DNA of 64,000 nucleotides, taken from contig JADGPR010000006.1 of the NCBI GenBank assembly GCA_017882335.1, forward strand, positions 5,419-69,418, given 5' to 3'. The notes beneath the pieces were generated by a model. The model had not been told where the DNA came from. It saw only the letters and a program-made list of their open reading frames with translations, and did not search any database. The position numbers were made by a program, and so were the translations under genes. The DNA comes from Bacteroidales bacterium (lineage in GTDB: Bacteria > Bacteroidota > Bacteroidia > Bacteroidales > FEN-979). How positions within the stretch are numbered: position 1 is the first letter of the stretch; each line of letters opens with the position of its first letter. Positions 1 through 64,000 of the stretch are shown one piece after another.

Positions 1-2
1 TC

Positions 3-224
3 ACGGAAATCGAAAGCATTGTCTCTTCAGGGACAAAGATCGACCTCAATTATTACATCGATGAATTTGTGGATCCATATCACCAGGAAGAAATATTTAA
101 TTATTTCCGTGAAGCTGAATCAGATTCTGTGGAGGAAGCCCTGACTACCCTGGGTGAAGATGAATACACGGAAGAAGAGATCCGGCTCATGCGGATCAAA
201 TTCATATCAGAATTAGGAAACTAA
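3..224 (+). CDS. 3' end of a gene that starts upstream of the window; the acidic C-terminal tail resembles the C-terminal extension of Bacteroidota RecQ-type helicases (uncertain)
   Basis: The frame is open from the window edge to TAA at 222-224. It reads ...IDLNYYIDEFVDPYHQEEIFNYFREAESDSVEEAL..EEEIRLMRIKFISELGN*. It is absent from the ORF track because no start codon lies in the window. Confidence 0.35.
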   Translation, partial: TEIESIVSSGTKIDLNYYIDEFVDPYHQEEIFNYFREAESDSVEEALTTLGEDEYTEEEIRLMRIKFISELGN

Positions 225-238
225 AAACCATCCAGACC

Positions 239-940
239 ATGCAAGACGACTACAACAACAAACCTGAGGTTCCTCAGGCAGGTGAACAGGCTTTTCCGCC
301 AGTAAAATTGGAAGAACCCATAAAAGAAAAAATGAACATCTTTCAAGGCCATCTCGCAATCGAAATGATCCTTCTCATTGGATTAGCCGTGCTTTATGTT
401 CTCTTTTTTACTTCAAAGAAAACCGCAGAACCCGACATTTCATTGGCGTACCAGAAATCAGGATCCAAATCGGTAAGAGTGGTGTTTATCAACATTGATT
501 CGCTGAACAACCAGTACGTGTTTGTGAAAAAACTGAAAACCGAACTGGAGGCGACTGGAAAACGCCTTGAGTCGGAAATCCTGTCAGAACAGGCGGCCTT
601 TGAAAAGGAAGCAACCAATTTCCAGAAACAAGCTGCAGCCAATGCTATCCCTGAAGATAAGGCAAAGATCATGTATGAGGCCCTGATGCAAAAACAACAG
701 GCACTGGCCGATAAGAAAGAACGGTATACACAGCAGGTAGCTGAAAAAGAACAGGCTATGCACCTGACCTTGCTCGACACCGTAACCAATTTCCTGAAAA
801 GATACAACCGGGCCTATAAATTCGACTACATACTCGGATATGCAAATGCAGGCCAGATCCTTCTTGCCAGCGATACCCTCGATATCACTGCCGATGTTGT
901 AAAGGAATTGAACAAAGAATACAAGGAAAAAGGAAAATAA
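239..940 (+). CDS. OmpH/Skp-like periplasmic chaperone family protein
   Basis: 233-aa ORF with a hydrophobic anchor (LAIEMILLIGLAVLYVLFF), a long K/E/Q/A-rich coiled coil, and an OmpH-like C-terminal end (FDYILGY..GQILLASDTLDIT..ELNKEY). Confidence 0.6.
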   Translation: MQDDYNNKPEVPQAGEQAFPPVKLEEPIKEKMNIFQGHLAIEMILLIGLAVLYVLFFTSKKTAEPDISLAYQKSGSKSVRVVFINIDSLNNQYVFVKKLKTELEATGKRLESEILSEQAAFEKEATNFQKQAAANAIPEDKAKIMYEALMQKQQALADKKERYTQQVAEKEQAMHLTLLDTVTNFLKRYNRAYKFDYILGYANAGQILLASDTLDITADVVKELNKEYKEKGK

Positions 941-946
941 CCTTTT

Positions 947-1318
947 ATGCGGCTTGCTATCATATTCTGCCTGCTATGTTTCCTGGCTTCCTGCGGCGGT
1001 CCTAAAAAAGAATTGCTTCCGGGAAGGTTGTCGGCCGATTCGGTCATTCCGCGTGACGAAATGATCCGCATTCTGGTGGATGTCCACCTGGTTGAGGCGA
1101 GCCTGAATCTTCAGAAAGACCGGCGAGGAAATGTTCCTTTGCTGACCCAAAACTATTATCAATGGTTATGCAGGAAATATCATATGTCGCACCAGCGTTT
1201 CAGAAATAATCTGAATTACTACAAGATGGATACTGAGAATTTCAGCAAGATGTATGAAGAGGTGGTGAAGAATTTAAACGACAAGGCAAATAAGCCAGGA
1301 CGACCCGGAAAAAAATAG
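947..1318 (+). CDS. small lipoprotein (DUF4296-like)
   Basis: Signal peptide plus lipobox (LLCFLASCGG). The central motif DEMIRILVDVHLVEASL is typical of this small Bacteroidota family. Confidence 0.5.
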   Translation: MRLAIIFCLLCFLASCGGPKKELLPGRLSADSVIPRDEMIRILVDVHLVEASLNLQKDRRGNVPLLTQNYYQWLCRKYHMSHQRFRNNLNYYKMDTENFSKMYEEVVKNLNDKANKPGRPGKK

Positions 1319-1340
1319 CGCATGTTACCGGTTACACCCC

Positions 1341-1754
1341 CTATTTTTTTGTAAAAACTGCCTGGATATTAATCAGGTTTGCTCCGTCATGGAGTGAATA
1401 AGGCCAGTCGATCCGGGTGGTGCCGGAAACCGTACCGCTGCCGTTAACAATCCAGCCGGGGGAAAGCAGATCGTCGCCTTTCAATGTCACTGTAACTCCC
1501 GATAAATAGGCAGTAGCTTTTGAATTCACACCGGACCCGGCAAAATTGCTGATCAGAATACCGTTTGTAGTTGTGGAATCAATCTCGAAGGTTACCTCAT
1601 AGGTCGCCTTTTTCTTCGATTCACTTACCAGCCATTTTCCGGTAAGTGAGGCCCGGGTTAATGCCAGCGTAGTTCCATTATCCTTATTACAGGACGAGAT
1701 GAAAAATCCTGCAACAAGAGAGAATAGCAGGATGTATTTATTGATGCTTTTCAT
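1341..1754 (-). CDS. lipoprotein, beta-rich (lipocalin-like), function unknown
   Basis: 137-aa ORF with a lipobox (FFISSCNKD). The rest is an alternating beta-strand-like sequence. Confidence 0.5.
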   Translation of the reverse strand: MKSINKYILLFSLVAGFFISSCNKDNGTTLALTRASLTGKWLVSESKKKATYEVTFEIDSTTTNGILISNFAGSGVNSKATAYLSGVTVTLKGDDLLSPGWIVNGSGTVSGTTRIDWPYSLHDGANLINIQAVFTKK

Positions 1755-1790
1755 TTTTCAATAGTTAATTTTTCATGTTTGTTTGCGATT

Positions 1791-1855
1791 CCTGATCCTG
1801 GATGCTAGATGCTGCCTGCCTGCCGCAGGCAGGGATGCTGTTATTTCCTGGATGG
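1791..1855. repeat. heptamer array + GC hairpin element (copy 1, intergenic)
   Basis: The sequence is cctgatc CTGGATG CTAGATG CTG-CCTGCCTGC-C-GCAGGCAGG-GATGCTG.. The core is a 19-bp perfect palindrome flanked by GATGCTG on both sides. Confidence 0.85.
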
Positions 1856-1896
1856 TTAAGAACATTAAGGTAATACCTTTATTCTTCAAACATTTT

Positions 1897-2427
1897 TTAA
1901 ACTAAATTATTGTGATTTTTCCGAAGGATAAGGAAAACGTAAAAGCTGAAGACCATGGTGGTGATTACCTGTGCAATCAGAAAAGAAGGATCCGCTTCTT
2001 CCTTGAGAAACATCATGGAAAAGAAAACCAGGTATAGGGTATAGCAAAGAACCTTGCTGACAACAATAGAAATGATCATCGACAGAAAAGCAGAATCAAT
2101 TTTCCTGAGGAGATAATAAAACAGGAAAACATTGGCTATCATCTCACCCGTCATGACCAGCATTTTGAAAAATTCCGGATGCCCTGATACAGCCCAGGAA
2201 AACATAGATAAGGTAAAGGCCAGGAGGTAAGAATTTACACGGGAAGAATGGGCAATAGATAACACAACCATCAGGCGCATGGGTTCGATCATGTAAAATG
2301 GCAGATGAATGATCTCACCAATTTTAGGAGTGAACATGACAAGAACAAGGGCAGCAATATCAAGGAGTATTGCACTACTGATATCCCGAGCCTGGATGGA
2401 TGAAAGGTTAAATTTTATCAGATTCAT
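1897..2427 (-). CDS. integral membrane protein, function unknown
   Basis: 176-aa ORF with about 5 hydrophobic spans and no recognisable catalytic motif. Confidence 0.45.
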   Translation of the reverse strand: MNLIKFNLSSIQARDISSAILLDIAALVLVMFTPKIGEIIHLPFYMIEPMRLMVVLSIAHSSRVNSYLLAFTLSMFSWAVSGHPEFFKMLVMTGEMIANVFLFYYLLRKIDSAFLSMIISIVVSKVLCYTLYLVFFSMMFLKEEADPSFLIAQVITTMVFSFYVFLILRKNHNNLV

Positions 2428-2474
2428 TAAAGAGTAGCGTGAATACTGATGTAAAGTTAAGAAATATTTTTATT

Positions 2475-3236
2475 TCAGGAAGGAAGTAGGGAAGAACCTA
2501 TTTTCTGTGCGAGCTTATCGGCAAGACGGCTTGCCCCGATCCTGAAGAGGTTTTTGTTGAGCCAGCCTGCTCCAAGGATCCGCTCTGTAAGGAGATAATA
2601 TTGAACTGCCTGATCGGGTTCAGATATTCCACCGGCAGGCTTGATTCCAATTTTCTTGCCGGATTTTTCATACTGTTCGCGTATCACTTCCAGCATGATT
2701 TCCATGGCTTCTTCGGTGGCGGCGGGCTGAATCTTCCCGGTTGAAGTTTTGATGAAATCGGCTCCTGCGGCGATGGCTATCTCACTTGCTTTGCGTATGA
2801 GAGCGGGGCTCTTGAGTTCACCCGTTTCAAGGATCACTTTCAGGTGAACCTCTTTGCAAACTTCACGGATGGCTGCGATCTCATCGAAGACATAACATTC
2901 ATCTCCTTCCAGCAGGCGGCCCCTTGAAATCACCATATCGATCTCGTCGGCTCCCTCGTTTATGGTGTATCTGACTTCCTCAAGCCTTATAGCTAATGGC
3001 GATTGGCCGCTCGGAAATGCTCCTGCTACGGCTGCTACCCGGATACCGGTTCCTTTCAGTTGATTTTTTGCCAACCTTACAAACGGTGGATAAACGCAGA
3101 CAGCAGCAGGCAATGGTAGTCCGGATTCGCCGAATGAACATGCTTTTCGGCACAATTCAATAATCCTTCCGTTATTATCGCTGCCTTCAAGTGTCGTTAG
3201 GTCAATGCATGATAAAAGAGTGCGAAAAGAGTCCAT
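2475..3236 (-). CDS. deoC: deoxyribose-phosphate aldolase
   Basis: Motifs IDLTTLEG, VCVYP, EIDMVI, KVILETGEL, and the Schiff-base lysine in FIKTSTGK. Confidence 0.85.
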   Translation of the reverse strand: MDSFRTLLSCIDLTTLEGSDNNGRIIELCRKACSFGESGLPLPAAVCVYPPFVRLAKNQLKGTGIRVAAVAGAFPSGQSPLAIRLEEVRYTINEGADEIDMVISRGRLLEGDECYVFDEIAAIREVCKEVHLKVILETGELKSPALIRKASEIAIAAGADFIKTSTGKIQPAATEEAMEIMLEVIREQYEKSGKKIGIKPAGGISEPDQAVQYYLLTERILGAGWLNKNLFRIGASRLADKLAQKIGSSLLPS

Positions 3237-3251
3237 TGTTGTTGCGGGATG

Positions 3252-5567
3252 TCAGAATGTAAAGTTGATCCCCATGCTGGGCATGAGTGGTAACTGGTCA
3301 ATGCGCTTATAACTAACCCGGTCGAAATAGAAAATATTCTGTTGGTTTAATGCATTGGTAAGGCTGGCGCTGATTTCAATTTTCGTGTAGCGTCCAAGAT
3401 CGAATTTCTTCTTAAGATTAAGGTCCAGCCTGCTGTAATAGGGCAACCTGCCTTTGTTGTATTCTGCATACATGATTCCGAGGGTTCCGTTCTGGTTTAT
3501 CACGGTGGTTCCTATATCATTGAAATTGATTTGCTCATAGAAACCGGCGGTTTGTGTAAAGGGAAACCCGGAGCCGTAATTCCAACGCACATCTACCTCC
3601 CAGCCCTGGTGTTTGCCGAATACATAAGAAGCCGTGAGATTAACATTGTGCCGGCGGTCATATACAGGCACATACCATGTCTGCCCATCATACCTGTGAA
3701 TAAAACATAGGGAATAGACTCCCCAGAAGTGTAATTGTTTGTAGTCATAACGAAGGGAAACATCAATACCCTCTGCATCTCCCGTTTCAATGACAAAATC
3801 TTTTTTCAGATAATCCGGTTTATCGGCATTTTCCGGAATATCTTCGTAAAGTTTATTTCTGTTCAGGGTGGTAAGTTGTGGATAGTATTTGTAATAGCCT
3901 TCCACATTCAGGGAAAGGTTTTTAAAAAGATCGGCTTCAAAGCCGAACACCACCTGGTCGGATTTTTGATACTTGCTGGTTACCGTATGCCCATTGAATT
4001 TTTCCGGAAGGTTGTTGGGTCCTCCGATAAAACCATAGAAAAGATTGACGACATCCTTATCATAGGTTGTGCTGACAAGATTCTGTGAATAGAGACCGGC
4101 AGCCATTTTTAACCGGAATCGTTCGCTGACATTGAATTTGATGGCCAGGCGGGGTTCAATGGAGGCAGATCCAAGGGAAGCATAATATTGCAGGCGCACC
4201 CCCGGTTCAAAAATAAATTTACCCATCAGCCATTTGTATTTTACATAAACGGAAGGATCGGTGGTATTCTGATCTGTGATGATGCTTCGGTTTACGGAAT
4301 TGAAGAAAGTAAGGTTGGTTTTGTAACCGCTCAGGTCAATTCCATATTTGAGGGCATCCTTCCCGAAAAAATAGGTAAAATGAAATCCCCCTGAAAAACC
4401 TGAAATGGAACTGGATCTGGGTGAAGTATTTGCCTGTTGAAGTGTTACCTTATATTGGGAATAGGCAAAATTACCCTCAAGAAGAACAGGCGACCCCCCC
4501 GGGATGACGATAAAATTGGTTCCACCCCCATAGGAATCCCACTGGTAATTTTGCAGTACCTTGTATTGAACGTTATCGGTAAAATCAAAACCATAGAGGT
4601 TTATTTTACTGCCATTGGATGCACTGATGGATATCTTGCCGTAAATGTCCAGGTAATTATAAGGTAAACCGTTTTTATCGATATAGCTGTACAAAGCTTT
4701 TGAACTCTCTTTGAGGTAAGAGTTTTTTACTGAAAGGATGAAGGATGCGCCGGACCCGTCTTCTCCTTTTGCCCTGGCGATAGGCCCTTCCACTAAGACT
4801 TTTGCTCCGAAGGTACTTACGTCTATCTTCCCTGCAATACGGTTCTTGTTCCCGTCGCGGGTGGTTATATTCATGATGGAAGAGATCCTTCCCCCGTATT
4901 CTGCACCAAAACCACCGGTCATTACATCCACATTTTTCAGGATGTCCACATCAAACACGGAGAAGAGCCCGATGGAATGAAACGGCTGGTAGAGTTCCAT
5001 CCCGTCCAGCAATACCTTGTTCTGGATCGGGGGGCCGCCACGGATGTAAAGTTGCCCTCCCTGGTCGCCGGAAAAGATTACCCCAGGAAGAACCTGGAGG
5101 TACTGTGCCAGGTCGGGTTGCCCGCCAATGGTGGGGATCTGCCCGATGTCTTTCGGCGTTATTTTTATAATGGAGGTCTGTGTTTCAACTTTTTTATCCT
5201 CCCTTGCGGCAGAAATACTGAACTCTCCCAGCGTAAAGGTGGATTTTTTCAGATACAATTTTTTAGTAATCAGATCGTTGCTTTTGATCGTAATGGGGAT
5301 TTGTAAAGTATCAAACCCCATATAGGAAACCATTAAGGTATATTGTCCTGGGGGAATCTTCATGATGGAAAAAAAACCATTCACATCCGTGGCTGCCCCT
5401 AATGACGTTTTATAAAGGTAAACATTGGTGAAAATCACCGGCTCTCCACTCTCTGTTTCGTAAACAAAGCCCCGTATGACCCCGGTTTGCGCCTGGGTCC
5501 GTGAAGAGATCGCGTAAATTAAAAAGGAAATGACAAGGAAAAACAAAAATAGTAACTTAGGCCTCAT
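3252..5567 (-). CDS. TonB-dependent receptor-like outer-membrane protein with N-terminal carboxypeptidase-regulatory-like domain
   Basis: 771 aa with a signal peptide, a CarboxypepD_reg-like N-terminus (GVIRGFVYE..GEPV..NVYL..TDVNGFFSI..PGQYTL), a plug-like region, and a long beta-barrel ending ...SMGINFTF. Confidence 0.8.
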   Translation of the reverse strand: MRPKLLFLFFLVISFLIYAISSRTQAQTGVIRGFVYETESGEPVIFTNVYLYKTSLGAATDVNGFFSIMKIPPGQYTLMVSYMGFDTLQIPITIKSNDLITKKLYLKKSTFTLGEFSISAAREDKKVETQTSIIKITPKDIGQIPTIGGQPDLAQYLQVLPGVIFSGDQGGQLYIRGGPPIQNKVLLDGMELYQPFHSIGLFSVFDVDILKNVDVMTGGFGAEYGGRISSIMNITTRDGNKNRIAGKIDVSTFGAKVLVEGPIARAKGEDGSGASFILSVKNSYLKESSKALYSYIDKNGLPYNYLDIYGKISISASNGSKINLYGFDFTDNVQYKVLQNYQWDSYGGGTNFIVIPGGSPVLLEGNFAYSQYKVTLQQANTSPRSSSISGFSGGFHFTYFFGKDALKYGIDLSGYKTNLTFFNSVNRSIITDQNTTDPSVYVKYKWLMGKFIFEPGVRLQYYASLGSASIEPRLAIKFNVSERFRLKMAAGLYSQNLVSTTYDKDVVNLFYGFIGGPNNLPEKFNGHTVTSKYQKSDQVVFGFEADLFKNLSLNVEGYYKYYPQLTTLNRNKLYEDIPENADKPDYLKKDFVIETGDAEGIDVSLRYDYKQLHFWGVYSLCFIHRYDGQTWYVPVYDRRHNVNLTASYVFGKHQGWEVDVRWNYGSGFPFTQTAGFYEQINFNDIGTTVINQNGTLGIMYAEYNKGRLPYYSRLDLNLKKKFDLGRYTKIEISASLTNALNQQNIFYFDRVSYKRIDQLPLMPSMGINFTF

Positions 5568-5699
5568 AAAGATGATAATGGTAGTAAATAAAATTTATGC
5601 TACAAAAATAGATATTCTGACCTAGAAAAAAAATAAATTAAAGAGAGGTTACTCCGGCATGGGTTCACCTGCTCTTTAGGTTATTCAGAATTTTATTTT

Positions 5700-5707
5700 T
5701 ACTTTTG
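5700..5707 (+). promoter_or_regulatory. Bacteroidota-type -7 promoter box (TAnnTTTG) upstream of iorA
   Basis: TACTTTTG, 28 nt upstream of the ATG at 5735. Confidence 0.45.
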
Positions 5708-5734
5708 TCCATAATAAATAATTTTAATAGGATT

Positions 5735-7351
5735 ATGCAAAGACTTCTACTTCTGGGAGATGAAGCCATCGCTCAGGGAGCACTGGATGCCGGACTGTCG
5801 GGGATTTACGCCTACCCGGGAACGCCATCCACTGAAATCACTGAATTTGTTCAGTACTCAAAGCAAGCGAAACAGGATAAGATTCATTCAACATGGTCGG
5901 CAAATGAAAAGACCGCCATGGAATCTGCTCTTGGAATGTCCTATGCCGGCAAACGGTCCATGGTATGTATGAAGCATGTCGGACTGAATGTTGCGGCTGA
6001 TCCCTTTGTGAACTCAGCAATCACAGGTGCTAATGGGGGATTGATTATCGTGGCCGCCGATGATCCTTCCATGCACTCTTCCCAGAATGAACAGGATTCA
6101 CGGTTTTTTGGAAAATTTGCTATGGTGCCTATCCTTGAGCCGGTAAACCAGCAGGAAGCCTATGATATGGTTCACTATGGATTTGATTTTTCGGAACGTT
6201 ACAAAGTTCCCGTGATGATGCGGATCACCACCCGCCTGGCCCATTCCCGTGCCGGTGTGAAAAGGAAAGATCCCCGGAAAAGGAATGACCTGAAACTCCC
6301 GGAAAACCTCCAGCAGTTTGTCCTATTGCCTGCCCTTGCACGGAAAAGATACCGGAACCTTTTAAAGGCACAGGATTTCTTCGAACAGGAATCAGAAACA
6401 TCACCCTTTAATCAATTCATTGATGGCCCTGACAAATCTCTTGGGATCATTGTTTGTGGTATCGCCTATAATTATTTGATGGAGAATTATCCCGACCGGC
6501 ATGTTCCACATCCTGTTCTGAAAATCGGGCAGTATCCTTTGCCAAGGAAAATGATCGACCGGCTTTATTCGGAATGTAAGGAAATCCTTGTTCTCGAGGA
6601 TGGTTACCCCATCGTGGAAGAATCCCTGAAAGGATTGCTTGGTAAAGGATTGAAAATAAAAGGCCGGCTCGATGGAACCGTTCCCAGGGATGGTGAGCTG
6701 AACCCAAATATCGTCACGGTATCTCTGGGAATGAAAGACACCTATGGCTTGCCAGTTCCTTCACTGATGGTTGAACGTCCACCTTCATTGTGTTCAGGCT
6801 GCCCGCACATCGATTCATTCAAAGCGATAAACGAAGTTCTTGCAGTCTTGCCGAAAGGGCGTGTTTTCTCCGATATCGGTTGCTATACGCTGGGCGCTTT
6901 GAAACCCTACGAAGCCATCAACTCCTGTGTGGATATGGGCGCTTCGATCACGATGGCGAAAGGCGCGGCGGATGCCGGACTGATCCCTTCCGTTGCCGTT
7001 ATCGGCGACTCTACCTTTACCCATTCGGGAATGACAGGATTACTGGATGCCGTCAATGATAAATCGCCGATCACCATTTTTATCCTTGATAATGGCACTA
7101 CTGCCATGACCGGCGGCCAGGACTCACCGGCATTCGGAAAGATCGAAGATATATGTAAAGGAATGGGGGTGGAAGAGGGACATCTTCATGTACTCCGCCC
7201 GCTGAAGAAATTTCACGAAGAAAATGTTAAGATCATCAATGAAGAACTTGCCTATCCGGGGGTTTCGGTTATCATTCCGCGGCGGGAATGCATCGTAACC
7301 ATTGATAAACGTGTCAGGGAAAAATTCAAACAGGCAGAAACGGCCGGATAA
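5735..7351 (+). CDS. iorA: indolepyruvate:ferredoxin oxidoreductase, alpha subunit (TPP-dependent)
   Basis: N-terminus LLLGDEAIAQGALDAGL..YPGTPSTEI, Cys cluster LCSGCPH, and TPP-binding motif GDSTFTHSG. I prefer the ATG at 5735 to the upstream track start because a TACTTTTG box sits at 5700-5707. Confidence 0.85.
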   Translation: MQRLLLLGDEAIAQGALDAGLSGIYAYPGTPSTEITEFVQYSKQAKQDKIHSTWSANEKTAMESALGMSYAGKRSMVCMKHVGLNVAADPFVNSAITGANGGLIIVAADDPSMHSSQNEQDSRFFGKFAMVPILEPVNQQEAYDMVHYGFDFSERYKVPVMMRITTRLAHSRAGVKRKDPRKRNDLKLPENLQQFVLLPALARKRYRNLLKAQDFFEQESETSPFNQFIDGPDKSLGIIVCGIAYNYLMENYPDRHVPHPVLKIGQYPLPRKMIDRLYSECKEILVLEDGYPIVEESLKGLLGKGLKIKGRLDGTVPRDGELNPNIVTVSLGMKDTYGLPVPSLMVERPPSLCSGCPHIDSFKAINEVLAVLPKGRVFSDIGCYTLGALKPYEAINSCVDMGASITMAKGAADAGLIPSVAVIGDSTFTHSGMTGLLDAVNDKSPITIFILDNGTTAMTGGQDSPAFGKIEDICKGMGVEEGHLHVLRPLKKFHEENVKIINEELAYPGVSVIIPRRECIVTIDKRVREKFKQAETAG

Positions 7352-7406
7352 AAAATTTTGACAATTCCCAGATGTTTGAATACTAATCTCAGAATTGATT
7401 ATAAAA

Positions 7407-7994
7407 ATGAAAAGAGACATTATACTGGCCGGTGTAGGCGGCCAGGGAATTATATCCATCGCAGCCATCATCGGTACAGCCGCTCTTGAGCAAGGCCTTT
7501 TTCTTAAACAATCGGAAGTCCATGGAATGAGCCAGCGGGGAGGTGATGTACAATCCAACCTGAGGATTTCAGACAAGGAAATAGCTTCCGATTTAATTCC
7601 ATACGGAAAAGCCGACCTGATCATCTCTGTTGAGCCCCTGGAAGCTTTACGGTACCTGCCTTTACTCTCTCCCGATGGGTGGGTGATCACAAGTACCAAA
7701 CCTTTCATCAATATTCCGGAATATCCTCAGATGGACAAAGTAATGGATGAAATCCGGAAATTACCACATTATATTGCCTTGGATGCCGATGAAATTGCAA
7801 AGGAAATCGGGACATTAAAAGCAGCGAATATTGTGATCCTGGGCGCAGCTTCCCCTTTTCTTGATATGCAATATGAAAAGCTGGAAGATGCCATCCGTTT
7901 TATTTTCCGGAATAAGGGAGAGGAGGTGATCAAGAAAAATCTCCAGGCTTTAAAAGCCGGAAAGGATTTTACTGAAAGGCAAATGCATCCATAA
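7407..7994 (+). CDS. iorB: indolepyruvate:ferredoxin oxidoreductase, beta subunit
   Basis: MKRDIILAGVGGQGI.., about 195 aa, immediately downstream of iorA. Confidence 0.8.
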   Translation: MKRDIILAGVGGQGIISIAAIIGTAALEQGLFLKQSEVHGMSQRGGDVQSNLRISDKEIASDLIPYGKADLIISVEPLEALRYLPLLSPDGWVITSTKPFINIPEYPQMDKVMDEIRKLPHYIALDADEIAKEIGTLKAANIVILGAASPFLDMQYEKLEDAIRFIFRNKGEEVIKKNLQALKAGKDFTERQMHP

Positions 7995-8009
7995 TTGTAG
8001 TTTTTTTCT

Positions 8010-8017
8010 TATCTTTG
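8010..8017 (+). promoter_or_regulatory. -7 promoter box (TAnnTTTG) upstream of the SPT-like operon
   Basis: TATCTTTG, 34 nt upstream of the ATG at 8051. Confidence 0.45.
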
Positions 8018-8050
8018 AATTTTAGCAACAGCGCCAAAAGAACATCATCT

Positions 8051-9238
8051 ATGAGGATATTACAACGGAAAACATCACATTATACTGAACCGCAGAAAGT
8101 TGAAAGAATGGGTCTTTATCCCTTCTTCAGGGTCATTGAATCCGAGCAGGACACTACGGTAACCATGAATGGTAAAAAGGTTCTGATGTTCGGCTCCAAC
8201 AGCTATATGGGGCTTACCAATCATCCCAAGATCAAGGAAGCATCCATAAAAGCAATCGAAAAATACGGAAGTGGCTGTGCCGGTTCCCGCTTTCTTAACG
8301 GAACCCTCGACATTCATATTGAACTTGAGCGAAAGTTGGCCGAATATGTCAATAAGGATGCGGCATTGGTGTTCAGTACAGGATTCCAGGTTAATCTTGG
8401 CGTGATTCCTACCGTTACCGGAAGGAATGATTATATCCTTATCGACGAACTCGACCATGCTTCCATCTTTGAAGCTACCCGGTTGTCGTTCGCAAAGGTA
8501 TTGAAATTCCGCCACAACGACATGCATTCCCTTGAACGCCTGCTGAAACAATGTGAACCCGGTAAGATCAAACTCATCGTGGTTGACGGGATCTACAGCA
8601 TGGAAGGAGATATTGCCGACCTGCCCGGGATCGTGAATCTGGCTGAGAAATATGAGGCCACCGTAATGGTAGATGATGCCCATGCGATCGGCGTGATCGG
8701 GGAACATGGCTCAGGAACTGCATCCCATTTCGGCCTGACCGATAAAGTCGACCTCATTATGGGTACTTTCAGCAAATCGCTGGCATCATTAGGAGGTTTT
8801 ATTGCCAGTGATTTTGATACGATCAATTACATAAAGCACCATTCCCGCACGCTGATTTTCAGCGCTAGTATGACACCTGCATCAGCAGCAACAGTCCTCG
8901 CAGCAATCGATATCATCAAAGCCGAACCCGAAAGAATGGTCAATCTCTGGGAGGTCACCCACTATGCCATCGATAATTTCAAACGGATGGGTTTTGATAT
9001 CGGGAAGAGTGAAACACCGATCATCCCGCTTTATATCAGAGACAACCTGAAGACCCTCAAGCTGACACGAATGTTGCTCGATGAAGGAATCTTTGTAAAC
9101 CCTGTCGTCTCACCGGCTGTCAGCAAAGATTCTACACTGATCCGCTTTTCTCTCATGGCTACCCATACCAAAGCACAGGTCGACATTGCCCTCGACAAAT
9201 TTAATAAACTGGGGAAAAAGCTAGGCATCATTCATTGA
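8051..9238 (+). CDS. alpha-oxoamine synthase (PLP), serine-palmitoyltransferase-like
   Basis: Motifs YPFFRVIES..V.M.GKKVLMFGSNSYMGLT, GSRFLNGT, DGIYSMEGD, VDDAHA, and the PLP lysine in GTFSKSLASLGGF. FSKS and GSRFLNGT are SPT/ALAS-like rather than Kbl-like. I prefer the ATG at 8051 because a TATCTTTG box at 8010-8017 overlaps the track start. Confidence 0.7.
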   Translation: MRILQRKTSHYTEPQKVERMGLYPFFRVIESEQDTTVTMNGKKVLMFGSNSYMGLTNHPKIKEASIKAIEKYGSGCAGSRFLNGTLDIHIELERKLAEYVNKDAALVFSTGFQVNLGVIPTVTGRNDYILIDELDHASIFEATRLSFAKVLKFRHNDMHSLERLLKQCEPGKIKLIVVDGIYSMEGDIADLPGIVNLAEKYEATVMVDDAHAIGVIGEHGSGTASHFGLTDKVDLIMGTFSKSLASLGGFIASDFDTINYIKHHSRTLIFSASMTPASAATVLAAIDIIKAEPERMVNLWEVTHYAIDNFKRMGFDIGKSETPIIPLYIRDNLKTLKLTRMLLDEGIFVNPVVSPAVSKDSTLIRFSLMATHTKAQVDIALDKFNKLGKKLGIIH

Positions 9239-9256
9239 TAAAATCCAGGAAAACAT

Positions 9257-10384
9257 ATGGAAATCTCAATCAAAAAGGTCGCCACACGGAAAGACCTCCG
9301 GAAGTTTATTAATTATCCTAATTCCCTATACAAAGGCAATAAATTCTTTTGCCCACCCATGCTCCTTGATGATAAGAATACTCTTTCGAGGACAAAAAAT
9401 CCTGCCTTCGATTTCTGTGAAGCTGAATATTTCCTCGCCTATCGCGGGAAAGACCTCGTCGGGCGGATTGCAGGGATCATCAATCATAAAGCCAACGAAC
9501 GATGGAAGGAGAAACTGGTGCGGTTCGGATGGATTGATTTTATTGATGATCCGCAGGTTTCAGCGAAACTGATCGATACTGTTATCGCATGGGGAAAGGA
9601 AAAAGGGATGAATGGCATCCATGGTCCGCTCGGGTTTTCCGATATGGATAACGAAGGGATGCTGATCAAAGGATTCGAAGAAGAAGCCAGCCTGGCATCC
9701 ATCTATAATTATGCGTATTATCCTGAACACATGGTACAGCTTGGCTTTGAAAAGGCAGCCGATTGGGTTCAGTACGAATTTGAGGTACCGCAGGAGATTC
9801 CGGATAAAGTGGATCGGGTATCGAAACTGGTCCAGGAGAAATATAAGTTGCGTTTAGTACAGGCAAAAAAATCCAAAGACCTCCTTCCTTATGCCGGAAA
9901 AATGTTTGTTATGCTGAACAAGGCTTTTGATGAACTCTACGGGTTTACGACCCTTTCGCAGAAACAGATGGACATGTATGTGAAGACTTACTTTAGCTTC
10001 ATCCGCCCGGAATATGTTTCTTGTGTGATCGATGAACAAGATGAAATTGTGGGCTTTGGTATCTCGATGCCATCCCTGACAAAGGCCCTGCAAAAAAGCC
10101 ACGGCAAATTATTCCCCTTCGGATTCATCTACTTACTCCGCGCCATGAAAAAGAATGATACGATCGACATGTATCTGAATGCCGTCAGGCCTGATTATCA
10201 TGGGAAAGGTATAAATGCCCTCTATTATAATGAAATGCATAAAGCATACATCCGCAATCATATCACCCGTGCCGTAACCATGCCTCAGCTGGAAGACAAT
10301 GCCAAAGCGCTTACCATCTGGAAAAATTTTAATGGCCGCCAGCACATTACCCGGCGTTGCTGGATAAAGCATTTTGAACATTGA
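9257..10384 (+). CDS. double-GNAT-fold acyltransferase-like protein (paralog A)
   Basis: 375 aa. A GNAT acyl-CoA-binding signature lies near the C-terminus (VRPDYHGKGINALYYNEM). The protein aligns end to end with the 11443-12582 product. Confidence 0.55.
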   Translation: MEISIKKVATRKDLRKFINYPNSLYKGNKFFCPPMLLDDKNTLSRTKNPAFDFCEAEYFLAYRGKDLVGRIAGIINHKANERWKEKLVRFGWIDFIDDPQVSAKLIDTVIAWGKEKGMNGIHGPLGFSDMDNEGMLIKGFEEEASLASIYNYAYYPEHMVQLGFEKAADWVQYEFEVPQEIPDKVDRVSKLVQEKYKLRLVQAKKSKDLLPYAGKMFVMLNKAFDELYGFTTLSQKQMDMYVKTYFSFIRPEYVSCVIDEQDEIVGFGISMPSLTKALQKSHGKLFPFGFIYLLRAMKKNDTIDMYLNAVRPDYHGKGINALYYNEMHKAYIRNHITRAVTMPQLEDNAKALTIWKNFNGRQHITRRCWIKHFEH

Positions 10385-10438
10385 AAAATAGGTGTTTGCA
10401 GTATCTTGCAGGACCTGCGGAATAGAATTACGATAAAC

Positions 10439-11443
10439 ATGGGAAATGTACTGATCACCGGTGCCAGTGGTTTCATTGGCAGTTTTCTGGTTGAAGAGGG
10501 ACTGAAAAGGGATTACCATGTATATGCCGGTATCCGAAAGACCAGTTCCAGGAAATACCTCAAGGATCCCCGGATCCACTTTTTGGAAATGGACTTTTCT
10601 TCCGTGGATACAATCGTAGCAACTCTTGAAGAATGTAAAAACCAGGGTATCCGGTTTCAATATATCATCCACAGCGCCGGGATTACCAAAGCCGGAAAGA
10701 AAGAGGATTATTTCAGGGTAAACGCACAAAACACACAGAATTTCATCCAGGCACTGGCAAAGACCGGCATGGTACCGGAAAAATTTATTTATATGAGCAG
10801 CCTGGCTGCGCATGGTCCGGGCGATCCTGCAACCATGCTCCCGGTCATGCTCTCTGATACTCCTAAACCCATTGAATTGTACGGTAAAAGCAAACTGGAG
10901 GCTGAAAAGTACATCCTGTCACTGGATTCTTTCCCCTGGTTGATTCTCCGTCCCACCGGTGTTTATGGCCCCCGGGAAAAAGACTATTATATTTTTTTTA
11001 AAACCATGAGCCGCGGACTGGAAACCTACATTGGATACCGGCAGCAGATCCTTACTTTCATATATGTAAAGGATTTGGTTCGGTTGATCTTTGATGCACT
11101 GATATCTCCCATTGTCATGAGATCCTATTTTGTTTCCGATGGCAGGGAATACGATACCAAAACCTTTGCCGCCATCACCAAAAAGATCCTTCAGAAAAAA
11201 ACCATAAAAATAACAGTCCCTTCGGTTATTGTAAAGCAACTTGCATTCGGACTCGAAAAATTATTCGGACTATGGGGTACCATTCCCACATTGAATACCG
11301 ATAAATACAAGGTTTTGAGGAGTACCAACTGGCGCTGCGAAACGGAACCTTTGCAGCGTGACTTCGGGTTCATTGCCGAATATGATCTGGAAAAAGGCAT
11401 CAGCGAGACAATCAATTGGTACAAAACTGAACATTGGCTATAA
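10439..11443 (+). CDS. NAD(P)-dependent SDR (epimerase/dehydratase-type) reductase
   Basis: Rossmann motif ITGASGFIGSFLV and catalytic YGKSK (YxxxK). I prefer the ATG at 10439. Its stop overlaps the next start (TAATG). Confidence 0.75.
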   Translation: MGNVLITGASGFIGSFLVEEGLKRDYHVYAGIRKTSSRKYLKDPRIHFLEMDFSSVDTIVATLEECKNQGIRFQYIIHSAGITKAGKKEDYFRVNAQNTQNFIQALAKTGMVPEKFIYMSSLAAHGPGDPATMLPVMLSDTPKPIELYGKSKLEAEKYILSLDSFPWLILRPTGVYGPREKDYYIFFKTMSRGLETYIGYRQQILTFIYVKDLVRLIFDALISPIVMRSYFVSDGREYDTKTFAAITKKILQKKTIKITVPSVIVKQLAFGLEKLFGLWGTIPTLNTDKYKVLRSTNWRCETEPLQRDFGFIAEYDLEKGISETINWYKTEHWL

Positions 11444-12582
11444 TGGATACAGAAATTCATAAAGTCACTTCCCGTAAGGAACTGAAAAAGTTCATCCGGT
11501 TTCAGCTGGAGTTATATAAAGGAAATTCCTACTGGTGTCCTCCCCTGATCTTTGATGAACTGAACACGCTCTCCAAAGACCAGAATCCGGCATTCGAATA
11601 TTGTGAAGCCGAATACTGGCTAGCTTACCGGGATAACAAAATTGTAGGCAGGATCGCGGGTATCATCAATAACAGGGCCAACAAGCGGTGGAATGAAAAT
11701 TTTGTACGATTCGGATGGATCGATTTTATCGATGACCTTGAAGTTTCGACAAAACTCATTGAAACGGTGGCTGAATGGGGTAGGAGCAAAGGGATGACCA
11801 GGATACAGGGGCCACTGGGTTTTACCGATATGGACCCGGAAGGAATGCTGATCGAAGGCTTTGAAGAACTTTCAAGCCTGGCTGCGATCTACAATTACCC
11901 CTATTACCCGGAGCACATGGTTAACCTTGGATTTGCGAAAGGCGCCGATTGGGTGCATTTCATTATGAATGTTCCCCCGGTAATCCCCGAAAAGGTTTCC
12001 CGCTCAGCAGCGATTGCAAAGGAAAAATATCATCTCCGGACGGTACCGGCAAAAAAAGCAAAAGATTTTCTCCCTTACACAAAAAAAATGTTCCGGATGA
12101 TGAACGAGGCATTCGACGACCTATACGGCTACGCAGCCATCGGTGAAAAACAAATTGACCTCTATACCAAACAATATTTTGGATTTATCCGGCCAGAATA
12201 TATTTCAATGGTTATCGACGACAAGGATGATGTCATTGCCTTTGGCATTACGATACCGGACCTGACGCATGCACTTCAGAAATGTAACGGAAGGCTTTTT
12301 CCATTCGGATTTATTCATCTATACCGTGCCTTGAAAAAGAATGATACCATTCACATGTACCTGATCGGCGTTCGCCCCGATTACCAAGGAAGAGGAGCTC
12401 TTGCCCTGGTCTATGATGAACTACAAAAGGCTTATCTGGAGCATGGTATCGTCAAAGCAACTACGCATCCACAACTGGAGAATAACCTGAAAGCCATTTC
12501 GATTTGGAAGAATTATGATTCCCGGATCTATTTACGTCGCCGTTGTTGGGAGAAACAGTTTCAGGGCCTTCCTGTTACCTGA
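11443..12582 (+). CDS. double-GNAT-fold acyltransferase-like protein (paralog B)
   Basis: About 380 aa. By eye, more than half of aligned positions match paralog A (e.g. NPAFEYCEAEYWLAYR..IVGRIAGIIN, VRFGWIDFIDD, GPLGFTDMD.EGML, VRPDYQGRGALALVY). Confidence 0.55.
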   Translation: MDTEIHKVTSRKELKKFIRFQLELYKGNSYWCPPLIFDELNTLSKDQNPAFEYCEAEYWLAYRDNKIVGRIAGIINNRANKRWNENFVRFGWIDFIDDLEVSTKLIETVAEWGRSKGMTRIQGPLGFTDMDPEGMLIEGFEELSSLAAIYNYPYYPEHMVNLGFAKGADWVHFIMNVPPVIPEKVSRSAAIAKEKYHLRTVPAKKAKDFLPYTKKMFRMMNEAFDDLYGYAAIGEKQIDLYTKQYFGFIRPEYISMVIDDKDDVIAFGITIPDLTHALQKCNGRLFPFGFIHLYRALKKNDTIHMYLIGVRPDYQGRGALALVYDELQKAYLEHGIVKATTHPQLENNLKAISIWKNYDSRIYLRRRCWEKQFQGLPVT

Positions 12583-12634
12583 TAATCCAATTATTAATTG
12601 CTGAAAGGATAGTTTTCTATTTCCTATAAAAAGC

Positions 12635-12677
12635 TTCTCGCTGATCTTCGCAGATTTAACGCGGATTTCCGCAGAAG
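12635..12677. repeat. CGCAGAT-word repeat element (copy without hairpin)
   Basis: The sequence ttctcgctgatcttcgcagatttaacgcggatttccgcagaag shares its left and right parts with 16262-16328 and, in reverse complement, with 16379-16423. Confidence 0.75.
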
Positions 12678-12749
12678 TGGTTAAAAATATTAATGTAAAG
12701 GATTAACTTAAGGATCGGGAAAGGTGACAAAAAAAATTAACATATCGCA

Positions 12750-12971
12750 TCAGTATTCATCCTCGTGAAAGAAAAAGTCATCTTTTGTTGGATAATCAGG
12801 CCATATATCCTCAATGCGCTCATAGGTTTCGCCTTCATCTTCGATCTCCCTTAAATTCTCGATCACTTCCTGAGGGGCGCCGGAACGGATAGCCCAGTCA
12901 ATAAGCTCATCTTTGGTTGCAGGCCAAGGGGCATCCTCCAGTTTCGAAGCCAATTCTAATGTCCAGTACAT
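12750..12971 (-). CDS. DUF2795-like small acidic protein
   Basis: 73 aa, with ..WPATKDELIDWAIRSGAPQEVIENL.. typical of DUF2795. A TACTTTTG box lies 27 nt upstream. Confidence 0.6.
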   Translation of the reverse strand: MYWTLELASKLEDAPWPATKDELIDWAIRSGAPQEVIENLREIEDEGETYERIEDIWPDYPTKDDFFFHEDEY

Positions 12972-12997
12972 GGGATAAGTGCTATATGAATTTTTTG

Positions 12998-13005
12998 CAA
13001 AAGTA
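12998..13005 (-). promoter_or_regulatory. -7 promoter box upstream of the DUF2795 gene
   Basis: The minus strand reads TACTTTTG, 27 nt upstream of the start at 12971. Confidence 0.4.
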
Positions 13006-13044
13006 TAAAAAAAACATTCAATAAGTCACCCGTTGTTTTTTTGT

Positions 13045-13605
13045 TTAATGTAAAGGATCCCAAAGCGTTTCATCTGCACCTGCATCCTTCCCGGTTTTCC
13101 GGGCAAGAACGAACAGATAATCTGATAAACGGTTCAGGTACCTGATTATTATCTCTTCGGCCGGGTTTGTTGTGGAGAGTCTTATCACTGCTCGTTCTGC
13201 GCGACGGCAAACGGTGCGGGCGACATGGCATAAGGAAGAGGGAGCACAACCTCCGGGAAGGATAAAATGAGAAAGTTCTTTAAGGGATTTATTCATTTCA
13301 TCGATCTCATTTTCAAGAAAAAGAATTTCTTCTTCCTGGAAAAGTGGGAGAGAAGTGTGCTTTAGATTTGGATCTGCCGCGATCCTGGCTTCGGCAACAA
13401 AAAGGTTTTCCTGGATCCTGAGCAGTACCTGCGGGTAATATTCTCCGATCGGCTGGTCGCGGAGCAGGCCGAGAAAAGAGTTCAGTTCATCAATGGTCCC
13501 GTATGCATCGACCCGGTCGTTGCTTTTAGAAACACGGGTTCCTCCCAGCAGGGAGGTTTTTCCGAGGTCACCTGTCTTGGTATAGATTTTCCGTTTTTCA
13601 GGCAT
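13045..13605 (-). CDS. ATP:cob(I)alamin adenosyltransferase, PduO type
   Basis: Motifs IYTKTGDLGKTSLLGG.RVSK and VDAYGTIDELNS, length 186 aa. Confidence 0.85.
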   Translation of the reverse strand: MPEKRKIYTKTGDLGKTSLLGGTRVSKSNDRVDAYGTIDELNSFLGLLRDQPIGEYYPQVLLRIQENLFVAEARIAADPNLKHTSLPLFQEEEILFLENEIDEMNKSLKELSHFILPGGCAPSSLCHVARTVCRRAERAVIRLSTTNPAEEIIIRYLNRLSDYLFVLARKTGKDAGADETLWDPLH

Positions 13606-13650
13606 CTGTTCGATATTCGCTGTTCGCTCTTCGCTGTTAGTTGTTCACTG
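13606..13650. repeat. (CGCTGTT)n-type heptamer array immediately 5' of the adenosyltransferase start codon
   Basis: The units are cgatatt cgctgtt cgctctt cgctgtt agttgtt. The same unit occurs at 44856-44876. Confidence 0.8.
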
Positions 13651-13705
13651 AAAAATCATTTGTTGTTCTCTTTTTTCTTTCTTCCCGCAAATTTAAAAAA
13701 AAATA

Positions 13706-14449
13706 TTACAGGATGGACTTGTAATGATTCCGGATCCTCATCAGGTCGTACAAAACCCTGAACCCATAAGTCCAGCTTATCTTCGACCCTCCCTTGTCAA
13801 TCCATGATTCCACCGGGACTTCCACCACAACTTCCTCAATTCCATCCCTGCCATATATCCCGATAATCCTCGCCAGGATTTCAACATCAAATAGCCATCG
13901 GGTTATGAAAGGTTTTTCAAATATACGGGCTGCCAGCGGTTGTGTGAATAGTTTTGCCCCGCATTGTGTGTCATATACCATCAGGTGAAGAATGCCGGAG
14001 ATGAAGGTGGCGATTATCCTGCCGATGAGGTGACGGTAAAGTTTCCGTTCGATCCTGACGCCAAGAATGGCAACCCGCGACCCGAATGCGAATTCAAGTG
14101 TAGGTTTTTCCTGTATGCGGGAACGCAACCGGAAGGATTCATCCAGCCGGGTTGAAAGATCCGCATCAAAAAAACCGAAATACCTGCATGTAAAATGCTG
14201 CAAGGCTGAAATCATCCCGGCTTGAATGGCTCCGGCCTTTCCTTTGTTTTGAAGTAAAGTAGTCACAAGGATACGGCCAGCGAATTTTTCATGAAGGGAT
14301 TCGAGCATTTTTTCCGTGTCATCGGTACTTCCGTCATTAACCAGGCAAAATGAAGTTTCCGGATCTTTTTGGAGAAATTCCAGGAATTCATCCACCGGAA
14401 ACCTGTTGGCTTCATTATAAAAAGGAATGATGATACAAATTGAATTCAT
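13706..14449 (-). CDS. family-2 glycosyltransferase (polyprenyl-phosphate sugar synthase-like)
   Basis: Motifs IIIPFYNE, NDGSTDDT, and DxD (FFDADL). 247 aa with no transmembrane tail. Confidence 0.75.
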   Translation of the reverse strand: MNSICIIIPFYNEANRFPVDEFLEFLQKDPETSFCLVNDGSTDDTEKMLESLHEKFAGRILVTTLLQNKGKAGAIQAGMISALQHFTCRYFGFFDADLSTRLDESFRLRSRIQEKPTLEFAFGSRVAILGVRIERKLYRHLIGRIIATFISGILHLMVYDTQCGAKLFTQPLAARIFEKPFITRWLFDVEILARIIGIYGRDGIEEVVVEVPVESWIDKGGSKISWTYGFRVLYDLMRIRNHYKSIL

Positions 14450-14459
14450 GGTTATCCTT

Positions 14460-16016
14460 TTAATGCAGTTTCCAGGCAGAACAGATCTCGCTGTTCTGTA
14501 TGGTTATGGAAAATATTTTTTTCTCCTTCGGATACGGATAATCCCATGGATGCCAACGGTAATCGGTGATAAAATAATCCGCCTGGTCATCGGCTTCCAC
14601 ATATAGGATCCGCTTCCTGTCTTCTGGTTTCAGGATGTACGAATTAAACTCGCCGGGCAGGTTGGCAACCTTGATTTTCAGTATAGGTGAACGGTCACGA
14701 GCAACAATATATTCCAGTGCCTGCTTGTAAGAAGTACCCCAGTAGTCGAGTTCAAATGTTTTCCGCAGGTACTGGTCCTTCTTCGATAATAAAATATTGA
14801 AGTAAATATCCTCAAACGGATGACTTTTTATCATGGTAAATCCGGTGCCGGCAAAGGAAACGATCAACAACATTGAAATCGCCACTTTCGGCAGGTCACC
14901 TGAGAAAATCCTGGCATTCATAAGGGATGATAAGCCATAGACTGCAAGAAGAAGGAAAGCCGGGTAAATAAAATACATCTGCCTCCATCCGTCATACAAC
15001 ACGGAATGCAGTATGATTACAGCCATAACAGGTCCTGCGAAACATATCAGGTAGATCAGTTGATTACGATCATTCGTTTGCCTGATAAAATCAAGAGGCT
15101 TCCTGAAAAAGCGAAGGAAAAGGAAGATGAAACCTGCTATTCCAAGCAGCAGGTAAACAACCGGAGTCGTCAGTCCGAACCATTGCGGGAAGTATTTCCA
15201 GCCAACAGCGGAAGCCCTTACAAAATCCCCATTCATCAGGATATTATTGTCCCACCTGAATTTCGACATATTTGAAAAAGCGATCCTGAAATGCCCTGCA
15301 GGATCTTGCCATAACCAGGGCCAGCTTAGAACCACCACAGTGGCAGTCAGAACAAGATAAACTATGTAATTTATGAACGTTTTTTCCCGGTCCTGTTCAC
15401 TGATCATATCGATTAGTACCAATACAGTCACCACAACCGGGATTACAATTCCCATGATCCGGATATTGATCAGAAGGCCGCTCAGGATCCCGAAAAGAAC
15501 AAAATGCCGGATTTTTTTATCCCGGAAGGCAATGACACAGACCAGGAAACAGAGGATGAACATGCACATAAAGGGAATGTCCTTGCTGTTAAAGAAGGAT
15601 TGGGCATAGATCCTCGGGCTGAGCAAAAGCATGAGATAGCCGCATACGGCAAGAGGTTTATTCCGGTAAAGAATCCAAATCAGAAGATAGAATGCAAAAG
15701 CACTCAAAAGGAACAAAAGATGGATGGTAAAATGACGCATCCGATAAATGTCATGGGTATCATTCATCCCAAGTGTTTTTTCGAAAAAGATCAATGGGAG
15801 TTCAACAGCCACGCCATAGTCCCGGTTTTTGAAATCATTCAGCGTTTTATCTCCCCTGAAAACGTAATCCCAGGATCGCTGGCCGATCTCCCGTTGGTTC
15901 GGTTCATCCCATGCGATCCCGTAATTCCCGTAAACAACGAATCCAATTACAAGGCTTGTAACAAGCAGGAGTAAGGCTACCAGGTGATTCTTCAAGAACG
16001 GAATAATAATTTTCAT
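14460..16016 (-). CDS. polytopic membrane glycosyltransferase, GT39/ArnT-PMT-like (GT-C fold)
   Basis: 518 aa with at least 10 hydrophobic spans, an N-terminal loop with an acidic motif (AWDEPNQREIG), and a soluble C-terminal domain. It is adjacent to the GT2 gene. Confidence 0.6.
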   Translation of the reverse strand: MKIIIPFLKNHLVALLLLVTSLVIGFVVYGNYGIAWDEPNQREIGQRSWDYVFRGDKTLNDFKNRDYGVAVELPLIFFEKTLGMNDTHDIYRMRHFTIHLLFLLSAFAFYLLIWILYRNKPLAVCGYLMLLLSPRIYAQSFFNSKDIPFMCMFILCFLVCVIAFRDKKIRHFVLFGILSGLLINIRIMGIVIPVVVTVLVLIDMISEQDREKTFINYIVYLVLTATVVVLSWPWLWQDPAGHFRIAFSNMSKFRWDNNILMNGDFVRASAVGWKYFPQWFGLTTPVVYLLLGIAGFIFLFLRFFRKPLDFIRQTNDRNQLIYLICFAGPVMAVIILHSVLYDGWRQMYFIYPAFLLLAVYGLSSLMNARIFSGDLPKVAISMLLIVSFAGTGFTMIKSHPFEDIYFNILLSKKDQYLRKTFELDYWGTSYKQALEYIVARDRSPILKIKVANLPGEFNSYILKPEDRKRILYVEADDQADYFITDYRWHPWDYPYPKEKKIFSITIQNSEICSAWKLH

Positions 16017-16058
16017 TTGTCTTGGATTAGCCTCACGCGCTTTTCTGATAAATTTTTA

Positions 16059-16136
16059 ACCACAATAGGCACAATAGGTCACATTAGGTTTGAACAAGTT
16101 TGTTACTCTATTGTGTTCTAATGTGACTATGTGGTG
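16059..16136. repeat. inverted arrays of 9-10-nt tandem repeats (CACAATAGG x2, TCACATTAGG / complement x3) forming a long imperfect hairpin
   Basis: The sequence is accacaataggcacaataggtcacattagg-(18 nt)-ctctattgtgttctaatgtgactatgtggt. Confidence 0.75.
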
Positions 16137-16261
16137 AATATCTTTTGAATTCAGGCGGAAAATTAAGAAAAATAGTTGAGAATCGAGTTTCTCCTCCTCG
16201 GCATTAATGCTTCCTTGATTCCCACTATTTTGTTACAGGTATTATAAGTAATTCCAATTTA

Positions 16262-16423
16262 TTATTTCTCGCAGATCAACGCAGATTTATCGCAAACCTG
16301 CCTGCCGGTAGGCTGGTTTCCGCAGAAGAGATATCGATTTTTAATTAAAACAAATGCTAAATTATCAAATCAGAAGGTGTTCTGCGTTAATCAGCTCTTA
16401 ATTTGCGAAAATCAGCGAGAACG
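16262..16423. repeat. MITE-like composite: CGCAGAT-word repeat with embedded GC hairpin, bounded by imperfect inverted TTCTCGC(W)GAT termini
   Basis: The left end is tttctcgcagatcaacgcagatttatcgcaaa. Then comes CCTGCCTGCCGGTAGGCTGG, then tttccgcagaag. The reverse complement of the right end (16379-16423) is cgttctcgctgattttcgcaaat... Confidence 0.6.
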
Positions 16424-16448
16424 AATTTCATGTTACCTGTTTTTGAAT

Positions 16449-16456
16449 TAGATTTG
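16449..16456 (+). promoter_or_regulatory. -7 promoter box upstream of 16473 ORF
   Basis: TAGATTTG, 17 nt upstream of the ATG. Confidence 0.4.
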
Positions 16457-16472
16457 TATAAAAAATAAAACT

Positions 16473-16997
16473 ATGGAAGTGTTTCTTTTTTCTCTTCTGA
16501 AGATCATTGTAGCCGTGGGGTTCTTATTGGTTTCCGCCCTGGTCGTTCTTCGTTATTATTTTTCACATAAAAAACAGCCTGTCCAATTACAGGCGCAAGG
16601 GGAAGAACAGAGGATCATCCTTCCTTTGCGGTTACAAGCTTGTGAACGCATCGTCCTTTTTCTTGACCGGATCGCCGTGAACAACCTCATTATGCGGATC
16701 AACCGGCCGGAAATGAATGTCCTTCAGTTCCAGGCGGCACTGGTTGGAGCCATCCGTGAGGAATTTGAGTACAATCTGTCCCAACAACTTTACCTCCCAT
16801 CCAAAGCCTGGGGATTGGTCAGAAATGCGAAAGAAGAAACCATTCGGCTGATCAATACCGCATCTATGAAAATACCCGAAAATGCCCCTTCATCCGAGAT
16901 GGTGAGGGTATTGCTGGAACTGGTTCTCGCAGAGGAAAAACCCGCTGTGGATATTGCACTTGAAGAAGTAAAACGGGAGATACAGAAAACTTTTTAA
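16473..16997 (+). CDS. hypothetical protein with N-terminal membrane anchor
   Basis: 174 aa with one N-terminal transmembrane span followed by a helical soluble domain. A TAGATTTG box lies 17 nt upstream. Confidence 0.5.
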   Translation: MEVFLFSLLKIIVAVGFLLVSALVVLRYYFSHKKQPVQLQAQGEEQRIILPLRLQACERIVLFLDRIAVNNLIMRINRPEMNVLQFQAALVGAIREEFEYNLSQQLYLPSKAWGLVRNAKEETIRLINTASMKIPENAPSSEMVRVLLELVLAEEKPAVDIALEEVKREIQKTF

Positions 16998-17073
16998 TTT
17001 TGAATTATGAGTTTGAATTATGAGATATGAATCCTTCATAATTCAAATTTCCAGATTCATAATTCATAATTAC
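16998..17073. terminator. AT-rich hairpin built from tandem 13-mers/heptamers between convergent genes (possible terminator)
   Basis: tttgaattatga (17012-23) pairs perfectly with tcataattcaaa (17036-47), giving a 12-bp stem and 12-nt loop. It is flanked by a second tttgaattatgag copy and (attcata)2. Confidence 0.45.
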
Positions 17074-17180
17074 AAAAAAATCACTTTCCCTTCCTGAATC
17101 GTTGCTTTTCAGCAGGCGTCATCTTTTCGGTAGCATACTGAAAAATCAGCCTGGGTGCACTGTTTTTCAATATTCGTACT

Positions 17181-19868
17181 TTATTTCAGGAAGGTTCTTG
17201 CTTTCTTAAGCGCAGCCGGTATGCCAGCAGGGTTCTTACCTCCGGCCGTGGCAATGTGCGGTTGCCCGCCACCGCCTCCCTGGATTTCTTTTGCCAATTC
17301 ACGGATGATGTTAGCAGCATTGAATCCCTTTTCTTTGATGAGGCTTTCGGAGATCATCACGGTGAGGTTCGCTTTTCCATCATTTTCCGAAGCCAGTACA
17401 AGGAAAAAGTGGTCTGTTGTTTTACTCAGGTCAAAGGCGAGATTCTTGGCAGCATCCACGCTCAGTTCCACTTTTTCGGCAAGGAAATGAATGCCTTTGA
17501 TATTTTGAATCTTTAATGTGATCGCCTCCCGGACTTTATTCAGCTTCATTTTTTCGTATTCGGCTGCCAATAGCTTCAATTCCTGGTTCTCTTCCAGGAC
17601 GGTCTTTAATCCCTTGATGACATCCTTCGGATTTTTAAGCATTTCCTTCACCTCGTCAAGCAAGGAGATCCGGGAATTATAATACTCCATCGCTTTTTCC
17701 CCGGTGATGCCTTCAATTCTGCGGATCCCGGCAGCAATGGCACCTTCTGAAACGATCTTGAATAGCCCGATCTGCCCTGTTGTCGGCACATGTGTCCCTC
17801 CGCAAAGTTCAACAGAGAAATCTTTATCGAAAACAACAACCCTTACCATATCCCCGTATTTCTCCCCGAAAAGGGCCATGGCCCCCATCTCTTTTGCTTT
17901 TTCAATTGCCATCGACCGTTCTTCGTAAAGTTCAATGTTGCTCCGGATCTTCTGGTTCACGTTCTCTTCAGTTTTTTTGATCTCTTCATCTGTCATTTTT
18001 GCAAAATGCGTAAAATCAAAACGAAGGTGATATTCATCCACAAGGGAACCTTTTTGCTCTACATGGGTCCCGAGAACCCTGCGAAGGGCCGCATGCAGCA
18101 GGTGAGTAGCCGTGTGATTGTTGGCTGTATTCCTGCGTTTGGAGTCATCGACCATGGCAGTAACAGAAAGGGAAAGTGTTTCCGGAAGTGTTTTCATCAT
18201 GTGCAGGATGAGGTCGTGTTCCCGAATCGTGTCGGTGACCTCATAATTTTTTTCCAGTGAAACAAGCCACCCCCGGTCGCCCACTTGTCCACCTGATTCA
18301 GCATAAAACGGAGTTTGATCCAATACCACATGGAAAAATTCCCCTTCTTTGGTTTTGACTTTCCGGTAGCGTACTATCTGTGTTTCTGCGGATAGGGTGT
18401 CATAACCGATAAATATATTTCCTGAAGATTCAGGATTCAGGATTACCCAATCTGCCGTATCAACCTGGGCAGCCCGCCGTGAACGGGTTTTCTGCTCAGC
18501 AAGTCCTTTGTTGAAGCCATCCATCTCCACTTCCCAACCTGCTTCCTTCGCCATCAATTGGGTGAGGTCAATCGGGAAACCAAAAGTGTCGTAGAGTTCG
18601 AAAGCGAATGCACCGTCGATGATTTTTTCGACCGGATGCTGGATACTGCCTGCCTGCCGGACAGGCAGGGATGCTGGATGCTGGATATCGGTTGCTCCAT
18701 TCTTGTAAGATTCCAGATAAGAATTGAACTTTGTGATCCCGCTAGCCAGTGTTCGGAGGAATGAAGTCTCTTCTTCCCTGATCACATTTATGACAAGCTC
18801 CTTTTGTTTTTTTAATTCGGGGAAAACATCTCCCATCTGGTCAACGAGAATAGGAATAAATTCATGGATAAAGGCATCTTTCAGGTCAAGAAATACATAG
18901 CCATACCTTACAGCCCTCCGAAGGATTCTCCGGATCACATAACCGGCTTTGACATTGGAAGGCAATTGCCCGTCTGAAATGGCAAAAGTGATGGCCCTAA
19001 GGTGATCGGCGATCACGCGCATGGCAATATCCGCTTTCGGATCGGTGCCGTAAGGAATCCCCGATTTTTGTGCAATGGCTCCGATCAATGGCTGGAAAAC
19101 ATCGGTATCATAATTGGATTTCTTATGTTGCATCACCATGCAGAGACGTTCAAATCCCATTCCTGTATCGACATGTTTTGCAGGCAGGGGAACCAGCTGC
19201 CCGTTTGCCAGGCGGTTGAATTCGATAAAAACAAGATTCCAAACTTCGATGACCAGGGGATTTCCTTTATTTACCAGCGAATAGCCCGGAATTTTTCCCC
19301 TTTCCCGGTCATCCCTTAAATCGACATGGATCTCCGAACATGGACCGCAGGGACCGGTATCACCCATCTCCCAGAAATTGTCCTTCCGCGAACCCAGGAG
19401 GATCCGGTCTTCAGGAATCCACAACCTCCAATTTTCATAAGCTTCAGTATCTTTCGTCAGTCCTTCCTTTTTGTCTCCTTCAAAAACCGTAACATACAAA
19501 CGGTTTTTATCAATCTTGTAAACATCTGTAAGCAATTCCCAACCCCATTCAATCGCTTCCTTCTTAAAATAATTGCCGAACGACCAGTTCCCGAGCATTT
19601 CGAACATGGTGTGGTGGTAGGTGTCGTGCCCCACTTCTTCCAGGTCATTGTGTTTTCCTGAAACCCGGAGGCATTTCTGGGTATCCGCAATGCGCGGGAA
19701 TTTTGATTCTTTGTTACCGAGAAAAATATCTTTAAACCGGTTCATCCCCGCATTGGTAAACATCAGTGTTGGATCATCCTTTATAACCATGGGCGCAGAA
19801 GGAACAATGCTATGTTCCCTGGATCTGAAATAATCAAGGAAGGTCTGGCGTACAGTTTGAGAATTCAT
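17181..19868 (-). CDS. alaS: alanine--tRNA ligase, carrying an in-frame repeat-element insertion
   Basis: Motifs HHTMFEMLGNWSFGNYFK, editing-domain HTATHLLH and CGGTHV, and the DHHA1 tail GGGGGQPHIATAGG. It is 895 aa, and the insertion is at 18633-18688. Confidence 0.95.
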   Translation of the reverse strand: MNSQTVRQTFLDYFRSREHSIVPSAPMVIKDDPTLMFTNAGMNRFKDIFLGNKESKFPRIADTQKCLRVSGKHNDLEEVGHDTYHHTMFEMLGNWSFGNYFKKEAIEWGWELLTDVYKIDKNRLYVTVFEGDKKEGLTKDTEAYENWRLWIPEDRILLGSRKDNFWEMGDTGPCGPCSEIHVDLRDDRERGKIPGYSLVNKGNPLVIEVWNLVFIEFNRLANGQLVPLPAKHVDTGMGFERLCMVMQHKKSNYDTDVFQPLIGAIAQKSGIPYGTDPKADIAMRVIADHLRAITFAISDGQLPSNVKAGYVIRRILRRAVRYGYVFLDLKDAFIHEFIPILVDQMGDVFPELKKQKELVINVIREEETSFLRTLASGITKFNSYLESYKNGATDIQHPASLPVRQAGSIQHPVEKIIDGAFAFELYDTFGFPIDLTQLMAKEAGWEVEMDGFNKGLAEQKTRSRRAAQVDTADWVILNPESSGNIFIGYDTLSAETQIVRYRKVKTKEGEFFHVVLDQTPFYAESGGQVGDRGWLVSLEKNYEVTDTIREHDLILHMMKTLPETLSLSVTAMVDDSKRRNTANNHTATHLLHAALRRVLGTHVEQKGSLVDEYHLRFDFTHFAKMTDEEIKKTEENVNQKIRSNIELYEERSMAIEKAKEMGAMALFGEKYGDMVRVVVFDKDFSVELCGGTHVPTTGQIGLFKIVSEGAIAAGIRRIEGITGEKAMEYYNSRISLLDEVKEMLKNPKDVIKGLKTVLEENQELKLLAAEYEKMKLNKVREAITLKIQNIKGIHFLAEKVELSVDAAKNLAFDLSKTTDHFFLVLASENDGKANLTVMISESLIKEKGFNAANIIRELAKEIQGGGGGQPHIATAGGKNPAGIPAALKKARTFLK
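18633..18688. repeat. heptamer + GC hairpin element (copy 2) inserted in frame in alaS
   Basis: The sequence is cggatgctggatactg-CCTGCCTG-ccgga-CAGGCAGG-gatgctggatgctggata. It is near-identical in architecture and sequence to 1798-1840. Confidence 0.85.
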
Positions 19869-19929
19869 CTAACTACGAGATTATTAGGTGTTTAACAATC
19901 TTTAACATATAACGGGTAATTAACGCCTG

Positions 19930-19937
19930 CAAAGTTA
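19930..19937 (-). promoter_or_regulatory. -7 promoter box for alaS
   Basis: The minus strand reads TAACTTTG, about 62 nt upstream of the alaS ATG at 19868. Confidence 0.4.
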
Positions 19938-19948
19938 CTTTATTTACG

Positions 19949-19956
19949 TAATTTTG
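19949..19956 (+). promoter_or_regulatory. -7 promoter box for the M23/MerR/ATL operon
   Basis: TAATTTTG, 47 nt upstream of the ATG at 20003. It is back to back with the alaS box. Confidence 0.4.
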
Positions 19957-20002
19957 CGATCGTTATACAACCTGTCTCTAATATTTCTTTATTTGGCTTT
20001 TA

Positions 20003-20977
20003 ATGAGCAAGGTAAAGTACAAATTCAATAAAAAATCTCTTACTTTCGACCGTGTCCAGACCACATTCCGGAAAAGGTTGTGGTATTTCTTTACCCATTT
20101 GTCAACCAGCGTTGTATTTGCAGCAGTTGTTCTTGTAGTGGCATTTAATTTTCTCGATTCTCCAAAAGAAAAGGCTCAAAAACGGGAAATCGAACAAATG
20201 AAGTTGCAGTTCCGTATCCTGAACGACCAACTTGACAGGGTTACCAAGGTCATGTCTGATCTCCAGGACCGTGACGACAATATTTACCGTGTGATCTTTG
20301 AAGCGGAGCCCATCCCGGGTTCGATACGGGAAGCAGGGATCGGTGGTGTTGACAGGTATGAGAAACTGAAAGGCTATAAGAATTCAGATCTGATCATCGA
20401 AACTGAGAAAAAGATGACTCGGATCCTCGGGGAATTGTATGTTCAGTCAAAATCGTTTGACGAAGTCTTCGACCTTGCGAAGAATAAGGAACGAATGCTG
20501 GTGAGCATCCCTGCCATCCAGCCTGTTAGCAATAAGGATCTCCGGAGAATAGGTTCCTATTTCGGAACGAGGGTGGATCCCTTTTATAAGGTTCGGAAAT
20601 TCCATGAAGGAATGGATTTTTCCGCCCCGATCGGGACAGAAGTTTATGCTACCGGGAACGGGTCCATTGAAATGGCCGGGCACGATGATGGCGGAGGATA
20701 TGGAAATGAGATCATCATTGACCACGGGTATAGTTACAAAACGGTTTATGCACATCTTTCAAGGATCTTTGTCAAACCCGGACAGAAGATCCTGAGGGGC
20801 CAGATCATCGGTTATGTTGGAAATACAGGGAAATCCACCTCTCCTCATCTTCATTATGAAGTGCGAAAAAACGGGGTTCCGCTCAACCCGATATATTTCT
20901 TCTTCAATGACCTGACGGCCGAACAGTACCAGATGATGCTCGATCTGTCCTCACGGCCTTCGCAAACAATGGACTAA
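20003..20977 (+). CDS. M23 family metallopeptidase (membrane-anchored)
   Basis: An N-terminal transmembrane span and coiled coil, then the canonical HEGMDF (HxxxD) and GNTGKSTSPHLHYEV (HxH). Confidence 0.85.
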   Translation: MSKVKYKFNKKSLTFDRVQTTFRKRLWYFFTHLSTSVVFAAVVLVVAFNFLDSPKEKAQKREIEQMKLQFRILNDQLDRVTKVMSDLQDRDDNIYRVIFEAEPIPGSIREAGIGGVDRYEKLKGYKNSDLIIETEKKMTRILGELYVQSKSFDEVFDLAKNKERMLVSIPAIQPVSNKDLRRIGSYFGTRVDPFYKVRKFHEGMDFSAPIGTEVYATGNGSIEMAGHDDGGGYGNEIIIDHGYSYKTVYAHLSRIFVKPGQKILRGQIIGYVGNTGKSTSPHLHYEVRKNGVPLNPIYFFFNDLTAEQYQMMLDLSSRPSQTMD

Positions 20978-20993
20978 TCGTATTGAATCAGGA

Positions 20994-21329
20994 ATGAAAC
21001 TGACCGGAAAGATCGAAAAGATTTATTATACTATCGGTGAGGTTGCCGAATTGTTCGAGGTGAATGCCTCCCTGATCCGGTTCTGGGAAACTGAATTTGA
21101 TTTTCTCAGTCCTCAGAAAAATAAAAAGGGAAACCGGCTGTTTACCAAAGAGGATATCAATAAGATCCGGATCATCTACCACTTGGTTAAAGAAAAAGGT
21201 TACACCCTCCAGGGAGCACGGGAAAAGATCAAGCGGAATAAAGAAGATGTTGAAAAGCAGGTGGAGATCATAGATTCACTTCAGCGGATCAAAAGTTTTC
21301 TCCTGGAATTGAAAAATGATCTTCCATGA
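20994..21329 (+). CDS. MerR-family transcriptional regulator (small)
   Basis: HTH YYTIGEVAELFEVNASLIRFWETEF, 111 aa. The stop overlaps the next start. Confidence 0.75.
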   Translation: MKLTGKIEKIYYTIGEVAELFEVNASLIRFWETEFDFLSPQKNKKGNRLFTKEDINKIRIIYHLVKEKGYTLQGAREKIKRNKEDVEKQVEIIDSLQRIKSFLLELKNDLP

Positions 21330-21718
21330 AAAAGGAGAAGGGAAAGCGGGACGAAACTTCCTTTTTTGAGAAAGTTTATACAATTGTGCGCAGGATTCCT
21401 GCCGGGAGAGTGACTTCCTACGGTGCAATTGCAGAATATATCGGAACAAAAGGTTCGGCACGCATGGTAGGCTGGGCCATGAACAGTTCACACACACAAA
21501 CCTCCGATATTCCTGCGCACAGGGTTGTGAATAGGGTTGGATTGCTCACCGGCAAGCATCATTTCGGAGGACTGAAGGTCATGCAGCAATTGCTGGAAAG
21601 TGAAGGGATAGGAGTGGAAGAAGATAAAGTTGTGAAGTTTGAGGAACTATTCTGGGATCCGAAGAAGGAATTTATTAGCCTCACCCCCAGTCCCCCTCTC
21701 CTGAAGAAGAGGGGGTGA
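21326..21718 (+). CDS. MGMT-fold alkyltransferase-like (ATL) protein; active-site Cys replaced by Ala
   Basis: Motifs IPAGRVTSYGAIA and IPAHRVVN, where O6-alkylguanine transferases have PCHRV. The last 14 or so codons run into a G/C hairpin element. Confidence 0.7.
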   Translation: MKKEKGKRDETSFFEKVYTIVRRIPAGRVTSYGAIAEYIGTKGSARMVGWAMNSSHTQTSDIPAHRVVNRVGLLTGKHHFGGLKVMQQLLESEGIGVEEDKVVKFEELFWDPKKEFISLTPSPPLLKKRG

Positions 21719-21731
21719 AGGGGGAGAGGTG
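21679..21731 (+). repeat. G/C-rich imperfect hairpin overlapping the 3' end of the ATL gene (possible terminator)
   Basis: CCTC-a-CCCCC-agt-CCCCCTC (loop tcctgaagaa) GAGGGGG-tgaa-GGGGG-a-GAGG. The TGA stop at 21716-18 lies inside the right arm. Confidence 0.6.
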
Positions 21732-21790
21732 ATTGGGTTTAATTCCCCCAAGTTTGCTTTGGGGTTCATATCAGTTGATACTCTTATAAA

Positions 21791-22888
21791 ATGACCAAAA
21801 AACAAATATTAGAAGCGTTAAGCCATGTGCAGGATCCGGATCTGAAAAAGGATCTCGTGACCCTGAACATGATCCAGGATATAAAGATTGACGGGAATAA
21901 GGTGAAATTCACACTGGTGCTTACCACGCCTGCCTGTCCGTTGAAAGATTTTCTGAAAAAACAATGCAAAGATGCCATTCTGAAATATGTTGATCCTTAT
22001 GCTGAAGTGGAGGTGGCGGTTTCATCACAGGTAACGACAGTCAGGAAACAGACGGAAGAATTACTAAAGGATGTGAAGAACATCATCGCGGTCGGTTCAG
22101 GCAAAGGCGGCGTTGGAAAATCAACGGTTGCTGTCAATCTGGCTGTTGCACTGGCCAATACGGGTGCGAAAGTGGGTTTGATGGATGCCGATATCTACGG
22201 ACCTTCGATCCCGATTATGTTCGGCTTGAAGAATGAGCGGCCGCATATGGTCGACCGGGATGGAAAGACCTGGATCATGCCGGTTGAAAAATTCGGGCTG
22301 AAGCTCCTTTCGATCGGTTTTTTTGTTGATCAGTCGAAAGCGCTGATCTGGCGCGGCCCCATGATATCCACTGCATTGAAACAGTTGCTCACGGAAGCCA
22401 TCTGGGGTGAACTCGATTATATGGTGATCGATCTTCCTCCCGGAACCGGCGACATTCCCTTAACGCTGATCCAGAATTTCCCGCTAACGGGCGCCATCAT
22501 CGTCAGCACACCACAGGAAATGGCAATTGCCGATGTGAGAAAGGCTGCAGATATGTTTAACACGGAAGCAATACGGATCCCGATCCTGGGCCTCGTGGAA
22601 AACATGTCCTATTTCGTTCCTCCCGATATGCCGGATAAAAAGTATTACATTTTCGGGAAGAGCGGATGCACAAAGCTTGCTGCAGATCTGTCCGTCCCGC
22701 TGCTGGGACAGATTCCGATCGTGACTGCCATTTCAGATGCCGGTGACCAGGGTAGTCCCATTGCTACCGATAAGAAATCACCGGTGACACTGGCATTTGC
22801 TCAGCTGGCAGCAACAGTGGCTCAACAGGTTGCCATTCACAATGCCATCAAGGAATCGATCGGGGTTAAAGAAACTCTTAAAAAATGA
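21791..22888 (+). CDS. Mrp/NBP35(ApbC)-family Fe-S cluster carrier ATPase with N-terminal DUF59-like domain
   Basis: Motifs GSGKGGVGKST, DLPPGTGD, and an N-terminal region D.DL.KDLV.LNMI. Confidence 0.85.
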   Translation: MTKKQILEALSHVQDPDLKKDLVTLNMIQDIKIDGNKVKFTLVLTTPACPLKDFLKKQCKDAILKYVDPYAEVEVAVSSQVTTVRKQTEELLKDVKNIIAVGSGKGGVGKSTVAVNLAVALANTGAKVGLMDADIYGPSIPIMFGLKNERPHMVDRDGKTWIMPVEKFGLKLLSIGFFVDQSKALIWRGPMISTALKQLLTEAIWGELDYMVIDLPPGTGDIPLTLIQNFPLTGAIIVSTPQEMAIADVRKAADMFNTEAIRIPILGLVENMSYFVPPDMPDKKYYIFGKSGCTKLAADLSVPLLGQIPIVTAISDAGDQGSPIATDKKSPVTLAFAQLAATVAQQVAIHNAIKESIGVKETLKK

Positions 22889-22942
22889 ATTGTTCATCAG
22901 AATGAAAATAACAACATCGAAAAACAAAAAGGAATATTTACT

Positions 22943-23191
22943 ATGACGACAGCTAACCAGGAACTCGAAACCAAAGTGAAAAACGTGCTTGATCAGATCC
23001 GGCCATATCTCCAGGCAGACGGGGGAGATGTTGAATTTATCGAAATGACCGACGACAAAGTCGTGAATGTACGGTTACTCGGAATGTGCGGAAACTGCCC
23101 TCACAGCCAGATGACCCTGAAAAGCGGAATAGAAGCAGCCGTTAAACGTGTGTTGCCTGAGATCAATGCAGTAGAATCGATCATCGAATAA
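22943..23191 (+). CDS. NifU-like (Nfu C-terminal domain) Fe-S protein
   Basis: 82 aa with ADGGDVEF and GMCGNCPHSQMTLK. Confidence 0.8.
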   Translation: MTTANQELETKVKNVLDQIRPYLQADGGDVEFIEMTDDKVVNVRLLGMCGNCPHSQMTLKSGIEAAVKRVLPEINAVESIIE

Positions 23192-23202
23192 AGATCACGC
23201 TT

Positions 23203-24852
23203 TCACGAAAGGTATTTCCCGACAATGGGCATCCTGCGGCCGGTTCCGAAGGCCTTGGGTGAAACCCTCAGGATGGGAGGCGTCTGGTAACGTTTGTATT
23301 CACTAGTGTTGACAAGTTTCAGCACCCGCTTCACCATTTCTTTATCAAATCCTTCCTGTATCAGTTCATTCGGTCCTTTTCTCAATTCGATATAACCGTA
23401 AAGGATTTTGTCGAGGATCGAATAGTCAGGAAGCGAATCTGAATCTTTTTGTCCCGGCCTCAATTCAGCAGATGGGGGTTTATCGATGGTATTCTGCGGG
23501 ATGATCTCTTTCTTTCGATTGATCCAGGAAGCCAGTTCGTAAACCTGGGTCTTGTATACATCCCCGAGCACCGATATGCCGCCGCACATGTCACCGTATA
23601 AAGTTCCATATCCTACGGCAGCTTCGCTTTTATTGGAGGTATTGAGGAGGATATATCCGAATTTGTTTGATAATGCCATCAGGATAACCGCCCTGGCCCT
23701 GGCTTGTATATTTTCTTCCGTGAGATTGAACGGAAGGTCTTCAAACCAGGGCTTCAGCAGATCTTCAAAAGCCGAATAAGCTTTATCGATTTCAATGATG
23801 TCGTGTTTAATATTCAGCCGGTCGGCAAGTTCTATTGCATCCTGTTTGCTGTGTTCAGATGAAAAATGGGAAGGAAGAAGGATTGCACGCACATTTTCAC
23901 TTCCCAATGCCCGTGCAGCCAATACCAGCGTTACGGCCGAGTCGATTCCCCCGGATAACCCGAGAATGGCAGTCTTCAACTCCATCTTCCCGAAATAATC
24001 ACGGATGCCCATGACCAATGCATCATGGATCAGTTCAATCTTGCTTGGCGTATTAGCATCTTCGCGGTATTCTTTTTTATCCTTATAAATAAAATCATTC
24101 AGGTTATAAACCCGGAGGTCTTCCTCAAAATAATTCATCTCATCAAAAACATTTCCTTCCGGGTTCACAACCATCGATCCGCCATCAAATAACAATTCCG
24201 TTTGTCCTCCCACATGGTTCAGGAAAAAGAACGGAAGTTTATACTTCTTTGCATTTCTTATCAGGACATCCCTTCGCCGTTTTGGCTGGCCATAATGAAA
24301 GGGAGAAGCCGCAATGTTGATGACCAGGTCGGGATTCAGGAGGATCAGCTCATCCATCGGGTTACGCACATACAGAGGGTCATCCGTGATGTTCCAGATG
24401 TCCTCGCAGATGGTAACCGCAAATTTGTATTTTTTATATTCAACAACCGCATAAGGCAGGCGGTTGGGTTCAAAATACCGGTATTCGTCGAAAACATCAT
24501 AGTTGGGCAGAAGCGTTTTGTGAAAGACCGCCTGTATCTTACCTTCTGCAAGAAAGTAAGCGGAATTGTACAACGGTTTCCCTTTGTCGGAAGGATTTAC
24601 CGAGGGAGCACCTACGATGACAGCAATATCCTTACACTCTTCGGCAATTGATAGGATCCCATCGCGGCATTTGGAAATAAAATCATCAAATTCAAGAAAA
24701 TCACGTGGAGGATAACCGCAGACAGCCAGTTCGGAAAATATCACCACATCCGCGGGCAGGGTCTTAGCTTTGTGGATACAGGATTTTATATGAGCGATGT
24801 TATTCTCAAAATCCCCGATGTGGTAATTCAATTGTGCTAATGCGATACGCAT
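23203..24852 (-). CDS. nadE: glutamine-dependent NAD+ synthetase
   Basis: An N-terminal CN-hydrolase domain (MRIALAQLN..) plus a C-terminal PP-loop GLSGGIDSAV, 549 aa. Confidence 0.9.
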   Translation of the reverse strand: MRIALAQLNYHIGDFENNIAHIKSCIHKAKTLPADVVIFSELAVCGYPPRDFLEFDDFISKCRDGILSIAEECKDIAVIVGAPSVNPSDKGKPLYNSAYFLAEGKIQAVFHKTLLPNYDVFDEYRYFEPNRLPYAVVEYKKYKFAVTICEDIWNITDDPLYVRNPMDELILLNPDLVINIAASPFHYGQPKRRRDVLIRNAKKYKLPFFFLNHVGGQTELLFDGGSMVVNPEGNVFDEMNYFEEDLRVYNLNDFIYKDKKEYREDANTPSKIELIHDALVMGIRDYFGKMELKTAILGLSGGIDSAVTLVLAARALGSENVRAILLPSHFSSEHSKQDAIELADRLNIKHDIIEIDKAYSAFEDLLKPWFEDLPFNLTEENIQARARAVILMALSNKFGYILLNTSNKSEAAVGYGTLYGDMCGGISVLGDVYKTQVYELASWINRKKEIIPQNTIDKPPSAELRPGQKDSDSLPDYSILDKILYGYIELRKGPNELIQEGFDKEMVKRVLKLVNTSEYKRYQTPPILRVSPKAFGTGRRMPIVGKYLS

Positions 24853-24873
24853 AGGTTCATTCCTGTTACTGCA

Positions 24874-25563
24874 TTAAAAAAGTACGCCGATATTCAGTTC
24901 GGCATAATTCAGGCTGCTTCGGTTCGACAAACTGTTATCTTTCGTGTTTTTCCCCAGTAAAACATTGTTCAGGCTATTGCTGTATGAAAATCCTACTATT
25001 AATGAAACAGATTCATCAATCTTATATTCGGTGCCCAACCCCACGAGAATGGCTTCACGGATAAAACACACTTCACTTGTGTTGAGGTTCTTCATATCCG
25101 TGATAGTCCCGTGATCCTGGGTCATAAAGTTATCCGTCACTTTGGTGCGAAGGTTAAATCCCGTGCCGAACCCGATCTGTCCGAAGAAACTGAAATTACC
25201 GTATTGCTTTGTCTTCATCTTCATCATTAACGGAATTTCGAGATAACGGAAGTTGTATTTTCGGTCAAGGATACCTATATCCGGTGATAGTGCATAGGGA
25301 AATTGCAGGTTCCCACTCAGAAAGGAGAAATTGAAACCGGTGGAAAGAGCGTAATGCTCTGTAAAATAGAATTCACTGATGAATCCGAAGGAGATGCCGG
25401 TTGCAGCTCCATTGTAAATGTAGTTTTTTTCATTTGGGTTCATCCATGAGATGCATGGGGCAACCCTCAATCCCAACCGCACCGGTGAATTCTGTGAAAA
25501 GCCTGCCTTTGTAAAAAAAAAGATCAGGGAAATGGCCAGTAATCGTATTGTTATTTTTGTCAT
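24874..25563 (-). CDS. small outer-membrane beta-barrel protein (PorT/OMP_b-brl-like)
   Basis: I prefer the start at MTKITIRLLAISLIFFF..GFSQ because it gives a signal peptide. The sequence has an alternating beta pattern and an aromatic C-terminus (NIGVLF). Confidence 0.55.
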   Translation of the reverse strand: MTKITIRLLAISLIFFFTKAGFSQNSPVRLGLRVAPCISWMNPNEKNYIYNGAATGISFGFISEFYFTEHYALSTGFNFSFLSGNLQFPYALSPDIGILDRKYNFRYLEIPLMMKMKTKQYGNFSFFGQIGFGTGFNLRTKVTDNFMTQDHGTITDMKNLNTSEVCFIREAILVGLGTEYKIDESVSLIVGFSYSNSLNNVLLGKNTKDNSLSNRSSLNYAELNIGVLF

Positions 25564-25667
25564 AGCTCCGGAATTATTAATACCTCTGATGGTGCTTTTT
25601 AACAAAATTACATTATTCATAACTGAATCAAGAGGTTTCTCATAGGATTTTATCCAAAAGTAATCAA

Positions 25668-25730
25668 CTGGATGCTGGATGCTGGATGCTGGATGTGGAT
25701 TCTAGGTTCTTGGTTCTGGTTACTTGGCTA
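25668..25730. repeat. nine in-phase heptamers: (CTGGATG)4 then TGGATTC TAGGTTC TTGGTTC TGGTTAC TTGGCTA
   Basis: Read directly from the sequence. It lies in the divergent spacer between the porT-like gene and gldB. Confidence 0.85.
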
Positions 25731-25840
25731 ATGTAAAAATGAAAAATAAAGGGTCCGATAGAAGGATTGAGAGGCACTATCAAACATGGCAATCCATAAT
25801 ATCTGATCGAATTTTCCGTTAAAAATAAAACCAAACCCGC

Positions 25841-26842
25841 GTGAAAATTACCCGATTTACCCTGCTGCTTCTTACAATTATTGTTTTTTCTGGATGCAAC
25901 TGGCACAAAAACCGCTTGCAGATTGATGTTTCCAGTGTCACGATAGCCGATGTTAAGATCAATCGCTACGATCAGGACCTGTTCAAGGTCCCCGTTACAG
26001 ATCTTAAAGCCGGCCTTGAACGGATTCAGCATGCGTATTATTTTTTTCTGGGAACAGACCTGAATGATACGAAAAAACTTGACGATATGAAAGCCTACCT
26101 GGAGAATCCCAGGAATATTGATTTTCAGAAAGCAAGTGAAATCCGGTTCAGCGATCTTTCCAAGGTCGAAAAAGACCTTACCGAAGCCTTCCGTCACTGG
26201 AAGTTCTATTTTCCTGAAGTAAAGATTCCAAGGGTTTACTCGTATATCTCCGGTGGGGATTATACCAGTCCCGTTCAACTGGCGGACAGTGTTCTGATCA
26301 TCGCACTGGATACCTATCTCGGTAAGGATTTCAAACCCTATTTCACCGATGGGCTTGCACTCTATAAGGCCGAACGGATGACGGAAGATCATATCGTTCC
26401 CGATTGTGCCAGGGAGATTGTAAATGACATATACCCTGGACCGACCGCACCCATGACCTTGTTGGGAGGAATGGTGGAAGCCGGGAAACGGCAATACCTG
26501 GTTGATGCCCTGATCCCGGATGTCCCCGGTTACCTGAAGATGGATTATACCAAGGAGCAATACAGTTGGGTTGAGAAGAATGAAACACATGTTTGGGCAG
26601 CCCTGGTTGAGAACCGCCTGCTTTATTCTTCCGACGGCCAGTATTTCCGGATGTTTCTTGCCGACGGGCCTTATACCATGGAATTCTCCAAAGATTCCCC
26701 TCCGCGACTGGGCGAATGGATCGGTTTGCAGATTATCCGTTCCTATATGCAAAAAAATCCGGATATTACCCTGAAGATGATGATGCAGGAAACCGATGCA
26801 CAAAAAATCCTCACCTTATCAGGATACAAGCCTGAAAAATAG
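25841..26842 (+). CDS. gldB: gliding-motility lipoprotein GldB-like
   Basis: GTG start with a lipobox (LTIIVFSGCN). 333 aa with GldB/DUF2268-like blocks (YISGGDYTSPV...IIALDTYLGKDFKPY). Confidence 0.65.
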   Translation: MKITRFTLLLLTIIVFSGCNWHKNRLQIDVSSVTIADVKINRYDQDLFKVPVTDLKAGLERIQHAYYFFLGTDLNDTKKLDDMKAYLENPRNIDFQKASEIRFSDLSKVEKDLTEAFRHWKFYFPEVKIPRVYSYISGGDYTSPVQLADSVLIIALDTYLGKDFKPYFTDGLALYKAERMTEDHIVPDCAREIVNDIYPGPTAPMTLLGGMVEAGKRQYLVDALIPDVPGYLKMDYTKEQYSWVEKNETHVWAALVENRLLYSSDGQYFRMFLADGPYTMEFSKDSPPRLGEWIGLQIIRSYMQKNPDITLKMMMQETDAQKILTLSGYKPEK

Positions 26843-26929
26843 AATTGTTAAAAAAAAGTTTTCCAAAACGTATTACCTTTTCGTTTTTTCCGGATTAAGG
26901 GAATAGATTACTCAACCTTATCCGGTTTT

Positions 26930-28468
26930 ATGTTAGTCAGGACATTTGGAAGCGCCTTATACGGTATTCACGCCATAACGATCACGATTGAAGTCTGCAT
27001 CGACCAGGGGATCAATTTTTTCATGGTCGGGCTGCCCGATAATGCAGTGAAAGAGAGCCATCAGCGGATCGATTCCGCCCTCCGGAATACGGGATACAAG
27101 ATTCCCGGGAAGAAAATCGTCATTAACATGGCACCGGCTGATATCCGCAAGGAAGGCTCATCGTATGATCTCCCCATTGCCGTGGCGATCCTTGCCGCCG
27201 ATAAGATCGTGAAGATAGAAAAACTGGAATCATTCATGATCCTCGGGGAACTGTCATTGGATGGCAGCCTTCAGCCGATGAAAGGAGCGCTTCCCATCGC
27301 GATCGAGGCAACCCGAAAAGGATTTAAGGGGATCATTCTTCCACTACAAAATGCCAAAGAGGCTGCCATCGTTGGGAAACTGGAAGTCTATGGCGTAGAA
27401 AATATCCAACAGGTCATAGATTTCCTCAATGATACCGGGAAACTTGAACGGGTGATCGTCGATACCAGTAAAGAATTTTTTTCGAAACTAAATGATTATG
27501 AATATGATTTTGCAGATGTCAGGGGGCAGGAGAATATCAAAAGAGCGTTGGAAATTGCAGCAGCAGGGGGACACAACGTTATTTTGATTGGGCCGCCGGG
27601 GGCTGGGAAGACGATGTTGGCAAAAAGGCTGCCTTCGATCCTGCCACCCCTGAATTTGCAAGAAGCGCTTGAAACCACTAAGATCCATTCGGTAGCAGGC
27701 AAAATGTTACACAACCATTCGATAGTATCCGTAAGGCCATTCCGGTCGCCACACCATACCATCAGCGATGTGGCCCTGGTAGGAGGAGGAGGGGTACCTC
27801 AGCCGGGGGAGATCTCTATGGCCCATAACGGGGTATTGTTCCTGGATGAACTTCCCGAATTTAAACGAACGGTGCTGGAAGTTCTACGTCAGCCATTGGA
27901 AGACCGGGTGGTGACGATCTCCAGGGCAAAATTTACAGTTGATTTTCCGGCGAGTTTTATGCTCATAGCTGCCATGAACCCTTGTCCTTGCGGTTATTAT
28001 AACCATCCGAAGATAGAATGTAAGTGCGGGGCAGGAAATGTTCAGAAGTACCTGAGCAAGATTTCAGGCCCCCTCTTCGACCGGATCGATATTCATGTGG
28101 AGGTTGTACCGGTACCGTTTCGTGAACTGAGTGATGCACGTCCTTCTGAGAAAAGCGAGATCGTACGCTCAAGGGTTATCGAGGCACGGCAGATCCAGGA
28201 AAAACGGTTTGAAGGAATGCCCGGTATCTATTGCAATGCCCAAATGTCGGTAAAAATTTTACGGAAGGTTTGCCATCTCGATGATGCCTCAAATCTCCTT
28301 CTGAAGAATGCAATGGAAAAACTCGGTCTTTCTGCCCGTGCCTTTGACCGCATCCTGAAAGTTTCGAGAACGATCGCAGATATCGATAAGCAACCCGACA
28401 TCCGGGCGGAGCATCTCGCTGAAGCAATACAGTATCGAAGTTTGGATCGCGACAATTGGGGCAAGTGA
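26930..28468 (+). CDS. YifB/ComM family Mg-chelatase-like AAA+ ATPase
   Basis: An N-terminal Lon-protease-like domain, Walker A GPPGAGKTMLA, and GVLFLDELPEF. 512 aa. Confidence 0.9.
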   Translation: MLVRTFGSALYGIHAITITIEVCIDQGINFFMVGLPDNAVKESHQRIDSALRNTGYKIPGKKIVINMAPADIRKEGSSYDLPIAVAILAADKIVKIEKLESFMILGELSLDGSLQPMKGALPIAIEATRKGFKGIILPLQNAKEAAIVGKLEVYGVENIQQVIDFLNDTGKLERVIVDTSKEFFSKLNDYEYDFADVRGQENIKRALEIAAAGGHNVILIGPPGAGKTMLAKRLPSILPPLNLQEALETTKIHSVAGKMLHNHSIVSVRPFRSPHHTISDVALVGGGGVPQPGEISMAHNGVLFLDELPEFKRTVLEVLRQPLEDRVVTISRAKFTVDFPASFMLIAAMNPCPCGYYNHPKIECKCGAGNVQKYLSKISGPLFDRIDIHVEVVPVPFRELSDARPSEKSEIVRSRVIEARQIQEKRFEGMPGIYCNAQMSVKILRKVCHLDDASNLLLKNAMEKLGLSARAFDRILKVSRTIADIDKQPDIRAEHLAEAIQYRSLDRDNWGK

Positions 28469-28551
28469 CAATGTCAGATTACCAAGTTCATCAAATTTAT
28501 AAAGTTCTTAAAGTTAAGAGGGATTTGCCATTTCACCACAGCATCACGGAA

Positions 28552-29427
28552 TTACCGGATAAAAATATCCATGATCACAAACGCAGCAAAGGCCACGCTC
28601 CCAATACCGTTGAGTGTTGCAAAGGCAATGTTGACCCTGGAAAGATCGTTGGGCTTGACGATCAGGTGTTCGTAGATAAGGATGATGCTGAAAATGGTTG
28701 TGCCGATCCAGTAAAAGATGTGGAAATTCCCGAACCATCCTCCGAAAACAGTCAATACGATGGCAAAAAAATGGAATAAAGCTGATACTGTCAATGCATT
28801 CCGGTTACCGAAGGATTCGGGGATGGATCGTAATTTCTCATTTTTATCAAATTCAACATCCTGTAAGGCATAAATGATATCAAACCCGGCCACCCAGAAA
28901 ATTACGATCACGGAAAAAATAATAGGCAGCGTGGCAAAATGGCCGGTCACGGCAAGATAAGCTCCTATGGGCGCCAGGGAAAGCCCGAGTCCGAGGATTA
29001 TATGCGATAGAAAAGTGAACCGCTTGGTGAAACTGTACCCCAGCACAACCAGCAATGCAACGGGGGCCAGGAAAAAACAGAGTTGATTAATCATATAAGC
29101 AGCGGCAAGAAATAAGCCTGCATTCAGCAGGACAAAGAGCAATGCCGAACCCGGCCGGATGATCTCTTTCGGGATTTCTCGCAGCGAAGTGCGGGGGTTT
29201 TTCCGGTCAATTTCCCGGTCCACGAAACGGTTAAATCCCATCGCAGCATTCCTTGCGAAAAATACACACACCAGCACAAGGATCAGCAAACGCAGGTAAT
29301 TTGGATCACCCGTCTCATGAATAGCCAGGCTGAACCCGATAAGGGCAAAAGGAAGAGAAAAAACAGTGTGGCTTATCTTGACAAGCGAAAAATAATCCGA
29401 GACTTTTGAATCCTTATGAAAGATCAT
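28552..29427 (-). CDS. UbiA-family aromatic prenyltransferase
   Basis: NRFVDREIDRKNPRT (NxxxDxxxD), a second Asp-rich motif (YALQDVEFD), and about 8 transmembrane spans. Confidence 0.8.
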   Translation of the reverse strand: MIFHKDSKVSDYFSLVKISHTVFSLPFALIGFSLAIHETGDPNYLRLLILVLVCVFFARNAAMGFNRFVDREIDRKNPRTSLREIPKEIIRPGSALLFVLLNAGLFLAAAYMINQLCFFLAPVALLVVLGYSFTKRFTFLSHIILGLGLSLAPIGAYLAVTGHFATLPIIFSVIVIFWVAGFDIIYALQDVEFDKNEKLRSIPESFGNRNALTVSALFHFFAIVLTVFGGWFGNFHIFYWIGTTIFSIILIYEHLIVKPNDLSRVNIAFATLNGIGSVAFAAFVIMDIFIR

Positions 29428-29502
29428 TCACTGATGTTGAATGACAAAAGTACACATTTTAGTATATTTTCCTTTTCCTGAATTTTATAATCGTAAATGA
29501 CC

Positions 29503-29510
29503 TAATTTTG
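29503..29510 (+). promoter_or_regulatory. -7 promoter box upstream of the methyltransferase gene
   Basis: TAATTTTG, 16 nt upstream of the ATG at 29526. Confidence 0.4.
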
Positions 29511-29525
29511 TGCGATTTTTTAAGA

Positions 29526-30320
29526 ATGTCAAAACAAACGGAAACTGCATTACGGTTTATACATCACCGAATCAGGGCAAAATCGAAGTTTGACCTTCAT
29601 TCGCCTTTTGTCTACGAGATCTATTCTGAGATCCTGAAAGACAAAACCGGTCACGAGGAATTCCGGTCAATCGAAAAACTGAGATCACGGCTTTTAAAGG
29701 ATCAGGGATACATTAAAATGTCTGACCTGGGTGCTGGCGCCGGTAACATTCCCTGGTGCCATCGTATTGTTCCCGTGAAAAAGGTCATTAAAAAATCCTG
29801 CGTCAAACCCGCTTATGGCCAGTTCCTCTTCCGCATGGCAAGGCATTTTCGGCCGGCAGTCATGATTGAACTGGGAACATCCCTGGGAATGAGCACATCC
29901 TACCTGGCGTTGGGAAACCCGCAAGGGAAGATCACAACCATTGAAGGATGCCAGGAAACTGCAGCCGTTGCTAGAAAGAATTTCGAACATCTGGGCCTGT
30001 CAAACATCCACCAGGTTACAGGGTCTTTTGAAGACGTTCTGCCCGGCTTGCTTCGGAAACTTGGAACAGTTGACCTGGTTTTTATCGATGGAAATCACCT
30101 GAAAAAGCCTACCTTACAATATTTTCATCAATGTTTACAACACATTCACGATGATTCCGTTCTTATTTTTGACGATATTCATTGGTCGGGAGCGATGGAA
30201 GAAGCCTGGAAAGAGATCCAGGATCATCCTTCTGTTAGCATCACCATTGACCTGTTCAGGATGGGATTGGTGTTCTTCAGGAAAGGTCTGAGCAAGGAAG
30301 ATTTTATCCTTCATTTCTGA
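29526..30320 (+). CDS. class I SAM-dependent (O-)methyltransferase
   Basis: Motif I is MIELGTSLGMSTSYLA. DLVFIDGNH is typical of O-MTase family 3. I prefer the ATG at 29526 because the TAATTTTG box at 29503-29510 overlaps the track start. Confidence 0.65.
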   Translation: MSKQTETALRFIHHRIRAKSKFDLHSPFVYEIYSEILKDKTGHEEFRSIEKLRSRLLKDQGYIKMSDLGAGAGNIPWCHRIVPVKKVIKKSCVKPAYGQFLFRMARHFRPAVMIELGTSLGMSTSYLALGNPQGKITTIEGCQETAAVARKNFEHLGLSNIHQVTGSFEDVLPGLLRKLGTVDLVFIDGNHLKKPTLQYFHQCLQHIHDDSVLIFDDIHWSGAMEEAWKEIQDHPSVSITIDLFRMGLVFFRKGLSKEDFILHF

Positions 30321-30329
30321 ATTAAATTG

Positions 30330-30337
30330 TATTTTTG
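30330..30337 (+). promoter_or_regulatory. -7 promoter box upstream of the ABC ATPase gene
   Basis: TATTTTTG, 38 nt upstream of the ATG at 30375. Confidence 0.4.
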
Positions 30338-30374
30338 TTGATATACAGAGATTCCAGGCATAATAAAAATTTAT

Positions 30375-31109
30375 ATGGAAAAAGAAATCATCCGGATTGT
30401 CGATATTGTTAAGAATTTTAAAGTAGGAACTGTGCTCGTCGAAGCATTACGTTCTGTTTCGATCGTAATCAAAAAGAATGAATTTGTTGCCATTATGGGT
30501 CCGTCAGGATCAGGAAAATCAACCCTGATGAATATCCTGGGCTGCCTGGATACACCTACCAGCGGCTCCTATTTCCTCAGTGGTGAAGATGTGAGCAAGA
30601 TGGATGATAACAACCTGGCCGAGATCCGGAACCGGCAGATCGGATTTGTATTCCAGACCTTCAACCTGCTTCCCCGTTCATCGGCATTGGAAAATGTCAT
30701 GTTACCCCTGATTTATGCCGGAATGACAAAGGGAAAACGGATCGAAAGGGCGACAGAAGTCCTGGATGAAGTAAAACTTTCTGATCGCATTGCGCATAAA
30801 CCCAATGAATTATCAGGAGGGCAGCGCCAGAGAGTTGCCCTTGCACGGGCCCTCGTGAACAATCCCGCTATTATCCTGGCGGATGAGCCTACCGGGAACC
30901 TTGATTCCAAAACTTCCATTGAAATTCTTGGATTGCTTGAAGAAATTCATAAGATGGGCAATACTGTGATCGTCGTCACGCACGAAGAAGATATCGCATT
31001 GCATGCTCATCGCATTATCCGATTGATGGACGGGAAAATCTCTTCGGATGAACCCAATCGAAATATCAAAACGATAGCAGATTACAATTTGGTTCCGCAG
31101 GAAAATTAA
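30375..31109 (+). CDS. ABC transporter ATP-binding protein (MacB/LolD-type)
   Basis: Motifs [35 protein letters not shown]. Confidence 0.85.
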
Positions 31110-31123
31110 TTCCCTTGGTTTTC

Positions 31124-32131
31124 ATGGACAAACAGAGCAATTACAAAAAGCTTTTTGAGGAGTTCAACAAACTTACCATCATGATCATAGGGGATGTGAT
31201 GGTGGATTCCTATTTATGGGGCAAAGTTGAACGGATCTCACCGGAAGCGCCAATTCCTATTGTTGCATTACGAAAAAGGGAAAACCGCATGGGAGGTGCT
31301 GCCAATGTGGCCATGAACATTAAAAGCATGGGTGCAAAACCGATCCTTTGTTCGGTGATCGGGGAGGATGATAAAGGAGTAAATTTTCTCGATCTTTTGA
31401 AAAAGGAAAAGATTGCAACTTACGGCATCATAAAAAGTCCTCAAAGAATTACCACCACGAAATTCCGGATCTTCGGAAACAGCACACAGATGCTGAGGGT
31501 GGATGAGGAAGAGGAAGACGACCTTTCGGAAAACGATCGTGCGAACCTTCTTGCCAATATTGACAGGATCCTGTCAAAGGAAAAAATTGACGGGATCATC
31601 TTCCAGGATTACAACAAAGGAGTGATCAATCCCATCCTGATTAAGGAAGTCATTGACCGTACTACAACTTTGAAAATTCCGGTAGCCGTTGATCCGAAGA
31701 AAAAAAATTTTTACGATTTCGTCGGTGTGACACTGTTCAAGCCCAATCTGAAAGAGCTGAAAGAAGGTATGAAGATCGAATTTGACCACAGCGATCGTGA
31801 TATGATGATATCGGCTGCGCAAACATTGAGGGAAAAACTTAATTGCCAGTACATTCTTACAACCTTATCAGAACTGGGTATCATGATCAGTATGAAAGAT
31901 AATTTAGAGGAAAAAAATATCTTCATCCCGGCACATGTACGCTCCATCTCTGATGTTTCGGGCGCCGGTGATACGGTGATCGGAGTTGCAGCCCTTTGCC
32001 TTGCCCAAAAATGTTCACCTTATGAGATTGCTTATATTTCCAATCTTGCCGGCGGATTGGTATGTGAGGAGGTAGGGGTGGTCCCGGTTAATAAAGATAA
32101 ACTCCTGAAAGAGGTTCTTGCCCTTCTCTGA
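31124..32131 (+). CDS. PfkB-family sugar kinase, RfaE domain-I-like (heptose-7-phosphate kinase-like)
   Basis: N-terminus IMIIGDVMVDSYLWGKVERISPEAP and DVSGAGDTV. There is no adenylyltransferase domain. Confidence 0.65.
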   Translation: MDKQSNYKKLFEEFNKLTIMIIGDVMVDSYLWGKVERISPEAPIPIVALRKRENRMGGAANVAMNIKSMGAKPILCSVIGEDDKGVNFLDLLKKEKIATYGIIKSPQRITTTKFRIFGNSTQMLRVDEEEEDDLSENDRANLLANIDRILSKEKIDGIIFQDYNKGVINPILIKEVIDRTTTLKIPVAVDPKKKNFYDFVGVTLFKPNLKELKEGMKIEFDHSDRDMMISAAQTLREKLNCQYILTTLSELGIMISMKDNLEEKNIFIPAHVRSISDVSGAGDTVIGVAALCLAQKCSPYEIAYISNLAGGLVCEEVGVVPVNKDKLLKEVLALL

Positions 32132-33417
32132 TGTTTTTTGATACCGATGTAATCATTGTTGGTGCGGGTCCGGCTGGTTCCCTTGCAGCTTATATCCTGG
32201 CATTACAAGGCATACAGGTAACCATTCTTGAGAAAACCCTGTTTCCAAGGTACAAGGTTTGTGGAGGGGGATTGACTCACAAAATCCTGAAAGAGATTCC
32301 TTTCGACCTTTCCCCTGTCATCGAATCGAGCATTCATTCCTTCCGTTTTTCCCATAACTTCGGGAATGTTTTTACCCGGCATTCGGCCAACCCACTGATG
32401 TATTGCACCATGCGTTCCGACCTGGATGCATTCCTTTTGCAACAAGCAACTGAGGCAGGTGCTGAAGTAAAGATGGGAGAACAGGTTATATCCTTCATGC
32501 AGGATGGATCCGGTATTACCGTTTCAACAAAAGAAAAATCTTTTCGTACCCGTTTGCTGATCGGTGCAGAAGGCGCTTCCGGGATCGTTTCCCGAATTGC
32601 AGGACTCCGTGATGCTATTGAAATGGGATTGGCATGGGAGGCGGAAGTAACAGCCGACCCGGAAGACCTGAAAATATTCTCTGAAACGGTTTTCCTGGAT
32701 TGGGGAACACTTCCCGGTGGATATGCGTGGGTATTCCCGAAGAAAGATCATTTTTCCATCGGTGTGGGCGGCCCTGCCGGCTTGTCGAAAGGAATGATGC
32801 CTTATTATGAACGTTTTATATCATCAATTACCGACATCACTACTCCATCCTCCATCCTCGATTCTCAATCCTCCGACTTCCGACCTCCGATCTCCGACCT
32901 CCGACCTCCGACCTCCGGAATCAGGTTCGGAGAAACACGCTCATTGCAATCCTGGCCCATCCCGGTCCGTTCAAGGAAGTCCAGGTTCCATAACGGCCGT
33001 GTTCTGGTAACGGGAGATTCGGCAGGACTGGGTGATCCCCTGACGGGTGAAGGCATCTATTATGCAATCAGAAGCGGGAAACTTGCTGCCGAAACCTGTT
33101 CTGAATATTTATCAGGGAAGATCATATCGGTGGATGTTTATTCTGAGAAGATCAATGACGAGCTGATGACGGAACTGCTGGAGGCAAATAAGATCAAACA
33201 TCTGCTTAATGCTTTTCCATTGAAAATTCATTCCTTTATCGGTGACAGTGACCATGCTTGGGGGGCTTTCTGCAAGATTCTTCGCGGTGAGCGATGGTAC
33301 GAAGATGTCCGTAAGGGTTTTGGGAAATGGAAGCACTTCTGGAACCTGGTCTGTTTTATCTCCGGAATCGTGAAAAAACGCAAAGAGAAGCGGTTTCTGA
33401 AAAAAAACACCGTTTAA
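32131..33417 (+). CDS. geranylgeranyl-reductase-family FAD-dependent oxidoreductase with low-complexity insertion
   Basis: Motifs VIIVGAGPAGS, GGYAWVFPK, GDSAGLGDPLTGEGIYYA. An inserted SDFRPPISDLRPPTSG tract is encoded by a heptanucleotide array. Confidence 0.8.
   Translation: MFFDTDVIIVGAGPAGSLAAYILALQGIQVTILEKTLFPRYKVCGGGLTHKILKEIPFDLSPVIESSIHSFRFSHNFGNVFTRHSANPLMYCTMRSDLDAFLLQQATEAGAEVKMGEQVISFMQDGSGITVSTKEKSFRTRLLIGAEGASGIVSRIAGLRDAIEMGLAWEAEVTADPEDLKIFSETVFLDWGTLPGGYAWVFPKKDHFSIGVGGPAGLSKGMMPYYERFISSITDITTPSSILDSQSSDFRPPISDLRPPTSGIRFGETRSLQSWPIPVRSRKSRFHNGRVLVTGDSAGLGDPLTGEGIYYAIRSGKLAAETCSEYLSGKIISVDVYSEKINDELMTELLEANKIKHLLNAFPLKIHSFIGDSDHAWGAFCKILRGERWYEDVRKGFGKWKHFWNLVCFISGIVKKRKEKRFLKKNTV
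32846..32922. repeat. eleven in-phase degenerate heptamers (CCATCCT x2 ... CCGACCT x3 ... ) inside the FAD-oxidoreductase CDS
   Basis: The units are ccatcct ccatcct cgattct caatcct ccgactt ccgacct ccgatct ccgacct ccgacct ccgacct ccggaat. They translate with 7-aa periodicity (SDFRPPI SDLRPPT SG..). Confidence 0.85.
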
Positions 33418-33438
33418 ACCAGTAAAAAATTTTTCAGA

Positions 33439-33891
33439 TCAGGCCCCGAGGATTTTCTTCACTATTTCAGAAACCCTTTTATTATCTGCCTTTCCGGCAA
33501 GTTCTTTGGATGCAGCGCCCATCACCTTTCCCATATCTTTAAGGGAAGTTGCCTGGGTCTGTGCAATGATCTGTCTGATCTTTTCCGTCAGTTCCTCTTC
33601 CCCCATTTGTTGTGGCAGGTACCTCTCGATGATGGAAGCTTCAAAACGTTCTTTTTTGGCAAGGTCCTCCCGGTTGGCCGCTGCATAAATATCGGCCGAT
33701 TCCCGGCGTTGTTTTACCAGTTTCTGCAAAAGTGTAAGCTCAACCGATTCAGGGATCTCTCCGGTCGTTCCTTCTTTGGTCTTTTCCAGCAGTAATGCGG
33801 CTTTGATGGCACGGAGAGCCTCCAGCTTCTCCGGATCCCTGGCAAGCATGGTGTTCTTAATATCGTTGTTGATCAGCTTTTCCAATTCCAT
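33439..33891 (-). CDS. GatB/YqeY domain protein
   Basis: 150 aa with ..IKNTMLARD..L.ALR.IKAA.. and ..RRESADIY..A.RE.LA..E. Confidence 0.8.
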   Translation of the reverse strand: MELEKLINNDIKNTMLARDPEKLEALRAIKAALLLEKTKEGTTGEIPESVELTLLQKLVKQRRESADIYAAANREDLAKKERFEASIIERYLPQQMGEEELTEKIRQIIAQTQATSLKDMGKVMGAASKELAGKADNKRVSEIVKKILGA

Positions 33892-33893
33892 GA

Positions 33894-35519
33894 TCAGTCG
33901 ACATTATTGTGCAGGTAGGAATTCTCCTTTTTGATCTCGATATTTGCATCTTTCTCGGAAATCGTATAGAGCTGTACCTGTGATTCGGAAGATGGCTGTA
34001 CATCGGAAAGCTCAACGTTCCTGCGTTTATATGCCGGTACGCTCTCGATCTCGGCCAGGTGAGTTTCCAGCGGAGGATGCGTCTTGAGCTTTTCGCTCAA
34101 TGCCCTGAGTTTTTGTACCCGGTCGTTCATCATCTTTTCCATCTCGGGTTGTTCTTTTTGAACTTCAGGTTCTGTCTTTTGAACCGGTTTGACAGAAGGC
34201 CTGAAAAAAACCTCCGACACAGGGATCTCAATCTGCTTGTTTTCGTACTTTATTTCTTCGGCAGGCTCTTCATGAATTATTTTCCGTGGTTCGGTGTCCT
34301 GGGGTTCCATGTTGAAGACAATGGTACGATGAGGGAAAGATTCTTCCGGAATGATCTCTCTTTCGATAACCTGGGGTTCGGGTTCCGGTTCGGGTTCCGG
34401 TATAATGGCCAGGATCTCTTCAGCAGGTTCCTGCTCCAAAGAGATGGCCGGTTCCTCCTTGGGCATTACCGAGATATCAAGGGGTTTGATTTTTATTTCC
34501 TGCCCGTAAAGGGGGGTCACGATCACCGGCTTTTCTCTTTCTGCAGGTTTTTTCTTGTGCTCCTCATCAAATCCGGTTGCGATGATGGTTACGCTGATAT
34601 TGTCTTCCAGCGATTCATCGATCCCGTTTCCCCAGATCACTTCTGCTGAATTTTTTGTCTTTTCCTGGATGTAATCGGTAATTTCGGAAACTTCGTCCAT
34701 CGTGATCTCATCTTTACCGGAAGCAATGTAAAGTAAGAGATTATTGGCTCCTTCGATATTGTTGTCGTTGAGTAACGGCGAATTGAGGGCCATTTCAATT
34801 GCTTTAATGGCGCGGTTTTCACCATTTGCAAGCCCTGAACCCATGATCGCCACCCCGCTGTCCTTCATCACCGTTTTCACATCTTCGAAATCCACATTGA
34901 TGTATCCTGTAACCGTGATGATCTCAGCGATTCCTTTTGCAGCGGTAGTCAGCACATCATCGGCATGACTGAAAGCAGCGGAGAGCCGCTGATCGCCAAA
35001 AAGATCCCTCAGCTTATCATTGCATATGATGAGTAAGGCATCCACATATTTCTTCAACTCGGCGATGCCCTGTTCGGCATGCTGTTTACGCTTCCTGCCT
35101 TCAAAGGAAAAAGGCATGGTAATGATTCCCACGGTTAGGATACCAAGTTCTTTCGAAACGCTGGCAATAACTGGTGCAGCACCGGTTCCGGTTCCACCAC
35201 CCATCCCGGCAGTGATGAACAGCATCTTGGTGTTTTTTTCCAATATGTTCCGCAGGTCCTGGATGTTTTCCAGTGCCGCGTTTTTTCCGATTGAAGGAAC
35301 GGCTCCTGCACCAAGGCCCCCCGTAAGATTTGCCCCCAACGCTATCTTTGTCGGTACCGGACTGGATTCCATCGCCTGCGAGTCGGTGTTGCAAATAATG
35401 AAATCAACACCTTTGATGCCTTGCCGGAACATATGGGTTACGGCATTGCTACCACCTCCGCCGACACCGATCACCTTAATGATGGATGACTGGTTTTTAG
35501 GTAAATCAAATTTTAACAT
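33894..35519 (-). CDS. ftsZ: cell division GTPase FtsZ (long Bacteroidota-type C-terminal region)
   Basis: Motifs GVGGGGSNAV, GGGTGTGAAPVIA, VPAYKRR, and the terminal NSYLHNNVD. I prefer the ATG at 35519 (MLKFDLPKN..). Confidence 0.95.
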   Translation of the reverse strand: MLKFDLPKNQSSIIKVIGVGGGGSNAVTHMFRQGIKGVDFIICNTDSQAMESSPVPTKIALGANLTGGLGAGAVPSIGKNAALENIQDLRNILEKNTKMLFITAGMGGGTGTGAAPVIASVSKELGILTVGIITMPFSFEGRKRKQHAEQGIAELKKYVDALLIICNDKLRDLFGDQRLSAAFSHADDVLTTAAKGIAEIITVTGYINVDFEDVKTVMKDSGVAIMGSGLANGENRAIKAIEMALNSPLLNDNNIEGANNLLLYIASGKDEITMDEVSEITDYIQEKTKNSAEVIWGNGIDESLEDNISVTIIATGFDEEHKKKPAEREKPVIVTPLYGQEIKIKPLDISVMPKEEPAISLEQEPAEEILAIIPEPEPEPEPQVIEREIIPEESFPHRTIVFNMEPQDTEPRKIIHEEPAEEIKYENKQIEIPVSEVFFRPSVKPVQKTEPEVQKEQPEMEKMMNDRVQKLRALSEKLKTHPPLETHLAEIESVPAYKRRNVELSDVQPSSESQVQLYTISEKDANIEIKKENSYLHNNVD

Positions 35520-35616
35520 AGATTGGGATTTTAGCTTTTTAAAATTAGACAGAAACAATGCATGAAAAATGGCAGGCGTTTTTTTTTATTAACAGAACGA
35601 TTGTTAATAGCAGAAT

Positions 35617-36951
35617 TTACTCATTCTCTTCCTCGAACCATTTCTGAATTTTCTCAATAAATGAGTCGGTGAATTTCCGCCCTGACTTATCGGGATCCTT
35701 TGGTTTCTTCTCTTTGACCTTCTTTGTTTTCGTCACTTTTTCCTCGGGTTCCGGAATCTCCTCGGCAACGGCAGGTTTCATTCTTTCTTTTTCCTTTTCA
35801 TACCGGTCGATCCCGACAATGACGAGGCCGATTCCGGTTGCATACATCGGACTGGCCATCTCCTCTGGAACGTCGTTGGCAAGGTGTTCATTGGGATAAC
35901 CGATACGTGTATCCAAGCCGGTCTTAAATTCTGTCAGCTGTGCGATATGCTTCATTTGTGCACCGCCACCTGTCAGCACAATCCCTCCGATAAGCTTCTT
36001 CTCATAACCCGAGTTCTTGATCTCAAAATAGATGTATTCAATGATTTCTTCCATTCTTGCCTGGATGATGTTTGCCAGGTTGCGGATGCTGATCTCCTTC
36101 GGGGAGCGGCCTCTTAACCCGGGGATTGCCACAATCTCTTCTTCCCGGTTTTCACTTGCCAGTGCAGAGCCGAATTTGACTTTCAATTCCTCTGCATGTT
36201 TCTTTATTATCGAACACCCTTCTTTTACATCTTCGGTGATAATATCTCCACCAAGGGGAATCACAGCCGTATGCCGGATGATGCCTTCATGAAAGATGGC
36301 TATGTCCGAAGTTCCTCCGCCAATATCGACAAGAACGACACCTGCTTCTTTTTCTTCTTCACTCAAAACAGCCTCGGCCGAAGCAATGGGTTCAAGGATC
36401 AGGTCAACCACATCGAGTCCGGCTTTCCTTACACATTTATAGATATTCTTGGCAGCAGCCGTTTGTCCTACAATAATGTGAAAATTAGCTTCGAGCGAAC
36501 TGCCCATCATCCCCTTGGGCGACTTGACAACATGCTCACCGTCGAGGCTGAATTGCTGTGGAATAACCTCGATGATCTCCTCACCCGGGTTCATATTCAG
36601 GTTATACATGCTATTGACGAGGGTCTCGATCTCTTCCTGGCTGATCTCCGTTTCGCTGTCCTTGCGGATGGTACTGCCATGATGCTGAAGGCTCTTGATA
36701 TGCTGGCCGGCAATTCCGACATTCACATACCGGATATCGACACCCGATTTCTGCGAAGCTTCCTTGATGGCATCCTTGATCGATTGCACCGTGTTTTCAA
36801 TGTTGGAAACAACGCCTCTTTTTACTCCGATCGACGGAACCTTGCCATGGCCAAGAATTTCGATCTTCCCAAATTCATTTTTATGTCCGACAATGACTGC
36901 AATCTTCGTCGTGCCAATATCTAATCCTACAATGATCTCTGATGTTTTCAT
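35617..36951 (-). CDS. ftsA: cell division protein FtsA
   Basis: Motifs GLDIGTTKI, DIGGGTSDIAIF, LTGGGAQ. Confidence 0.95.
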   Translation of the reverse strand: MKTSEIIVGLDIGTTKIAVIVGHKNEFGKIEILGHGKVPSIGVKRGVVSNIENTVQSIKDAIKEASQKSGVDIRYVNVGIAGQHIKSLQHHGSTIRKDSETEISQEEIETLVNSMYNLNMNPGEEIIEVIPQQFSLDGEHVVKSPKGMMGSSLEANFHIIVGQTAAAKNIYKCVRKAGLDVVDLILEPIASAEAVLSEEEKEAGVVLVDIGGGTSDIAIFHEGIIRHTAVIPLGGDIITEDVKEGCSIIKKHAEELKVKFGSALASENREEEIVAIPGLRGRSPKEISIRNLANIIQARMEEIIEYIYFEIKNSGYEKKLIGGIVLTGGGAQMKHIAQLTEFKTGLDTRIGYPNEHLANDVPEEMASPMYATGIGLVIVGIDRYEKEKERMKPAVAEEIPEPEEKVTKTKKVKEKKPKDPDKSGRKFTDSFIEKIQKWFEEENE

Positions 36952-36958
36952 ATTCTAC

Positions 36959-37762
36959 TTAAATTTTTGAACAAACAACCTGATTTTTAAATTTTATATT
37001 GATGATATTGTATCTGGTCCATCCGGTTTTACTCAATCCCATCCTGTAAAAGACAAACAAACGTTCGAATTTATCTTCCAGGTTATCTGCTCTTCCCATC
37101 AGGATGATATGGGTTCCTACCCTGGGGATCAGCTCGAATTCACCGTTTGGATCAACATAGATTTGCTCGATCTGGGCTTTCAGAAATTTATCTTTGGTAA
37201 TAAAGGCAGATAACTTGTAAAGATTGTTCATCACCGAGTGGCATTCCATCGAATCTTTCTTTCGTACCGAATCGGTAAGGTAACAAACCTTCTTCGAGAA
37301 AGGTTCCAGGATGGATCCTGTGGCTACAAGCACACGGGCCGAGAAAGCAGGATTCAGGGGCATCAGATTCCCCAGGCCGTCAAGGTAAAAACTCTCTCCC
37401 TTTTCATTAAAGATACGGAGGATGGGTTGGCGCTGAACAACGTCGATTTCAACTACTCCATCAAGTGTCATGTAAGCCTCCGCATCGGCCACATATGATT
37501 GACGCTTTATATCACGCTCGATCCGCTCGAAATCGATAGAACCCAGGTGTTGACCTTTCAGTAGGTTCCCGGTTGCTTTTACAACCGTATAAATATCTCC
37601 TTCCGTAACCAGCACATCCGCCTTGCCGTAATCGACGCGAATGATGTATTTTTTACAAACTTCGTTGTTGTGCTCGATGGCGGTAAATCCAAGAAGTGCA
37701 AACAGGCCGCCTGTCATAAGCACCCATGCTGCAATTTCAAGGATCTTCAGAAATTTCTTCAT
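36959..37762 (-). CDS. ftsQ: cell division protein FtsQ-like (POTRA-containing)
   Basis: An N-terminal transmembrane span, position between murC and ftsA, 267 aa. Confidence 0.75.
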   Translation of the reverse strand: MKKFLKILEIAAWVLMTGGLFALLGFTAIEHNNEVCKKYIIRVDYGKADVLVTEGDIYTVVKATGNLLKGQHLGSIDFERIERDIKRQSYVADAEAYMTLDGVVEIDVVQRQPILRIFNEKGESFYLDGLGNLMPLNPAFSARVLVATGSILEPFSKKVCYLTDSVRKKDSMECHSVMNNLYKLSAFITKDKFLKAQIEQIYVDPNGEFELIPRVGTHIILMGRADNLEDKFERLFVFYRMGLSKTGWTRYNIINIKFKNQVVCSKI

Positions 37763-37771
37763 TTTCTTTTG

Positions 37772-39157
37772 TCACATATTCGTAAATAACTCCCGTATCG
37801 GTTTTACAAGTTGGTCAATATCGCCTGCACCCAATGTTAACAGGACTTCCGGTTTACTTGATCTCAGTTCGCCCGTAAGATCGGTTTTACTACATATCTT
37901 TTTGTTTTGCAGTTGCACTTTTCCCAGCAGCATTGCCGAATCAATCCCTGCTACCGGGTTTTCCCTTGCAGGGTAGATCTCAAGAAGGATCAGTTCATCC
38001 AGTAATTCCAGGCTGCGTGCAAATGCATCTGCAAAATCACGCGTGCGTGTGAAAAGATGCGGCTGGAAGATCCCGGTTATCTTTTTGGAGGGATAGATCT
38101 CCCTGACAGCACGGATACAGGCCTTTAACTCTTGCGGGTGATGGGCATAATCGTCAATGTAAACAAAATCATCTTGGATCACCTGGAAATCAAAACGGCG
38201 CTCAACACCCTCAAAGGTCAGCAACGACTGTGCAATAACCTCATCCGGTATTCCGACTGTATAAGCAACTGCGGCGGCGGCTATGGCATTTTCAAGATTG
38301 AATTTCCCAGGTAAGCCGAGTGTAATATTCCGGATCGTTCTTGCGGGTGTGACAAGATCAAAAATAAAACGGCTGTTCTCCAGCCGGATATTCTCCGGAT
38401 AAAAATCTGCATCTCCTTCGAGGTGATAGGTCTGTATGGTATAGTTGTCAGCTTCTTCCGGTACGATATCTACGCCTTTTTTCAGGATCAGTGTTCCGTT
38501 TTTTTGAAGGTTGGATGTGAATTCACCGAAGGAGAGCCTGACTTCATCAATATTACCATAGATGTCGAGATGATCCGCATCGGCAGAAGTGATAACCGCA
38601 ATATCCGGGTAAAGCCGGAGAAACGAACGGTCAAACTCATCGGCCTCAACAATATAATATACTGGTGAACTGATAGACTGGTTAGCGGACAGGCCGGAGG
38701 TGATGAAGTTTGAGTGGTAATTTTTAGAAATTCCTCCGAGAAATGCTATGCTGTCTATTCCTGCAGTTTTTAGCAGGTGGGCAACCAGTGTCGTGATGGT
38801 GGTTTTTCCATGGGTTCCGGCAATGGCAATGGTCTTTGCATTGCGGGTGATCATCTCAAGGACTTCAGATCGTTTTTTCAGGGGAAGTCCTTTTGCAATC
38901 ACGAATTGAAGCTCATTATTGTCTTTTGGAAGGGCAGGCGTATAAACTACAAGATCTGGATGATCCGGAACAAGTTCCGGGTTATCATCAAAATGAACAG
39001 AGATTCCTTCTTCGATAAGTTGATGGGTCAAGGTCGTTGGCGTTTTATCATACCCCAAAACCATCACACCGTACCGGTGGAAATAACGGGCCAGGGCACT
39101 CATACCGATTCCTCCGATGCCCAGGAAATATACCGACCTATACTGATGAATTTCCAT
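37772..39157 (-). CDS. murC: UDP-N-acetylmuramate--L-alanine ligase
   Basis: Motifs FLGIGGIGMSALA and IAGTHGKTTITTL. Confidence 0.95.
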   Translation of the reverse strand: MEIHQYRSVYFLGIGGIGMSALARYFHRYGVMVLGYDKTPTTLTHQLIEEGISVHFDDNPELVPDHPDLVVYTPALPKDNNELQFVIAKGLPLKKRSEVLEMITRNAKTIAIAGTHGKTTITTLVAHLLKTAGIDSIAFLGGISKNYHSNFITSGLSANQSISSPVYYIVEADEFDRSFLRLYPDIAVITSADADHLDIYGNIDEVRLSFGEFTSNLQKNGTLILKKGVDIVPEEADNYTIQTYHLEGDADFYPENIRLENSRFIFDLVTPARTIRNITLGLPGKFNLENAIAAAAVAYTVGIPDEVIAQSLLTFEGVERRFDFQVIQDDFVYIDDYAHHPQELKACIRAVREIYPSKKITGIFQPHLFTRTRDFADAFARSLELLDELILLEIYPARENPVAGIDSAMLLGKVQLQNKKICSKTDLTGELRSSKPEVLLTLGAGDIDQLVKPIRELFTNM

Positions 39158-39165
39158 CCTGTTCT

Positions 39166-40269
39166 TTATTCTTTTTTTCTGATAAGTTTCATGGTTTCTT
39201 TCGCGATCTTGCTGGCAGACTCCGGAAGAGCCATGGTTTTAATATGTTTACTTAAATCATTTTGTAACCCGTTGTCAGCAGCCAGGCTTTTCACAAGGCC
39301 GAAAAGTTTCTCTACAGCATCCTGGTCCTTTAGCATCAATGCTGCCGACTTTCTTTTCAGCGCCTCAGCATTTTTCGTTTGATGATCTTCGGCAACATTG
39401 GGGGAAGGGATGAGGATGACCGGTTTTCCGATAATACACAATTCCGATATGGCAATCGCACCTGCACGGGATATAATGATATCTGCTGCCGTATAGGCCA
39501 GGTCCATCCGGTCGATGAATGGATGTACATGAACATCTTCCCTGTTCAGGATTTTCTGGTTGGATTTGATGGAGTTATAATGATACTTCCCTGTTTGCCA
39601 CAACAATTGAAAATTATCTTGTTCATCCTGGTGGTACAGATAGTGTAAAACGCTTTTGTTAATTGTTCCGGCACCAAGGCTGCCCCCGATGATCAAAACC
39701 ACTTTCTTTTCCTTATTCAGTTGAAAATGTTCCAGTGCCTCGGTATTATTTCCCGGCGTGATAATATCCTGGCGTACCGGGTTCCCGGTTAGGATGATCT
39801 TCCCGGCTGGGAAAAACCGCTCCATGCCTTCATAGGCAACACAAATCTTATCGACTTTTCCACCCAGCAACTTATTTGTTATTCCGGGATAGGAATTCTG
39901 TTCCTGGATCAATGCCGGTATTTTTCTTCTCACTGCTATTCGCAGGGTAGGACCGCTTGCATAACCGCCAACGCCAATCACCACATCGGGTTTGAATTTC
40001 GCAAGGATCCGGTCAGCCATTACTAAACTGGAGATGACTTTAAATGGAAAACTCAGGTTTTTCCAGGTAACCCGGCGCTGGAGGCCGCTGATCCATAAAC
40101 CCTGGATCTTGTATCCTGCAGCAGGCACTTTTTCCATCTCCATTCTGCCCTTTGCTCCGATGAAAAGGATCTCTATGTTTGGCTCAATCGCTTTGAGGGC
40201 ATTGGCAATAGCAATGGCAGGAAAGATATGTCCTCCTGTTCCTCCTCCGCTGATAATGATCCGGGTCAT
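39166..40269 (-). CDS. murG: undecaprenyldiphospho-muramoylpentapeptide beta-N-acetylglucosaminyltransferase
   Basis: SGGGTGGHIFPAIAIA, 367 aa. Confidence 0.95.
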   Translation of the reverse strand: MTRIIISGGGTGGHIFPAIAIANALKAIEPNIEILFIGAKGRMEMEKVPAAGYKIQGLWISGLQRRVTWKNLSFPFKVISSLVMADRILAKFKPDVVIGVGGYASGPTLRIAVRRKIPALIQEQNSYPGITNKLLGGKVDKICVAYEGMERFFPAGKIILTGNPVRQDIITPGNNTEALEHFQLNKEKKVVLIIGGSLGAGTINKSVLHYLYHQDEQDNFQLLWQTGKYHYNSIKSNQKILNREDVHVHPFIDRMDLAYTAADIIISRAGAIAISELCIIGKPVILIPSPNVAEDHQTKNAEALKRKSAALMLKDQDAVEKLFGLVKSLAADNGLQNDLSKHIKTMALPESASKIAKETMKLIRKKE

Positions 40270-40287
40270 ACTTTTCAGAATTATTTT

Positions 40288-41484
40288 TTAGCTGGTTGCA
40301 GGAACAAGGTTCCCTTCACTCAGAATTTCAACTTCCGTTCCATCCTTGGTTTCAATATCAATTCTCCTGCTCACACTCAAAATGATCCCGATAGAAATAC
40401 AGGTAAACCATATCGAAGTGCCTCCCATACTGATCAGTGGCAATGTTTGTCCCGTAACCGGGAACAGATGAACAGCCACTGCCATGTTGATCATGGCTTG
40501 GAATACCAGGCTGAAACCGATCCCGATCGCAAGAAAAGCCCCGAAATTTCCCTGGCATTTCGTAGTAATCCTTACAACACGGAAAAAGAGGATACAGTAC
40601 AAGAGCACCACGAATCCTCCTCCCACAATACCATATTCCTCCACGATGATGGCAAATATGAAATCAGAATAGGGGTGAGGCAGAAAATTCCGTTGTGTGC
40701 TTTTTCCCGGCGATTTCCCCAGTATTCCGCCTGAAACAATGGCAATCTTAGCTTGCTCTACCTGGTAATTCGCATCTTCATCGCCTTTTTCTTTATTCAG
40801 GAAATGATCCACACGGTTGATCCAGGTTCCGCCACGGGGGAAAAGATTGGGTGCAGCTTTTGCCAGAGTGAAGATCAGCACAACGGCAACGATACCCAAT
40901 CCTACCAGTGAAAAAATATATTTCAGCGAGATCCTTCCGATAAACATCAGCACCATGCTGGTTACAAATAAAATTGCTGCCGTGGAAAAATTGGCAGGAA
41001 GGATCAATGTACAAATGAAGATGGCGGGAATAATAACTGGTAAAAATCCCGACTTGAAATGCTTGATCTCCTCCTGTTTTTTGCTGAGCACCCGTGCCAG
41101 GTACATGATCAGGAAAAGCTTGGCTACATCAGAACTCTGAAAAGTAAGATTGATGATGGGTACCGTGAGCCAGCGGTTTGCTTCGTTGAGGTTGGTTCCT
41201 GATAATAGTGTGATGAACAATAAAGGGATGGTTAAGATCAGGCCGATCTGGGAGATTCTTGAAAAATATGTGTATTTGACAAGGTGTGTCGCATACATCA
41301 GCAGGATCCCGAAAACCAGGATTGCAAAATGTTTGAAAAGGTAATATTCGGTGTTCCCTCCCTGCTTCTTATAAGCCAGCGTTCCCGTTGAACTATAAAC
41401 CGCAAGTAAGGAAAAAATGCAAAGGATGGTCACAACGACCCAAATCACTACATCTCCTTTTGCATTCCTGAAATATTTGTTCAT
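40288..41484 (-). CDS. ftsW: SEDS-family peptidoglycan polymerase FtsW
   Basis: About 10 transmembrane spans and LPLISMGGTS. Confidence 0.9.
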   Translation of the reverse strand: MNKYFRNAKGDVVIWVVVTILCIFSLLAVYSSTGTLAYKKQGGNTEYYLFKHFAILVFGILLMYATHLVKYTYFSRISQIGLILTIPLLFITLLSGTNLNEANRWLTVPIINLTFQSSDVAKLFLIMYLARVLSKKQEEIKHFKSGFLPVIIPAIFICTLILPANFSTAAILFVTSMVLMFIGRISLKYIFSLVGLGIVAVVLIFTLAKAAPNLFPRGGTWINRVDHFLNKEKGDEDANYQVEQAKIAIVSGGILGKSPGKSTQRNFLPHPYSDFIFAIIVEEYGIVGGGFVVLLYCILFFRVVRITTKCQGNFGAFLAIGIGFSLVFQAMINMAVAVHLFPVTGQTLPLISMGGTSIWFTCISIGIILSVSRRIDIETKDGTEVEILSEGNLVPATS

Positions 41485-41495
41485 GACTTTGAAGA

Positions 41496-42044
41496 TTAAA
41501 GTTGTTTCACTGCTTTTTTGAAGGCGATTCCACGTTCTTCATAGTCTTTAAAGAGATCAAAGCTGGCACATCCCGGAGAGAGTAGGACAACATCCCCAAT
41601 CACTCCTGCAAAATAGGCCAACTCCACGGCTTCGTCCATCGTCGATGCATCCGTTAACGGGATTTCAAGGTCCGACATCGAAGAAATGAAATAAGTGCTG
41701 TCCATCCCAAGAAAAATGATCGACTTGACCTTGGCCTTGATCAAAAGTTTAAGTTGGGTATAATCGATGCCTGAATCCATGCCCCCGGCGATCCAGATGA
41801 CCGGTTTGGACATGCTTTCCAGTGTGAACCAGGTCGAATTGATATTTGTGGACCTGGAATCATTGATGAACTCGATCCCATGAACATTTGCAACGGATTC
41901 CATCCTATGCTCCATGTCCTGGAAATCACAAAAACATTCCCTGATGAAATTACTCCTGACTTCCTTAATGCGGGCTGTTATGGATGCAGCCATAGAACTA
42001 TGCACCCCGGGATGTCCTTGTAAAGCCAATGTTTCTAATGTCAT
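41496..42044 (-). pseudogene. murD: murD 3' remnant: only the C-terminal third of UDP-N-acetylmuramoylalanine--D-glutamate ligase
   Basis: The 182-aa ORF covers the Mur-ligase C-terminal domain (..HGIEFINDS.STN...T...L.....PVIWIAGG.D.G.DY..L......K...II.LG........VLLSPGCASFDLFKDYEERG..F). Only 38 nt separate it from the mraY stop at 42083. There is no N-terminal Rossmann domain or GxxGKT domain in any frame. Confidence 0.75.
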
Positions 42045-42082
42045 GTTTTCAGTTTTATAGAGTTCGTCTTTGAATGACTGTT

Positions 42083-43336
42083 TTACCTCAATTTCAATGT
42101 TACAATGGTCAGCACTGCCAGCATGATCCCGATAATGAAAAAGCGGATCACAATTTTTGATTCATGGTATCCTTTGACCTGGAAATGATGGTGCAGCGGC
42201 GACATCAGGAATATCCTGCGGCCGGCCCCGAACCTGCGTTTCGTATATTTAAAGTACCCTACCTGCATAACCACCGAAAGGTTCTCAATGAGAAAGATCC
42301 CACAGAAAATCGGGATCATGATCTCTTTTCGGATCAGGATGGCAAATACAGCGATAATGCCGCCCAGCGCCAGGCTGCCGGTATCTCCCATAAAAACCTG
42401 GGCAGGATATGAGTTGTACCAGAGAAACCCGATACAGGCCCCGACGAATGCGCTGATATAGATTGCCAGCTCGCCGGTATTCGGAATGTACATGATGTTC
42501 AGGTAATTTGCGAAGATGATGTTGCCGGAGACATAAGCCAGGATTCCCAGCGTAAGTCCGATGATTGCCGAACTCCCGGTCGCAAGCCCGTCCAACCCGT
42601 CGGTCAGGTTTGCACCATTTGATACAGCAATAATGATGAAGATGATGATGGGTATGAATATTAAGAATGTCCAATTTTTATAATTCTTCCCGATCCAGGA
42701 GATCAAAACAGAATAATCAAATTCATTGTTTTTCAGGAAAGGGATGGTAGTCTTCGTGGATTTTGTTGGAATATTCGTGTACATCTTTGCACGGTCTGAA
42801 TTACCTTCCACATTGAAAATCTCGGAGGAGGGAACAAAGGCCTGCCTGGTTGTCTTCTCACGGATTACGATGTCCTTGCTGAAAAACATGGTGGTTCCGA
42901 CAATCAGGCCCAACCCGATCTGTCCCATGATTTTGAATTTTCCTGCAAGACCTTTTTTATCCTTGCGGAATACTTTGATGTAATCATCCATGAATCCGAT
43001 GGTTCCCAACCAGACCGTTGAAACGAGGATCAGAAAGATATAGATGTTATGAAGTTTTGCCAGGAGAAGGGTAGGGACAAGGATAGCTGCAAGGATGATA
43101 AGCCCACCCATCGTAGGTGTTCCCTGTTTGGCCGTTTGTCCTTCCAGACCGAGATCCCGGATGGTTTCACCTACCTGTTTTCTCCGCAGGTAACCGATCA
43201 GCCTTTTTCCAATGATCATTGAAATGAAGAGCGATGTAATAAGCGCCAGTGCTGCCCTGAACGAGATGTATTGGAATACACCTGCTCCTGGGAAATCAAA
43301 GGCTTCGTGCAGCCAGATGAATAAATAATACAGCAT
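42083..43336 (-). CDS. mraY: phospho-N-acetylmuramoyl-pentapeptide transferase
   Basis: Motifs [28 protein letters not shown]. 417 aa. Confidence 0.95.
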
Positions 43337-43353
43337 AATCTTTTTATTATGAG

Positions 43354-44817
43354 TTATTCTACTCCCACTCCCAATACTTCATTCAAAACTATTTTATCGT
43401 CAAAAGGATACTTAACTCCTTTTATTTCCTGGTATGTTTCGTGCCCTTTGCCGGCTACCAGGATGATATCTCCCGGTTTCGCAAGGGCACAGGCCGTTTT
43501 GATCGCCTCTTTGCGGTTTACGATCACCAGTACCTTGTTGGCAAACTGCGGCTCTATCCCTTTCTTCATATCATCCAGAATGGCTTCAGGCTCTTCAAAA
43601 CGGGGATTGTCGGACGTAAGGATAACCCTGTCGCTGAGGTTGCATGCTATTTTAGCCATCATAGGCCGTTTGGCAGCATCGCGATTCCCACCTGCTCCAA
43701 CAACCGTGATGATCTTTTCCTTGTGGGTACGGATCGATTGGATTGTTCCCAGGACATTTTGCAAAGCATCAGGAGTATGCGCATAATCCACAATGGCTGT
43801 GATCGCATTCGGTGTCCGGATATAATTGAACCGCCCGTCAACAGGCTCACAAAGGCTAAGCTGGGTTAATACATTTTGCCGCTCCTCTCCGAGAAGGACT
43901 GCCGTGGCATATACTGCCAACAGGTTATAGGCATTGAAGTTCCCGATCAGCCGGAACCAGCAATCTGTTCCATCCATAGAGAGATGCAAACCCTGGAATT
44001 GGTTCTCGAGGATCCTGCAATGGAAGTCAGCCATGGATTGCATGCTGTAGGTGGAAACAGTCGCATTTGTATTCTGTACCATCATCCTCCCATTCCTGTC
44101 ATCCTTGTTAATAAGTGCAAATGCGCTACCGGGCAGGTCGTCAAAAAAGGTTTTCTTGGCCTTAAGATAGGCATCAAAAGTTTTATGATAATCCAGGTGA
44201 TCGTGTGTCAGATTAGTAAAAATGGCTCCCCTGAAAGTAAGACCGGCAACCCGGCGCTGAACCACTGCATGTGAACTTACTTCCATGAAACAATGGGTGC
44301 ACCCTTCCTCAACCATCTGTGCCAGCAATTCATTCAGCTGAACAGGATCGGGAGTCGTATGGGTTGTCGCAAGGTTCCGTTCCCGGATCTTATTCTGTAT
44401 GGTGGAAATCAACCCGGCTTTGTGACCCAGTTTTTGAAAAAGCTGGTGCAAAAGAGTAACCGTTGTCGTTTTTCCATTAGTGCCGGTAACTCCCACCAAG
44501 TTCAGTAAGGATGAGGGATTCCCAAAAAAATTTGAAGCGATTACAGCCTTGGCATAGCTGCTGTCATCTACGAGGATATAAGTGACTTGCCTTTCCGGGT
44601 TTTTCGGAATTTTTTCACATACCACTGCAACGGCTCCTGACCTTACAGCATCGGGAATAAATTGATGTCCATCAGAGGCGGTCCCCTTTACAGCAAAGTA
44701 GAGACAACCGCGGTCGACTGTCCGGGAATCGAATTTCAGCGAATGAATTTCAATATCCACTGACCCAAATATCTCCTTCACTCCCGCCTTTTCCAGTATA
44801 TCTCCTAACCTCTTCAT
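43354..44817 (-). CDS. murE: UDP-N-acetylmuramoyl-L-alanyl-D-glutamate--2,6-diaminopimelate ligase
   Basis: Motifs [21 protein letters not shown], and a DNPR-type motif (TSDNPRFE). Confidence 0.95.
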
Positions 44818-44820
44818 GAT

Positions 44821-44918
44821 CTCTGTTCTCTGTTCTCTATTCTATATTTGTTATTCGCTGTTCGCTGTTCGCTATTCGCTTTCGCTTCTCACTCTTCACC
44901 CTTCACCCTTCACCCTTC
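44821..44918. repeat. 98-bp tract of 14 in-phase heptamers filling the ftsI-murE spacer
   Basis: (CTCTGTT)2 CTCTATT CTATATT TGTTATT (CGCTGTT)2 CGCTATT CGCTTTC GCTTCTC ACTCTTC (ACCCTTC)3. The tract is pyrimidine-rich on the plus strand, so it is purine-rich in the dcw mRNA. Confidence 0.9.
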
Positions 44919-44920
44919 AC

Positions 44921-47050
44921 TCAACCTTTTCCCATTGCCAAATCCAATGACACTATGGATCCTTTTATATACATTCTTCCCGGGCTGAGAGATTGCCTGA
45001 CCACATTGCCTTTCCCATTCAACACAACCTTTAATCCCATTTGTTCGAGGAGAAAAACGGCATCTTTCACCCCCATTCCAGTCACATCCGGCATGGTTCC
45101 CTGGTAATGATTTGATGGCAGAAGTATCACCGATGAATTGTTCGAAACCGGTATCGCCCACTGGGCCACCGGGTTCAAGGGTTTTGCTTTGATGTTAAGC
45201 CAAGCATAAGCATCTTCCAGGTCCTTTTGTACACCTGCATTTGCAGAAGGGATCAGGTGTCCGGAGGTATCCTGCGGAGGAGGATTGTTGACGTCATGAA
45301 GGTTGGCAAAGATCCGGTCGGCGATCTCCTTGAAAACCGGAGCAGCAACCGCACCACCATAATATTTTCCCTTGGATGGATTGTTGATGACCACAATGAT
45401 GGAATACCTGGGATGGTCGGCCGGAAAATACCCCACAAAGGATCCTTTGTATTTAATGGCTTTGGTTCCCTGCCCATATCCCTTGTTGTTCATGGCAATC
45501 TGGGCAGTGCCGGTTTTCCCTGCAACTTTGTAATGCGGGTTCTTTAATGAAGTTCCAGTTCCGCGTTCCACAACTCCTTCCAGGAGCATTTGGGCTTTTT
45601 CAATCGTAGCCGGCGAACAGATATGCGGATTGATGACCACCGGCTCAAAAGATTGAACTACCTGGCCATTTTTCCGGATTTCCCTGACAAAAAGTGGCTT
45701 TACCATTACCCCGTTATTGGCAACTGCATTGTATAATGTAAGGGTCTGTAAAGGAGTAATGGCGACTTCATATCCGATCGCCATCCAGGGTAACGATACT
45801 GCAGACCACCATTTACTCTTCGTGTTCTTAATATAAGGCATGCCTTCACCGCCTATTTGGAGATTCTGCGGGAGGTTGATCGACATCCTGTAAAGTCCGT
45901 CGATATATTTCTGCGGTTCATCGACATATGCATTATAGATCAGTTTGGAAGTTCCAACATTGGAGGATTTTTCAAACACCTGGTGCGCCAGTAAGGTACC
46001 TGTCAACTTATGTGCATCCGTCATCGACCTTCCATGATAATTCATGACGCCATTGCCCAGGTTGACCGGCTGGTCCATGGAAATCTTCCCATCTTCCAAT
46101 CCTACAAGAAATGAAGCCAGTTTAAAAGTCGATCCGGGTTCCGAACTTTCTCCTATAGCATAATTAAATACCTCTTCATATCCTCCTTTAGGGCTTTTAC
46201 CAAGATTGATGATCGCTTTGATAAACCCGGTCTTGACTTCCATCACGATCACGCATCCATGATCAGCACTATCGGCGCTTAGTTCTTTTCTTAAAGCAGA
46301 TTCTGCCAGGTCCTGCAGATTGATATCCAGTGTTGTGATGATATCATCTCCATTCTGGGGCTCTACTTCATTCTCGATATCCACAGGCATCCAGGCGGCA
46401 TTACCGATCCTTCGCATCAGCCTCTTGCCCCCGGTGCCTTGTAGATTTTTACTGAACGAGCCTTCCAGTCCCACATAAACTTTTTGTGCAGCTTCCGTGT
46501 TCTCATATCCGATAGTACGACGGGCAAGGTTCTTAAAAGGAAGCTCCCGTTGGAATTGCGGTATGACGATCATTCCACCTTTATAGGTCCCCAGTTTGAG
46601 AATCGGGAATTTGCGCATCTGCCTGAGTTCCGGATAGGTTACATCGCGGTGGATCATCAGGTATCGGTCTCCGTTTCGCCTTCCTTCCCATAAGAAATTT
46701 TTGTACTCGGAAAGATTTTTGTCTTTGAACAGTTTTGTAAGTTGATAAGCAAGCGAATCTATCTTATTCTTGAAAAGACCCTCGGTGATCAGGTCTGAAC
46801 TTACGTCCATCCGGATGTCGAAAATGGGAATGGATGTGGCAAGCAGCGTCCCATCGTCTGCACAGATATTGCCGCGGATTGCATCGACAGGAAAAAAACG
46901 CATTTCCTGCTTTCGGGCTTTTTCAAGCAATTCTTTTCCTTCCGAGGACCGGATATAAATCGCTTTCCCGATGATCGCCATGCCGAAAAGCAGTATCCCG
47001 AAATAAACGACATACACACGTAACAATATGTCTTTCTTGATCTCTTTCAT
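44921..47050 (-). CDS. ftsI: class B penicillin-binding protein (FtsI/PBP3-type) with C-terminal PASTA domain
   Basis: Motifs GSTFK, SSN, and KTGT (AGKTGTAQ). C-terminal PASTA-like region MPDVTGMGVKDAVFLLEQMGLKV. Confidence 0.9.
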   Translation of the reverse strand: MKEIKKDILLRVYVVYFGILLFGMAIIGKAIYIRSSEGKELLEKARKQEMRFFPVDAIRGNICADDGTLLATSIPIFDIRMDVSSDLITEGLFKNKIDSLAYQLTKLFKDKNLSEYKNFLWEGRRNGDRYLMIHRDVTYPELRQMRKFPILKLGTYKGGMIVIPQFQRELPFKNLARRTIGYENTEAAQKVYVGLEGSFSKNLQGTGGKRLMRRIGNAAWMPVDIENEVEPQNGDDIITTLDINLQDLAESALRKELSADSADHGCVIVMEVKTGFIKAIINLGKSPKGGYEEVFNYAIGESSEPGSTFKLASFLVGLEDGKISMDQPVNLGNGVMNYHGRSMTDAHKLTGTLLAHQVFEKSSNVGTSKLIYNAYVDEPQKYIDGLYRMSINLPQNLQIGGEGMPYIKNTKSKWWSAVSLPWMAIGYEVAITPLQTLTLYNAVANNGVMVKPLFVREIRKNGQVVQSFEPVVINPHICSPATIEKAQMLLEGVVERGTGTSLKNPHYKVAGKTGTAQIAMNNKGYGQGTKAIKYKGSFVGYFPADHPRYSIIVVINNPSKGKYYGGAVAAPVFKEIADRIFANLHDVNNPPPQDTSGHLIPSANAGVQKDLEDAYAWLNIKAKPLNPVAQWAIPVSNNSSVILLPSNHYQGTMPDVTGMGVKDAVFLLEQMGLKVVLNGKGNVVRQSLSPGRMYIKGSIVSLDLAMGKG

Positions 47051-47475
47051 GGATTTTTATGAAGCGTATCGGTTTCTTTTTTTAAAAGGGCTTTTGAATA
47101 AAAGAGCTTATAAGGAGGCGTGGTGGTTCCTTTTATCCCCAGCCGTTCTACCTTTTTAGCGATCTCGGTTTGCTTGCCTACATCCAACATCTTCGCTTTT
47201 GCTGTTATTGACTGATACCGCAATTCTTTCAGTTCATTTTTTATTTTTTCGATATTTTTGAATGTCTTTTCCGAGTAATAGGTATTGCCGATATAAAACA
47301 TGGCGAGGATGGCTATGAAGATGAGGAATGGCAGATTCCTGAGCACGGCATGATTCGACAGAAGATCACCGCCGATGACATCATGGATCCCTTTGGTCAT
47401 CTTCCGGGGCTTCCTCACGGGACGGATTTCTTCCATCTGTGATTCCGGCGTTGGATTTTTCTTTTCCTCCTCCAT
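47047..47475 (-). CDS. ftsL: FtsL-like cell division protein
   Basis: 142 aa with a single transmembrane span (LPFLIFIAILAMFYI) and a coiled coil. It sits between rsmH and ftsI. Confidence 0.7.
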   Translation of the reverse strand: MEEEKKNPTPESQMEEIRPVRKPRKMTKGIHDVIGGDLLSNHAVLRNLPFLIFIAILAMFYIGNTYYSEKTFKNIEKIKNELKELRYQSITAKAKMLDVGKQTEIAKKVERLGIKGTTTPPYKLFYSKALLKKETDTLHKNP

Positions 47476-47478
47476 TTA

Positions 47479-48372
47479 TCAGATCTTTTCAGCAATACGT
47501 AATCGGGCGCTCCGGGCCCTGCTGTTCATACCAATCTCTTTCTGGTCAGGAACAATGGATTTCCGGTTGATGACCGATAAGGGGACGATCGGGTTCCCAT
47601 AAAAGTCCTTTTGCAGATTCCCGTCAAAATTCCCCGAACGGAAATAATCCTTTACCAGTTTGTCTTCCAGCGAGTGATAGGAGATCACAACCAGGCGGCC
47701 TCCCTTTTTCAGAACATCTGTTGCCTGGATTAGGAATTCCTTCAAAGCTTCCAGTTCCTGGTTCACTTCTATTCTCAGTGCCTGGAAGACTTGTGCAAAA
47801 AATTTATTTTCTTTTCCCTTTTCGGCTGCATGCGTCAGTGCTTCTTTTAATTCCATTGTGGTGTTGACCGGGTTCGTTTTCCTCGCTGTTACGATAAGCC
47901 TTGCGATTTTTGTGGCATTCCGCAGGTTGCCATATTCACGGAATATTGATGCCAGTTTATCTTCCGGGTATTGATTCACGATTTCTTTTGCCGATATTTT
48001 TTTATCCCGGTTCATTCTCATATCCAGTTCCCCTTCAAACCGTGTTGAAAATCCCCTTTCAGGATGATCGATCTGGTAGGATGAGATCCCAAGATCAGCG
48101 AGAATTCCATCGACCGGAACGGTTTTGTAGAGTTTAAGAAAATTTCGCAGGTACCTGAAGTTGTTATGGATCAGGATGAGGCGCTCATCCTCAATCTTAT
48201 TGTTCAATGCATCTTCATCCTGGTCGAATGCGAACAATTTTCCCCCTTTCAATTCTTTCAGGATCGCCTTTGAATGTCCGCCTCCCCCATAGGTTGCATC
48301 CACATATGTGCCACCCGGCTGTATCACCAGTGCCTTTATGCTTTCCTCAAGGAGCACACTTTTATGAAACAT
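47479..48372 (-). CDS. rsmH: 16S rRNA (cytosine1402-N4)-methyltransferase
   Basis: Motifs HKSVLL.E, DATYGGGGHS, GISSYQ. Confidence 0.95.
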   Translation of the reverse strand: MFHKSVLLEESIKALVIQPGGTYVDATYGGGGHSKAILKELKGGKLFAFDQDEDALNNKIEDERLILIHNNFRYLRNFLKLYKTVPVDGILADLGISSYQIDHPERGFSTRFEGELDMRMNRDKKISAKEIVNQYPEDKLASIFREYGNLRNATKIARLIVTARKTNPVNTTMELKEALTHAAEKGKENKFFAQVFQALRIEVNQELEALKEFLIQATDVLKKGGRLVVISYHSLEDKLVKDYFRSGNFDGNLQKDFYGNPIVPLSVINRKSIVPDQKEIGMNSRARSARLRIAEKI

Positions 48373-48838
48373 TTTCCGGTTCTTCAGGTTTATGGAGTTT
48401 CCCCATCACTTTTTCCGCCAGGTCAGCATATTCCTCGTCCGACATTTTCAGATGCTGCTCATATTCCTCTTTAGCCCATACTTCAATTCGATTGGAAAAT
48501 GCAGATAAGATCAGATCCTTCTGGATCCGGGCGTATTCCAATAAAGTTTTAGGTATAAGGACTCGATTGCTGGCGTCAAGCTGAAGTTCCGTTGCCCCTC
48601 TGTTGAAATTGCGGGCAAAAATCCGGTGATCTTTAACAAAAAGGTTCAATTGATTTACATCCCTGCTGACCTCTATCCACTCATTCATAGGGTACATGGT
48701 CAGGCAGTTCTCAAAACCCCGGTTGATGACAAATTTCTCCTGCGCTTCCGGCGGGATTTGCTTCTTCAGCCCGGCAGGAAGGATAATACGCCCTTTGTCG
48801 TCGATACGGCATTCATATTCACCGTGGAGAATGGTCAT
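48362..48838 (-). CDS. mraZ: division/cell-wall cluster transcriptional regulator MraZ
   Basis: Two SpoVT/AbrB-like halves with DDKGRIILP and DASNRVLIP. I prefer the ATG at 48838, because the longer track ORF (to 48892) reads through the operator repeats. Confidence 0.9.
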   Translation of the reverse strand: MTILHGEYECRIDDKGRIILPAGLKKQIPPEAQEKFVINRGFENCLTMYPMNEWIEVSRDVNQLNLFVKDHRIFARNFNRGATELQLDASNRVLIPKTLLEYARIQKDLILSAFSNRIEVWAKEEYEQHLKMSDEEYADLAEKVMGKLHKPEEPENVS

Positions 48839-48875
48839 AGCAGGGGGAAAATTTGAAGGTGTAAATATATAGGAA

Positions 48876-48902
48876 TCCCCACGATTCCCCACCTTTCCCC
48901 AC
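48876..48902 (-). promoter_or_regulatory. putative MraZ operator: three direct GTGGGGA repeats at 10-bp spacing upstream of mraZ
   Basis: The minus strand reads GTGGGGAAAG GTGGGGAATC GTGGGGATTC. On the plus strand this is TCCCCAC at 48876-82, 48886-92 and 48896-902. The site lies 38-64 nt upstream of the mraZ ATG and is directly preceded by a near-consensus -7 box AATATTTG (plus strand 48903-48910). Confidence 0.65.
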
Positions 48903-49012
48903 CAAATATTTTGTGAATTGTTAATAACTTTTTTAAAAAAACGAGTAAATAACTCATTATCCGTATCTTAAAAAAGAAAGGAAATTAAGGTTGATAATAA
49001 ATCAGATGATTA

Positions 49013-51319
49013 TCAATGAATCACTACGATTTTGGTAGTGAATGGGTTGGCAGACTCGTGGGGAGAAAGAGGGGATACAATAAGAAAATAAATGCTTTCA
49101 GTGAGATTGGCTACAAAGAGAGAAATTGAATTGGAGGCAAGAAAAACTTTTTGAACTACAGATTGACCCAGGCTGTTGTAAAGTGTTACCTGAAAATACT
49201 CAGGATTGAAACGCTGAACGGATTGGATGAATACCTGCTGGTCGGCCGGGTTTGGATATACCACAAATTGCTTTGTTGATGCAGGTCCTTTTTCTTCGAT
49301 CGCTGTATAAACTACCGGGCTTGTTTTATGACTGAAATAATTCAATCCTCCTGAAAAATTTCCCACGATAAGGTCCATAAAATCCGGATCTTCCAGGTTC
49401 GCAACAGTGGCAGCCGTCCGGTAACCAAATGAAGAAGGTATTGGAGATCCGCAGAGAACGGTCAACAGGGAATCCGCTCGTGTAAATGTGCCATTCAGGT
49501 TCCCGTCAATATTCGTATAATAATGAACTTTCCCTTCCTCGCAACCAACGATCAGGCCGGTCTTTCCGGAAGGATCCTTGAAAAAGAATGGTGTGCTATA
49601 CCCGTCATAGGAGATCAATGGATTTGTTACGACTACTTTTCCCAGGCTATCGGTCACATGCGTAAAAACAGGCGAAACTAAAGTCCCGGTATTTTGATAA
49701 TACACAAGGGTTCCTTTCTGGTTCCCGATCGCAAGGTCCGGCAACCCGTCTTCGTCAAGGTCGAATAACTGAGGCGTACTGAAACTCCCGGCGTCGATCT
49801 TCTGATATTGAGTTTGTGCAGGAGCAAAAACCGGTTCATGACCGGAACCGGCAGTATTTTGAAAATAGGTCAGCGATCCGTCAGCATTCCCGATGATCAT
49901 GTCCAGGTCACCATCTCCATCCAGATCTGCAAAAGTCGGGTAAAATCCGAGACCATGAAGCCTGGAAAGGTCAGCAAAATCATCGGTTACAAGGTGAAAG
50001 GATGGATTGTTGGGTTGTCCGGTATTTTTATAATAGGAGATCTTCGATATAAATACAGACTTCAATGATCCCTGGAAATAATAAGAAGAATCATATTCAC
50101 CGTAATTGCCGATCAGAAGATCCGGTAAACCGTCTCTGTTAACATCTGTAACAACGGGATAAGCATTTGTACCTACATCGATCATTTCATTTTGAAAAAA
50201 ATGATCAGTCTGAAATTGAAATACCGGGTGATCATTGGTTCCGGTATTTTTATAGAACCAGCAGCTACGCTTGTTTTCAGAAACGTAGAAAGAGGGATCA
50301 AAAGGAGAAGCCACCAGGTCGCGGATGCCATCATTATCCATATCTAGGAAAGAACAGGCGGGAAAGGAAAATAGCCGAACAGGATAAGGATTCCCCGGGA
50401 ATGCGCTGTCCTGGCTGATCATATGCGCAGAATCAATCGTTCCTCCGTTAATCAGGGCGATCAGGTTAGGGAAATCGACATCACCTATGATCAGGTCATT
50501 CAACTCGTTGCCGTCAAGGTCAGCTGCCAGGAGGGTTGAACCGGTATGTTTTGGGGATAACCTATTGCATGATAAATCCGGTAATTCCGAATATTTGTAA
50601 GGACATTGAATGTTCAGGGTGATTTCGTTTCCTCCTTCACTTTCTTTGAAATCTCCCCAGCACTTATCAGAAAGCCTGTAATCAAGACTGTCGCAGTTTC
50701 CGTTTTTTTCCATCGACAGGTTTTTATGGTATTCAATATAAGAACCCAGCCCGAAAAAAGTGAGCAAGTCGAGGTCGCCGTCATGATCAATATCCGAGAT
50801 GGCAGGATAATCTACGGGAGTAAGCAGGATGCCCACTTTCCCGGTATAAAAATAGGAGGTCAACAGGTTGGTAATGAGTTCAAATTTGAGTGAGGTATCG
50901 CTGATGTTCTTGAAAACCCTGACTCCGCCAAGGGAATAAGTGAAAATGTCCTGTTTGCCATCGCAATTGTAATCTGCAAAGATAACCCAGTCATGAAGAT
51001 CAGGAAACAGGGAAGAAAGTTCGGGATGATAGGAATACTTGATTTCTCCTGTTGAGCCTTCATTTATAAATGGAAGGATCCGGTTTCCGAAGCGGTCAAA
51101 GATCACCAGATCGGGTTTCCCGTCAAGGTTGATATCGATCGCCCCGAACTGGCATGAATTCATACCTCCGGCCCATGGAAACTGCAGAGGAACTTCAGAG
51201 ATGTTTTGTGCGGTAATGGCAATAGAAAACCCGCAGATCAGTAACCAGGATAAAAAACAATATGCTGTATGTTGAGATTTGTAACTACTGGAATTTGTCT
51301 GTGATCCGGATCTGCCCAT
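49013..51319 (-). CDS. FG-GAP/VCBS-repeat protein with T9SS-type C-terminal sorting domain
   Basis: It has a signal peptide and many copies of D.DGDGK.D-type FG-GAP/VCBS motifs (DINLDGKPDL, DIDHDGDLDL, DLDGDGDLDM, DLDEDGLPDL). The C-terminus (VVYPNPADQQVFIQ...IYFLIV...TKIVVIH) is typical of T9SS CTDs. Confidence 0.8.
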   Translation of the reverse strand: MGRSGSQTNSSSYKSQHTAYCFLSWLLICGFSIAITAQNISEVPLQFPWAGGMNSCQFGAIDINLDGKPDLVIFDRFGNRILPFINEGSTGEIKYSYHPELSSLFPDLHDWVIFADYNCDGKQDIFTYSLGGVRVFKNISDTSLKFELITNLLTSYFYTGKVGILLTPVDYPAISDIDHDGDLDLLTFFGLGSYIEYHKNLSMEKNGNCDSLDYRLSDKCWGDFKESEGGNEITLNIQCPYKYSELPDLSCNRLSPKHTGSTLLAADLDGNELNDLIIGDVDFPNLIALINGGTIDSAHMISQDSAFPGNPYPVRLFSFPACSFLDMDNDGIRDLVASPFDPSFYVSENKRSCWFYKNTGTNDHPVFQFQTDHFFQNEMIDVGTNAYPVVTDVNRDGLPDLLIGNYGEYDSSYYFQGSLKSVFISKISYYKNTGQPNNPSFHLVTDDFADLSRLHGLGFYPTFADLDGDGDLDMIIGNADGSLTYFQNTAGSGHEPVFAPAQTQYQKIDAGSFSTPQLFDLDEDGLPDLAIGNQKGTLVYYQNTGTLVSPVFTHVTDSLGKVVVTNPLISYDGYSTPFFFKDPSGKTGLIVGCEEGKVHYYTNIDGNLNGTFTRADSLLTVLCGSPIPSSFGYRTAATVANLEDPDFMDLIVGNFSGGLNYFSHKTSPVVYTAIEEKGPASTKQFVVYPNPADQQVFIQSVQRFNPEYFQVTLYNSLGQSVVQKVFLASNSISLFVANLTESIYFLIVSPLSPHESANPFTTKIVVIH

Positions 51320-51344
51320 CAGACAAAAGTATTCAAACTTTATT

Positions 51345-51352
51345 TATCTTTG
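51345..51352 (+). promoter_or_regulatory. -7 promoter box upstream of the sigma54-type response regulator
   Basis: TATCTTTG, 20 nt upstream of the ATG at 51372. Confidence 0.45.
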
Positions 51353-51371
51353 AAACAAATAAACAAACGCC

Positions 51372-52532
51372 ATGTCAAGGATTTTAGTGATCGATGATGA
51401 AAAAAGTATCCGCAATACGTTACGTGAAATCTTGAAATATGAAAAGTATGAAGTAGATGATGCGGCGGATGGCCCGGATGGGTTGAAACTTCTGGAATCA
51501 AACAAATACAGTGCAATCCTCTGTGATATCAAAATGCCGAAAATGGATGGCATCGAAGTGTTAGAGAAAATTCTCCTGGTGACGGATACGCCGGTCATCA
51601 TGATCTCAGGGCATGGAACAATTGACACTGCTGTCGAAGCAATAAAGAAAGGGGCATTTGATTATATTTCCAAACCACTGGATTTAAACCGGCTCCTGAT
51701 TACGATCCGGAATGCAATGGATAAATCGATCCTGGTGGATGAGACAAAGATCCTGAAAAAGAAGATCAACGGGGTTCATGAAATGATCGGTGAGTCGGAA
51801 GAAATGCTTAAGGTTAAAGACCTCATTGCCAAAGTAGCTTCAACCGATGCCCGTGTTCTGATCACCGGCGAGAGTGGAACCGGAAAGGAACTTGTTGCGC
51901 GGTGGCTGCATGCACTGAGCAACCGTTCAGAAAATCCGTTCATTGAAGTGAATTGTGCCGCCATCCCTTCCGAGCTTATCGAGAGCAACCTTTTTGGGCA
52001 TGAAAAAGGCTCTTTTACTTCTGCCATCAAGCAACGGAAAGGAGATTTTGAGCTGGCCAATGGTGGTACCTTGTTCCTGGATGAGATCGGTGACATGAGT
52101 CTTTCGGCCCAGGCGAAGGTTCTACGGGCTTTGCAAGAAAACAAGATTACACGCGTTGGGGGAGAGAAGGAGATTCCGGTTGATGTCAGGGTGATTGCTG
52201 CAACAAACAAAAACATCAAGGAAGAACTGGAGAATAAAAATTTTCGTGAGGATCTCTACCACCGATTGAGTGTGATACTGATTGATGTGCCTCCCCTTTC
52301 TAAACGATTGGACGATATTCCCCTGTTGACAAAACAATTTATTTCCGAGATCTGTGAACACCAGGGAAAAGCCCCGCTGGAGGTTATGGAGGATGCCTTC
52401 GATGCTTTGAAAAAAATCAAATGGACCGGTAATATCCGTGAGTTGCGGAATGTTGTCGAAAGGTTGGTGATCCTGTGTGATGGAAGAATCACGGAGGAAG
52501 ATGTTAAAAAATATTCAATGCCGTTGTACTAG
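51372..52532 (+). CDS. response regulator with sigma54-interaction AAA+ domain, lacking a C-terminal DNA-binding domain
   Basis: A receiver domain (ILVIDDE..., CDIKMPKMDG), Walker A GESGTGKE, and a GAFTGA-equivalent loop that reads GSFTSA. The protein ends about 10 aa after the AAA+ lid (NIRELRNVVERLVIL..) with no Fis-type HTH. A TATCTTTG box lies 20 nt upstream. Confidence 0.8.
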   Translation: MSRILVIDDEKSIRNTLREILKYEKYEVDDAADGPDGLKLLESNKYSAILCDIKMPKMDGIEVLEKILLVTDTPVIMISGHGTIDTAVEAIKKGAFDYISKPLDLNRLLITIRNAMDKSILVDETKILKKKINGVHEMIGESEEMLKVKDLIAKVASTDARVLITGESGTGKELVARWLHALSNRSENPFIEVNCAAIPSELIESNLFGHEKGSFTSAIKQRKGDFELANGGTLFLDEIGDMSLSAQAKVLRALQENKITRVGGEKEIPVDVRVIAATNKNIKEELENKNFREDLYHRLSVILIDVPPLSKRLDDIPLLTKQFISEICEHQGKAPLEVMEDAFDALKKIKWTGNIRELRNVVERLVILCDGRITEEDVKKYSMPLY

Positions 52533-52595
52533 CGGAAAAGAAAAGAATAATACTCAATATTGTTTAGTTAAATGCCACTTTAAAATCATTTATCC

Positions 52596-52856
52596 ATGAA
52601 ACTCCGAAAAAATGTTGCTGTCAGTGAAGCCGGATTGTTGTTTAACCCTGTAACCGGTGAATCCTACTCAGTGAACCCCATTGGTGTTGAGATTATCAAT
52701 CTCCTGCGGGAGGAGAAAAGCCCGGAGGACATCAGTAAATTCATATTGGGGAAATTTGCAACGGATAAAGCCACATTTGAGAAAGACTATCACGATTTCA
52801 TCGGTATCCTTGAACACCACAACCTCTTAGACAGCCATGAAGAAACGAAAGCTTAA
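52596..52856 (+). CDS. PqqD-family (RRE-like) small protein
   Basis: 86 aa. The pattern LLFNPVTGESYSVNPIGVEIINLL.E..SPEDI...L..F..D....E.DYHDFIGIL..HNLL matches the PqqD/peptide-chaperone fold signature. It overlaps the next gene by 20 nt. Confidence 0.6.
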   Translation: MKLRKNVAVSEAGLLFNPVTGESYSVNPIGVEIINLLREEKSPEDISKFILGKFATDKATFEKDYHDFIGILEHHNLLDSHEETKA

Positions 52857-53883
52857 AATTGCCGTCACTGGGTTGAATGCGATTGACAGTCCGGGTCCCG
52901 GGATTTCGGTAATCAGGGCCCTGAGGGAGGCGGCATCGTTTGATGTCAGGATCATAGGACTGTCATACGAATCGCTTGAGCCGGGCATTTACATGCACGA
53001 CCTGGTGGACCGTACATACTCGATTCCTTATCCTACGGCTGGAATCGACACCCTTCTGGCTCGCCTGGAATATATCCATGAAAAGGAGAAACTGGATGTG
53101 ATCATCCCCAACTTTGATGCGGAACTTTACCCGTTTATCAAACTGGAGACGAAACTCAAGGCCATGGGCATTCATATGTTTCTTCCAACCCTGCACCAGT
53201 TCGAGGAACGGCAGAAGGTAAACCTCAACGAATTCGGGAAGAAGTATAACATCAATGTCCCCAGGAGCAAAGTTATTCATGACCTCAGCATGGTATACAG
53301 TCTCCAGTCGGAATTTTCATTCCCGATGATCGTGAAAGGAAAATTTTACGATGCCTCTATTGCATACAGCATCGAACAGGTGAAAAGCTATTATAATAAA
53401 ATCAGCGCCAAATGGGGGCTTCCCATCATCATCCAGGAATTTATCCATGGTACGGAATTCAACGTAACCGGCCTGGGCGATGGTAAAGGCAATACCATTG
53501 CGGCTGTTCCGATGCGCAAGCAATACATCACTGAAAAAGGAAAGGCCTGGGGAGGCATTTCGATTTCTGACGAGGAAATGCTGGATATGACGCGCAAATT
53601 CCTGCGCACAACAAAATGGCGTGGTGGATTTGAACTTGAACTGATGAAAAATAAGGATGGCGAACTTTACATGTTGGAGATCAATCCGCGCCTGCCTGCA
53701 TGGATCTACCTTGCTGTCGGTGTCGGACAAAACATTCCCGAAGCATTGGTCAAGCTGGCCATGGGTGAAAAGGTAAAACCCTTTACAAAGTATACTGTGG
53801 GAAAGATGTTCGTGCGTTATTCATGGGATATGATTGTTGACAGGGAAGAGTTTGAGCAGATCTCAATCTATGGAGAACTATAA
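52837..53883 (+). CDS. ATP-grasp family ligase (carboxylate-amine ligase type), unassigned subfamily
   Basis: 348 aa. A pre-ATP-grasp region (KIAVTGLNAIDSPGPG..), a central block FPMIVKG......I...E, IIQEFI.G.EF.V, and the Mg/ATP loop LMLEINPRLPAW. Confidence 0.7.
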   Translation: MKKRKLKIAVTGLNAIDSPGPGISVIRALREAASFDVRIIGLSYESLEPGIYMHDLVDRTYSIPYPTAGIDTLLARLEYIHEKEKLDVIIPNFDAELYPFIKLETKLKAMGIHMFLPTLHQFEERQKVNLNEFGKKYNINVPRSKVIHDLSMVYSLQSEFSFPMIVKGKFYDASIAYSIEQVKSYYNKISAKWGLPIIIQEFIHGTEFNVTGLGDGKGNTIAAVPMRKQYITEKGKAWGGISISDEEMLDMTRKFLRTTKWRGGFELELMKNKDGELYMLEINPRLPAWIYLAVGVGQNIPEALVKLAMGEKVKPFTKYTVGKMFVRYSWDMIVDREEFEQISIYGEL

Positions 53884-53886
53884 TAA

Positions 53887-53924
53887 CTAGCGAAGCCTGC
53901 CTGCCGGTAGGCAGGTAGCGAAAA
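53887..53924. repeat. GC hairpin element (copy 4) flanked by 7-bp direct repeat TAGCGAA
   Basis: cTAGCGAAg-CCTGCCT-gccggt-AGGCAGG-TAGCGAAaa, starting 4 nt after the ATP-grasp stop codon. Confidence 0.8.
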
Positions 53925-53944
53925 TAAAAATACTTTATGACTCT

Positions 53945-53957
53945 GTGACTTTGTCAC
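53945..53957 (+). promoter_or_regulatory. perfect palindrome GTGAC-TTT-GTCAC upstream of the decarboxylase gene (candidate operator), overlapping a -7-like TGACTTTG
   Basis: The sequence ctctGTGACtttGTCACtttttt lies 22 nt upstream of the ATG at 53979. Confidence 0.35.
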
Positions 53958-53978
53958 TTTTTTAATAAAATATTATCT

Positions 53979-55334
53979 ATGAGTAAAACAAGATACGAAC
54001 GTCCGGTGATTAAGAAACTTGAAACCGGAATGCCGAATAAATTCGGGACGAGAACAGAATATGAACCGATGACGCACATCGATGGGGTAGCGGTAAAGGA
54101 CCTGATCAAAGAGTTTGGTTCGCCTCTGTTCGTCATTTCTGAGAAAACCATCCGCGATACGGTGAAAAAAGCCAAAAAAGCTTTTGGAACGCGCTATCCC
54201 AAGGTTCAGTTTGCCTGGTCGTACAAGACTAATTACCTGAATGCAATTTGCAATATTTTCCACCAGGAAGATTCCTGGGCAGAAGTGGTCTCGGGTTTTG
54301 AATACGACAAAGCCATTAACCTGGGAGTGGATGGCCGGAAGATCATCTTTAACGGTCCGGATAAAAGCGAACAGGATCTTACAAAGGCTATAACCAATGA
54401 TTCTCTGATCCACATCGACCACCTCGATGAATTATATTCTATCAGAGAATTAGCCGATAAACTGAAGAAGCGTCCGAGAGTGGCAATCAGGGTGAACATG
54501 GATACGGGTGTATATCCTATGTGGGACCGATTCGGTTTTAACTATGAAAACGGTCAGGCGTGGGATGCCATCAACAAGATCATGCATTCGGAAAAGATGG
54601 AACTGGTCGGACTTCATTGCCACATTGGTACTTTCATGCTTTCGCCATTTGCTTATGGCACTGCGGCATCTAAGCTGTCTGAACTGGCGCTTGCCGTTGA
54701 ACAGAAATTCAAACATGAAATAAAATACATCGACATGGGGGGCGGATTTGCTTCGAAGAATACATTGAAAGGTTCCTATCTTCCGGGAACCGATACCAAT
54801 CCCACCTTTGACGACTTCGCGGAAGCCATTTCCACAGTGCTTCTTAACAGTAATTTCAAAAAAGATAAATTGCCATTGCTCATCCTCGAAACCGGCCGCG
54901 CCCTTGTTGATGAGGCAGGTTATTTGCTTGGGTCAGTGATCTCAAACAAGCGTTCCAGTACCGGCCGCCGCAACACCATAATCGATGTCGGGGTAAATAT
55001 CCTCTTTACATCCTTCTGGTACGATCACAAAATCACCCCGGCACAGCCGTTCACCCATTATTCAGAAGATACCTGCCTATACGGACCGCTCTGCATGAAC
55101 ATCGATGTGATCCGCGAAAGCGCCAACCTGCCGTTGCTCAATATGGGAGACCATATAGTGATCCACAATGTGGGTGCATACAATATGACCCAGTGGATGC
55201 AGTTTATAACTTTGCGGCCCAACGTGGTGCTTATCGACCTGGATGAAAAACCGCATCTGATCCGGATTAAGGAATCACTGGAAAATATGAACAGCATGGA
55301 ACGGGTGCCTTCACATTTAACTTTTGACCGTTGA
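53979..55334 (+). CDS. PLP-dependent decarboxylase, Orn/DAP/Arg (alanine-racemase-fold, group IV) family
   Basis: The PLP lysine in FAWSYKTNY, then HCHIGT, DMGGGF, ETGRALV, and GPLCMNIDV (CxxxD-type), with NVGAYN at the C-terminus. Confidence 0.8.
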   Translation: MSKTRYERPVIKKLETGMPNKFGTRTEYEPMTHIDGVAVKDLIKEFGSPLFVISEKTIRDTVKKAKKAFGTRYPKVQFAWSYKTNYLNAICNIFHQEDSWAEVVSGFEYDKAINLGVDGRKIIFNGPDKSEQDLTKAITNDSLIHIDHLDELYSIRELADKLKKRPRVAIRVNMDTGVYPMWDRFGFNYENGQAWDAINKIMHSEKMELVGLHCHIGTFMLSPFAYGTAASKLSELALAVEQKFKHEIKYIDMGGGFASKNTLKGSYLPGTDTNPTFDDFAEAISTVLLNSNFKKDKLPLLILETGRALVDEAGYLLGSVISNKRSSTGRRNTIIDVGVNILFTSFWYDHKITPAQPFTHYSEDTCLYGPLCMNIDVIRESANLPLLNMGDHIVIHNVGAYNMTQWMQFITLRPNVVLIDLDEKPHLIRIKESLENMNSMERVPSHLTFDR

Positions 55335-57541
55335 GTTTTAAAAAAACAACATATCTCTTTCCCTCCTTCCTTTCCAGTGTAGTGAATAGCTATACACAGA
55401 TTTTCTTTTCGAACAGCAAGATTTTCGCATTGATCCTGATGGTGGTATCGTTTTTCGACTTCTGGGCAGGTTTGAGTGGATTTATTGCAATTGTTGTATC
55501 GAATGCAATGGCTTATCTCATCGGGTTCAACCGGATGAACATAAAGAATGGATATTACGGATTCAATAGCTTGCTGGTAGGATTGGCACTTGGAGTTTAC
55601 TATCAACCCGGACCGGAATTTTTCATTGTGCTCGCATTTTCTTCGATGCTTACCCTTTTTCTAACCTTGATGGTTGAGGGGGTAGTAGGAAAATACGGAT
55701 TGCCCTTCCTGAGCCTTTCGTTTTTACTTGCAACCTGGCTGGTAAGCCTTGCCACCCGGCAATTTACCGCATTGCATGTCAGTGAACGGGGTATTTTCAT
55801 GACCAATGAGATGTTTGCATTGGGTGGGAACCGGATGGTAGAATCTTACAACTGGCTGGCAAATTTGAGGATCTATGGATCTGTCCGGCTTTATTTCACT
55901 TCGCTGGGCGCCATTTTTTTTCAATATCATCTCTTTGCAGGGATTCTTGTTGCGATAGGGCTTCTCATCTATTCACGAATTGCATTTATCCTGTCCCTGG
56001 TAGGTTTCTTTTCAGCCTATGCCTATTATATCTTTATCGGGGCCGACATTCAGGAACTCACATCCAGCTTCATCGGCTTTAATTTTATCCTCACTTCGAT
56101 TGCCATTGGCGGGTTTTTCATCATCCCTTCACGATGGTCGTTTTTATGGGTGATCCTTCTTACACCCCTTATTTCAATCATTCTCACGAGCACCAATGTG
56201 ATATTTTCAATTTTCCAGCTATCGGTTTATTCATTGCCTTTCAACATTGTAGTGCTGATTTTTCTTTATTCCCTGAAGTTCCGTGAACGGTTTTATGATA
56301 AACCCCAATTGGTGGCTTACCAGCAATTTTCTCCTGAGAAAAACCTTTATTCACATGTGAACTACAAAACCCGTTTTGGTAAATCACTCATTTTCCCCTT
56401 TGTCTTACCTTTCTGGGGTGAATGGAAAGTGACCCAGGGCCATAATGGGAAGTTCACGCACCAAGGCGACTGGCGTCATGCGTGGGATTTTGAAGTGACA
56501 GATGAGGAGGGGCTTACCTATTCCGGAGATGGAAACAACTGTGAGAATTATTATGCCTACAACAAACCGGTAATTGCACCTGCAGATGGCCATGTGGAAG
56601 AGATTGTTGATGAAGTGGAGGAAAATGAAATCGGCAAGGTAGACCTGGAACATAATTGGGGAAACACCATTATCCTTCGCCATACAGACCAACTCTATTC
56701 AAAGTTGTCGCATCTGAAAAAAAAGAGCTTTAAAGTGGCAGTGGGAGATACTGTGAAGAAAGGACAGGTTCTTGCCAACTGCGGGAATTCTGGCCGTTCG
56801 CCGGTGCCACACGTTCATTTTCAAATCCAGGGAACACCCTATATTGGATCCAAAACGCTTGATTATCCCATCAACCATTATATTCTTCATAAAGCAGGAA
56901 TTTTCGAATTGAAATCTTACATTTCTCCTGAAAACAATGCACTGGTTTCGAATATCAGTAAAAATAGTTCTCTTGAAAAGGCATTTCATTTTATCCCGGG
57001 ACAAAAATTCAAGCTCAATGTAACCCAACCGGGGGAGAAGGATTACCAGGTAGATTGGGAGGTTCAGATTGACGCAGTGAACAATATGTTTATTTTTTGC
57101 GAAAAGAGCAAATCACGTGCTTATTTCCGTAACGATGACGATATTCATTACTTCACCAATTTTGAGGGGAACAAGTCATCGCTTCTCTTTAAATTTTTCC
57201 TGGGTGCCTACAAAATCATGCTGGGTTATTACAACAACCTGCTGGTAAAAGACCAGTTCCCGGTAAACATGTTTAATAACTGGATAGTTAACCTGGGGCA
57301 GGATTTTATTGCGCCATTCTGGATTTTTTCACATTCGGAATACAGTCTCAAATACCTGGGCATGGATGATGCACTGATGCAGACCAAATTCCGTTTACGG
57401 TCGATGGTATGTGCAAAGGTCGGGAACCGTGAAATAAAAAAAATGGAGTGTGAATTGTTTATAGGTCCTCACGGACTCGAACTGTTTGTCATCAACGAAA
57501 ATGAAAAAATAACAACAGTTAACCTGGTGAGTGGCCGATGA
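55331..57541 (+). CDS. fusion protein: urea-transporter (UT)-like 10-TM domain + M23 metallopeptidase domain + uncharacterised C-terminal domain
   Basis: The N-terminal ~320 aa have UT-family hallmarks (VVNSYTQIFFSNS..., GYYGFNSLLVGLALG, a second half with FIGFNFILTSIAIGG). The M23 core spans aa ~350-505 (HQGDWRHAWDFEV ... NCGNSGRSPVPHVHFQI). About 230 aa of unassigned sequence follow. The TTG start overlaps the upstream stop (GTTGA). Confidence 0.7.
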   Translation: MSFKKTTYLFPSFLSSVVNSYTQIFFSNSKIFALILMVVSFFDFWAGLSGFIAIVVSNAMAYLIGFNRMNIKNGYYGFNSLLVGLALGVYYQPGPEFFIVLAFSSMLTLFLTLMVEGVVGKYGLPFLSLSFLLATWLVSLATRQFTALHVSERGIFMTNEMFALGGNRMVESYNWLANLRIYGSVRLYFTSLGAIFFQYHLFAGILVAIGLLIYSRIAFILSLVGFFSAYAYYIFIGADIQELTSSFIGFNFILTSIAIGGFFIIPSRWSFLWVILLTPLISIILTSTNVIFSIFQLSVYSLPFNIVVLIFLYSLKFRERFYDKPQLVAYQQFSPEKNLYSHVNYKTRFGKSLIFPFVLPFWGEWKVTQGHNGKFTHQGDWRHAWDFEVTDEEGLTYSGDGNNCENYYAYNKPVIAPADGHVEEIVDEVEENEIGKVDLEHNWGNTIILRHTDQLYSKLSHLKKKSFKVAVGDTVKKGQVLANCGNSGRSPVPHVHFQIQGTPYIGSKTLDYPINHYILHKAGIFELKSYISPENNALVSNISKNSSLEKAFHFIPGQKFKLNVTQPGEKDYQVDWEVQIDAVNNMFIFCEKSKSRAYFRNDDDIHYFTNFEGNKSSLLFKFFLGAYKIMLGYYNNLLVKDQFPVNMFNNWIVNLGQDFIAPFWIFSHSEYSLKYLGMDDALMQTKFRLRSMVCAKVGNREIKKMECELFIGPHGLELFVINENEKITTVNLVSGR

Positions 57542-59031
57542 AAAGCTGTTTTGTTCTTTTTTTGGTTTTTTTTCTATTGTTGATTTTATCGTCAAAGGCA
57601 GGAACAAAACTCGATTTCAAAACAGTAGATATGCTTACATACCGTTTTTTTGAAGAAAAGAAATGGGACAGCGTGATAGTGGTCGGCAAGCAAGCCTTGC
57701 ACCAGGATATCGATTATTACTACCTGCGGGTAAGGCTGGGCATTGCTTACTTTGAAAAGCAGGAATACATTCCGGCAACAGTGCATCTGAGGAAAGCAAG
57801 ACAGTTTAATTCAGGAGATCCGATGGTTTCAGATTATCTATACCGGGCATATGTTTATACGAACCGGAATGAAGAGGCGCATATCCTTAAGGAAACCTTC
57901 CCTGTGGAGGACAGGGAAACAACCGGTTCAAAAAGCGGTTTTTTGGAACTGGTGCATTTTGAAAGCGGTTATACACTCAGCAGTGACAATGCCCCGAAAA
58001 ATCTTTCCACGCTCATGGGTCACGATAGCATTTATGGAGAACAGGATCTTTATGGCAATAACTTTTATACTGATCTCAATGTTAAGGTGAAGATTTCAAA
58101 CCGGGTAAGTATTTCGATGACGTATAACTACCTCAATTTCACTAAGACGAAATACATTCAATTTGGCAAAAGGGAGGATAATTTGAATAGTATAACCGAT
58201 ACCATCTTTGGTAAAAATTATAATTATACATTTCCCTGGGTTATTTATGATACCAGTTTCAGGTACCATATCAGTCAGAACGAAGTACATATTGGCGCAA
58301 CAATAACCCTTCCGGATGGATTTAAGATCATGCCGGCCATCCATTGGGTACATGTCAGCTACCCCATGATCAACTCAAGATTCCATATGGATTCCATCCA
58401 GGATACGGCATTTTATACTAGCATTGACAATGTATATCATACATTCCCTTTTGCACGTGCAAGTTATTCATATGAACAGAAAGATACCGCGTTCAACAAT
58501 TGGGTGGCTTCACTCACGATAACCAAAGATCTTGGCATTTTCAATATTGGTCTATCCGGAAGCTGGTCGAACCTGAATAACAAAAAACAGATCCAGGCTG
58601 GGCTTATACTGACCTATTACCCGCTTGGGAACCTCAATTTTTACGGAACCAACACCGTCACCGGATTTTTCCAGGGGAAAGATACTAGGCTGCTGTTAAG
58701 CCAGGTTATAGGGGCAAAAGTCGCACCCTGGTTATGGCTCGAAGGAAACTTTTATTACGGGGATTATACCAATGGCAACATTTTCAATAGTTCAATCATA
58801 TATAACAACAGCGACATCATTGATTACCGTGCTGGCGTCAACCTGGTCTTTGTTATAAATAAACACATTCAACTGTCACTCATTTACCAGTATTTCCGTA
58901 AGGAAAACCAGCAATTGTACTACGTTAAAACCATTAATCCAGACACACACCTTCCCATTGAAACACTAAAAACAGAGAATAATCCATATAACACTAATAC
59001 TTTAATAGGAGGAATCACATGGAAACTGTAA
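57538..59031 (+). CDS. outer-membrane protein: N-terminal TPR-like segment + beta-barrel
   Basis: Signal peptide (FVLFLVFFLLLILSSKA). About 110 aa of TPR-like helices (..DYYYLRVRLGIAYFEKQEYIPA..) precede ~380 aa of alternating beta-strand sequence ending ..GGITWKL. ATGA overlap with the upstream gene. Confidence 0.55.
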   Translation: MKSCFVLFLVFFLLLILSSKAGTKLDFKTVDMLTYRFFEEKKWDSVIVVGKQALHQDIDYYYLRVRLGIAYFEKQEYIPATVHLRKARQFNSGDPMVSDYLYRAYVYTNRNEEAHILKETFPVEDRETTGSKSGFLELVHFESGYTLSSDNAPKNLSTLMGHDSIYGEQDLYGNNFYTDLNVKVKISNRVSISMTYNYLNFTKTKYIQFGKREDNLNSITDTIFGKNYNYTFPWVIYDTSFRYHISQNEVHIGATITLPDGFKIMPAIHWVHVSYPMINSRFHMDSIQDTAFYTSIDNVYHTFPFARASYSYEQKDTAFNNWVASLTITKDLGIFNIGLSGSWSNLNNKKQIQAGLILTYYPLGNLNFYGTNTVTGFFQGKDTRLLLSQVIGAKVAPWLWLEGNFYYGDYTNGNIFNSSIIYNNSDIIDYRAGVNLVFVINKHIQLSLIYQYFRKENQQLYYVKTINPDTHLPIETLKTENNPYNTNTLIGGITWKL

Positions 59032-59681
59032 TAATTAAAAATTACGAATTACGAATTACGAAGGTTTCGCTACTTCGCTATTTCGCTACTTCACTATTTC
59101 TCTTCATCACCCTCGGCCTCTTCTCCCAAAACTATACAGTGATGCATGAGGCATTCGGAAAAAGTTATGAGTTTGAATCGAAGGGAAATTATTCGGAAGC
59201 AATTTCCGTTTTAAAGAAGGTATACCAGGAAGATTCATACGAAATCAACCTGCGCCTGGGATGGGTGACCTACCTTGCTGGTCAGTTTACCGAATCGTCG
59301 GCTTATTATCAGGAAACTATGAAGCTGAAACCCTATTCCATTGAGGCAAAATTCGGGTTTGTCTATCCGGCTTCCGCCTTGGGAAACTGGGACCAGGTCA
59401 TAACCCAGTACAATGAAATTCTGGCAATTGACCCGCAGAATACACTTGCCAATTATCGCATGGGATCAATTTATTACGGGAGAAAGGATTATGCAAAAGC
59501 GGAAAAATACCTGGAAAAGGTGGTAAACCTCTATCCGTTTGATTATGATAGCCTGGTTCTCTATGCCTGGACAAACCTAAAACTGGGGAAAATGCGGGAA
59601 GCGCAGGTGCTCTTCAACAAAGTGCTGCTGAACAGGCCAAAGGATTCCTCTGCGCTTGAAGGGCTTTCTCTTATTAAATAA
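59019..59681 (+). CDS. tetratricopeptide-repeat protein (start uncertain: 59019 or 59142)
   Basis: TPR units (..GNYSEAISVLKKVY.., ..FTESSAYYQETMKLKP.., ..NWDQVITQYNEILAIDPQN.., ..DYAKAEKYLEKVVNLYP..). The first ~30 codons, including the putative signal peptide, are encoded by simple tandem repeats. Confidence 0.65.
   Translation: METVIIKNYELRITKVSLLRYFATSLFLFITLGLFSQNYTVMHEAFGKSYEFESKGNYSEAISVLKKVYQEDSYEINLRLGWVTYLAGQFTESSAYYQETMKLKPYSIEAKFGFVYPASALGNWDQVITQYNEILAIDPQNTLANYRMGSIYYGRKDYAKAEKYLEKVVNLYPFDYDSLVLYAWTNLKLGKMREAQVLFNKVLLNRPKDSSALEGLSLIK
59040..59105. repeat. (AATTACG)3 followed by five TTCGCTAC-type octamers
   Basis: aattacg aattacg aattacg aaggt ttcgctac ttcgctat ttcgctac ttcactat ttctcttc. 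It overlaps the annotated 5' end of the TPR gene. Confidence 0.85.
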
Positions 59682-59717
59682 GGGATTTCACCATTTTAGA
59701 TCTTGTCATTCTGCCAT

Positions 59718-62700
59718 CTAATCCTTTAAGCATCGGACACTGAATGCATTCGCCCTGCTTGCAGGATAAAGCGCTACACTGGGATCATAATCATTCATCA
59801 CATGCGCCCAGGATTTGGTGGAAGTATATGCCGTTGAAGACCAAAAGAAGGTGGCGAAACCGTCATAGCTCCAGGAGATGTTGAACAACCTGGTACCTGC
59901 TAATAATGCATTGTACCCGGAATATCCGGAATATTTCAAAGGGCTTCCTGCAAAGCCATTGTTTGTCCAGTTGACAAATAATATATTCCAGTCATTTTCT
60001 GTCGGCACATGCCATCCCGGGGGGCACAATCCCTGGTTCGACACAGAAAAATCGTACTGCATCAATTCATCCCATTGATAGAACACGGATCCGGTGGTGC
60101 AGCGCACAGGGATATCGTTGTAACAGTACTTTTCAACTATGCAATTGTCCCTTTGAGTTGATGATCCTGCTATCTGTGACCCATAGTTCAGGTTGGCAGC
60201 CATCCAGCACTGGGTGCCGATCTGAACGGTAGGATAAACCTTGTTGTCCCTGATATCGGTGATCGGGCTTCCACAATTGACAATTGAAAATGGATAATTG
60301 ATAATATTGGCATGGGCAAGGGTGCTGCAGAGTGCTGCATTGGTGTAGGTATACGTGATTGAGTGTGTGCCTATGCCTGCGAGTGATGGGGTAAAAACGC
60401 CGGTTAAGGAATTGACTCCTGGTCCCGAGTAGGTTCCCCCCAATGGAATTCCACCTTTGAGCATAAAGGGTTTGGCATTGATGGTTGTAACCGTATCAAA
60501 ACAAGGGTTAAAAGTAACAATAGGATTACTGTTAACCGACATGGTGATTGCATTGCTGGTGGCAGGATTACCACTGGTACAGGTGAGGTTGGAAGTCAGC
60601 AAACAGGAGATCAAATCGTTATTTGATGGATTATAAGTGTATGCCGGGTTATTGGTACCAACATTGATCCCGTTGACTTTCCATTGATAGGATGGAGAGC
60701 TGCCACCATTTGCAGGTATTGCAGTGAAAGTAACTGCGATACCCGCACAAACCGGGTTATCCGATGCAGCAAGTGAAACACTGACCGGCAGGTTGGGATT
60801 GACAATCATCTGAAGCTGGATGCTGGATGCTGGATTGCTGGATGTACAAGATTCTGACGAAGTAAGTACACAGGATACCAGGTCCCCGTTTGCCGGAATA
60901 TAGGTGAAGTTTGGAATATTGGTTCCGACATTTATTGAGTTAACCTGCCATTGGTATGCAGGCAATATTCCTCCGTTTACAGGATTTGCAGTGAATGAAA
61001 CAGAAGTTCCGGAACAAACCGGATTTGCATCAGCAGATATGGAAATGGTGACAGGCAGATTGGGGTTAATTGTCATTACCACTATATTGCTTGTTGCCGG
61101 GTTACCGGAAGTACAAGTCAGGTCAGAAGTCAGAACACAGGAAACCGCGTCATTATTGGATGGCGCGTACGTGAATGCAGGTGAATCTGGGCCGATATTG
61201 ATACCATTCACTTTCCACTGGCAGGTTGGTAAAGCCCCTCCATTGACCGGTGCTGCTGTAAATGTCACTGGTGTGCCGGCACAAACGGGATTGGCTGATT
61301 CTGCAACTGAAACACTGACCGGCAAATTAGGATTGACGGTCATTATCACGGTTGTGCTTGTGGCAGGATTCCCTGTTGTACATGATAAGTCAGAAGAGAT
61401 CATACAGGAAACAGCATCATTATTGGATGGTGTGTATGTAAACAATGGTGAATTTGATCCTTGATTAACTCCATTGACTTTCCATTGGTAAGTTGGTAGA
61501 GTCCCTCCGTTAACAGGTGTCGCAGTAATTGTAATAGGAGAGCCGGCACATACCGGGTTTGCATCGGGTGAAATTGTCACACTAACCGGCAGATTTACAT
61601 TGACCGTCATGTTGACCTGGTTGGAGGTTGCGGGATTATTGGCGATGCAAAGCGTTTCGGAAGAATTAAGTATACAGATGACTTGATCATTTTCGGCCGG
61701 AGTGAAAGTATATATGGGGTTGTTTGTGCCGACATTGATGCCATTTACCTGCCATTGGTAAGTTGGAGAGGTTCCTTCATTTTGTGGGGTCGCCGTAAAT
61801 GTAACAGTTGATCCTGAACAGACCGGATTGGCCGAAGGAGATATCGATATATTGACAATATTAACCGGGTTAACAATCATTATAATGGCATTGGATAATG
61901 CTGGATTATTGGAGATGCATGTGATATTGGATGAAGTTAAAACACAAGCGACAATATCTCCGTTCAGCGGAACATAGGTATAAACAGGAAAATCGGAACC
62001 GGCATTGAGTCCATTCACCTTCCATTGGTAAGAAGGATTTATCCCGCCATTGGTCGGTGTGGCTGTGAAAGTTACCATAGTTCCTACGCAAATGTTATTG
62101 GAAGAAGAAACAATGGATATATTTACAGTACTAATTGGAATTACCGTTACAATATATGCTACTGTATTTCCAACACAACTCCCCAATACTGGCGTAATAA
62201 AATAGGTTACAGTTTCATTGACTGTATTTGAATTTGTGAGCACCTGGTTGATCGTATTTCCTATACCAGATGAATAACCGGCAACAAAGCCTGAGGAACC
62301 GGTAGCTGTCCACGAAAATGTTGTAATTGGAACATTTGAAGTTAAAATAATATTTGTTGAATTGCCTGAACAGATCGATTTTGCCAGGGGGAAATTCGTG
62401 ACAACTGGAGTTGTAATGGTTAACAACTGGACTGTATCCATAACCTGGCACCCGCTTGTATTTGTGACAGTAACCTTATATATACCAACCAGACCCGTTG
62501 TGAAAGTCTGTGATGTTCCAACTGTTAAACCGGAACCGAGGTCTATCCACAGATAAGTGCAACCCGCACATGCGCCCGCATCGAAGATAACGGTTTGTCC
62601 CTGGCAAACGGTTGTATCCGGTCCAAGGTTTACGGGTGTAACTGAATATAACGACACGTTCACCTCATCGTTTGCTGTGCAGCCGGTTTTTGTAACGGTT

Positions 62701-64000
62701 ACGGAGTAGGTCCCGGCGACTGATACGATGATCGTTCTGATAGTTGCCCCGGTCGACCAGAGGTAGGTTGTATATCCTGCGCCGGCATCAAGAGTGGTAT
62801 AGGTTCCCGGGCAGATGCTCCTGTCGGGTCCCAGATTTACAATAGGCACAGCTCCGATAATGATGGTCTTGCAAAGACTCACTTGGTCTGGCAGCCCCTC
62901 GTTAACTAATAATCTTACATTATAGGTTCCGGGCTGGTTATATGAGAATGGTGGTGGGTTGAACAAAGTGGAAGACGGAACCGATGCATTGGCGCAAGGG
63001 GGGAAAGTCAAACGGGTAAGTGTATTCGATCCCCTGTTAGTTATATAAGCAAAAAGAGTATCATTTTGACGGAAGATCTCAGAAAAGCTGTGAGGCAGAT
63101 TGAGATTACCAATGTTCCCTAAAACCTGACCTGTGACAGTACCTGTAACCCCTCCTGTAAAAATCAATTTGCCCAGTTGCCCGTTCGTAAGATATTTTGT
63201 AAAGTAGCCGCTTGTTAAATCACAATCACGAACTATTGAGAGTCCCCCTCCAGACAAAACACCACCGGGGTTACCTAAATTTTCTCCGGTTGGAACATTC
63301 AGAAGTGAATTACCAAATGTCAACCGGGATATACTAGCGTTGCCATTTATCATTAACGCATACCATAATAGGTTTTCCTTAACAATACATAAAGGACCTG
63401 GATTGATCAAAACTCCTAAATCTCCAAAGTCTGTTATTGTTGGGATGTTAGTTAAGCTGTTTCCAAAATTGAATCTGACAAATTTATCTCCCGTAGAACA
63501 GTTTGCAAATGCCATCCATGTTGTACCTTCTTTCATTACAACCAATCCATGTAACATAATTAACCCGCTAAATGGACCCAGATCAATGGCTGTTGGAGTA
63601 TTCGCTAAAGAAACGCCAAAATCCAACCTGACCAATGTAGTGTTGTTACAAACAAATCCATACCAGTTTCCATTATCCTTTTTTACTTGAATCCCTTCAA
63701 TGGAAGTACCAAGTATACCACTAAAAGTTCCGAAATTAGTCCAGCTTATCGGATTATGATTAAATGTCGTCCCATGGTAATATCGGATTATTCCAGCCTG
63801 TTGACAACTTATAAAGGAATAACAATTGTTTCCATCCTGAACAAGTGTCATATATGTTGGAACACTAAGCAAACCTCCTGCATTTCCAATATTTACCCCT
63901 GTTGGATCATTGGTTGTATTTCCGGAACAAAAATTCCAATAAAAAGTTGATCCTCCGGTTGTCAGGTTTGTAATAGTTATCTGAGCGCCGATACAGCTGG
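59718..64000 (-). CDS. giant surface protein (5'-truncated by window): beta-propeller-like repeats, PKD/PKD-like domains, six tandem ~89-aa Ig-like repeats, C-terminal Fibrobacter-succinogenes-major-paralogous (FISUMP) domain
   Basis: The reading frame stays open upstream of the track start to the window end. The C-terminal ~185 aa match the FISUMP pattern (DIRDNKVYPTVQIGTQCWMAANLN...CPPGWHVPT..DW..L...AGG.LK......FFWSST......AW......V......AFSVRCLKD). The middle holds 6 repeats with NPVC.G..VTFTA.P.NGG..P.YQW.VNG. Confidence 0.8.
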   Translation of the reverse strand, partial: SCIGAQITITNLTTGGSTFYWNFCSGNTTNDPTGVNIGNAGGLLSVPTYMTLVQDGNNCYSFISCQQAGIIRYYHGTTFNHNPISWTNFGTFSGILGTSIEGIQVKKDNGNWYGFVCNNTTLVRLDFGVSLANTPTAIDLGPFSGLIMLHGLVVMKEGTTWMAFANCSTGDKFVRFNFGNSLTNIPTITDFGDLGVLINPGPLCIVKENLLWYALMINGNASISRLTFGNSLLNVPTGENLGNPGGVLSGGGLSIVRDCDLTSGYFTKYLTNGQLGKLIFTGGVTGTVTGQVLGNIGNLNLPHSFSEIFRQNDTLFAYITNRGSNTLTRLTFPPCANASVPSSTLFNPPPFSYNQPGTYNVRLLVNEGLPDQVSLCKTIIIGAVPIVNLGPDRSICPGTYTTLDAGAGYTTYLWSTGATIRTIIVSVAGTYSVTVTKTGCTANDEVNVSLYSVTPVNLGPDTTVCQGQTVIFDAGACAGCTYLWIDLGSGLTVGTSQTFTTGLVGIYKVTVTNTSGCQVMDTVQLLTITTPVVTNFPLAKSICSGNSTNIILTSNVPITTFSWTATGSSGFVAGYSSGIGNTINQVLTNSNTVNETVTYFITPVLGSCVGNTVAYIVTVIPISTVNISIVSSSNNICVGTMVTFTATPTNGGINPSYQWKVNGLNAGSDFPVYTYVPLNGDIVACVLTSSNITCISNNPALSNAIIMIVNPVNIVNISISPSANPVCSGSTVTFTATPQNEGTSPTYQWQVNGINVGTNNPIYTFTPAENDQVICILNSSETLCIANNPATSNQVNMTVNVNLPVSVTISPDANPVCAGSPITITATPVNGGTLPTYQWKVNGVNQGSNSPLFTYTPSNNDAVSCMISSDLSCTTGNPATSTTVIMTVNPNLPVSVSVAESANPVCAGTPVTFTAAPVNGGALPTCQWKVNGINIGPDSPAFTYAPSNNDAVSCVLTSDLTCTSGNPATSNIVVMTINPNLPVTISISADANPVCSGTSVSFTANPVNGGILPAYQWQVNSINVGTNIPNFTYIPANGDLVSCVLTSSESCTSSNPASSIQLQMIVNPNLPVSVSLAASDNPVCAGIAVTFTAIPANGGSSPSYQWKVNGINVGTNNPAYTYNPSNNDLISCLLTSNLTCTSGNPATSNAITMSVNSNPIVTFNPCFDTVTTINAKPFMLKGGIPLGGTYSGPGVNSLTGVFTPSLAGIGTHSITYTYTNAALCSTLAHANIINYPFSIVNCGSPITDIRDNKVYPTVQIGTQCWMAANLNYGSQIAGSSTQRDNCIVEKYCYNDIPVRCTTGSVFYQWDELMQYDFSVSNQGLCPPGWHVPTENDWNILFVNWTNNGFAGSPLKYSGYSGYNALLAGTRLFNISWSYDGFATFFWSSTAYTSTKSWAHVMNDYDPSVALYPASRANAFSVRCLKD
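60528..62126 (-). repeat. six tandem ~267-bp coding repeats (Ig-like modules) inside the giant surface-protein gene
   Basis: By eye the protein repeats are 87-90 aa each. Conserved blocks are NLPVSV.., ANPVCAG..VTFTA.PVNGG.LP.YQWKVNGIN.G.., FTY.PSNNDAVSC.L.S.L.C.SGNPATSN...M.VNP. Confidence 0.85.

Follow-up and report, generated by a model that had tools for sequence, protein, structure and literature searches.

Described systems with related parts

Several of the closest described relatives of the locus analysed here come from small-molecule biosynthesis. Decarboxylases of the FigC/SbnH/BtrK/MccE clade act on conjugated substrates in specialised metabolism, and in every characterised case the pairing of an ATP-grasp enzyme with a FigC-clade decarboxylase is biosynthetic (PMC7857480). 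In the butirosin system (BtrI/BtrJ/BtrK), these two enzymes are paired, the decarboxylase acting on an amino acid that is tethered or conjugated, and BtrI is an acyl carrier protein of 87 aa. In the NIS-siderophore systems (FslA/FslC, which are FigA/FigC, for rhizoferrin; SbnH; PvsA/PvsE for vibrioferrin), ligation comes first, the conjugate is then decarboxylated, and the exporter is an MFS pump. Microcin C combines a MccE decarboxylase::GNAT protein, the MccF peptidase, the MccC exporter and the MccB peptide clamp. The fusion of a UT channel to an M23 peptidase has already been listed among UT domain fusions, as an architecture only, without gene context or function (PMC12998343).

We analysed a stretch of 64,000 nucleotides from a Bacteroidales bacterium (the window), which contained the following features.

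37772-48892, minus strand: dcw cluster, separated from the six-gene set by two genes
51372-52532, plus strand: sigma54-dependent response regulator with receiver, AAA+ and lid, without HTH
52596-52856, plus strand: PqqD-like (RRE-type) small protein, 86 aa
52837-53883, plus strand: ATP-grasp amide ligase, ATPgrasp_Ter / PRK12767-like, 348 aa
53884-53978, plus strand: sole intergenic spacer of the six-gene set, 95 nt, with two hairpins
53979-55334, plus strand: PLP-dependent alanine-racemase-fold decarboxylase of the FigC/FslC-BtrK-MccE clade, 451 aa
55331-57541, plus strand: UT-M23 fusion protein, 736 aa, TTG start
55331-56272, plus strand: its N-terminal tail and UT (urea-transporter-fold) inner-membrane channel domain (UT match, residues 15-314)
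56393-56845, plus strand: its M23 zinc metallopeptidase domain (PF01551), predicted to be cytoplasmic
56846-57541, plus strand: its C-terminal domain of ~230 aa, mostly beta (AF2 model, Foldseek)
57538-59031, plus strand: outer-membrane protein (OMP), 497 aa, with signal peptide, TPR-like helices and beta-barrel
59019-59681, plus strand: small TPR protein, 220 aa, whose N-terminus carries a hydrophobic anchor or signal sequence

The six open reading frames, all on the plus strand between 52596 and 59681 in the ORF list of the window, were located as the initial annotation had placed them, and the tight coupling it described was confirmed by the coordinates. Namely, the PqqD-like and ATP-grasp genes overlapped by 20 nt, the decarboxylase and UT-M23 genes by a 4-nt TTGA inside GTTGA, the UT-M23 and OMP genes by ATGA, and the OMP and TPR genes by 13 nt, leaving a single 95-nt gap. 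The two hairpins reported in this spacer were present: a REP-like, G+C hairpin at 53896-53915, which had a one-mismatch copy at 16297-16316 where none was expected by chance, and a terminator-like GTGAC-TTT-GTCAC at 53945-53957 followed by T6. The spacer RNA had a fold z-score of -3.5, its longest ORF was M-T-L-stop, and it had no Rfam match.

Compared with the butirosin system, the small partner protein was similar in size to BtrI but had the PqqD/RRE fold and no conserved attachment residue, and the UT channel, M23, TPR and barrel components had no butirosin counterpart. The set shared the ligation-then-decarboxylation logic of the NIS-siderophore systems; however, it lacked their IucA/IucC-type NIS synthetase and had the UT fusion instead of the MFS pump.

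Conservation of the gene set and its relatives across phyla

All six genes, with order and strand kept, were found in 53 of 80 species-level genomes. Of the 60 loci with sufficient upstream DNA, 53 had the PqqD-like, ATP-grasp and decarboxylase genes, and the other seven had UT-M23, OMP and TPR genes with none of the three enzymes close by. The OMP and TPR genes lay downstream of UT-M23 wherever enough downstream DNA was available (66/66). When 80 metagenome loci were collected by seeding only on the decarboxylase, the gene that followed was of the UT/M23/SIR2 kind in 57 of 64 cases. This conservation was far above chance, and the six genes were a real, conserved and co-inherited unit, as had been supposed. 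The domain identities assigned initially also held in profile searches. None of the six proteins reached the cut-off of any curated family model, and a literature search found no paper describing this gene combination, in keeping with the earlier claim that no characterised pathway combines these parts.

The flanking genes were less constant. The sigma54 regulator (Pfam: Sigma54_activat, 240.9 bits; Response_reg, 108.6 bits; HTH_8 absent) did lie upstream, ending 63 nt before the set, but it did not belong to the conserved set because only the closest relatives (L001, L019 and L022) carried it there. Other sigma54 regulators adjoined distant versions (L086, L106, L138 and L108), and nearby regulators varied by lineage between AraC-HMA, ECF sigma and sigma54 types; the gene in the window is possibly a lineage-specific regulator outside the conserved core. 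Similarly, the dcw cluster was real but was not immediately adjacent, as had been stated, since two genes intervened. In about 19 other lineages the set directly followed PBP2-RodA genes, and a collection of 80 diverse metagenome loci had no PBP or SEDS genes close to the cluster. Thus, adjacency to peptidoglycan genes was lineage-specific.

The six genes are one version, that of the Bacteroidota ("type A"), of a widespread cross-phylum system. The decarboxylase-seeded search recovered a shared core of PqqD, one to three ATP-grasp domains per system, a FigC-like decarboxylase, UT fused to a cytoplasmic enzyme, and a periplasmic TPR protein anchored to a membrane, usually accompanied by an outer-membrane beta-barrel. 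The enzyme fused to UT was M23 in type A and a sirtuin, with or without GNAT, in the type B sister systems; NadE and GNAT genes adjoined one sirtuin-type system. Gene fusions supported physical coupling of the components: ATP-grasp::decarboxylase (P0280 in L081), PqqD::ATP-grasp (P0349 in L085) and UT::M23::CTD-TM-TPR (L128 and L137). A TonB_C protein was encoded in the L081 neighbourhood, and a Shedu gene was inserted in the L116 cluster.

Both M23 DD-endopeptidases and sirtuins cleave amides that involve the side-chain amine of a residue of the DAP or Lys type, and the exchange of one for the other may have a chemical rationale in this shared reaction. Type B especially resembled the microcin C locus in having a clade-2 decarboxylase, GNAT, a peptidase, a peptide-binding domain and an exporter together. 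This is an analogy of parts only: the set had no adenylating MccB-type enzyme, precursor gene or SAM-dependent transferase, and its ligase was an ATP-grasp.

SIR2 domains are common defence effectors. Together with the Shedu gene in L116, this could suggest a role in anti-phage or inter-bacterial conflict, with the sirtuin (as NADase) or M23 as effector and UT as membrane effector. We regarded this as barely plausible: PADLOC models matched no component, UT::SIR2 proteins included, the type B SIR2 domains matched the classical deacetylase family with a zinc ribbon, and the system showed stable synteny, high sequence conservation and housekeeping flanks.

Enzymes, channel and envelope components

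The decarboxylase matched Orn/DAP decarboxylase fold profiles (100.5 and 50.7 bits), and its best structural and sequence relative was FigC (7KH2; E 1.6e-59, compared with 1e-40 for DAP decarboxylases), to which it was nearer than to BtrK (E 1e-20). The kinship with enzymes for conjugated amino acids (FigC/FslC, BtrK) proposed earlier was therefore borne out by the best matches. It scored 243 bits against NCBIfam FslC (cut-off 500) and 218 bits against the lysA model (cut-off 298). Its active-site residues (K83, T344/W347/Y348, C372-M373, I375, Q405 and M407) were kept across phyla, and it had a conserved N-terminal extension. The specificity-helix Thr, which replaced the DAP-carboxylate-binding Arg of DAPDC, and the Cys-Met loop, in which Met replaced the Asp adjoining the catalytic Cys, were common to FigC. 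Since this Arg and Asp were absent, a LysA/DAP decarboxylase identity was ruled out. The citrate-binding H357, R387 and N389 of FigC were not kept either, being replaced by the neutral I375, Q405 and M407. The missing DAP- and citrate-binding residues weaken both the peptidoglycan-editing and the siderophore readings.

The UT domain covered profile positions 2-290 of 292 (PF03253; 195.5 bits, E 1.5e-57). As in the Yut/dvUT urea transporters, the fold was complete and both pore-signature Asn motifs were present (Asn79 in 39 and Asn251 in 40 of 40 type A proteins), but the equivalog score was 118 bits, below the cut-off of 274.6, and the cluster contained no urease genes. Sequence conservation reached upstream beyond the internal ATG, which backed the TTG start. 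In the M23 domain (Peptidase_M23, 61.1 bits), H377, D386, H461, H494 and H496 were invariant in 40 diverged homologues, from which the domain was predicted to be catalytically competent. M23 and the C-terminal domain were predicted to be cytoplasmic because the UT fold was complete without an extra TM helix and because the C-terminal domain and the fused TPR domain had a TM helix between them in L128 and L137. Moreover, the sister systems placed sirtuin and GNAT domains, amide-directed enzymes of the cytoplasm that require NAD and acetyl-CoA, at the same position as M23. A cytoplasmic hydrolase fused to a membrane transport protein recalls the peptidase-containing ABC transporters (PCATs) and other exporters that bear a processing enzyme on the cytoplasmic side, in which processing is coupled to export, although the likeness is in functional logic only: the PCAT hydrolase is C39, whereas here M23 or a sirtuin sat on a passive UT-fold channel without an ATPase, and a PCAT-type peptide of usual size cannot be the cargo. 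Structural comparison of the C-terminal domain (AF2 model, pLDDT 78.5, pTM 0.78), left unassigned by the initial annotation, pointed to a weak resemblance to the LolA superfamily in Foldseek (3buu, E 7e-5; LolA entries with probability 0.9-1.0, TM only 0.25-0.36), which, if real, hints at a hydrophobic ligand.

The earlier alternative was that a DAP-type decarboxylase, a Ddl-like ligase and an M23 endopeptidase edit muropeptides in stem-peptide or envelope remodelling. M23 enzymes are usually peptidoglycan hydrolases, the MurE of the organism was of the DAP type, and dcw or PBP2-RodA genes lay near the set in the lineages mentioned. Direct editing of the sacculus was nevertheless unlikely with a cytoplasmic M23 domain, and the lineage-specific adjacency, the residues and lysA score of the decarboxylase and the substitution of sirtuin for M23 also spoke against it. 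We therefore did not retain this alternative, which was very unlikely.

The PqqD-like protein exceeded its Pfam cut-off (PF05402; 38.7 bits, cut-off 23.4, E 1.3e-9), and its core KNxAxSExGxxFNPxxGESxSxNPIG was conserved in 44 homologues. Lasso-peptide and ScmD chaperones matched it weakly as well. No acceptor residue conserved across types A and B was found; a Glu near the C-terminus appeared conserved because the ATG-AAx start of the next gene overlaps it. The ATP-grasp matched ATPgrasp_Ter (46 bits, cut-off 29.1), with 238 representative homologues at E<=1e-30, including tandem ATP-grasps, and it was 60-92% identical across 62 genome loci.

The PqqD domain and its chaperone matches, its translational coupling or fusion to ATP-grasp, and an apparently active peptidase fused to a membrane protein were consistent with RiPP-type maturation. 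Here, an RRE-bound precursor encoded elsewhere would be modified by the ATP-grasp and decarboxylase, and M23 would remove the leader during hand-over to the membrane component, as in the PCATs. M23 enzymes prefer Gly-Gly-type bonds. However, neither the window nor the 80 genome loci showed a conserved small ORF within the cluster or next to it, and the UT pore is far too narrow for peptide passage. The substrate of a PLP decarboxylase must be a free alpha-amino acid, and a peptide would offer one only as a side-chain-attached residue. Moreover, a sirtuin took the place of the peptidase in type B, and the housekeeping-like conservation of the ATP-grasp was atypical of RiPP clusters. This explanation was rather doubtful.

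Alternatively, the ATP-grasp and decarboxylase could write an adduct on a protein or peptide presented by PqqD, and M23 or sirtuin could erase it, thereby regulating the channel or its TPR partner. The adduct in such a scheme would be a decarboxylated amino acid. RimK- and LysX-type ATP-grasps are protein modifiers, sirtuin and GNAT form a classical eraser and writer, and the N-terminal extension of the decarboxylase could be one of the peptide segments that PqqD domains bind. Such reversible modification seemed quite unlikely, however, given that the PqqD protein had no conserved acceptor residue, the overlapping start accounted for the apparent Glu, and the scheme names no target protein.

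The OMP of the window had no Pfam match, and among 31 homologues TPR motifs were found in 23 and OMP_b-brl in four. Its AF2 model (pLDDT 78.6) contained a signal peptide, helical repeats at 27-128 and a beta-barrel at 138-496, for which the best Foldseek matches were FadL, TodX and OmpG (E 1e-10 to 1e-7), with BcsC at rank 13. In many lineages this position was occupied by a ~290-aa barrel without TPR, and the small barrel size suits a small solute. The small TPR protein (TPR_19, E 8.6e-21, and other TPR profiles) had an N-terminal hydrophobic segment, as read from the ORF translation. Profile searches of the set also gave weak PgaA, BcsC and PrsT TPR matches. TPR proteins accompanied all distant versions of the system, and the small TPR protein is probably a periplasmic partner. 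The view that the set spans the cytoplasm, inner membrane, periplasm and outer membrane was thus supported.

A TPR and beta-barrel OMP with a separate periplasmic TPR protein is also the arrangement of PgaA, BcsC and AlgK/AlgE, and would suggest secretion of a polyamide or other polymer. Apart from the BcsC and TPR matches above, the comparison was unfavourable: polymer synthase, glycosyltransferase and ABC/Wzx-type exporter were all absent, the barrel was most like 14-strand small-solute barrels, the TPR region of the OMP was only ~100 aa and was missing in many lineages, and the inner-membrane partner belonged to a narrow-pore channel family. Polymer export was highly improbable. Of the envelope-spanning amide/amine module proposed initially, the unit, the envelope span and the decarboxylase clade therefore stood, and the polymer export did not.

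A tentative pathway

The analysis showed that the genes are coupled, fused in some lineages and inherited together, and it established their domain identities and the conservation of their catalytic residues. The explanation we favoured, at a probability of roughly 40%, was that the system makes an amide-linked amino-acid conjugate, decarboxylates it, cleaves it at the channel mouth and exports the product. The first step would be cytoplasmic: with the PqqD-like protein serving to dock or target it, the ATP-grasp would join a carboxylate through an amide bond to an amino acid whose alpha-amino and alpha-carboxyl groups are left free. Second, the decarboxylase would strip the alpha-carboxyl of the conjugate, giving an N-acyl (or peptidyl) amine. 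Third, the conjugate would be cleaved or deprotected by the hydrolase, which sits where the UT channel would open to the cytoplasm. Fourth, a small polar product would exit via the UT pore, with the TPR protein and barrel aiding its crossing of the periplasm and outer membrane. We infer the topology, the substrates, the order of the second and third steps and the direction of transport.

Several points stood against this proposed pathway. A PqqD fold is usually the sign of a peptide, but a conserved small ORF was absent; a hydrolase that merely reversed the ligase step would make the pathway futile; the universal periplasmic TPR protein was not obviously required for a small solute; and 7/60 loci kept UT-M23/OMP/TPR without the three enzymes nearby. 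Since UT channels are bidirectional, export can only be proposed.

Indeed, UT family members are passive, bidirectional channels serving urea uptake, and in the opposite direction the barrel and UT would import a small, neutral nitrogen compound, an amide or one resembling urea. The fused hydrolase would cleave it on entry, and the ligase and decarboxylase would convert the product. NtrC/NtrX-like sigma54 regulators adjoined several versions, and the TonB_C protein near L081 would also fit. Uptake of this kind would entail nitrogen-type (sigma54) control of expression. It was unlikely, however, because no urease, amidase or catabolic genes were conserved in the set, the ATP-grasp and FigC-clade pairing is a biosynthetic one, and the regulators changed between lineages.

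Thus, the UT::M23 architecture was known already, and the six-gene system around it, for which neither a curated family nor a descriptive paper was found, may be a module that couples the making of an amide-linked conjugate to its export across the envelope.

Six coupled genes and their conservation

The conserved unit in the window was a compact set of six genes that covered 7 kb. The six forward-strand open reading frames of the initial annotation were recovered with exactly the same coordinates, and its domain assignments were upheld by profile searches.

Genes of the set and of its surroundings in the window (position, strand, product)
52596-52856, +, PqqD-like protein (PF05402, 38.7 bits, cut-off 23.4)
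52837-53883, +, ATP-grasp protein (ATPgrasp_Ter match)
53979-55334, +, PLP decarboxylase (Orn/DAP-fold profile match)
55331-57541, +, UT-M23 fusion, 736 aa (UT and Peptidase_M23 profiles)
57538-59031, +, outer-membrane protein (OMP), 497 aa (homologue profiles and AF2 model)
59019-59681, +, TPR protein (TPR profiles)
51372-52532, +, sigma54-dependent response regulator, 386 aa (receiver, AAA+ and lid; the protein ends after the lid)
37772-48892, -, complete dcw division/cell-wall cluster (mraZ, rsmH, ftsI-type PBP, DAP-type murE, mraY, ftsW, murG, murC)

The first two genes overlapped by 20 nt, and the ATP-grasp and decarboxylase genes were separated by a 95-nt spacer; the three remaining junctions were, in order, overlaps of TTGA (within GTTGA), ATGA and 13 nt. 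In many database entries, the UT-M23 protein begins at an internal ATG (700 aa; window 55331-55438). In an alignment of 15 sequences, residues F10, F13, S20-S27, F32 and L36, located upstream of this ATG, were invariant, and the UT profile match began at residue 15. Therefore, the TTG start overlapping the decarboxylase stop codon was the better call.

The spacer contained two hairpins. The first one (9 bp, G+C, 53896-53915) had the 20-nt sequence CCTGCCTGCCGGTAGGCAGG, which was also present with one mismatch at 16297-16316. Since no second copy was expected by chance in the window, this hairpin was considered to be a dispersed REP-like intergenic element. The second one, GTGAC-TTT-GTCAC (53945-53957), was followed by T6 and was terminator-like. 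The RNA fold z-score of the spacer was -3.5, its only open reading frame was M-T-L-stop, and the Rfam search gave no match. The window region and nine diverse loci were also searched for a riboswitch or another known RNA element that might hint at the metabolite, with no match. A scan for sigma70-type promoters gave 24 matches versus 18.1 expected in shuffled sequences, which was not above background. The Bacteroidetes -7 motif TAnnTTTG occurred at chance frequency and had no copy upstream of the PqqD-like gene; one copy (51345) was located ahead of the sigma54 regulator gene.

No C-terminal DNA-binding HTH was detected in this regulator by profile search, and its best NCBIfam matches, NtrX and NtrC, were both below cut-off. 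Among the genome loci, it was located next to the set only in the closest relatives of the window. Sigma54 regulators with an HTH adjoined distant versions of the system at four loci (L086, L106, L138 and L108). The dcw cluster reported nearby was indeed present from mraZ to murC, and it was separated from the set by the regulator gene and a gene for a 768-aa secreted-looking protein. The latter (49013-51319, minus strand) had repeated DxDGDGxxD-like motifs and no NCBIfam match. Downstream of the set, a gene at 59718-63872 (minus strand) encoded a 1384-aa protein with many tandem modules of ~80 aa and a C-terminal FISUMP domain (TIGR02145, 107 bits).

One genome per GTDB species was scanned with the UT-M23 alignment, and a full-length relative was found in at least 587 genomes. 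The neighbourhoods were counted at 80 loci fetched from these matches. The six genes were conserved together, with the same order and strand at 53 of the 80 loci. Upstream DNA was sufficient at 60 loci, 53 of which had the first three genes; downstream DNA was sufficient at 66, all of which had the OMP and TPR genes. After clustering of all open reading frames from the 80 loci, only the six genes were kept across lineages. The median identity was the highest for the decarboxylase (78%) and the ATP-grasp protein (76%) and the lowest for the barrel (34%). Among the 60 loci that extended far enough upstream, seven had the UT-M23, OMP and TPR genes without the three enzymes; those inspected had housekeeping genes upstream.

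In ~20 related lineages, the set was preceded by genes for PBP2-RodA and for an AraC regulator whose HMA-like domain was Cys-rich. An AraC-type regulator was located immediately 5' of the PqqD-like gene at 23 genome loci (e.g., L003 6579-7178), including the very divergent L078. Its N-terminal HMA-like domain, bearing M(T/V)CxCC, may point to metal or redox control. At six loci (L033, L039, L043, L045, L052 and L059) a protein of the IF-2B family (PF01008, E 8e-23), which is related to MtnA- and R15P-type sugar-phosphate isomerases, was encoded between the decarboxylase and UT-M23 genes. At L054, L067, L073 and L075, the insert between these two genes was a DUF302 protein.

Two forms of a wider system

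An exhaustive HMMER search with the ATP-grasp query gave 238 cluster representatives at E<=1e-30. They included tandem ATP-grasps of ~715 aa, a PqqD::ATP-grasp fusion (P0349, L085 3550-4983) and an ATP-grasp::decarboxylase fusion (P0280, L081 10001-12616). The surroundings of the last one encoded a 1918-aa TPR protein, a TonB_C protein, an 879-aa HEAT-repeat protein and a 637-aa protein without a confident domain; no UT gene was seen in this neighbourhood.

Gene content of four loci from this search, with a recurring pattern
L086: TPR lipoprotein, PqqD, tandem ATP-grasp, decarboxylase, UT::SIR2; divergent sigma54 two-component pair
L085: TPR, PqqD::ATP-grasp, degenerate ATP-grasp, decarboxylase, UT::SIR2::GNAT
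L090/L091: ECF sigma factor, PqqD, ATP-grasp, decarboxylase, UT

Metagenomes were scanned with the decarboxylase alignment alone, and at least 577 contigs had a match. We fetched 80 loci from these contigs and mapped their domains with our own reference sequences. Type A, the Bacteroidota-like form that had UT::M23 with or without the C-terminal domain (CTD) of the window protein, was found at 45 of the 80 loci. Type B, found at 13 of the 80, was a sister form that had UT::SIR2, in some cases with GNAT, as well as a large TPR protein and two or three ATP-grasp domains. Directly 3' of the decarboxylase, a UT/M23/SIR2 protein was encoded in 57 of 64 metagenome cases, and the contig G+C was 30-73% for both types. 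According to the source annotations, the UT::SIR2 proteins came from MAGs of Rokubacteria/Methylomirabilota, Anaerolineae, Nitrospinota, Planctomycetota and Betaproteobacteria. The finding is broader than one Bacteroidota operon.

A UT domain joined to a classical sirtuin in place of M23, sometimes with an additional GNAT, was observed at L085 (7233-9344), L086 (13544-15217), L101, L102, L105, L107, L109, L110 and L115. The TPR partner of type B was large and secreted, and at L134 the genes for NAD synthase (NadE) and GNAT were located directly 3' of the UT::SIR2 gene. At many type A loci, the place of the 497-aa TPR-barrel protein was taken by a protein of ~290 aa that had a signal peptide and a barrel-like sequence. 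A role of the set in defence was the least probable of the explanations that we considered: neither the six proteins nor two UT::SIR2 proteins matched any PADLOC-DB model, and the stable synteny also argued against it.

The small partner, the ligase and the decarboxylase

Each of the six proteins scored below cut-off against every NCBIfam model, in agreement with the earlier description of the set as uncharacterised. The score of the PqqD-like protein was above the PF05402 cut-off, which gave the set the RRE feature of RiPP clusters, and it was far below the cut-offs of the lasso and ScmD chaperone models. A RiPP pathway with its precursor encoded elsewhere was the strongest of the rival explanations. 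No precursor peptide gene was found in the 63-nt gap upstream of the PqqD-like gene or in the 95-nt spacer, and no conserved family of small open reading frames was present at the 80 genome loci or the 80 metagenome loci.

In BtrI/J/K the small protein is an ACP with a phosphopantetheine-attachment Ser, whereas the small partner here had the PqqD fold rather than the ACP fold. No invariant residue suited to attachment was common to the PqqD-like proteins of types A and B. A LysW-like carrier was also considered because a near-invariant (H/N/D)-Glu close to the C-terminus looked like an attachment site. This pair was rejected as evidence since it was explained by the overlapping ATG-AAx start of the ATP-grasp gene in another frame; in addition, the protein had no acceptor residue in common with the type B PqqD proteins.

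The ATP-grasp protein matched ATPgrasp_Ter, and its scores to the PRK12767 'CPSase-like' models were far below the cut-offs. Its assignment to a characterised family was rejected, as there was only generic similarity to CPSase, PurD, ACC and Ddl, with all NCBIfam models far below their cut-offs. Similar to BtrJ/BtrK, an ATP-grasp protein and a clade-2 decarboxylase of the alanine-racemase fold were encoded side by side, and in P0280 they were fused. In one metagenome locus (L116, 6400-7593), the ATP-grasp and decarboxylase genes were separated by a Shedu (SduA_C) defence gene together with a MORN-repeat gene. A distant ATP-grasp paralogue (32% identity) at L092/L093 (10001-13037) was paired only with a TPR protein of ~640 aa, in a Bacteroidota-like context with T9SS-tailed proteins and no PqqD, decarboxylase or UT.

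The decarboxylase was nearest to FigC/FslC (7KH2, E 1.6e-59), followed by DAP decarboxylases (~1e-40) and BtrK (1e-20). The specificity determinants of FigC and DAP decarboxylase (DAPDC) described in PMC7857480 were mapped onto its active site via HMMER alignments, which placed the PLP lysine at K83. The DAP-carboxylate-binding R343 of DAPDC corresponded to T344, and the Asp beside the catalytic Cys was replaced by Met (C372-M373), both as in FigC. At the positions of the citrate-contacting H357, R387 and N389 of FigC, the enzyme had I375, Q405 and M407. From these residues we infer that it was neither of the DAP nor of the citryl-amino-acid type. All 60 Bacteroidales sequences had the same residues at the key positions, and five distant sequences had either these residues or conservative substitutions (Ile/Val at I375, Gln/Asn at Q405). 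Therefore, the same type of substrate was likely used across phyla, and the active site suggested that it would be a conjugated amino acid with a neutral or hydrophobic appended group.

Two identities were rejected for the decarboxylase. LysA was excluded by the TIGR01048 score (217.9 bits, cut-off 297.9) and the loss of the DAP-binding Arg and Asp, and FslC of NIS-siderophore pathways by the NF041039 score (243 bits, cut-off 500) and the absence of citrate-binding residues. No NIS synthetase of the IucA/IucC type was found among the conserved genes. The decarboxylase also had an N-terminal extension of ~30 residues (residues 1-35, 53979-54080; consensus YERPxIxK...NKFG). This extension was unaligned in FigC and LysA, was kept in distant homologues and was a candidate for the peptide ligand of the PqqD-like protein.

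Channel, hydrolase and a putative route across the envelope

The UT domain was complete (PF03253, 195.5 bits, profile positions 2-290 of 292), and its pore-signature Asn79 and Asn251 were conserved in 39 and 40, respectively, of 40 diverged type A proteins. Unlike a urea transporter of the Yut type, the protein scored only 118 bits against the equivalog TIGR03441 (cut-off 274.6), and no urease genes were found in the conserved neighbourhoods. UT channels are bidirectional. An uptake and assimilation pathway was accordingly weighed as an alternative, and we placed it second, after the RiPP pathway.

The zinc-binding and catalytic residues of the M23 domain (H377, D386, H461, H494 and H496) were invariant in 40 diverged type A homologues, and the scores to all peptidoglycan-hydrolase NCBIfam models were far below the cut-offs. 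The N- and C-termini of UT-B and dvUT lie in the cytoplasm, and the loop that joins the two halves is extracellular. In the window protein, no hydrophobic helix followed residue 317, and the flank (KFRERFYDK) was positively charged. Since the UT fold places the C-terminus in the cytoplasm and there was no transmembrane helix after residue 317, the M23 domain and the CTD were predicted to be cytoplasmic, unlike the periplasmic MepM, ShyA, NlpD and LytM. This placement agreed with type B, where the sirtuin and GNAT domains in the same position need NAD and acetyl-CoA. It also agreed with the single 947-aa proteins of L128 (1906-4749) and L137 (9396-12239), in which UT::M23::CTD was followed by one hydrophobic helix (739-758) that parted the CTD from a TPR domain. 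Judged from its predicted topology, this fusion connects the channel protein with its TPR partner on the other side of the membrane; the free TPR partners bore signal or lipoprotein sequences.

The original interpretation was supported in part. The gene set was real, and the alternative of a module for peptidoglycan editing was weakened by the predicted cytoplasmic topology of M23, by the decarboxylase residues and by the distribution of PBP/SEDS genes, which flanked the cluster only in related Bacteroidales and were absent from diverse loci. We considered this alternative unlikely.

The CTD comprised ~230 residues after Peptidase_M23 and had no profile match. Its AF2 model, based on a 14-sequence alignment (pLDDT 78.5), weakly resembled the half-barrel of the LolA superfamily: the Foldseek probability was up to 1.0, but the E-values were 7e-5 to 1e-2 and the TM-scores 0.25-0.36.

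The OMP of the window had no Pfam match. Among its 31 homologues, 23 had TPR motifs and four matched OMP_b-brl. Its AF2 model (pLDDT 78.6) contained a signal peptide, helical repeats (27-128) and a beta-barrel (138-496). The best Foldseek matches were FadL, TodX and OmpG, with BcsC at rank 13 (TM 0.29), and the scores to the PgaA and BcsC models were far below the cut-offs. With its TPR repeats and beta-barrel, the OMP may correspond to the outer-membrane component of the Pga, Bcs, Alg and Pel secretion systems. These systems have a polymer synthase or glycosyltransferase in the inner membrane, and none was encoded in the conserved set. Together with the small size of the barrels, this weakened polymer export, which we considered even less probable than peptidoglycan editing.

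To our knowledge, every characterised pair of an ATP-grasp protein and a clade-2 decarboxylase first makes an amino-acid conjugate with an amide or ester linkage and then decarboxylates it, as do BtrJ/BtrK and the siderophore NIS synthetases with FigC, SbnH or PvsE. The canonical targets of both M23 DD-endopeptidases and sirtuins are amides formed by the side-chain amine of DAP- or Lys-type residues, and this shared specificity provides a rationale for their interchange at the cytoplasmic end of the channel. Modification of proteins by a writer and an eraser was ranked third among the alternatives and seemed doubtful. The translational coupling of the enzymes, together with their fusions in different pairs, makes it probable that they form a single complex. 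The chemistry of the characterised ligase/decarboxylase pairs and the amide specificity of M23 and sirtuins led us to favour a sequence that would run from ligation through decarboxylation and cleavage or deprotection at the channel mouth to passage of the product through the UT pore and then the TPR protein and the barrel. A hydrolase that merely reversed the ligation would make the pathway futile.

With a probability of roughly one in four, the system could represent a new multi-phylum class of trans-envelope conduit for small molecules, composed of a dedicated exporter of the UT fold, a cytoplasmic gate-keeper hydrolase and a TPR adaptor with a small barrel. In such a conduit, M23, or a sirtuin with or without GNAT, would free the decarboxylated amine made by the ATP-grasp enzyme from a peptide or acyl carrier only at export, and the membrane-anchored TPR adaptor and the small beta-barrel would take the product over the periplasm and the outer membrane.

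The known side of the system was the metabolite cassette of a ligase and a decarboxylase with a dedicated exporter, and the new side was the envelope half (UT::hydrolase, TPR and barrel) that had no described counterpart. A full-text literature search found no paper uniting these parts; only the UT::M23 architecture appeared, in a 2026 survey (PMC12998343) that lists it without context or function. In public databases, the proteins bear generic or misleading names ('PqqD family protein', 'carbamoyl-phosphate synthase large subunit', 'diaminopimelate decarboxylase', 'urea transporter' and 'hypothetical protein'). If our reading is right, those of the ligase and the decarboxylase are almost certainly wrong and distort metabolic reconstructions of the genomes concerned.

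As six genes in 7 kb, the set is compact and therefore directly testable by heterologous expression. If the export model with a gate-keeper is true, it would merit the name of a new class, and its product would be a widely made and hitherto unrecognised bacterial metabolite. If the favoured reading is right, an overlooked pathway for a small metabolite of the amine or amide type would be common to hundreds of species (the scans matched at least 587 species of GTDB and at least 577 contigs from metagenomes). These species belong to Bacteroidota and, according to the source annotations, to Methylomirabilota/Rokubacteria, Chloroflexota, Nitrospinota, Planctomycetota and Betaproteobacteria. The same reading would extend the role of the urea-transporter fold beyond urea and give M23 peptidases and sirtuins a function in the cytoplasm that is coupled to a channel.

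Follow-up and report, generated by a model that had tools for sequence, protein, structure and literature searches.

A urea-transporter-type channel fused to an M23 peptidase domain marks a conserved six-gene module in Bacteroidota and Myxococcota-type genomes

Computational analysis of a 64,000-nucleotide stretch of a Bacteroidales genome (contig JADGPR010000006.1; hereafter the window) shows that one of its genes, here called UT-M23, encodes an inner-membrane protein in which a complete UT-type channel is joined to an M23 zinc hydrolase, predicted to be catalytically intact, and to a family-specific beta-rich domain. The same analysis shows that UT-M23 is the signature gene of a conserved six-gene module. 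M23 peptidases are almost always regarded as cell-wall enzymes that act outside the cytoplasm, and UT proteins are seen as simple pores for urea; in UT-M23 the two are fused, in several hundred species, with the catalytic residues of the peptidase intact and its predicted location cytoplasmic. The module also contains an orphan barrel protein presumed to lie in the outer membrane, a PqqD-like protein for which no peptide is apparent, and a remote ATP-grasp enzyme. UT-M23 genes are at present annotated as 'urea transporter' or 'MepM/NlpD', which is probably misleading where nitrogen cycling or cell-wall functions are deduced from metagenomes. Identification of the substrate could lead to a new metabolite of anaerobic Bacteroidota, to a new function of their envelope, or to a new kind of enzyme-channel coupling.

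Domain architecture of UT-M23

The open reading frame and its parts are:

55331..57541, + strand: full UT-M23 open reading frame, 736 aa (UT channel, M23 peptidase and orphan C-terminal domain)
55331..56380, + strand: UT-fold channel domain, residues 1-350 (from Pfam, alignment with dvUT, Foldseek and pore-column statistics)
56393..56845, + strand: M23 metallopeptidase domain, residues ~355-505
56459-61, 56486-88, 56711-13, 56810-12 and 56816-18, + strand: codons of the invariant M23 residues H377, D386, H461, H494 and H496, respectively (from the alignment)
56846..57538, + strand: orphan beta-rich C-terminal domain, residues 506-736, confidently modelled

These outer boundaries are exactly those given in a preliminary description of the locus, and the motifs quoted there (SYTQIFF, GYYGFNSLLVG, FIGFNFILTS, PHVHFQI at residues 493-499 and HQGDWRHAWDF at residues 377-387) were all located in the protein. 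The start codon is TTG and overlaps the TGA stop codon of the upstream decarboxylase gene by 4 nt; UT-M23 is translationally coupled to the genes on both sides. Gene callers that start at Met37 produce a 700-aa version from which the first conserved pore helix has been removed, and the form conserved across homologues is the 736-aa version. Both domains are present in all of more than 120 close homologues. An AlphaFold model based on an alignment of 112 sequences (pLDDT 93.7, pTM 0.87) implies a fixed mutual arrangement of the domains, with the M23 domain and the tail modelled as packed against the channel; this alignment was used instead of a shallow one (37 sequences, all at least 63% identical), with which the UT domain was modelled poorly (pLDDT 64.9).

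The earlier assignment of the N-terminal region to the UT family is borne out by a nearly complete match to Pfam UT (PF03253; residues 15-314, HMM positions 2-290 of 292, E 1.5e-57, 195.5 bits against a cut-off of 25), by an end-to-end alignment with dvUT that spans residues 12-340, and by structural superposition over the full target length (Foldseek TM-scores of 0.83-0.88 to dvUT and 0.78 to UT-B). The model has the 10 transmembrane helices, two half-helices and pseudo-twofold symmetry that define the UT fold; the two-fold internal repeat reported before is present at the level of the fold, but only weakly visible in the sequence (E 0.015). The cytoplasmic C1-type helix of the UT domain (residues 335-349) carries a conserved SPEKNLY motif corresponding to the C-terminal TPEDNL motif of dvUT, which indicates that the UT C-terminal helix is retained. 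UT-M23 shares with UT/SLC14 channels (dvUT, Yut, UT-B) the fold, the pore aromatics, the LPxxS/TxPF-type motifs and the C-terminal cytoplasmic helix motif, but differs from them in its pore motif, in its 385 extra cytoplasmic residues and in its lack of urease neighbours: urease genes were never adjacent to UT-M23 in the loci examined.

Urea recognition in UT channels depends on the motif Q(Pa)-T(5a)-T(5b)-Q(Pb) together with aromatic residues on helices 3a and 3b (PMC11589576). The pore residues of UT-M23, mapped through the dvUT alignment, are Q23, F78, S128, A194, F250 and S301, so that its motif is Q-S-S-A rather than Q-T-T-Q. Among 112 family sequences, the Pa glutamine Q23 is kept in 79, the T(5a) position is serine (S128) in 92, the T(5b) position is serine (S301) in 72, and the Q(Pb) position (A194) is alanine in 67 and serine in 24. 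The aromatics are largely kept (Phe or Tyr at position 78 in 100 sequences, Phe at position 250 in 79), the Ser/Thr positions keep a residue of that kind, and conservation of the pore motif is higher in its cytoplasmic half than in the other. UT-M23 scored 118.1 bits against the NCBIfam Yut equivalog TIGR03441, far below its cut-off of 274.6. Given this partial loss of the urea motif, urea may not be the permeant, and in the working model described below the pore probably conducts a compound other than urea itself.

The last ~230 residues, in which no motif had been recognised before, gave no Pfam match in the window protein or in the tail regions of 28 family members scanned individually. A search of the PDB with a profile of the tail family found no relative, and the best 50 Foldseek matches of the whole UT-M23 model were UT and M23 structures only. 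By sequence comparison, the tail is without relatives outside the UT-M23 family.

Membrane topology

Published UT structures have 10 transmembrane helices and two half-helices, with both termini intracellular (PMC11589576). The preliminary description had noted that, if this topology held for UT-M23, the M23 domain would be cytoplasmic, and that an odd number of helices would move it to the periplasm. The full UT fold and a positive-inside charge pattern agree with ten helices and with both termini inside: on average across the family, there are 7.1 Lys and Arg residues in the predicted inside loops versus 2.2 in the outside loops, and the net loop charge is +4.6 inside versus -3.0 outside. 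Beyond residue 325 there is no hydrophobic segment (maximum 19-residue hydropathy 0.93) that could make the helix number odd. In one lineage, UT-M23 is joined to the product of the downstream gene through a signal-peptide-like segment, giving a 1305-aa form found in at least 10 assemblies; such a fusion to a secreted protein requires a cytoplasmic tail. The UT topology, the charge bias and the absence of a later membrane segment lead to the prediction that the M23 domain and the tail are cytoplasmic, which sets UT-M23 apart from the usual extracytoplasmic, peptidoglycan-directed M23 proteins. An intracellular position of both parts, away from the cell wall, is almost certain.

Under an inverted topology, the M23 domain would be periplasmic and UT-M23 would be an ordinary membrane-anchored peptidoglycan endopeptidase acting with the TPR protein and the barrel of the module. 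Characterised M23 proteins are nearly all extracytoplasmic and the conserved partners in the module are envelope proteins, as this would predict, but such an arrangement is highly improbable: the charge bias strongly places both termini inside, an extra membrane segment is absent, the intracellular position of UT termini is established (PMC11589576), and the fusion to the secreted downstream protein needs a tail in the cytoplasm.

The M23 domain

Pfam Peptidase_M23 (PF01551) matched residues 410-500 (E 1.2e-16, 61.1 bits against a cut-off of 28.7), a match limited to HMM positions 12-88 of 96. The other M23 gene of the window (20003-20977) is canonical, as previously described, with a match to the full HMM (1-96, E 5.8e-35) and the motif HEGMDF, which has no counterpart at the usual position in UT-M23. 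The earlier claim that the first zinc motif is atypical holds for the departure from HxxxD, but the motif itself is refined to H377-x8-D386, since H383 in 'HAWD' is not conserved: about half of the homologues have Tyr, Lys or Phe there. The HxH motif is intact, as had been noted, and its H494 and H496 are invariant in all 112 sequences (identity down to 26%), as are H377, D386 and the additional catalytic histidine H461. The NWGN motif is also invariant, and an insert of ~25 residues (389-412) follows the Asp strand. The M23 domain apparently is active as a zinc peptidase, to judge from these conserved residues.

UT-M23 shares with M23 enzymes of the lysostaphin/LytM type the fold (Foldseek TM-scores of 0.72-0.78 to EnpA, DipM and StM23), the HxH motif, the catalytic histidine and NWGN, but differs from them in its H-x8-D motif, its insert, its predicted cytoplasmic location, and in having neither a signal peptide nor a targeting module of the LysM, SH3b or coiled-coil kind. 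Variable His-Asp spacing is a feature of M23A enzymes, LasA among them. The assembled cell wall is an unlikely substrate of UT-M23.

Distribution and the conserved gene module

The fusion of UT and M23 domains is not rare. A scan of one genome per species found it in 586 stretches, and a query with the C-terminal half alone retrieved 618 clusters at 50% identity (E<=1e-30), nearly all of them proteins of 700-750 aa in which the match begins near residue 325; together with the more than 120 two-domain homologues, these numbers place the fusion far beyond chance. The neighbours of UT-M23 in the window are:

51372..52532, + strand: response regulator of the sigma-54-dependent type that lacks a DNA-binding domain and lies 64 bp upstream of the module
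52596..52856, + strand: PqqD-like (RRE-type) protein, 86 aa (Pfam PqqD, E 1.3e-9), conserved in the module
52837..53883, + strand: ATP-grasp enzyme of the ATPgrasp_Ter / PRK12767 'CPS-like' type, encoded by the gene that is best conserved within the module
53979..55334, + strand: fold-type III PLP decarboxylase (Pfam), closest to N-citrylornithine decarboxylase FslC
57538..59031, + strand: orphan protein of 497 aa whose signal peptide and TPR-like N-terminal region are followed by a part resembling a beta-barrel
59019..59681, + strand: TPR protein of 220 aa with an N-terminal signal-like segment (from Pfam TPR families and synteny)

The module runs in the order PqqD-like protein, ATP-grasp enzyme, FslC-like PLP decarboxylase, UT-M23, orphan barrel and TPR protein. 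The link to the neighbouring ATP-grasp and decarboxylase genes that had been proposed is strongly supported by synteny: the three upstream genes are present in 52 of the 57 loci with enough upstream sequence, and the two downstream genes in 66 of 67. The module occurs in Bacteroidota and in Myxococcota-type MAGs, and even members of only ~29-33% identity, in MAGs of the Persicimonas type or labelled Deltaproteobacteria, retain it. In one sub-lineage, UT-M23 occurs at five loci with the barrel and TPR genes but with the three enzymes not nearby, so the membrane trio may work independently. In the window, the genes overlap by 4-20 nt or are separated by gaps of at most 95 nt; the overlaps suggest that they form one operon. 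A scan for promoters and terminators gave counts equal to the shuffled expectation. In about 22 loci, probably from a single clade, mrdA(PBP2)-rodA immediately precedes the module, and in the window ~2.5 kb separates the module from mraZ/rsmH of the dcw cluster. A role in anti-phage defence was rejected after a PADLOC scan gave no match.

The PqqD-like gene overlaps the start of the ATP-grasp gene by 20 nt, and its product matches the NCBIfam lasso and Scm PqqD models below their cut-offs. It was rejected as a LysW-type carrier, since the acidic tail at its C-terminus varies among homologues and it has no invariant attachment residue. No conserved small ORF lies upstream of the PqqD-like gene, and no conserved ORF of at least 40 aa was found in the module beyond the known genes; a Gly-Gly-leader pattern search of the window returned an antisense artefact alone, and a recurrent upstream 'peptide' was rejected as a precursor because it is the C-terminus of an AraC-type regulator. 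In a PDB profile search, the closest solved relatives of the ATP-grasp enzyme were CPS, biotin carboxylases and urea carboxylase/urea amidolyase, not peptide ligases. The decarboxylase matches NCBIfam FslC (E 4.6e-72, below its cut-off) and PDB 7KH2 (E 1.6e-59, versus 1e-40 for LysA); its bit score is 205 for FslC versus 143 for LysA, and BtrK was also matched.

The barrel gene overlaps the stop codon of UT-M23 by 4 nt. Its 497-aa product, presumably an outer-membrane protein, had no match in a PDB search and no Pfam domain among 120 listed homologues, and hhalign relates it, at 99.2%, to the product of the gene that follows UT-M23 in a distant locus. It is not related to the DUF5723 protein of locus L087, and hhalign did not support homology between the barrel family and either the C-terminal half of the 1305-aa fusion or the downstream gene of locus L086, which are tied to that family by position only. 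The 220-aa TPR protein is presumed to be a periplasmic partner.

Possible functions of the module

ATP-dependent ligases paired with fold-III decarboxylases act on conjugated amino acids in FslA/FslC (rhizoferrin), BtrI/J/K/G (butirosin side chain) and PvsA/PvsE (vibrioferrin); FslC and BtrK both use such conjugates. The decarboxylase of the module belongs to the same subfamily as theirs, which in these pathways act after amide or thioester conjugation. In butirosin synthesis, a small carrier protein also takes part and the last enzyme cleaves an amide; the module differs in having a PqqD-like protein, not an ACP, and a channel-fused M23 domain as the amide cleaver, and it has no NIS synthetase or aminoglycoside genes. 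UreI-urease, AmiS-amidase and C39-ABC transporters likewise couple a membrane conduit, physically or genetically, to a cytoplasmic amide hydrolase, but as separate proteins or with other folds. A literature search found no report that links UT, M23, ATP-grasp and PqqD or that describes the gene module, and none in which the function of a UT-peptidase fusion was studied; the combination of UT and M23 domains is mentioned at survey level in a 2026 paper.

A tentative working model, plausible but short of probable, is that the enzymes build an amide-linked compound, which the channel-docked M23 domain cleaves so that a small product crosses the envelope. The cytoplasmic enzymes would make an amino-acid-derived (amine) compound: the ATP-grasp enzyme would form an amide bond to an amino-acid side chain, the PqqD-like protein would present a peptide or otherwise serve as an adaptor, and the decarboxylase would strip the free alpha-carboxyl from the amino-acid moiety, as FslC does with N-citrylornithine and BtrK with carrier-bound glutamate. 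The M23 domain, assumed to be docked at the cytoplasmic mouth of the channel, would hydrolyse one amide bond for release or maturation, and a small uncharged product would cross the inner membrane through the UT pore and exit through the TPR protein and the barrel. Against this model, hydrolysis of simple amides gives charged products that a UT pore should not conduct, the module has no gene for a precursor or scaffold peptide, the membrane trio occurs in five loci without the three enzymes nearby, and the solved ATP-grasp relatives activate bicarbonate or carbamate and are not peptide ligases. It is possible, though doubtful, that the module represents an unrecognised envelope-spanning pathway, in which the UT fold would be re-purposed as an inner-membrane conduit for the product or substrate of a channel-docked M23 amidase, together with a PqqD-guided ATP-grasp enzyme and an FslC-like decarboxylase; UT-M23 would then be without precedent both as a catalytic M23 enzyme acting on a cytoplasmic, non-peptidoglycan substrate and as a UT-family member with an enzyme-tied role other than in urea transport.

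The flow could instead be inward, with the barrel, the TPR protein and the UT pore admitting a small uncharged amide or urea-like compound that the M23 domain would hydrolyse on arrival, much as UreI feeds urease and AmiS feeds amidase; the ATP-grasp enzyme and the decarboxylase would process the products. UT channels conduct in both directions, and the better conserved cytoplasmic half of the pore motif, the loci with the membrane trio minus the enzymes, the NtrC/NtrX/ZraR-like sigma-54 regulator beside the module in the window and the urea carboxylase/urea amidolyase and CPS relatives of the ATP-grasp enzyme all fit. Such uptake and catabolism is nevertheless unlikely, since M23 enzymes are endopeptidases acting on Gly-rich or D-amino-acid peptides that would not fit through a UT pore, catabolic systems rarely include a PqqD-like adaptor or a ligase that consumes ATP, and the decarboxylase relatives FslC and BtrK are biosynthetic. 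Less likely again is a RiPP-like system, in which the PqqD-like protein would bind a leader, the ATP-grasp enzyme would modify a precursor encoded elsewhere, and the M23 domain would be a tethered leader or excision peptidase by analogy with peptidase-fused exporters or with PqqF and MftE. The module has the RRE/PqqD-like protein expected of RiPP clusters, whose family is known for peptide chaperones alone and whose gene is translationally coupled to that of the ATP-grasp enzyme; M23 enzymes prefer Gly-Gly-type sites; and two loci have an extra transglutaminase-like protein at the same spot (seen by eye, unconfirmed by Pfam). However, a search of the window and of more than 80 loci found no precursor gene in or beside the module, and a peptide cannot pass a UT pore. 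Editing of cell-wall precursors, as in vancomycin resistance, is improbable to a similar degree: a cytoplasmic LAS-type zinc peptidase would trim precursors as VanX and VanXY do, the ATP-grasp and fold-III PLP enzymes would supply an altered building block (compare VanC and membrane-bound VanT), and the UT domain would be an anchor or a route of substrate entry. All three enzyme families have members that act on D-amino acids or meso-DAP, and mrdA(PBP2)-rodA and mraZ/rsmH are close by in the loci mentioned above. The ATP-grasp enzyme, however, is not Ddl-like (Dala_Dala_lig_C E 5e-4, below the cut-off, and no Ddl in the PDB search), the decarboxylase is nearer to FslC than to LysA, the PBP2-RodA neighbourhood is probably that of one clade, and no role would remain for the barrel, the TPR protein or the PqqD-like protein.

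Other genes beside the module

Pfam did not confirm the transglutaminase-like Cys-His-Asp core recognised by eye in an extra membrane-anchored protein of two loci. The sigma-54-dependent regulator is a lineage-specific neighbour, found beside the module in the window and at loci L002 and L028.

Domain architecture and structure model

The reading frame at 55331-57541 (+) encodes a protein of 736 amino acids with a TTG start (UT-M23), and as the preliminary description had proposed, it joins a urea-transporter-like (UT) domain to a peptidase: Pfam UT matches residues 15-314 (E 1.5e-57) and Peptidase_M23 matches residues 410-500 (E 1.2e-16). Some gene callers choose Met37 instead, giving 700 amino acids, which would remove the first pore helix; because residues 10-36 are conserved among homologues, the 736-residue form is the correct one. 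In a phmmer search of PDB sequences, residues 12-340 align with the whole Desulfovibrio urea channel, including its C-terminal motif TPEDNL, which reads SPEKNLY in UT-M23.

AlphaFold modelled the protein poorly from a shallow alignment; given 112 homologues, the most distant at 26% identity, it reached pLDDT 93.7 and pTM 0.87. By Foldseek, its UT domain superposes on the full length of dvUT with TM-scores of 0.83-0.88 and on that of UT-B/UT-A with about 0.78, and its middle domain matches the M23/LytM domains of EnpA, DipM and StM23 (0.72-0.78). The Pfam match, the dvUT alignment and the Foldseek superposition thus uphold the assignment of the N-terminal domain to the UT family. The confident model of residues 506-736 shows a domain that is mostly beta, plus three short helices. 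That this stretch of about 230 residues lacks a recognisable motif is borne out by empty searches of Pfam (alone and in 28 family members) and of PDB sequences, and it is treated as an orphan domain.

Membrane topology

Published UT structures have ten full and two half transmembrane helices, intracellular N- and C-termini, and a long extracellular loop joining the two halves (PMC11589576; PMC10541013). When this sidedness is transferred onto the helices of the UT-M23 model, the family averages 7.1 Lys+Arg in the inside loops (52 residues) versus 2.2 in the outside loops (67 residues), with net charges of +4.6 and -3.0, respectively. Beyond residue 325 the maximum 19-residue hydropathy is only 0.93, so no further membrane segment is present there. 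In one high-GC lineage a hydrophobic stretch resembling a signal peptide links UT-M23 to the gene downstream:

L085 (a compared locus of another genome), 3358-7275: 1305-aa fusion (P0218) of UT-M23, in frame, with the gene in the position of the 497-aa barrel described below

This fusion occurs in at least ten independent assemblies with normal gene order. Homology of its appended half to the barrel family is not demonstrable (hhalign probability 1.7%). Such an arrangement works only if the tail preceding the linking segment is cytoplasmic, which supports that placement. Sidedness, loop charges, the lack of a later membrane segment and the fusion all agree with the cytoplasmic M23 domain predicted earlier, and the M23 domain and tail are very probably cytoplasmic. 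An inverted topology, with the M23 domain in the periplasm, is disfavoured by the same evidence and very improbable.

Active site and pore

The zinc ligands of UT-M23 were assigned on the basis of conservation. H377, D386, H461, H494 and H496 are invariant across 112 UT-M23 sequences, as are T376, Q369, N432, G444-N445 and Q500. The segment HQGDWRHAWDF had been described as an atypical zinc motif; the departure from HxxxD stands, but the His of 'HAWD' (H383) drops out, as position 383 is His in only 53 of the 112 sequences, with Tyr, Lys and Phe common. This leaves H-x8-D, in place of HxxxD, as the first zinc motif. An insert of about 25 residues (389-412) separates the Asp strand from the 'KPVIAPADG' strand. 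The window contains an internal reference:

20003-20977, +, canonical membrane-anchored M23 peptidase with motifs HEGMDF and PHLHYE and full coverage of the Pfam HMM

Here, HEGMDF directly precedes the strand equivalent to 'KPVIAPADG'. From its conserved residues, the M23 domain of UT-M23 looks like an active hydrolase rather than a degenerate LytM factor.

The published urea-recognition motif maps onto the pore, through the dvUT alignment, as follows:

Q(Pa): Q23, 79/112 sequences
T(5a): S128, 92/112 sequences
T(5b): S301, 72/112 sequences
Q(Pb): A194, Ala in 67/112 and Ser in 24/112 sequences

The aromatic residues are largely retained, with Phe/Tyr at position 78 (helix 3a) in 100/112 sequences and Phe at position 250 (helix 3b) in 79/112. 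The score against the NCBIfam Yut equivalog, 118 bits, is well under the cut-off of 274.6. The N-terminal domain is a channel with the UT fold and belongs to a divergent subfamily, its pore plausibly open to small polar solutes and its specificity for urea doubtful.

A conserved six-gene module

UT-M23 is the fourth gene of a module that, with its neighbours in the window, comprises:

33894-48892, -, run of ORFs beginning with MraZ-like and RsmH-like proteins
49013-51319, -, 768-aa secreted protein with FG-GAP/VCBS-like repeats (by eye), separating this run from the module
51372-52532, +, 386-aa sigma-54-dependent response regulator (receiver, AAA+ and lid domains), 64 bp upstream of the PqqD-like gene
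52596-52856, +, PqqD-like protein (86 aa)
52837-53883, +, ATP-grasp protein
53979-55334, +, PLP decarboxylase
55331-57541, +, UT-M23
57538-59031, +, 497-aa secreted protein
59019-59681, +, TPR protein
59718-63872, -, 1384-aa protein with numerous tandem repeats, each about 90 residues long (NPxxxVSISxSANPVCAGTxVTFTA...), converging on the module end

The start of UT-M23 overlaps the TGA stop of the decarboxylase gene (GT-TGA), its stop overlaps the ATG of the 497-aa protein gene, and the latter overlaps the TPR gene by 13 nt, so that a single operon appears to run from PqqD to TPR. Among compared loci with sufficient flanking sequence, all three upstream genes are present in 52 of 57 and both downstream genes in 66 of 67. 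The order is kept even at about 29-33% identity (L082, L085, L086, L087), and in L087 the product of the downstream gene is genuinely homologous to the 497-aa protein (hhalign 99.2%). UT-M23, the 497-aa protein and the TPR protein occur alone in five loci of one sub-lineage.

The decarboxylase is closest to the N-citrylornithine decarboxylase FslC (PDB 7KH2, E 1.6e-59), followed by LysA (1e-40) and BtrK (about 1e-20). The ATP-grasp protein is remote from all solved structures; the nearest are CPS, the CPS-like orphan 2PN1 and biotin carboxylases, urea carboxylase among them. The 497-aa protein carries a signal peptide and a TPR-like head, and by inspection its sequence is typical for outer-membrane barrels. 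Neither Pfam nor the PDB offers a relative, and its homologues number only 247, all annotated 'hypothetical'.

Variable neighbours and inserts

The best NCBIfam matches of the sigma-54 regulator are NtrX, NtrC and ZraR, all under cut-off; it lacks a Fis-type HTH or other DNA-binding domain, and adjoins the module only in the window and its closest relatives L002 and L028. Homologues of the 1384-aa protein likewise adjoin it only in close relatives. Genes mrdA (PBP2) and rodA lie directly upstream of the module at L004 1479-5178 and in about 20 further loci, including L005-L008, L010, L013, L016 and L017, and 10 bp past them is a 199-aa AraC-type regulator (c6) with an N-terminal, metal-binding-like MTCxxC. 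Pfam confirms its HTH and not an HMA domain. Of the roughly 27 loci with the regulator, about 20 also have mrdA-rodA. Upstream of the module in L072 and L081 are an ECF sigma factor (a homologue is also present in L025), an anti-sigma factor (zf-HC2), a ZraP/Spy-like Metal_resist protein, a DUF2202 protein and a small secreted protein in which the motif 'GANFVDxNNDGVCDN' recurs. Taken with the MTCxxC regulator, these genes are a hint that metal or envelope stress controls the module.

Inserts between the decarboxylase and UT-M23 genes are:

L040 7022-7930, L047, L050, L052, L059 and L065 (remnant in L073): IF-2B-family protein of about 300 aa (PF01008, E 2.8e-28; MtnA/ribose-bisphosphate isomerase family), six loci
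L067: DUF5714 protein
L046 7340-7909 and L071 7351-7965: protein of 189-204 aa, membrane segment at its N-terminus

The last has, by eye, a putative transglutaminase-like Cys-His-Asp core (GDCFRKVQDF...HTIVEVKINSKWLAYDPS), undetected by Pfam. A weak hairpin with a T-run behind it lies at 53945-53957 (+), where 95 nt separate the ATP-grasp and decarboxylase genes; terminator-like sites in the region are no more numerous than in shuffled sequence. The minus-strand run at 33894-48892 looks by eye, from its translations, ORF sizes and gene order, like a division and cell-wall (dcw) cluster.

Proposed function

Computation predicts that UT-M23 is a UT channel to which an intact M23 hydrolase is rigidly attached on the cytoplasmic side, and finds its gene tightly linked to those of a ligase, a decarboxylase, a PqqD-like adaptor and two envelope proteins. 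On the favoured reading, the ligase and decarboxylase may make an amide-linked amine compound, one amide bond of which would be cut by the channel-docked M23 domain; the small product would then pass through the UT pore across the inner membrane, and afterwards the outer membrane. The ligase and decarboxylase logic resembles that of FslA/FslC and of BtrJ/BtrK/BtrG, the latter pathway using a small carrier protein. Against this reading, hydrolysis products are normally charged, and the membrane trio of UT-M23, barrel and TPR protein can occur without the enzymes, as in the five loci.

Traffic in the other direction, with import followed by catabolism as in UreI-urease, is unlikely. A RiPP-like system, quite unlikely, would have its precursor encoded elsewhere; searches in and beside the module turned up neither a conserved small ORF nor, within the window, a peptide with a Gly-Gly leader. 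Van-like editing of cell-wall precursors is weakly favoured by the mrdA-rodA and dcw neighbourhoods and is nevertheless distinctly improbable. No defence-system match was found.

By fold and profile UT-M23 belongs to the UT and M23 families, but it departs from the urea-recognition motif that defines the former, and from the HxxxD motif and (by prediction) the extracytoplasmic location that define the latter. Its function is plausibly new. The searchable literature yielded no account of the six-gene module, nor of the cytoplasmic placement, H-x8-D site and orphan tail of UT-M23.

Distribution of the fusion

The UT+M23 architecture is already visible in public annotation, and a 2026 survey records this combination of domains as newly noticed, without analysis of function or context (Biol Direct 21:32, PMC12998343). 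At least 120 close homologues, each with both domains, are annotated as 'urea transporter', 'peptidase M23' or 'MepM/NlpD'. Residues 331-736 alone retrieve 618 clusters at E<=1e-30 from 1.84 billion representatives. Among the best 150 of these, almost all are 700-750 aa long with the match beginning near residue 325, and the short matches are fragments starting inside the last UT helix; the M23 domain and tail are therefore essentially never free-standing. A survey of how often the fusion occurs, as the preliminary description had suggested, confirmed 586 stretches (one genome per species). The best 80 of these are mostly from MAGs of Bacteroidales, Prolixibacteraceae and Lentimicrobiaceae, and remoter members are labelled Persicimonas sp. 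and Deltaproteobacteria.
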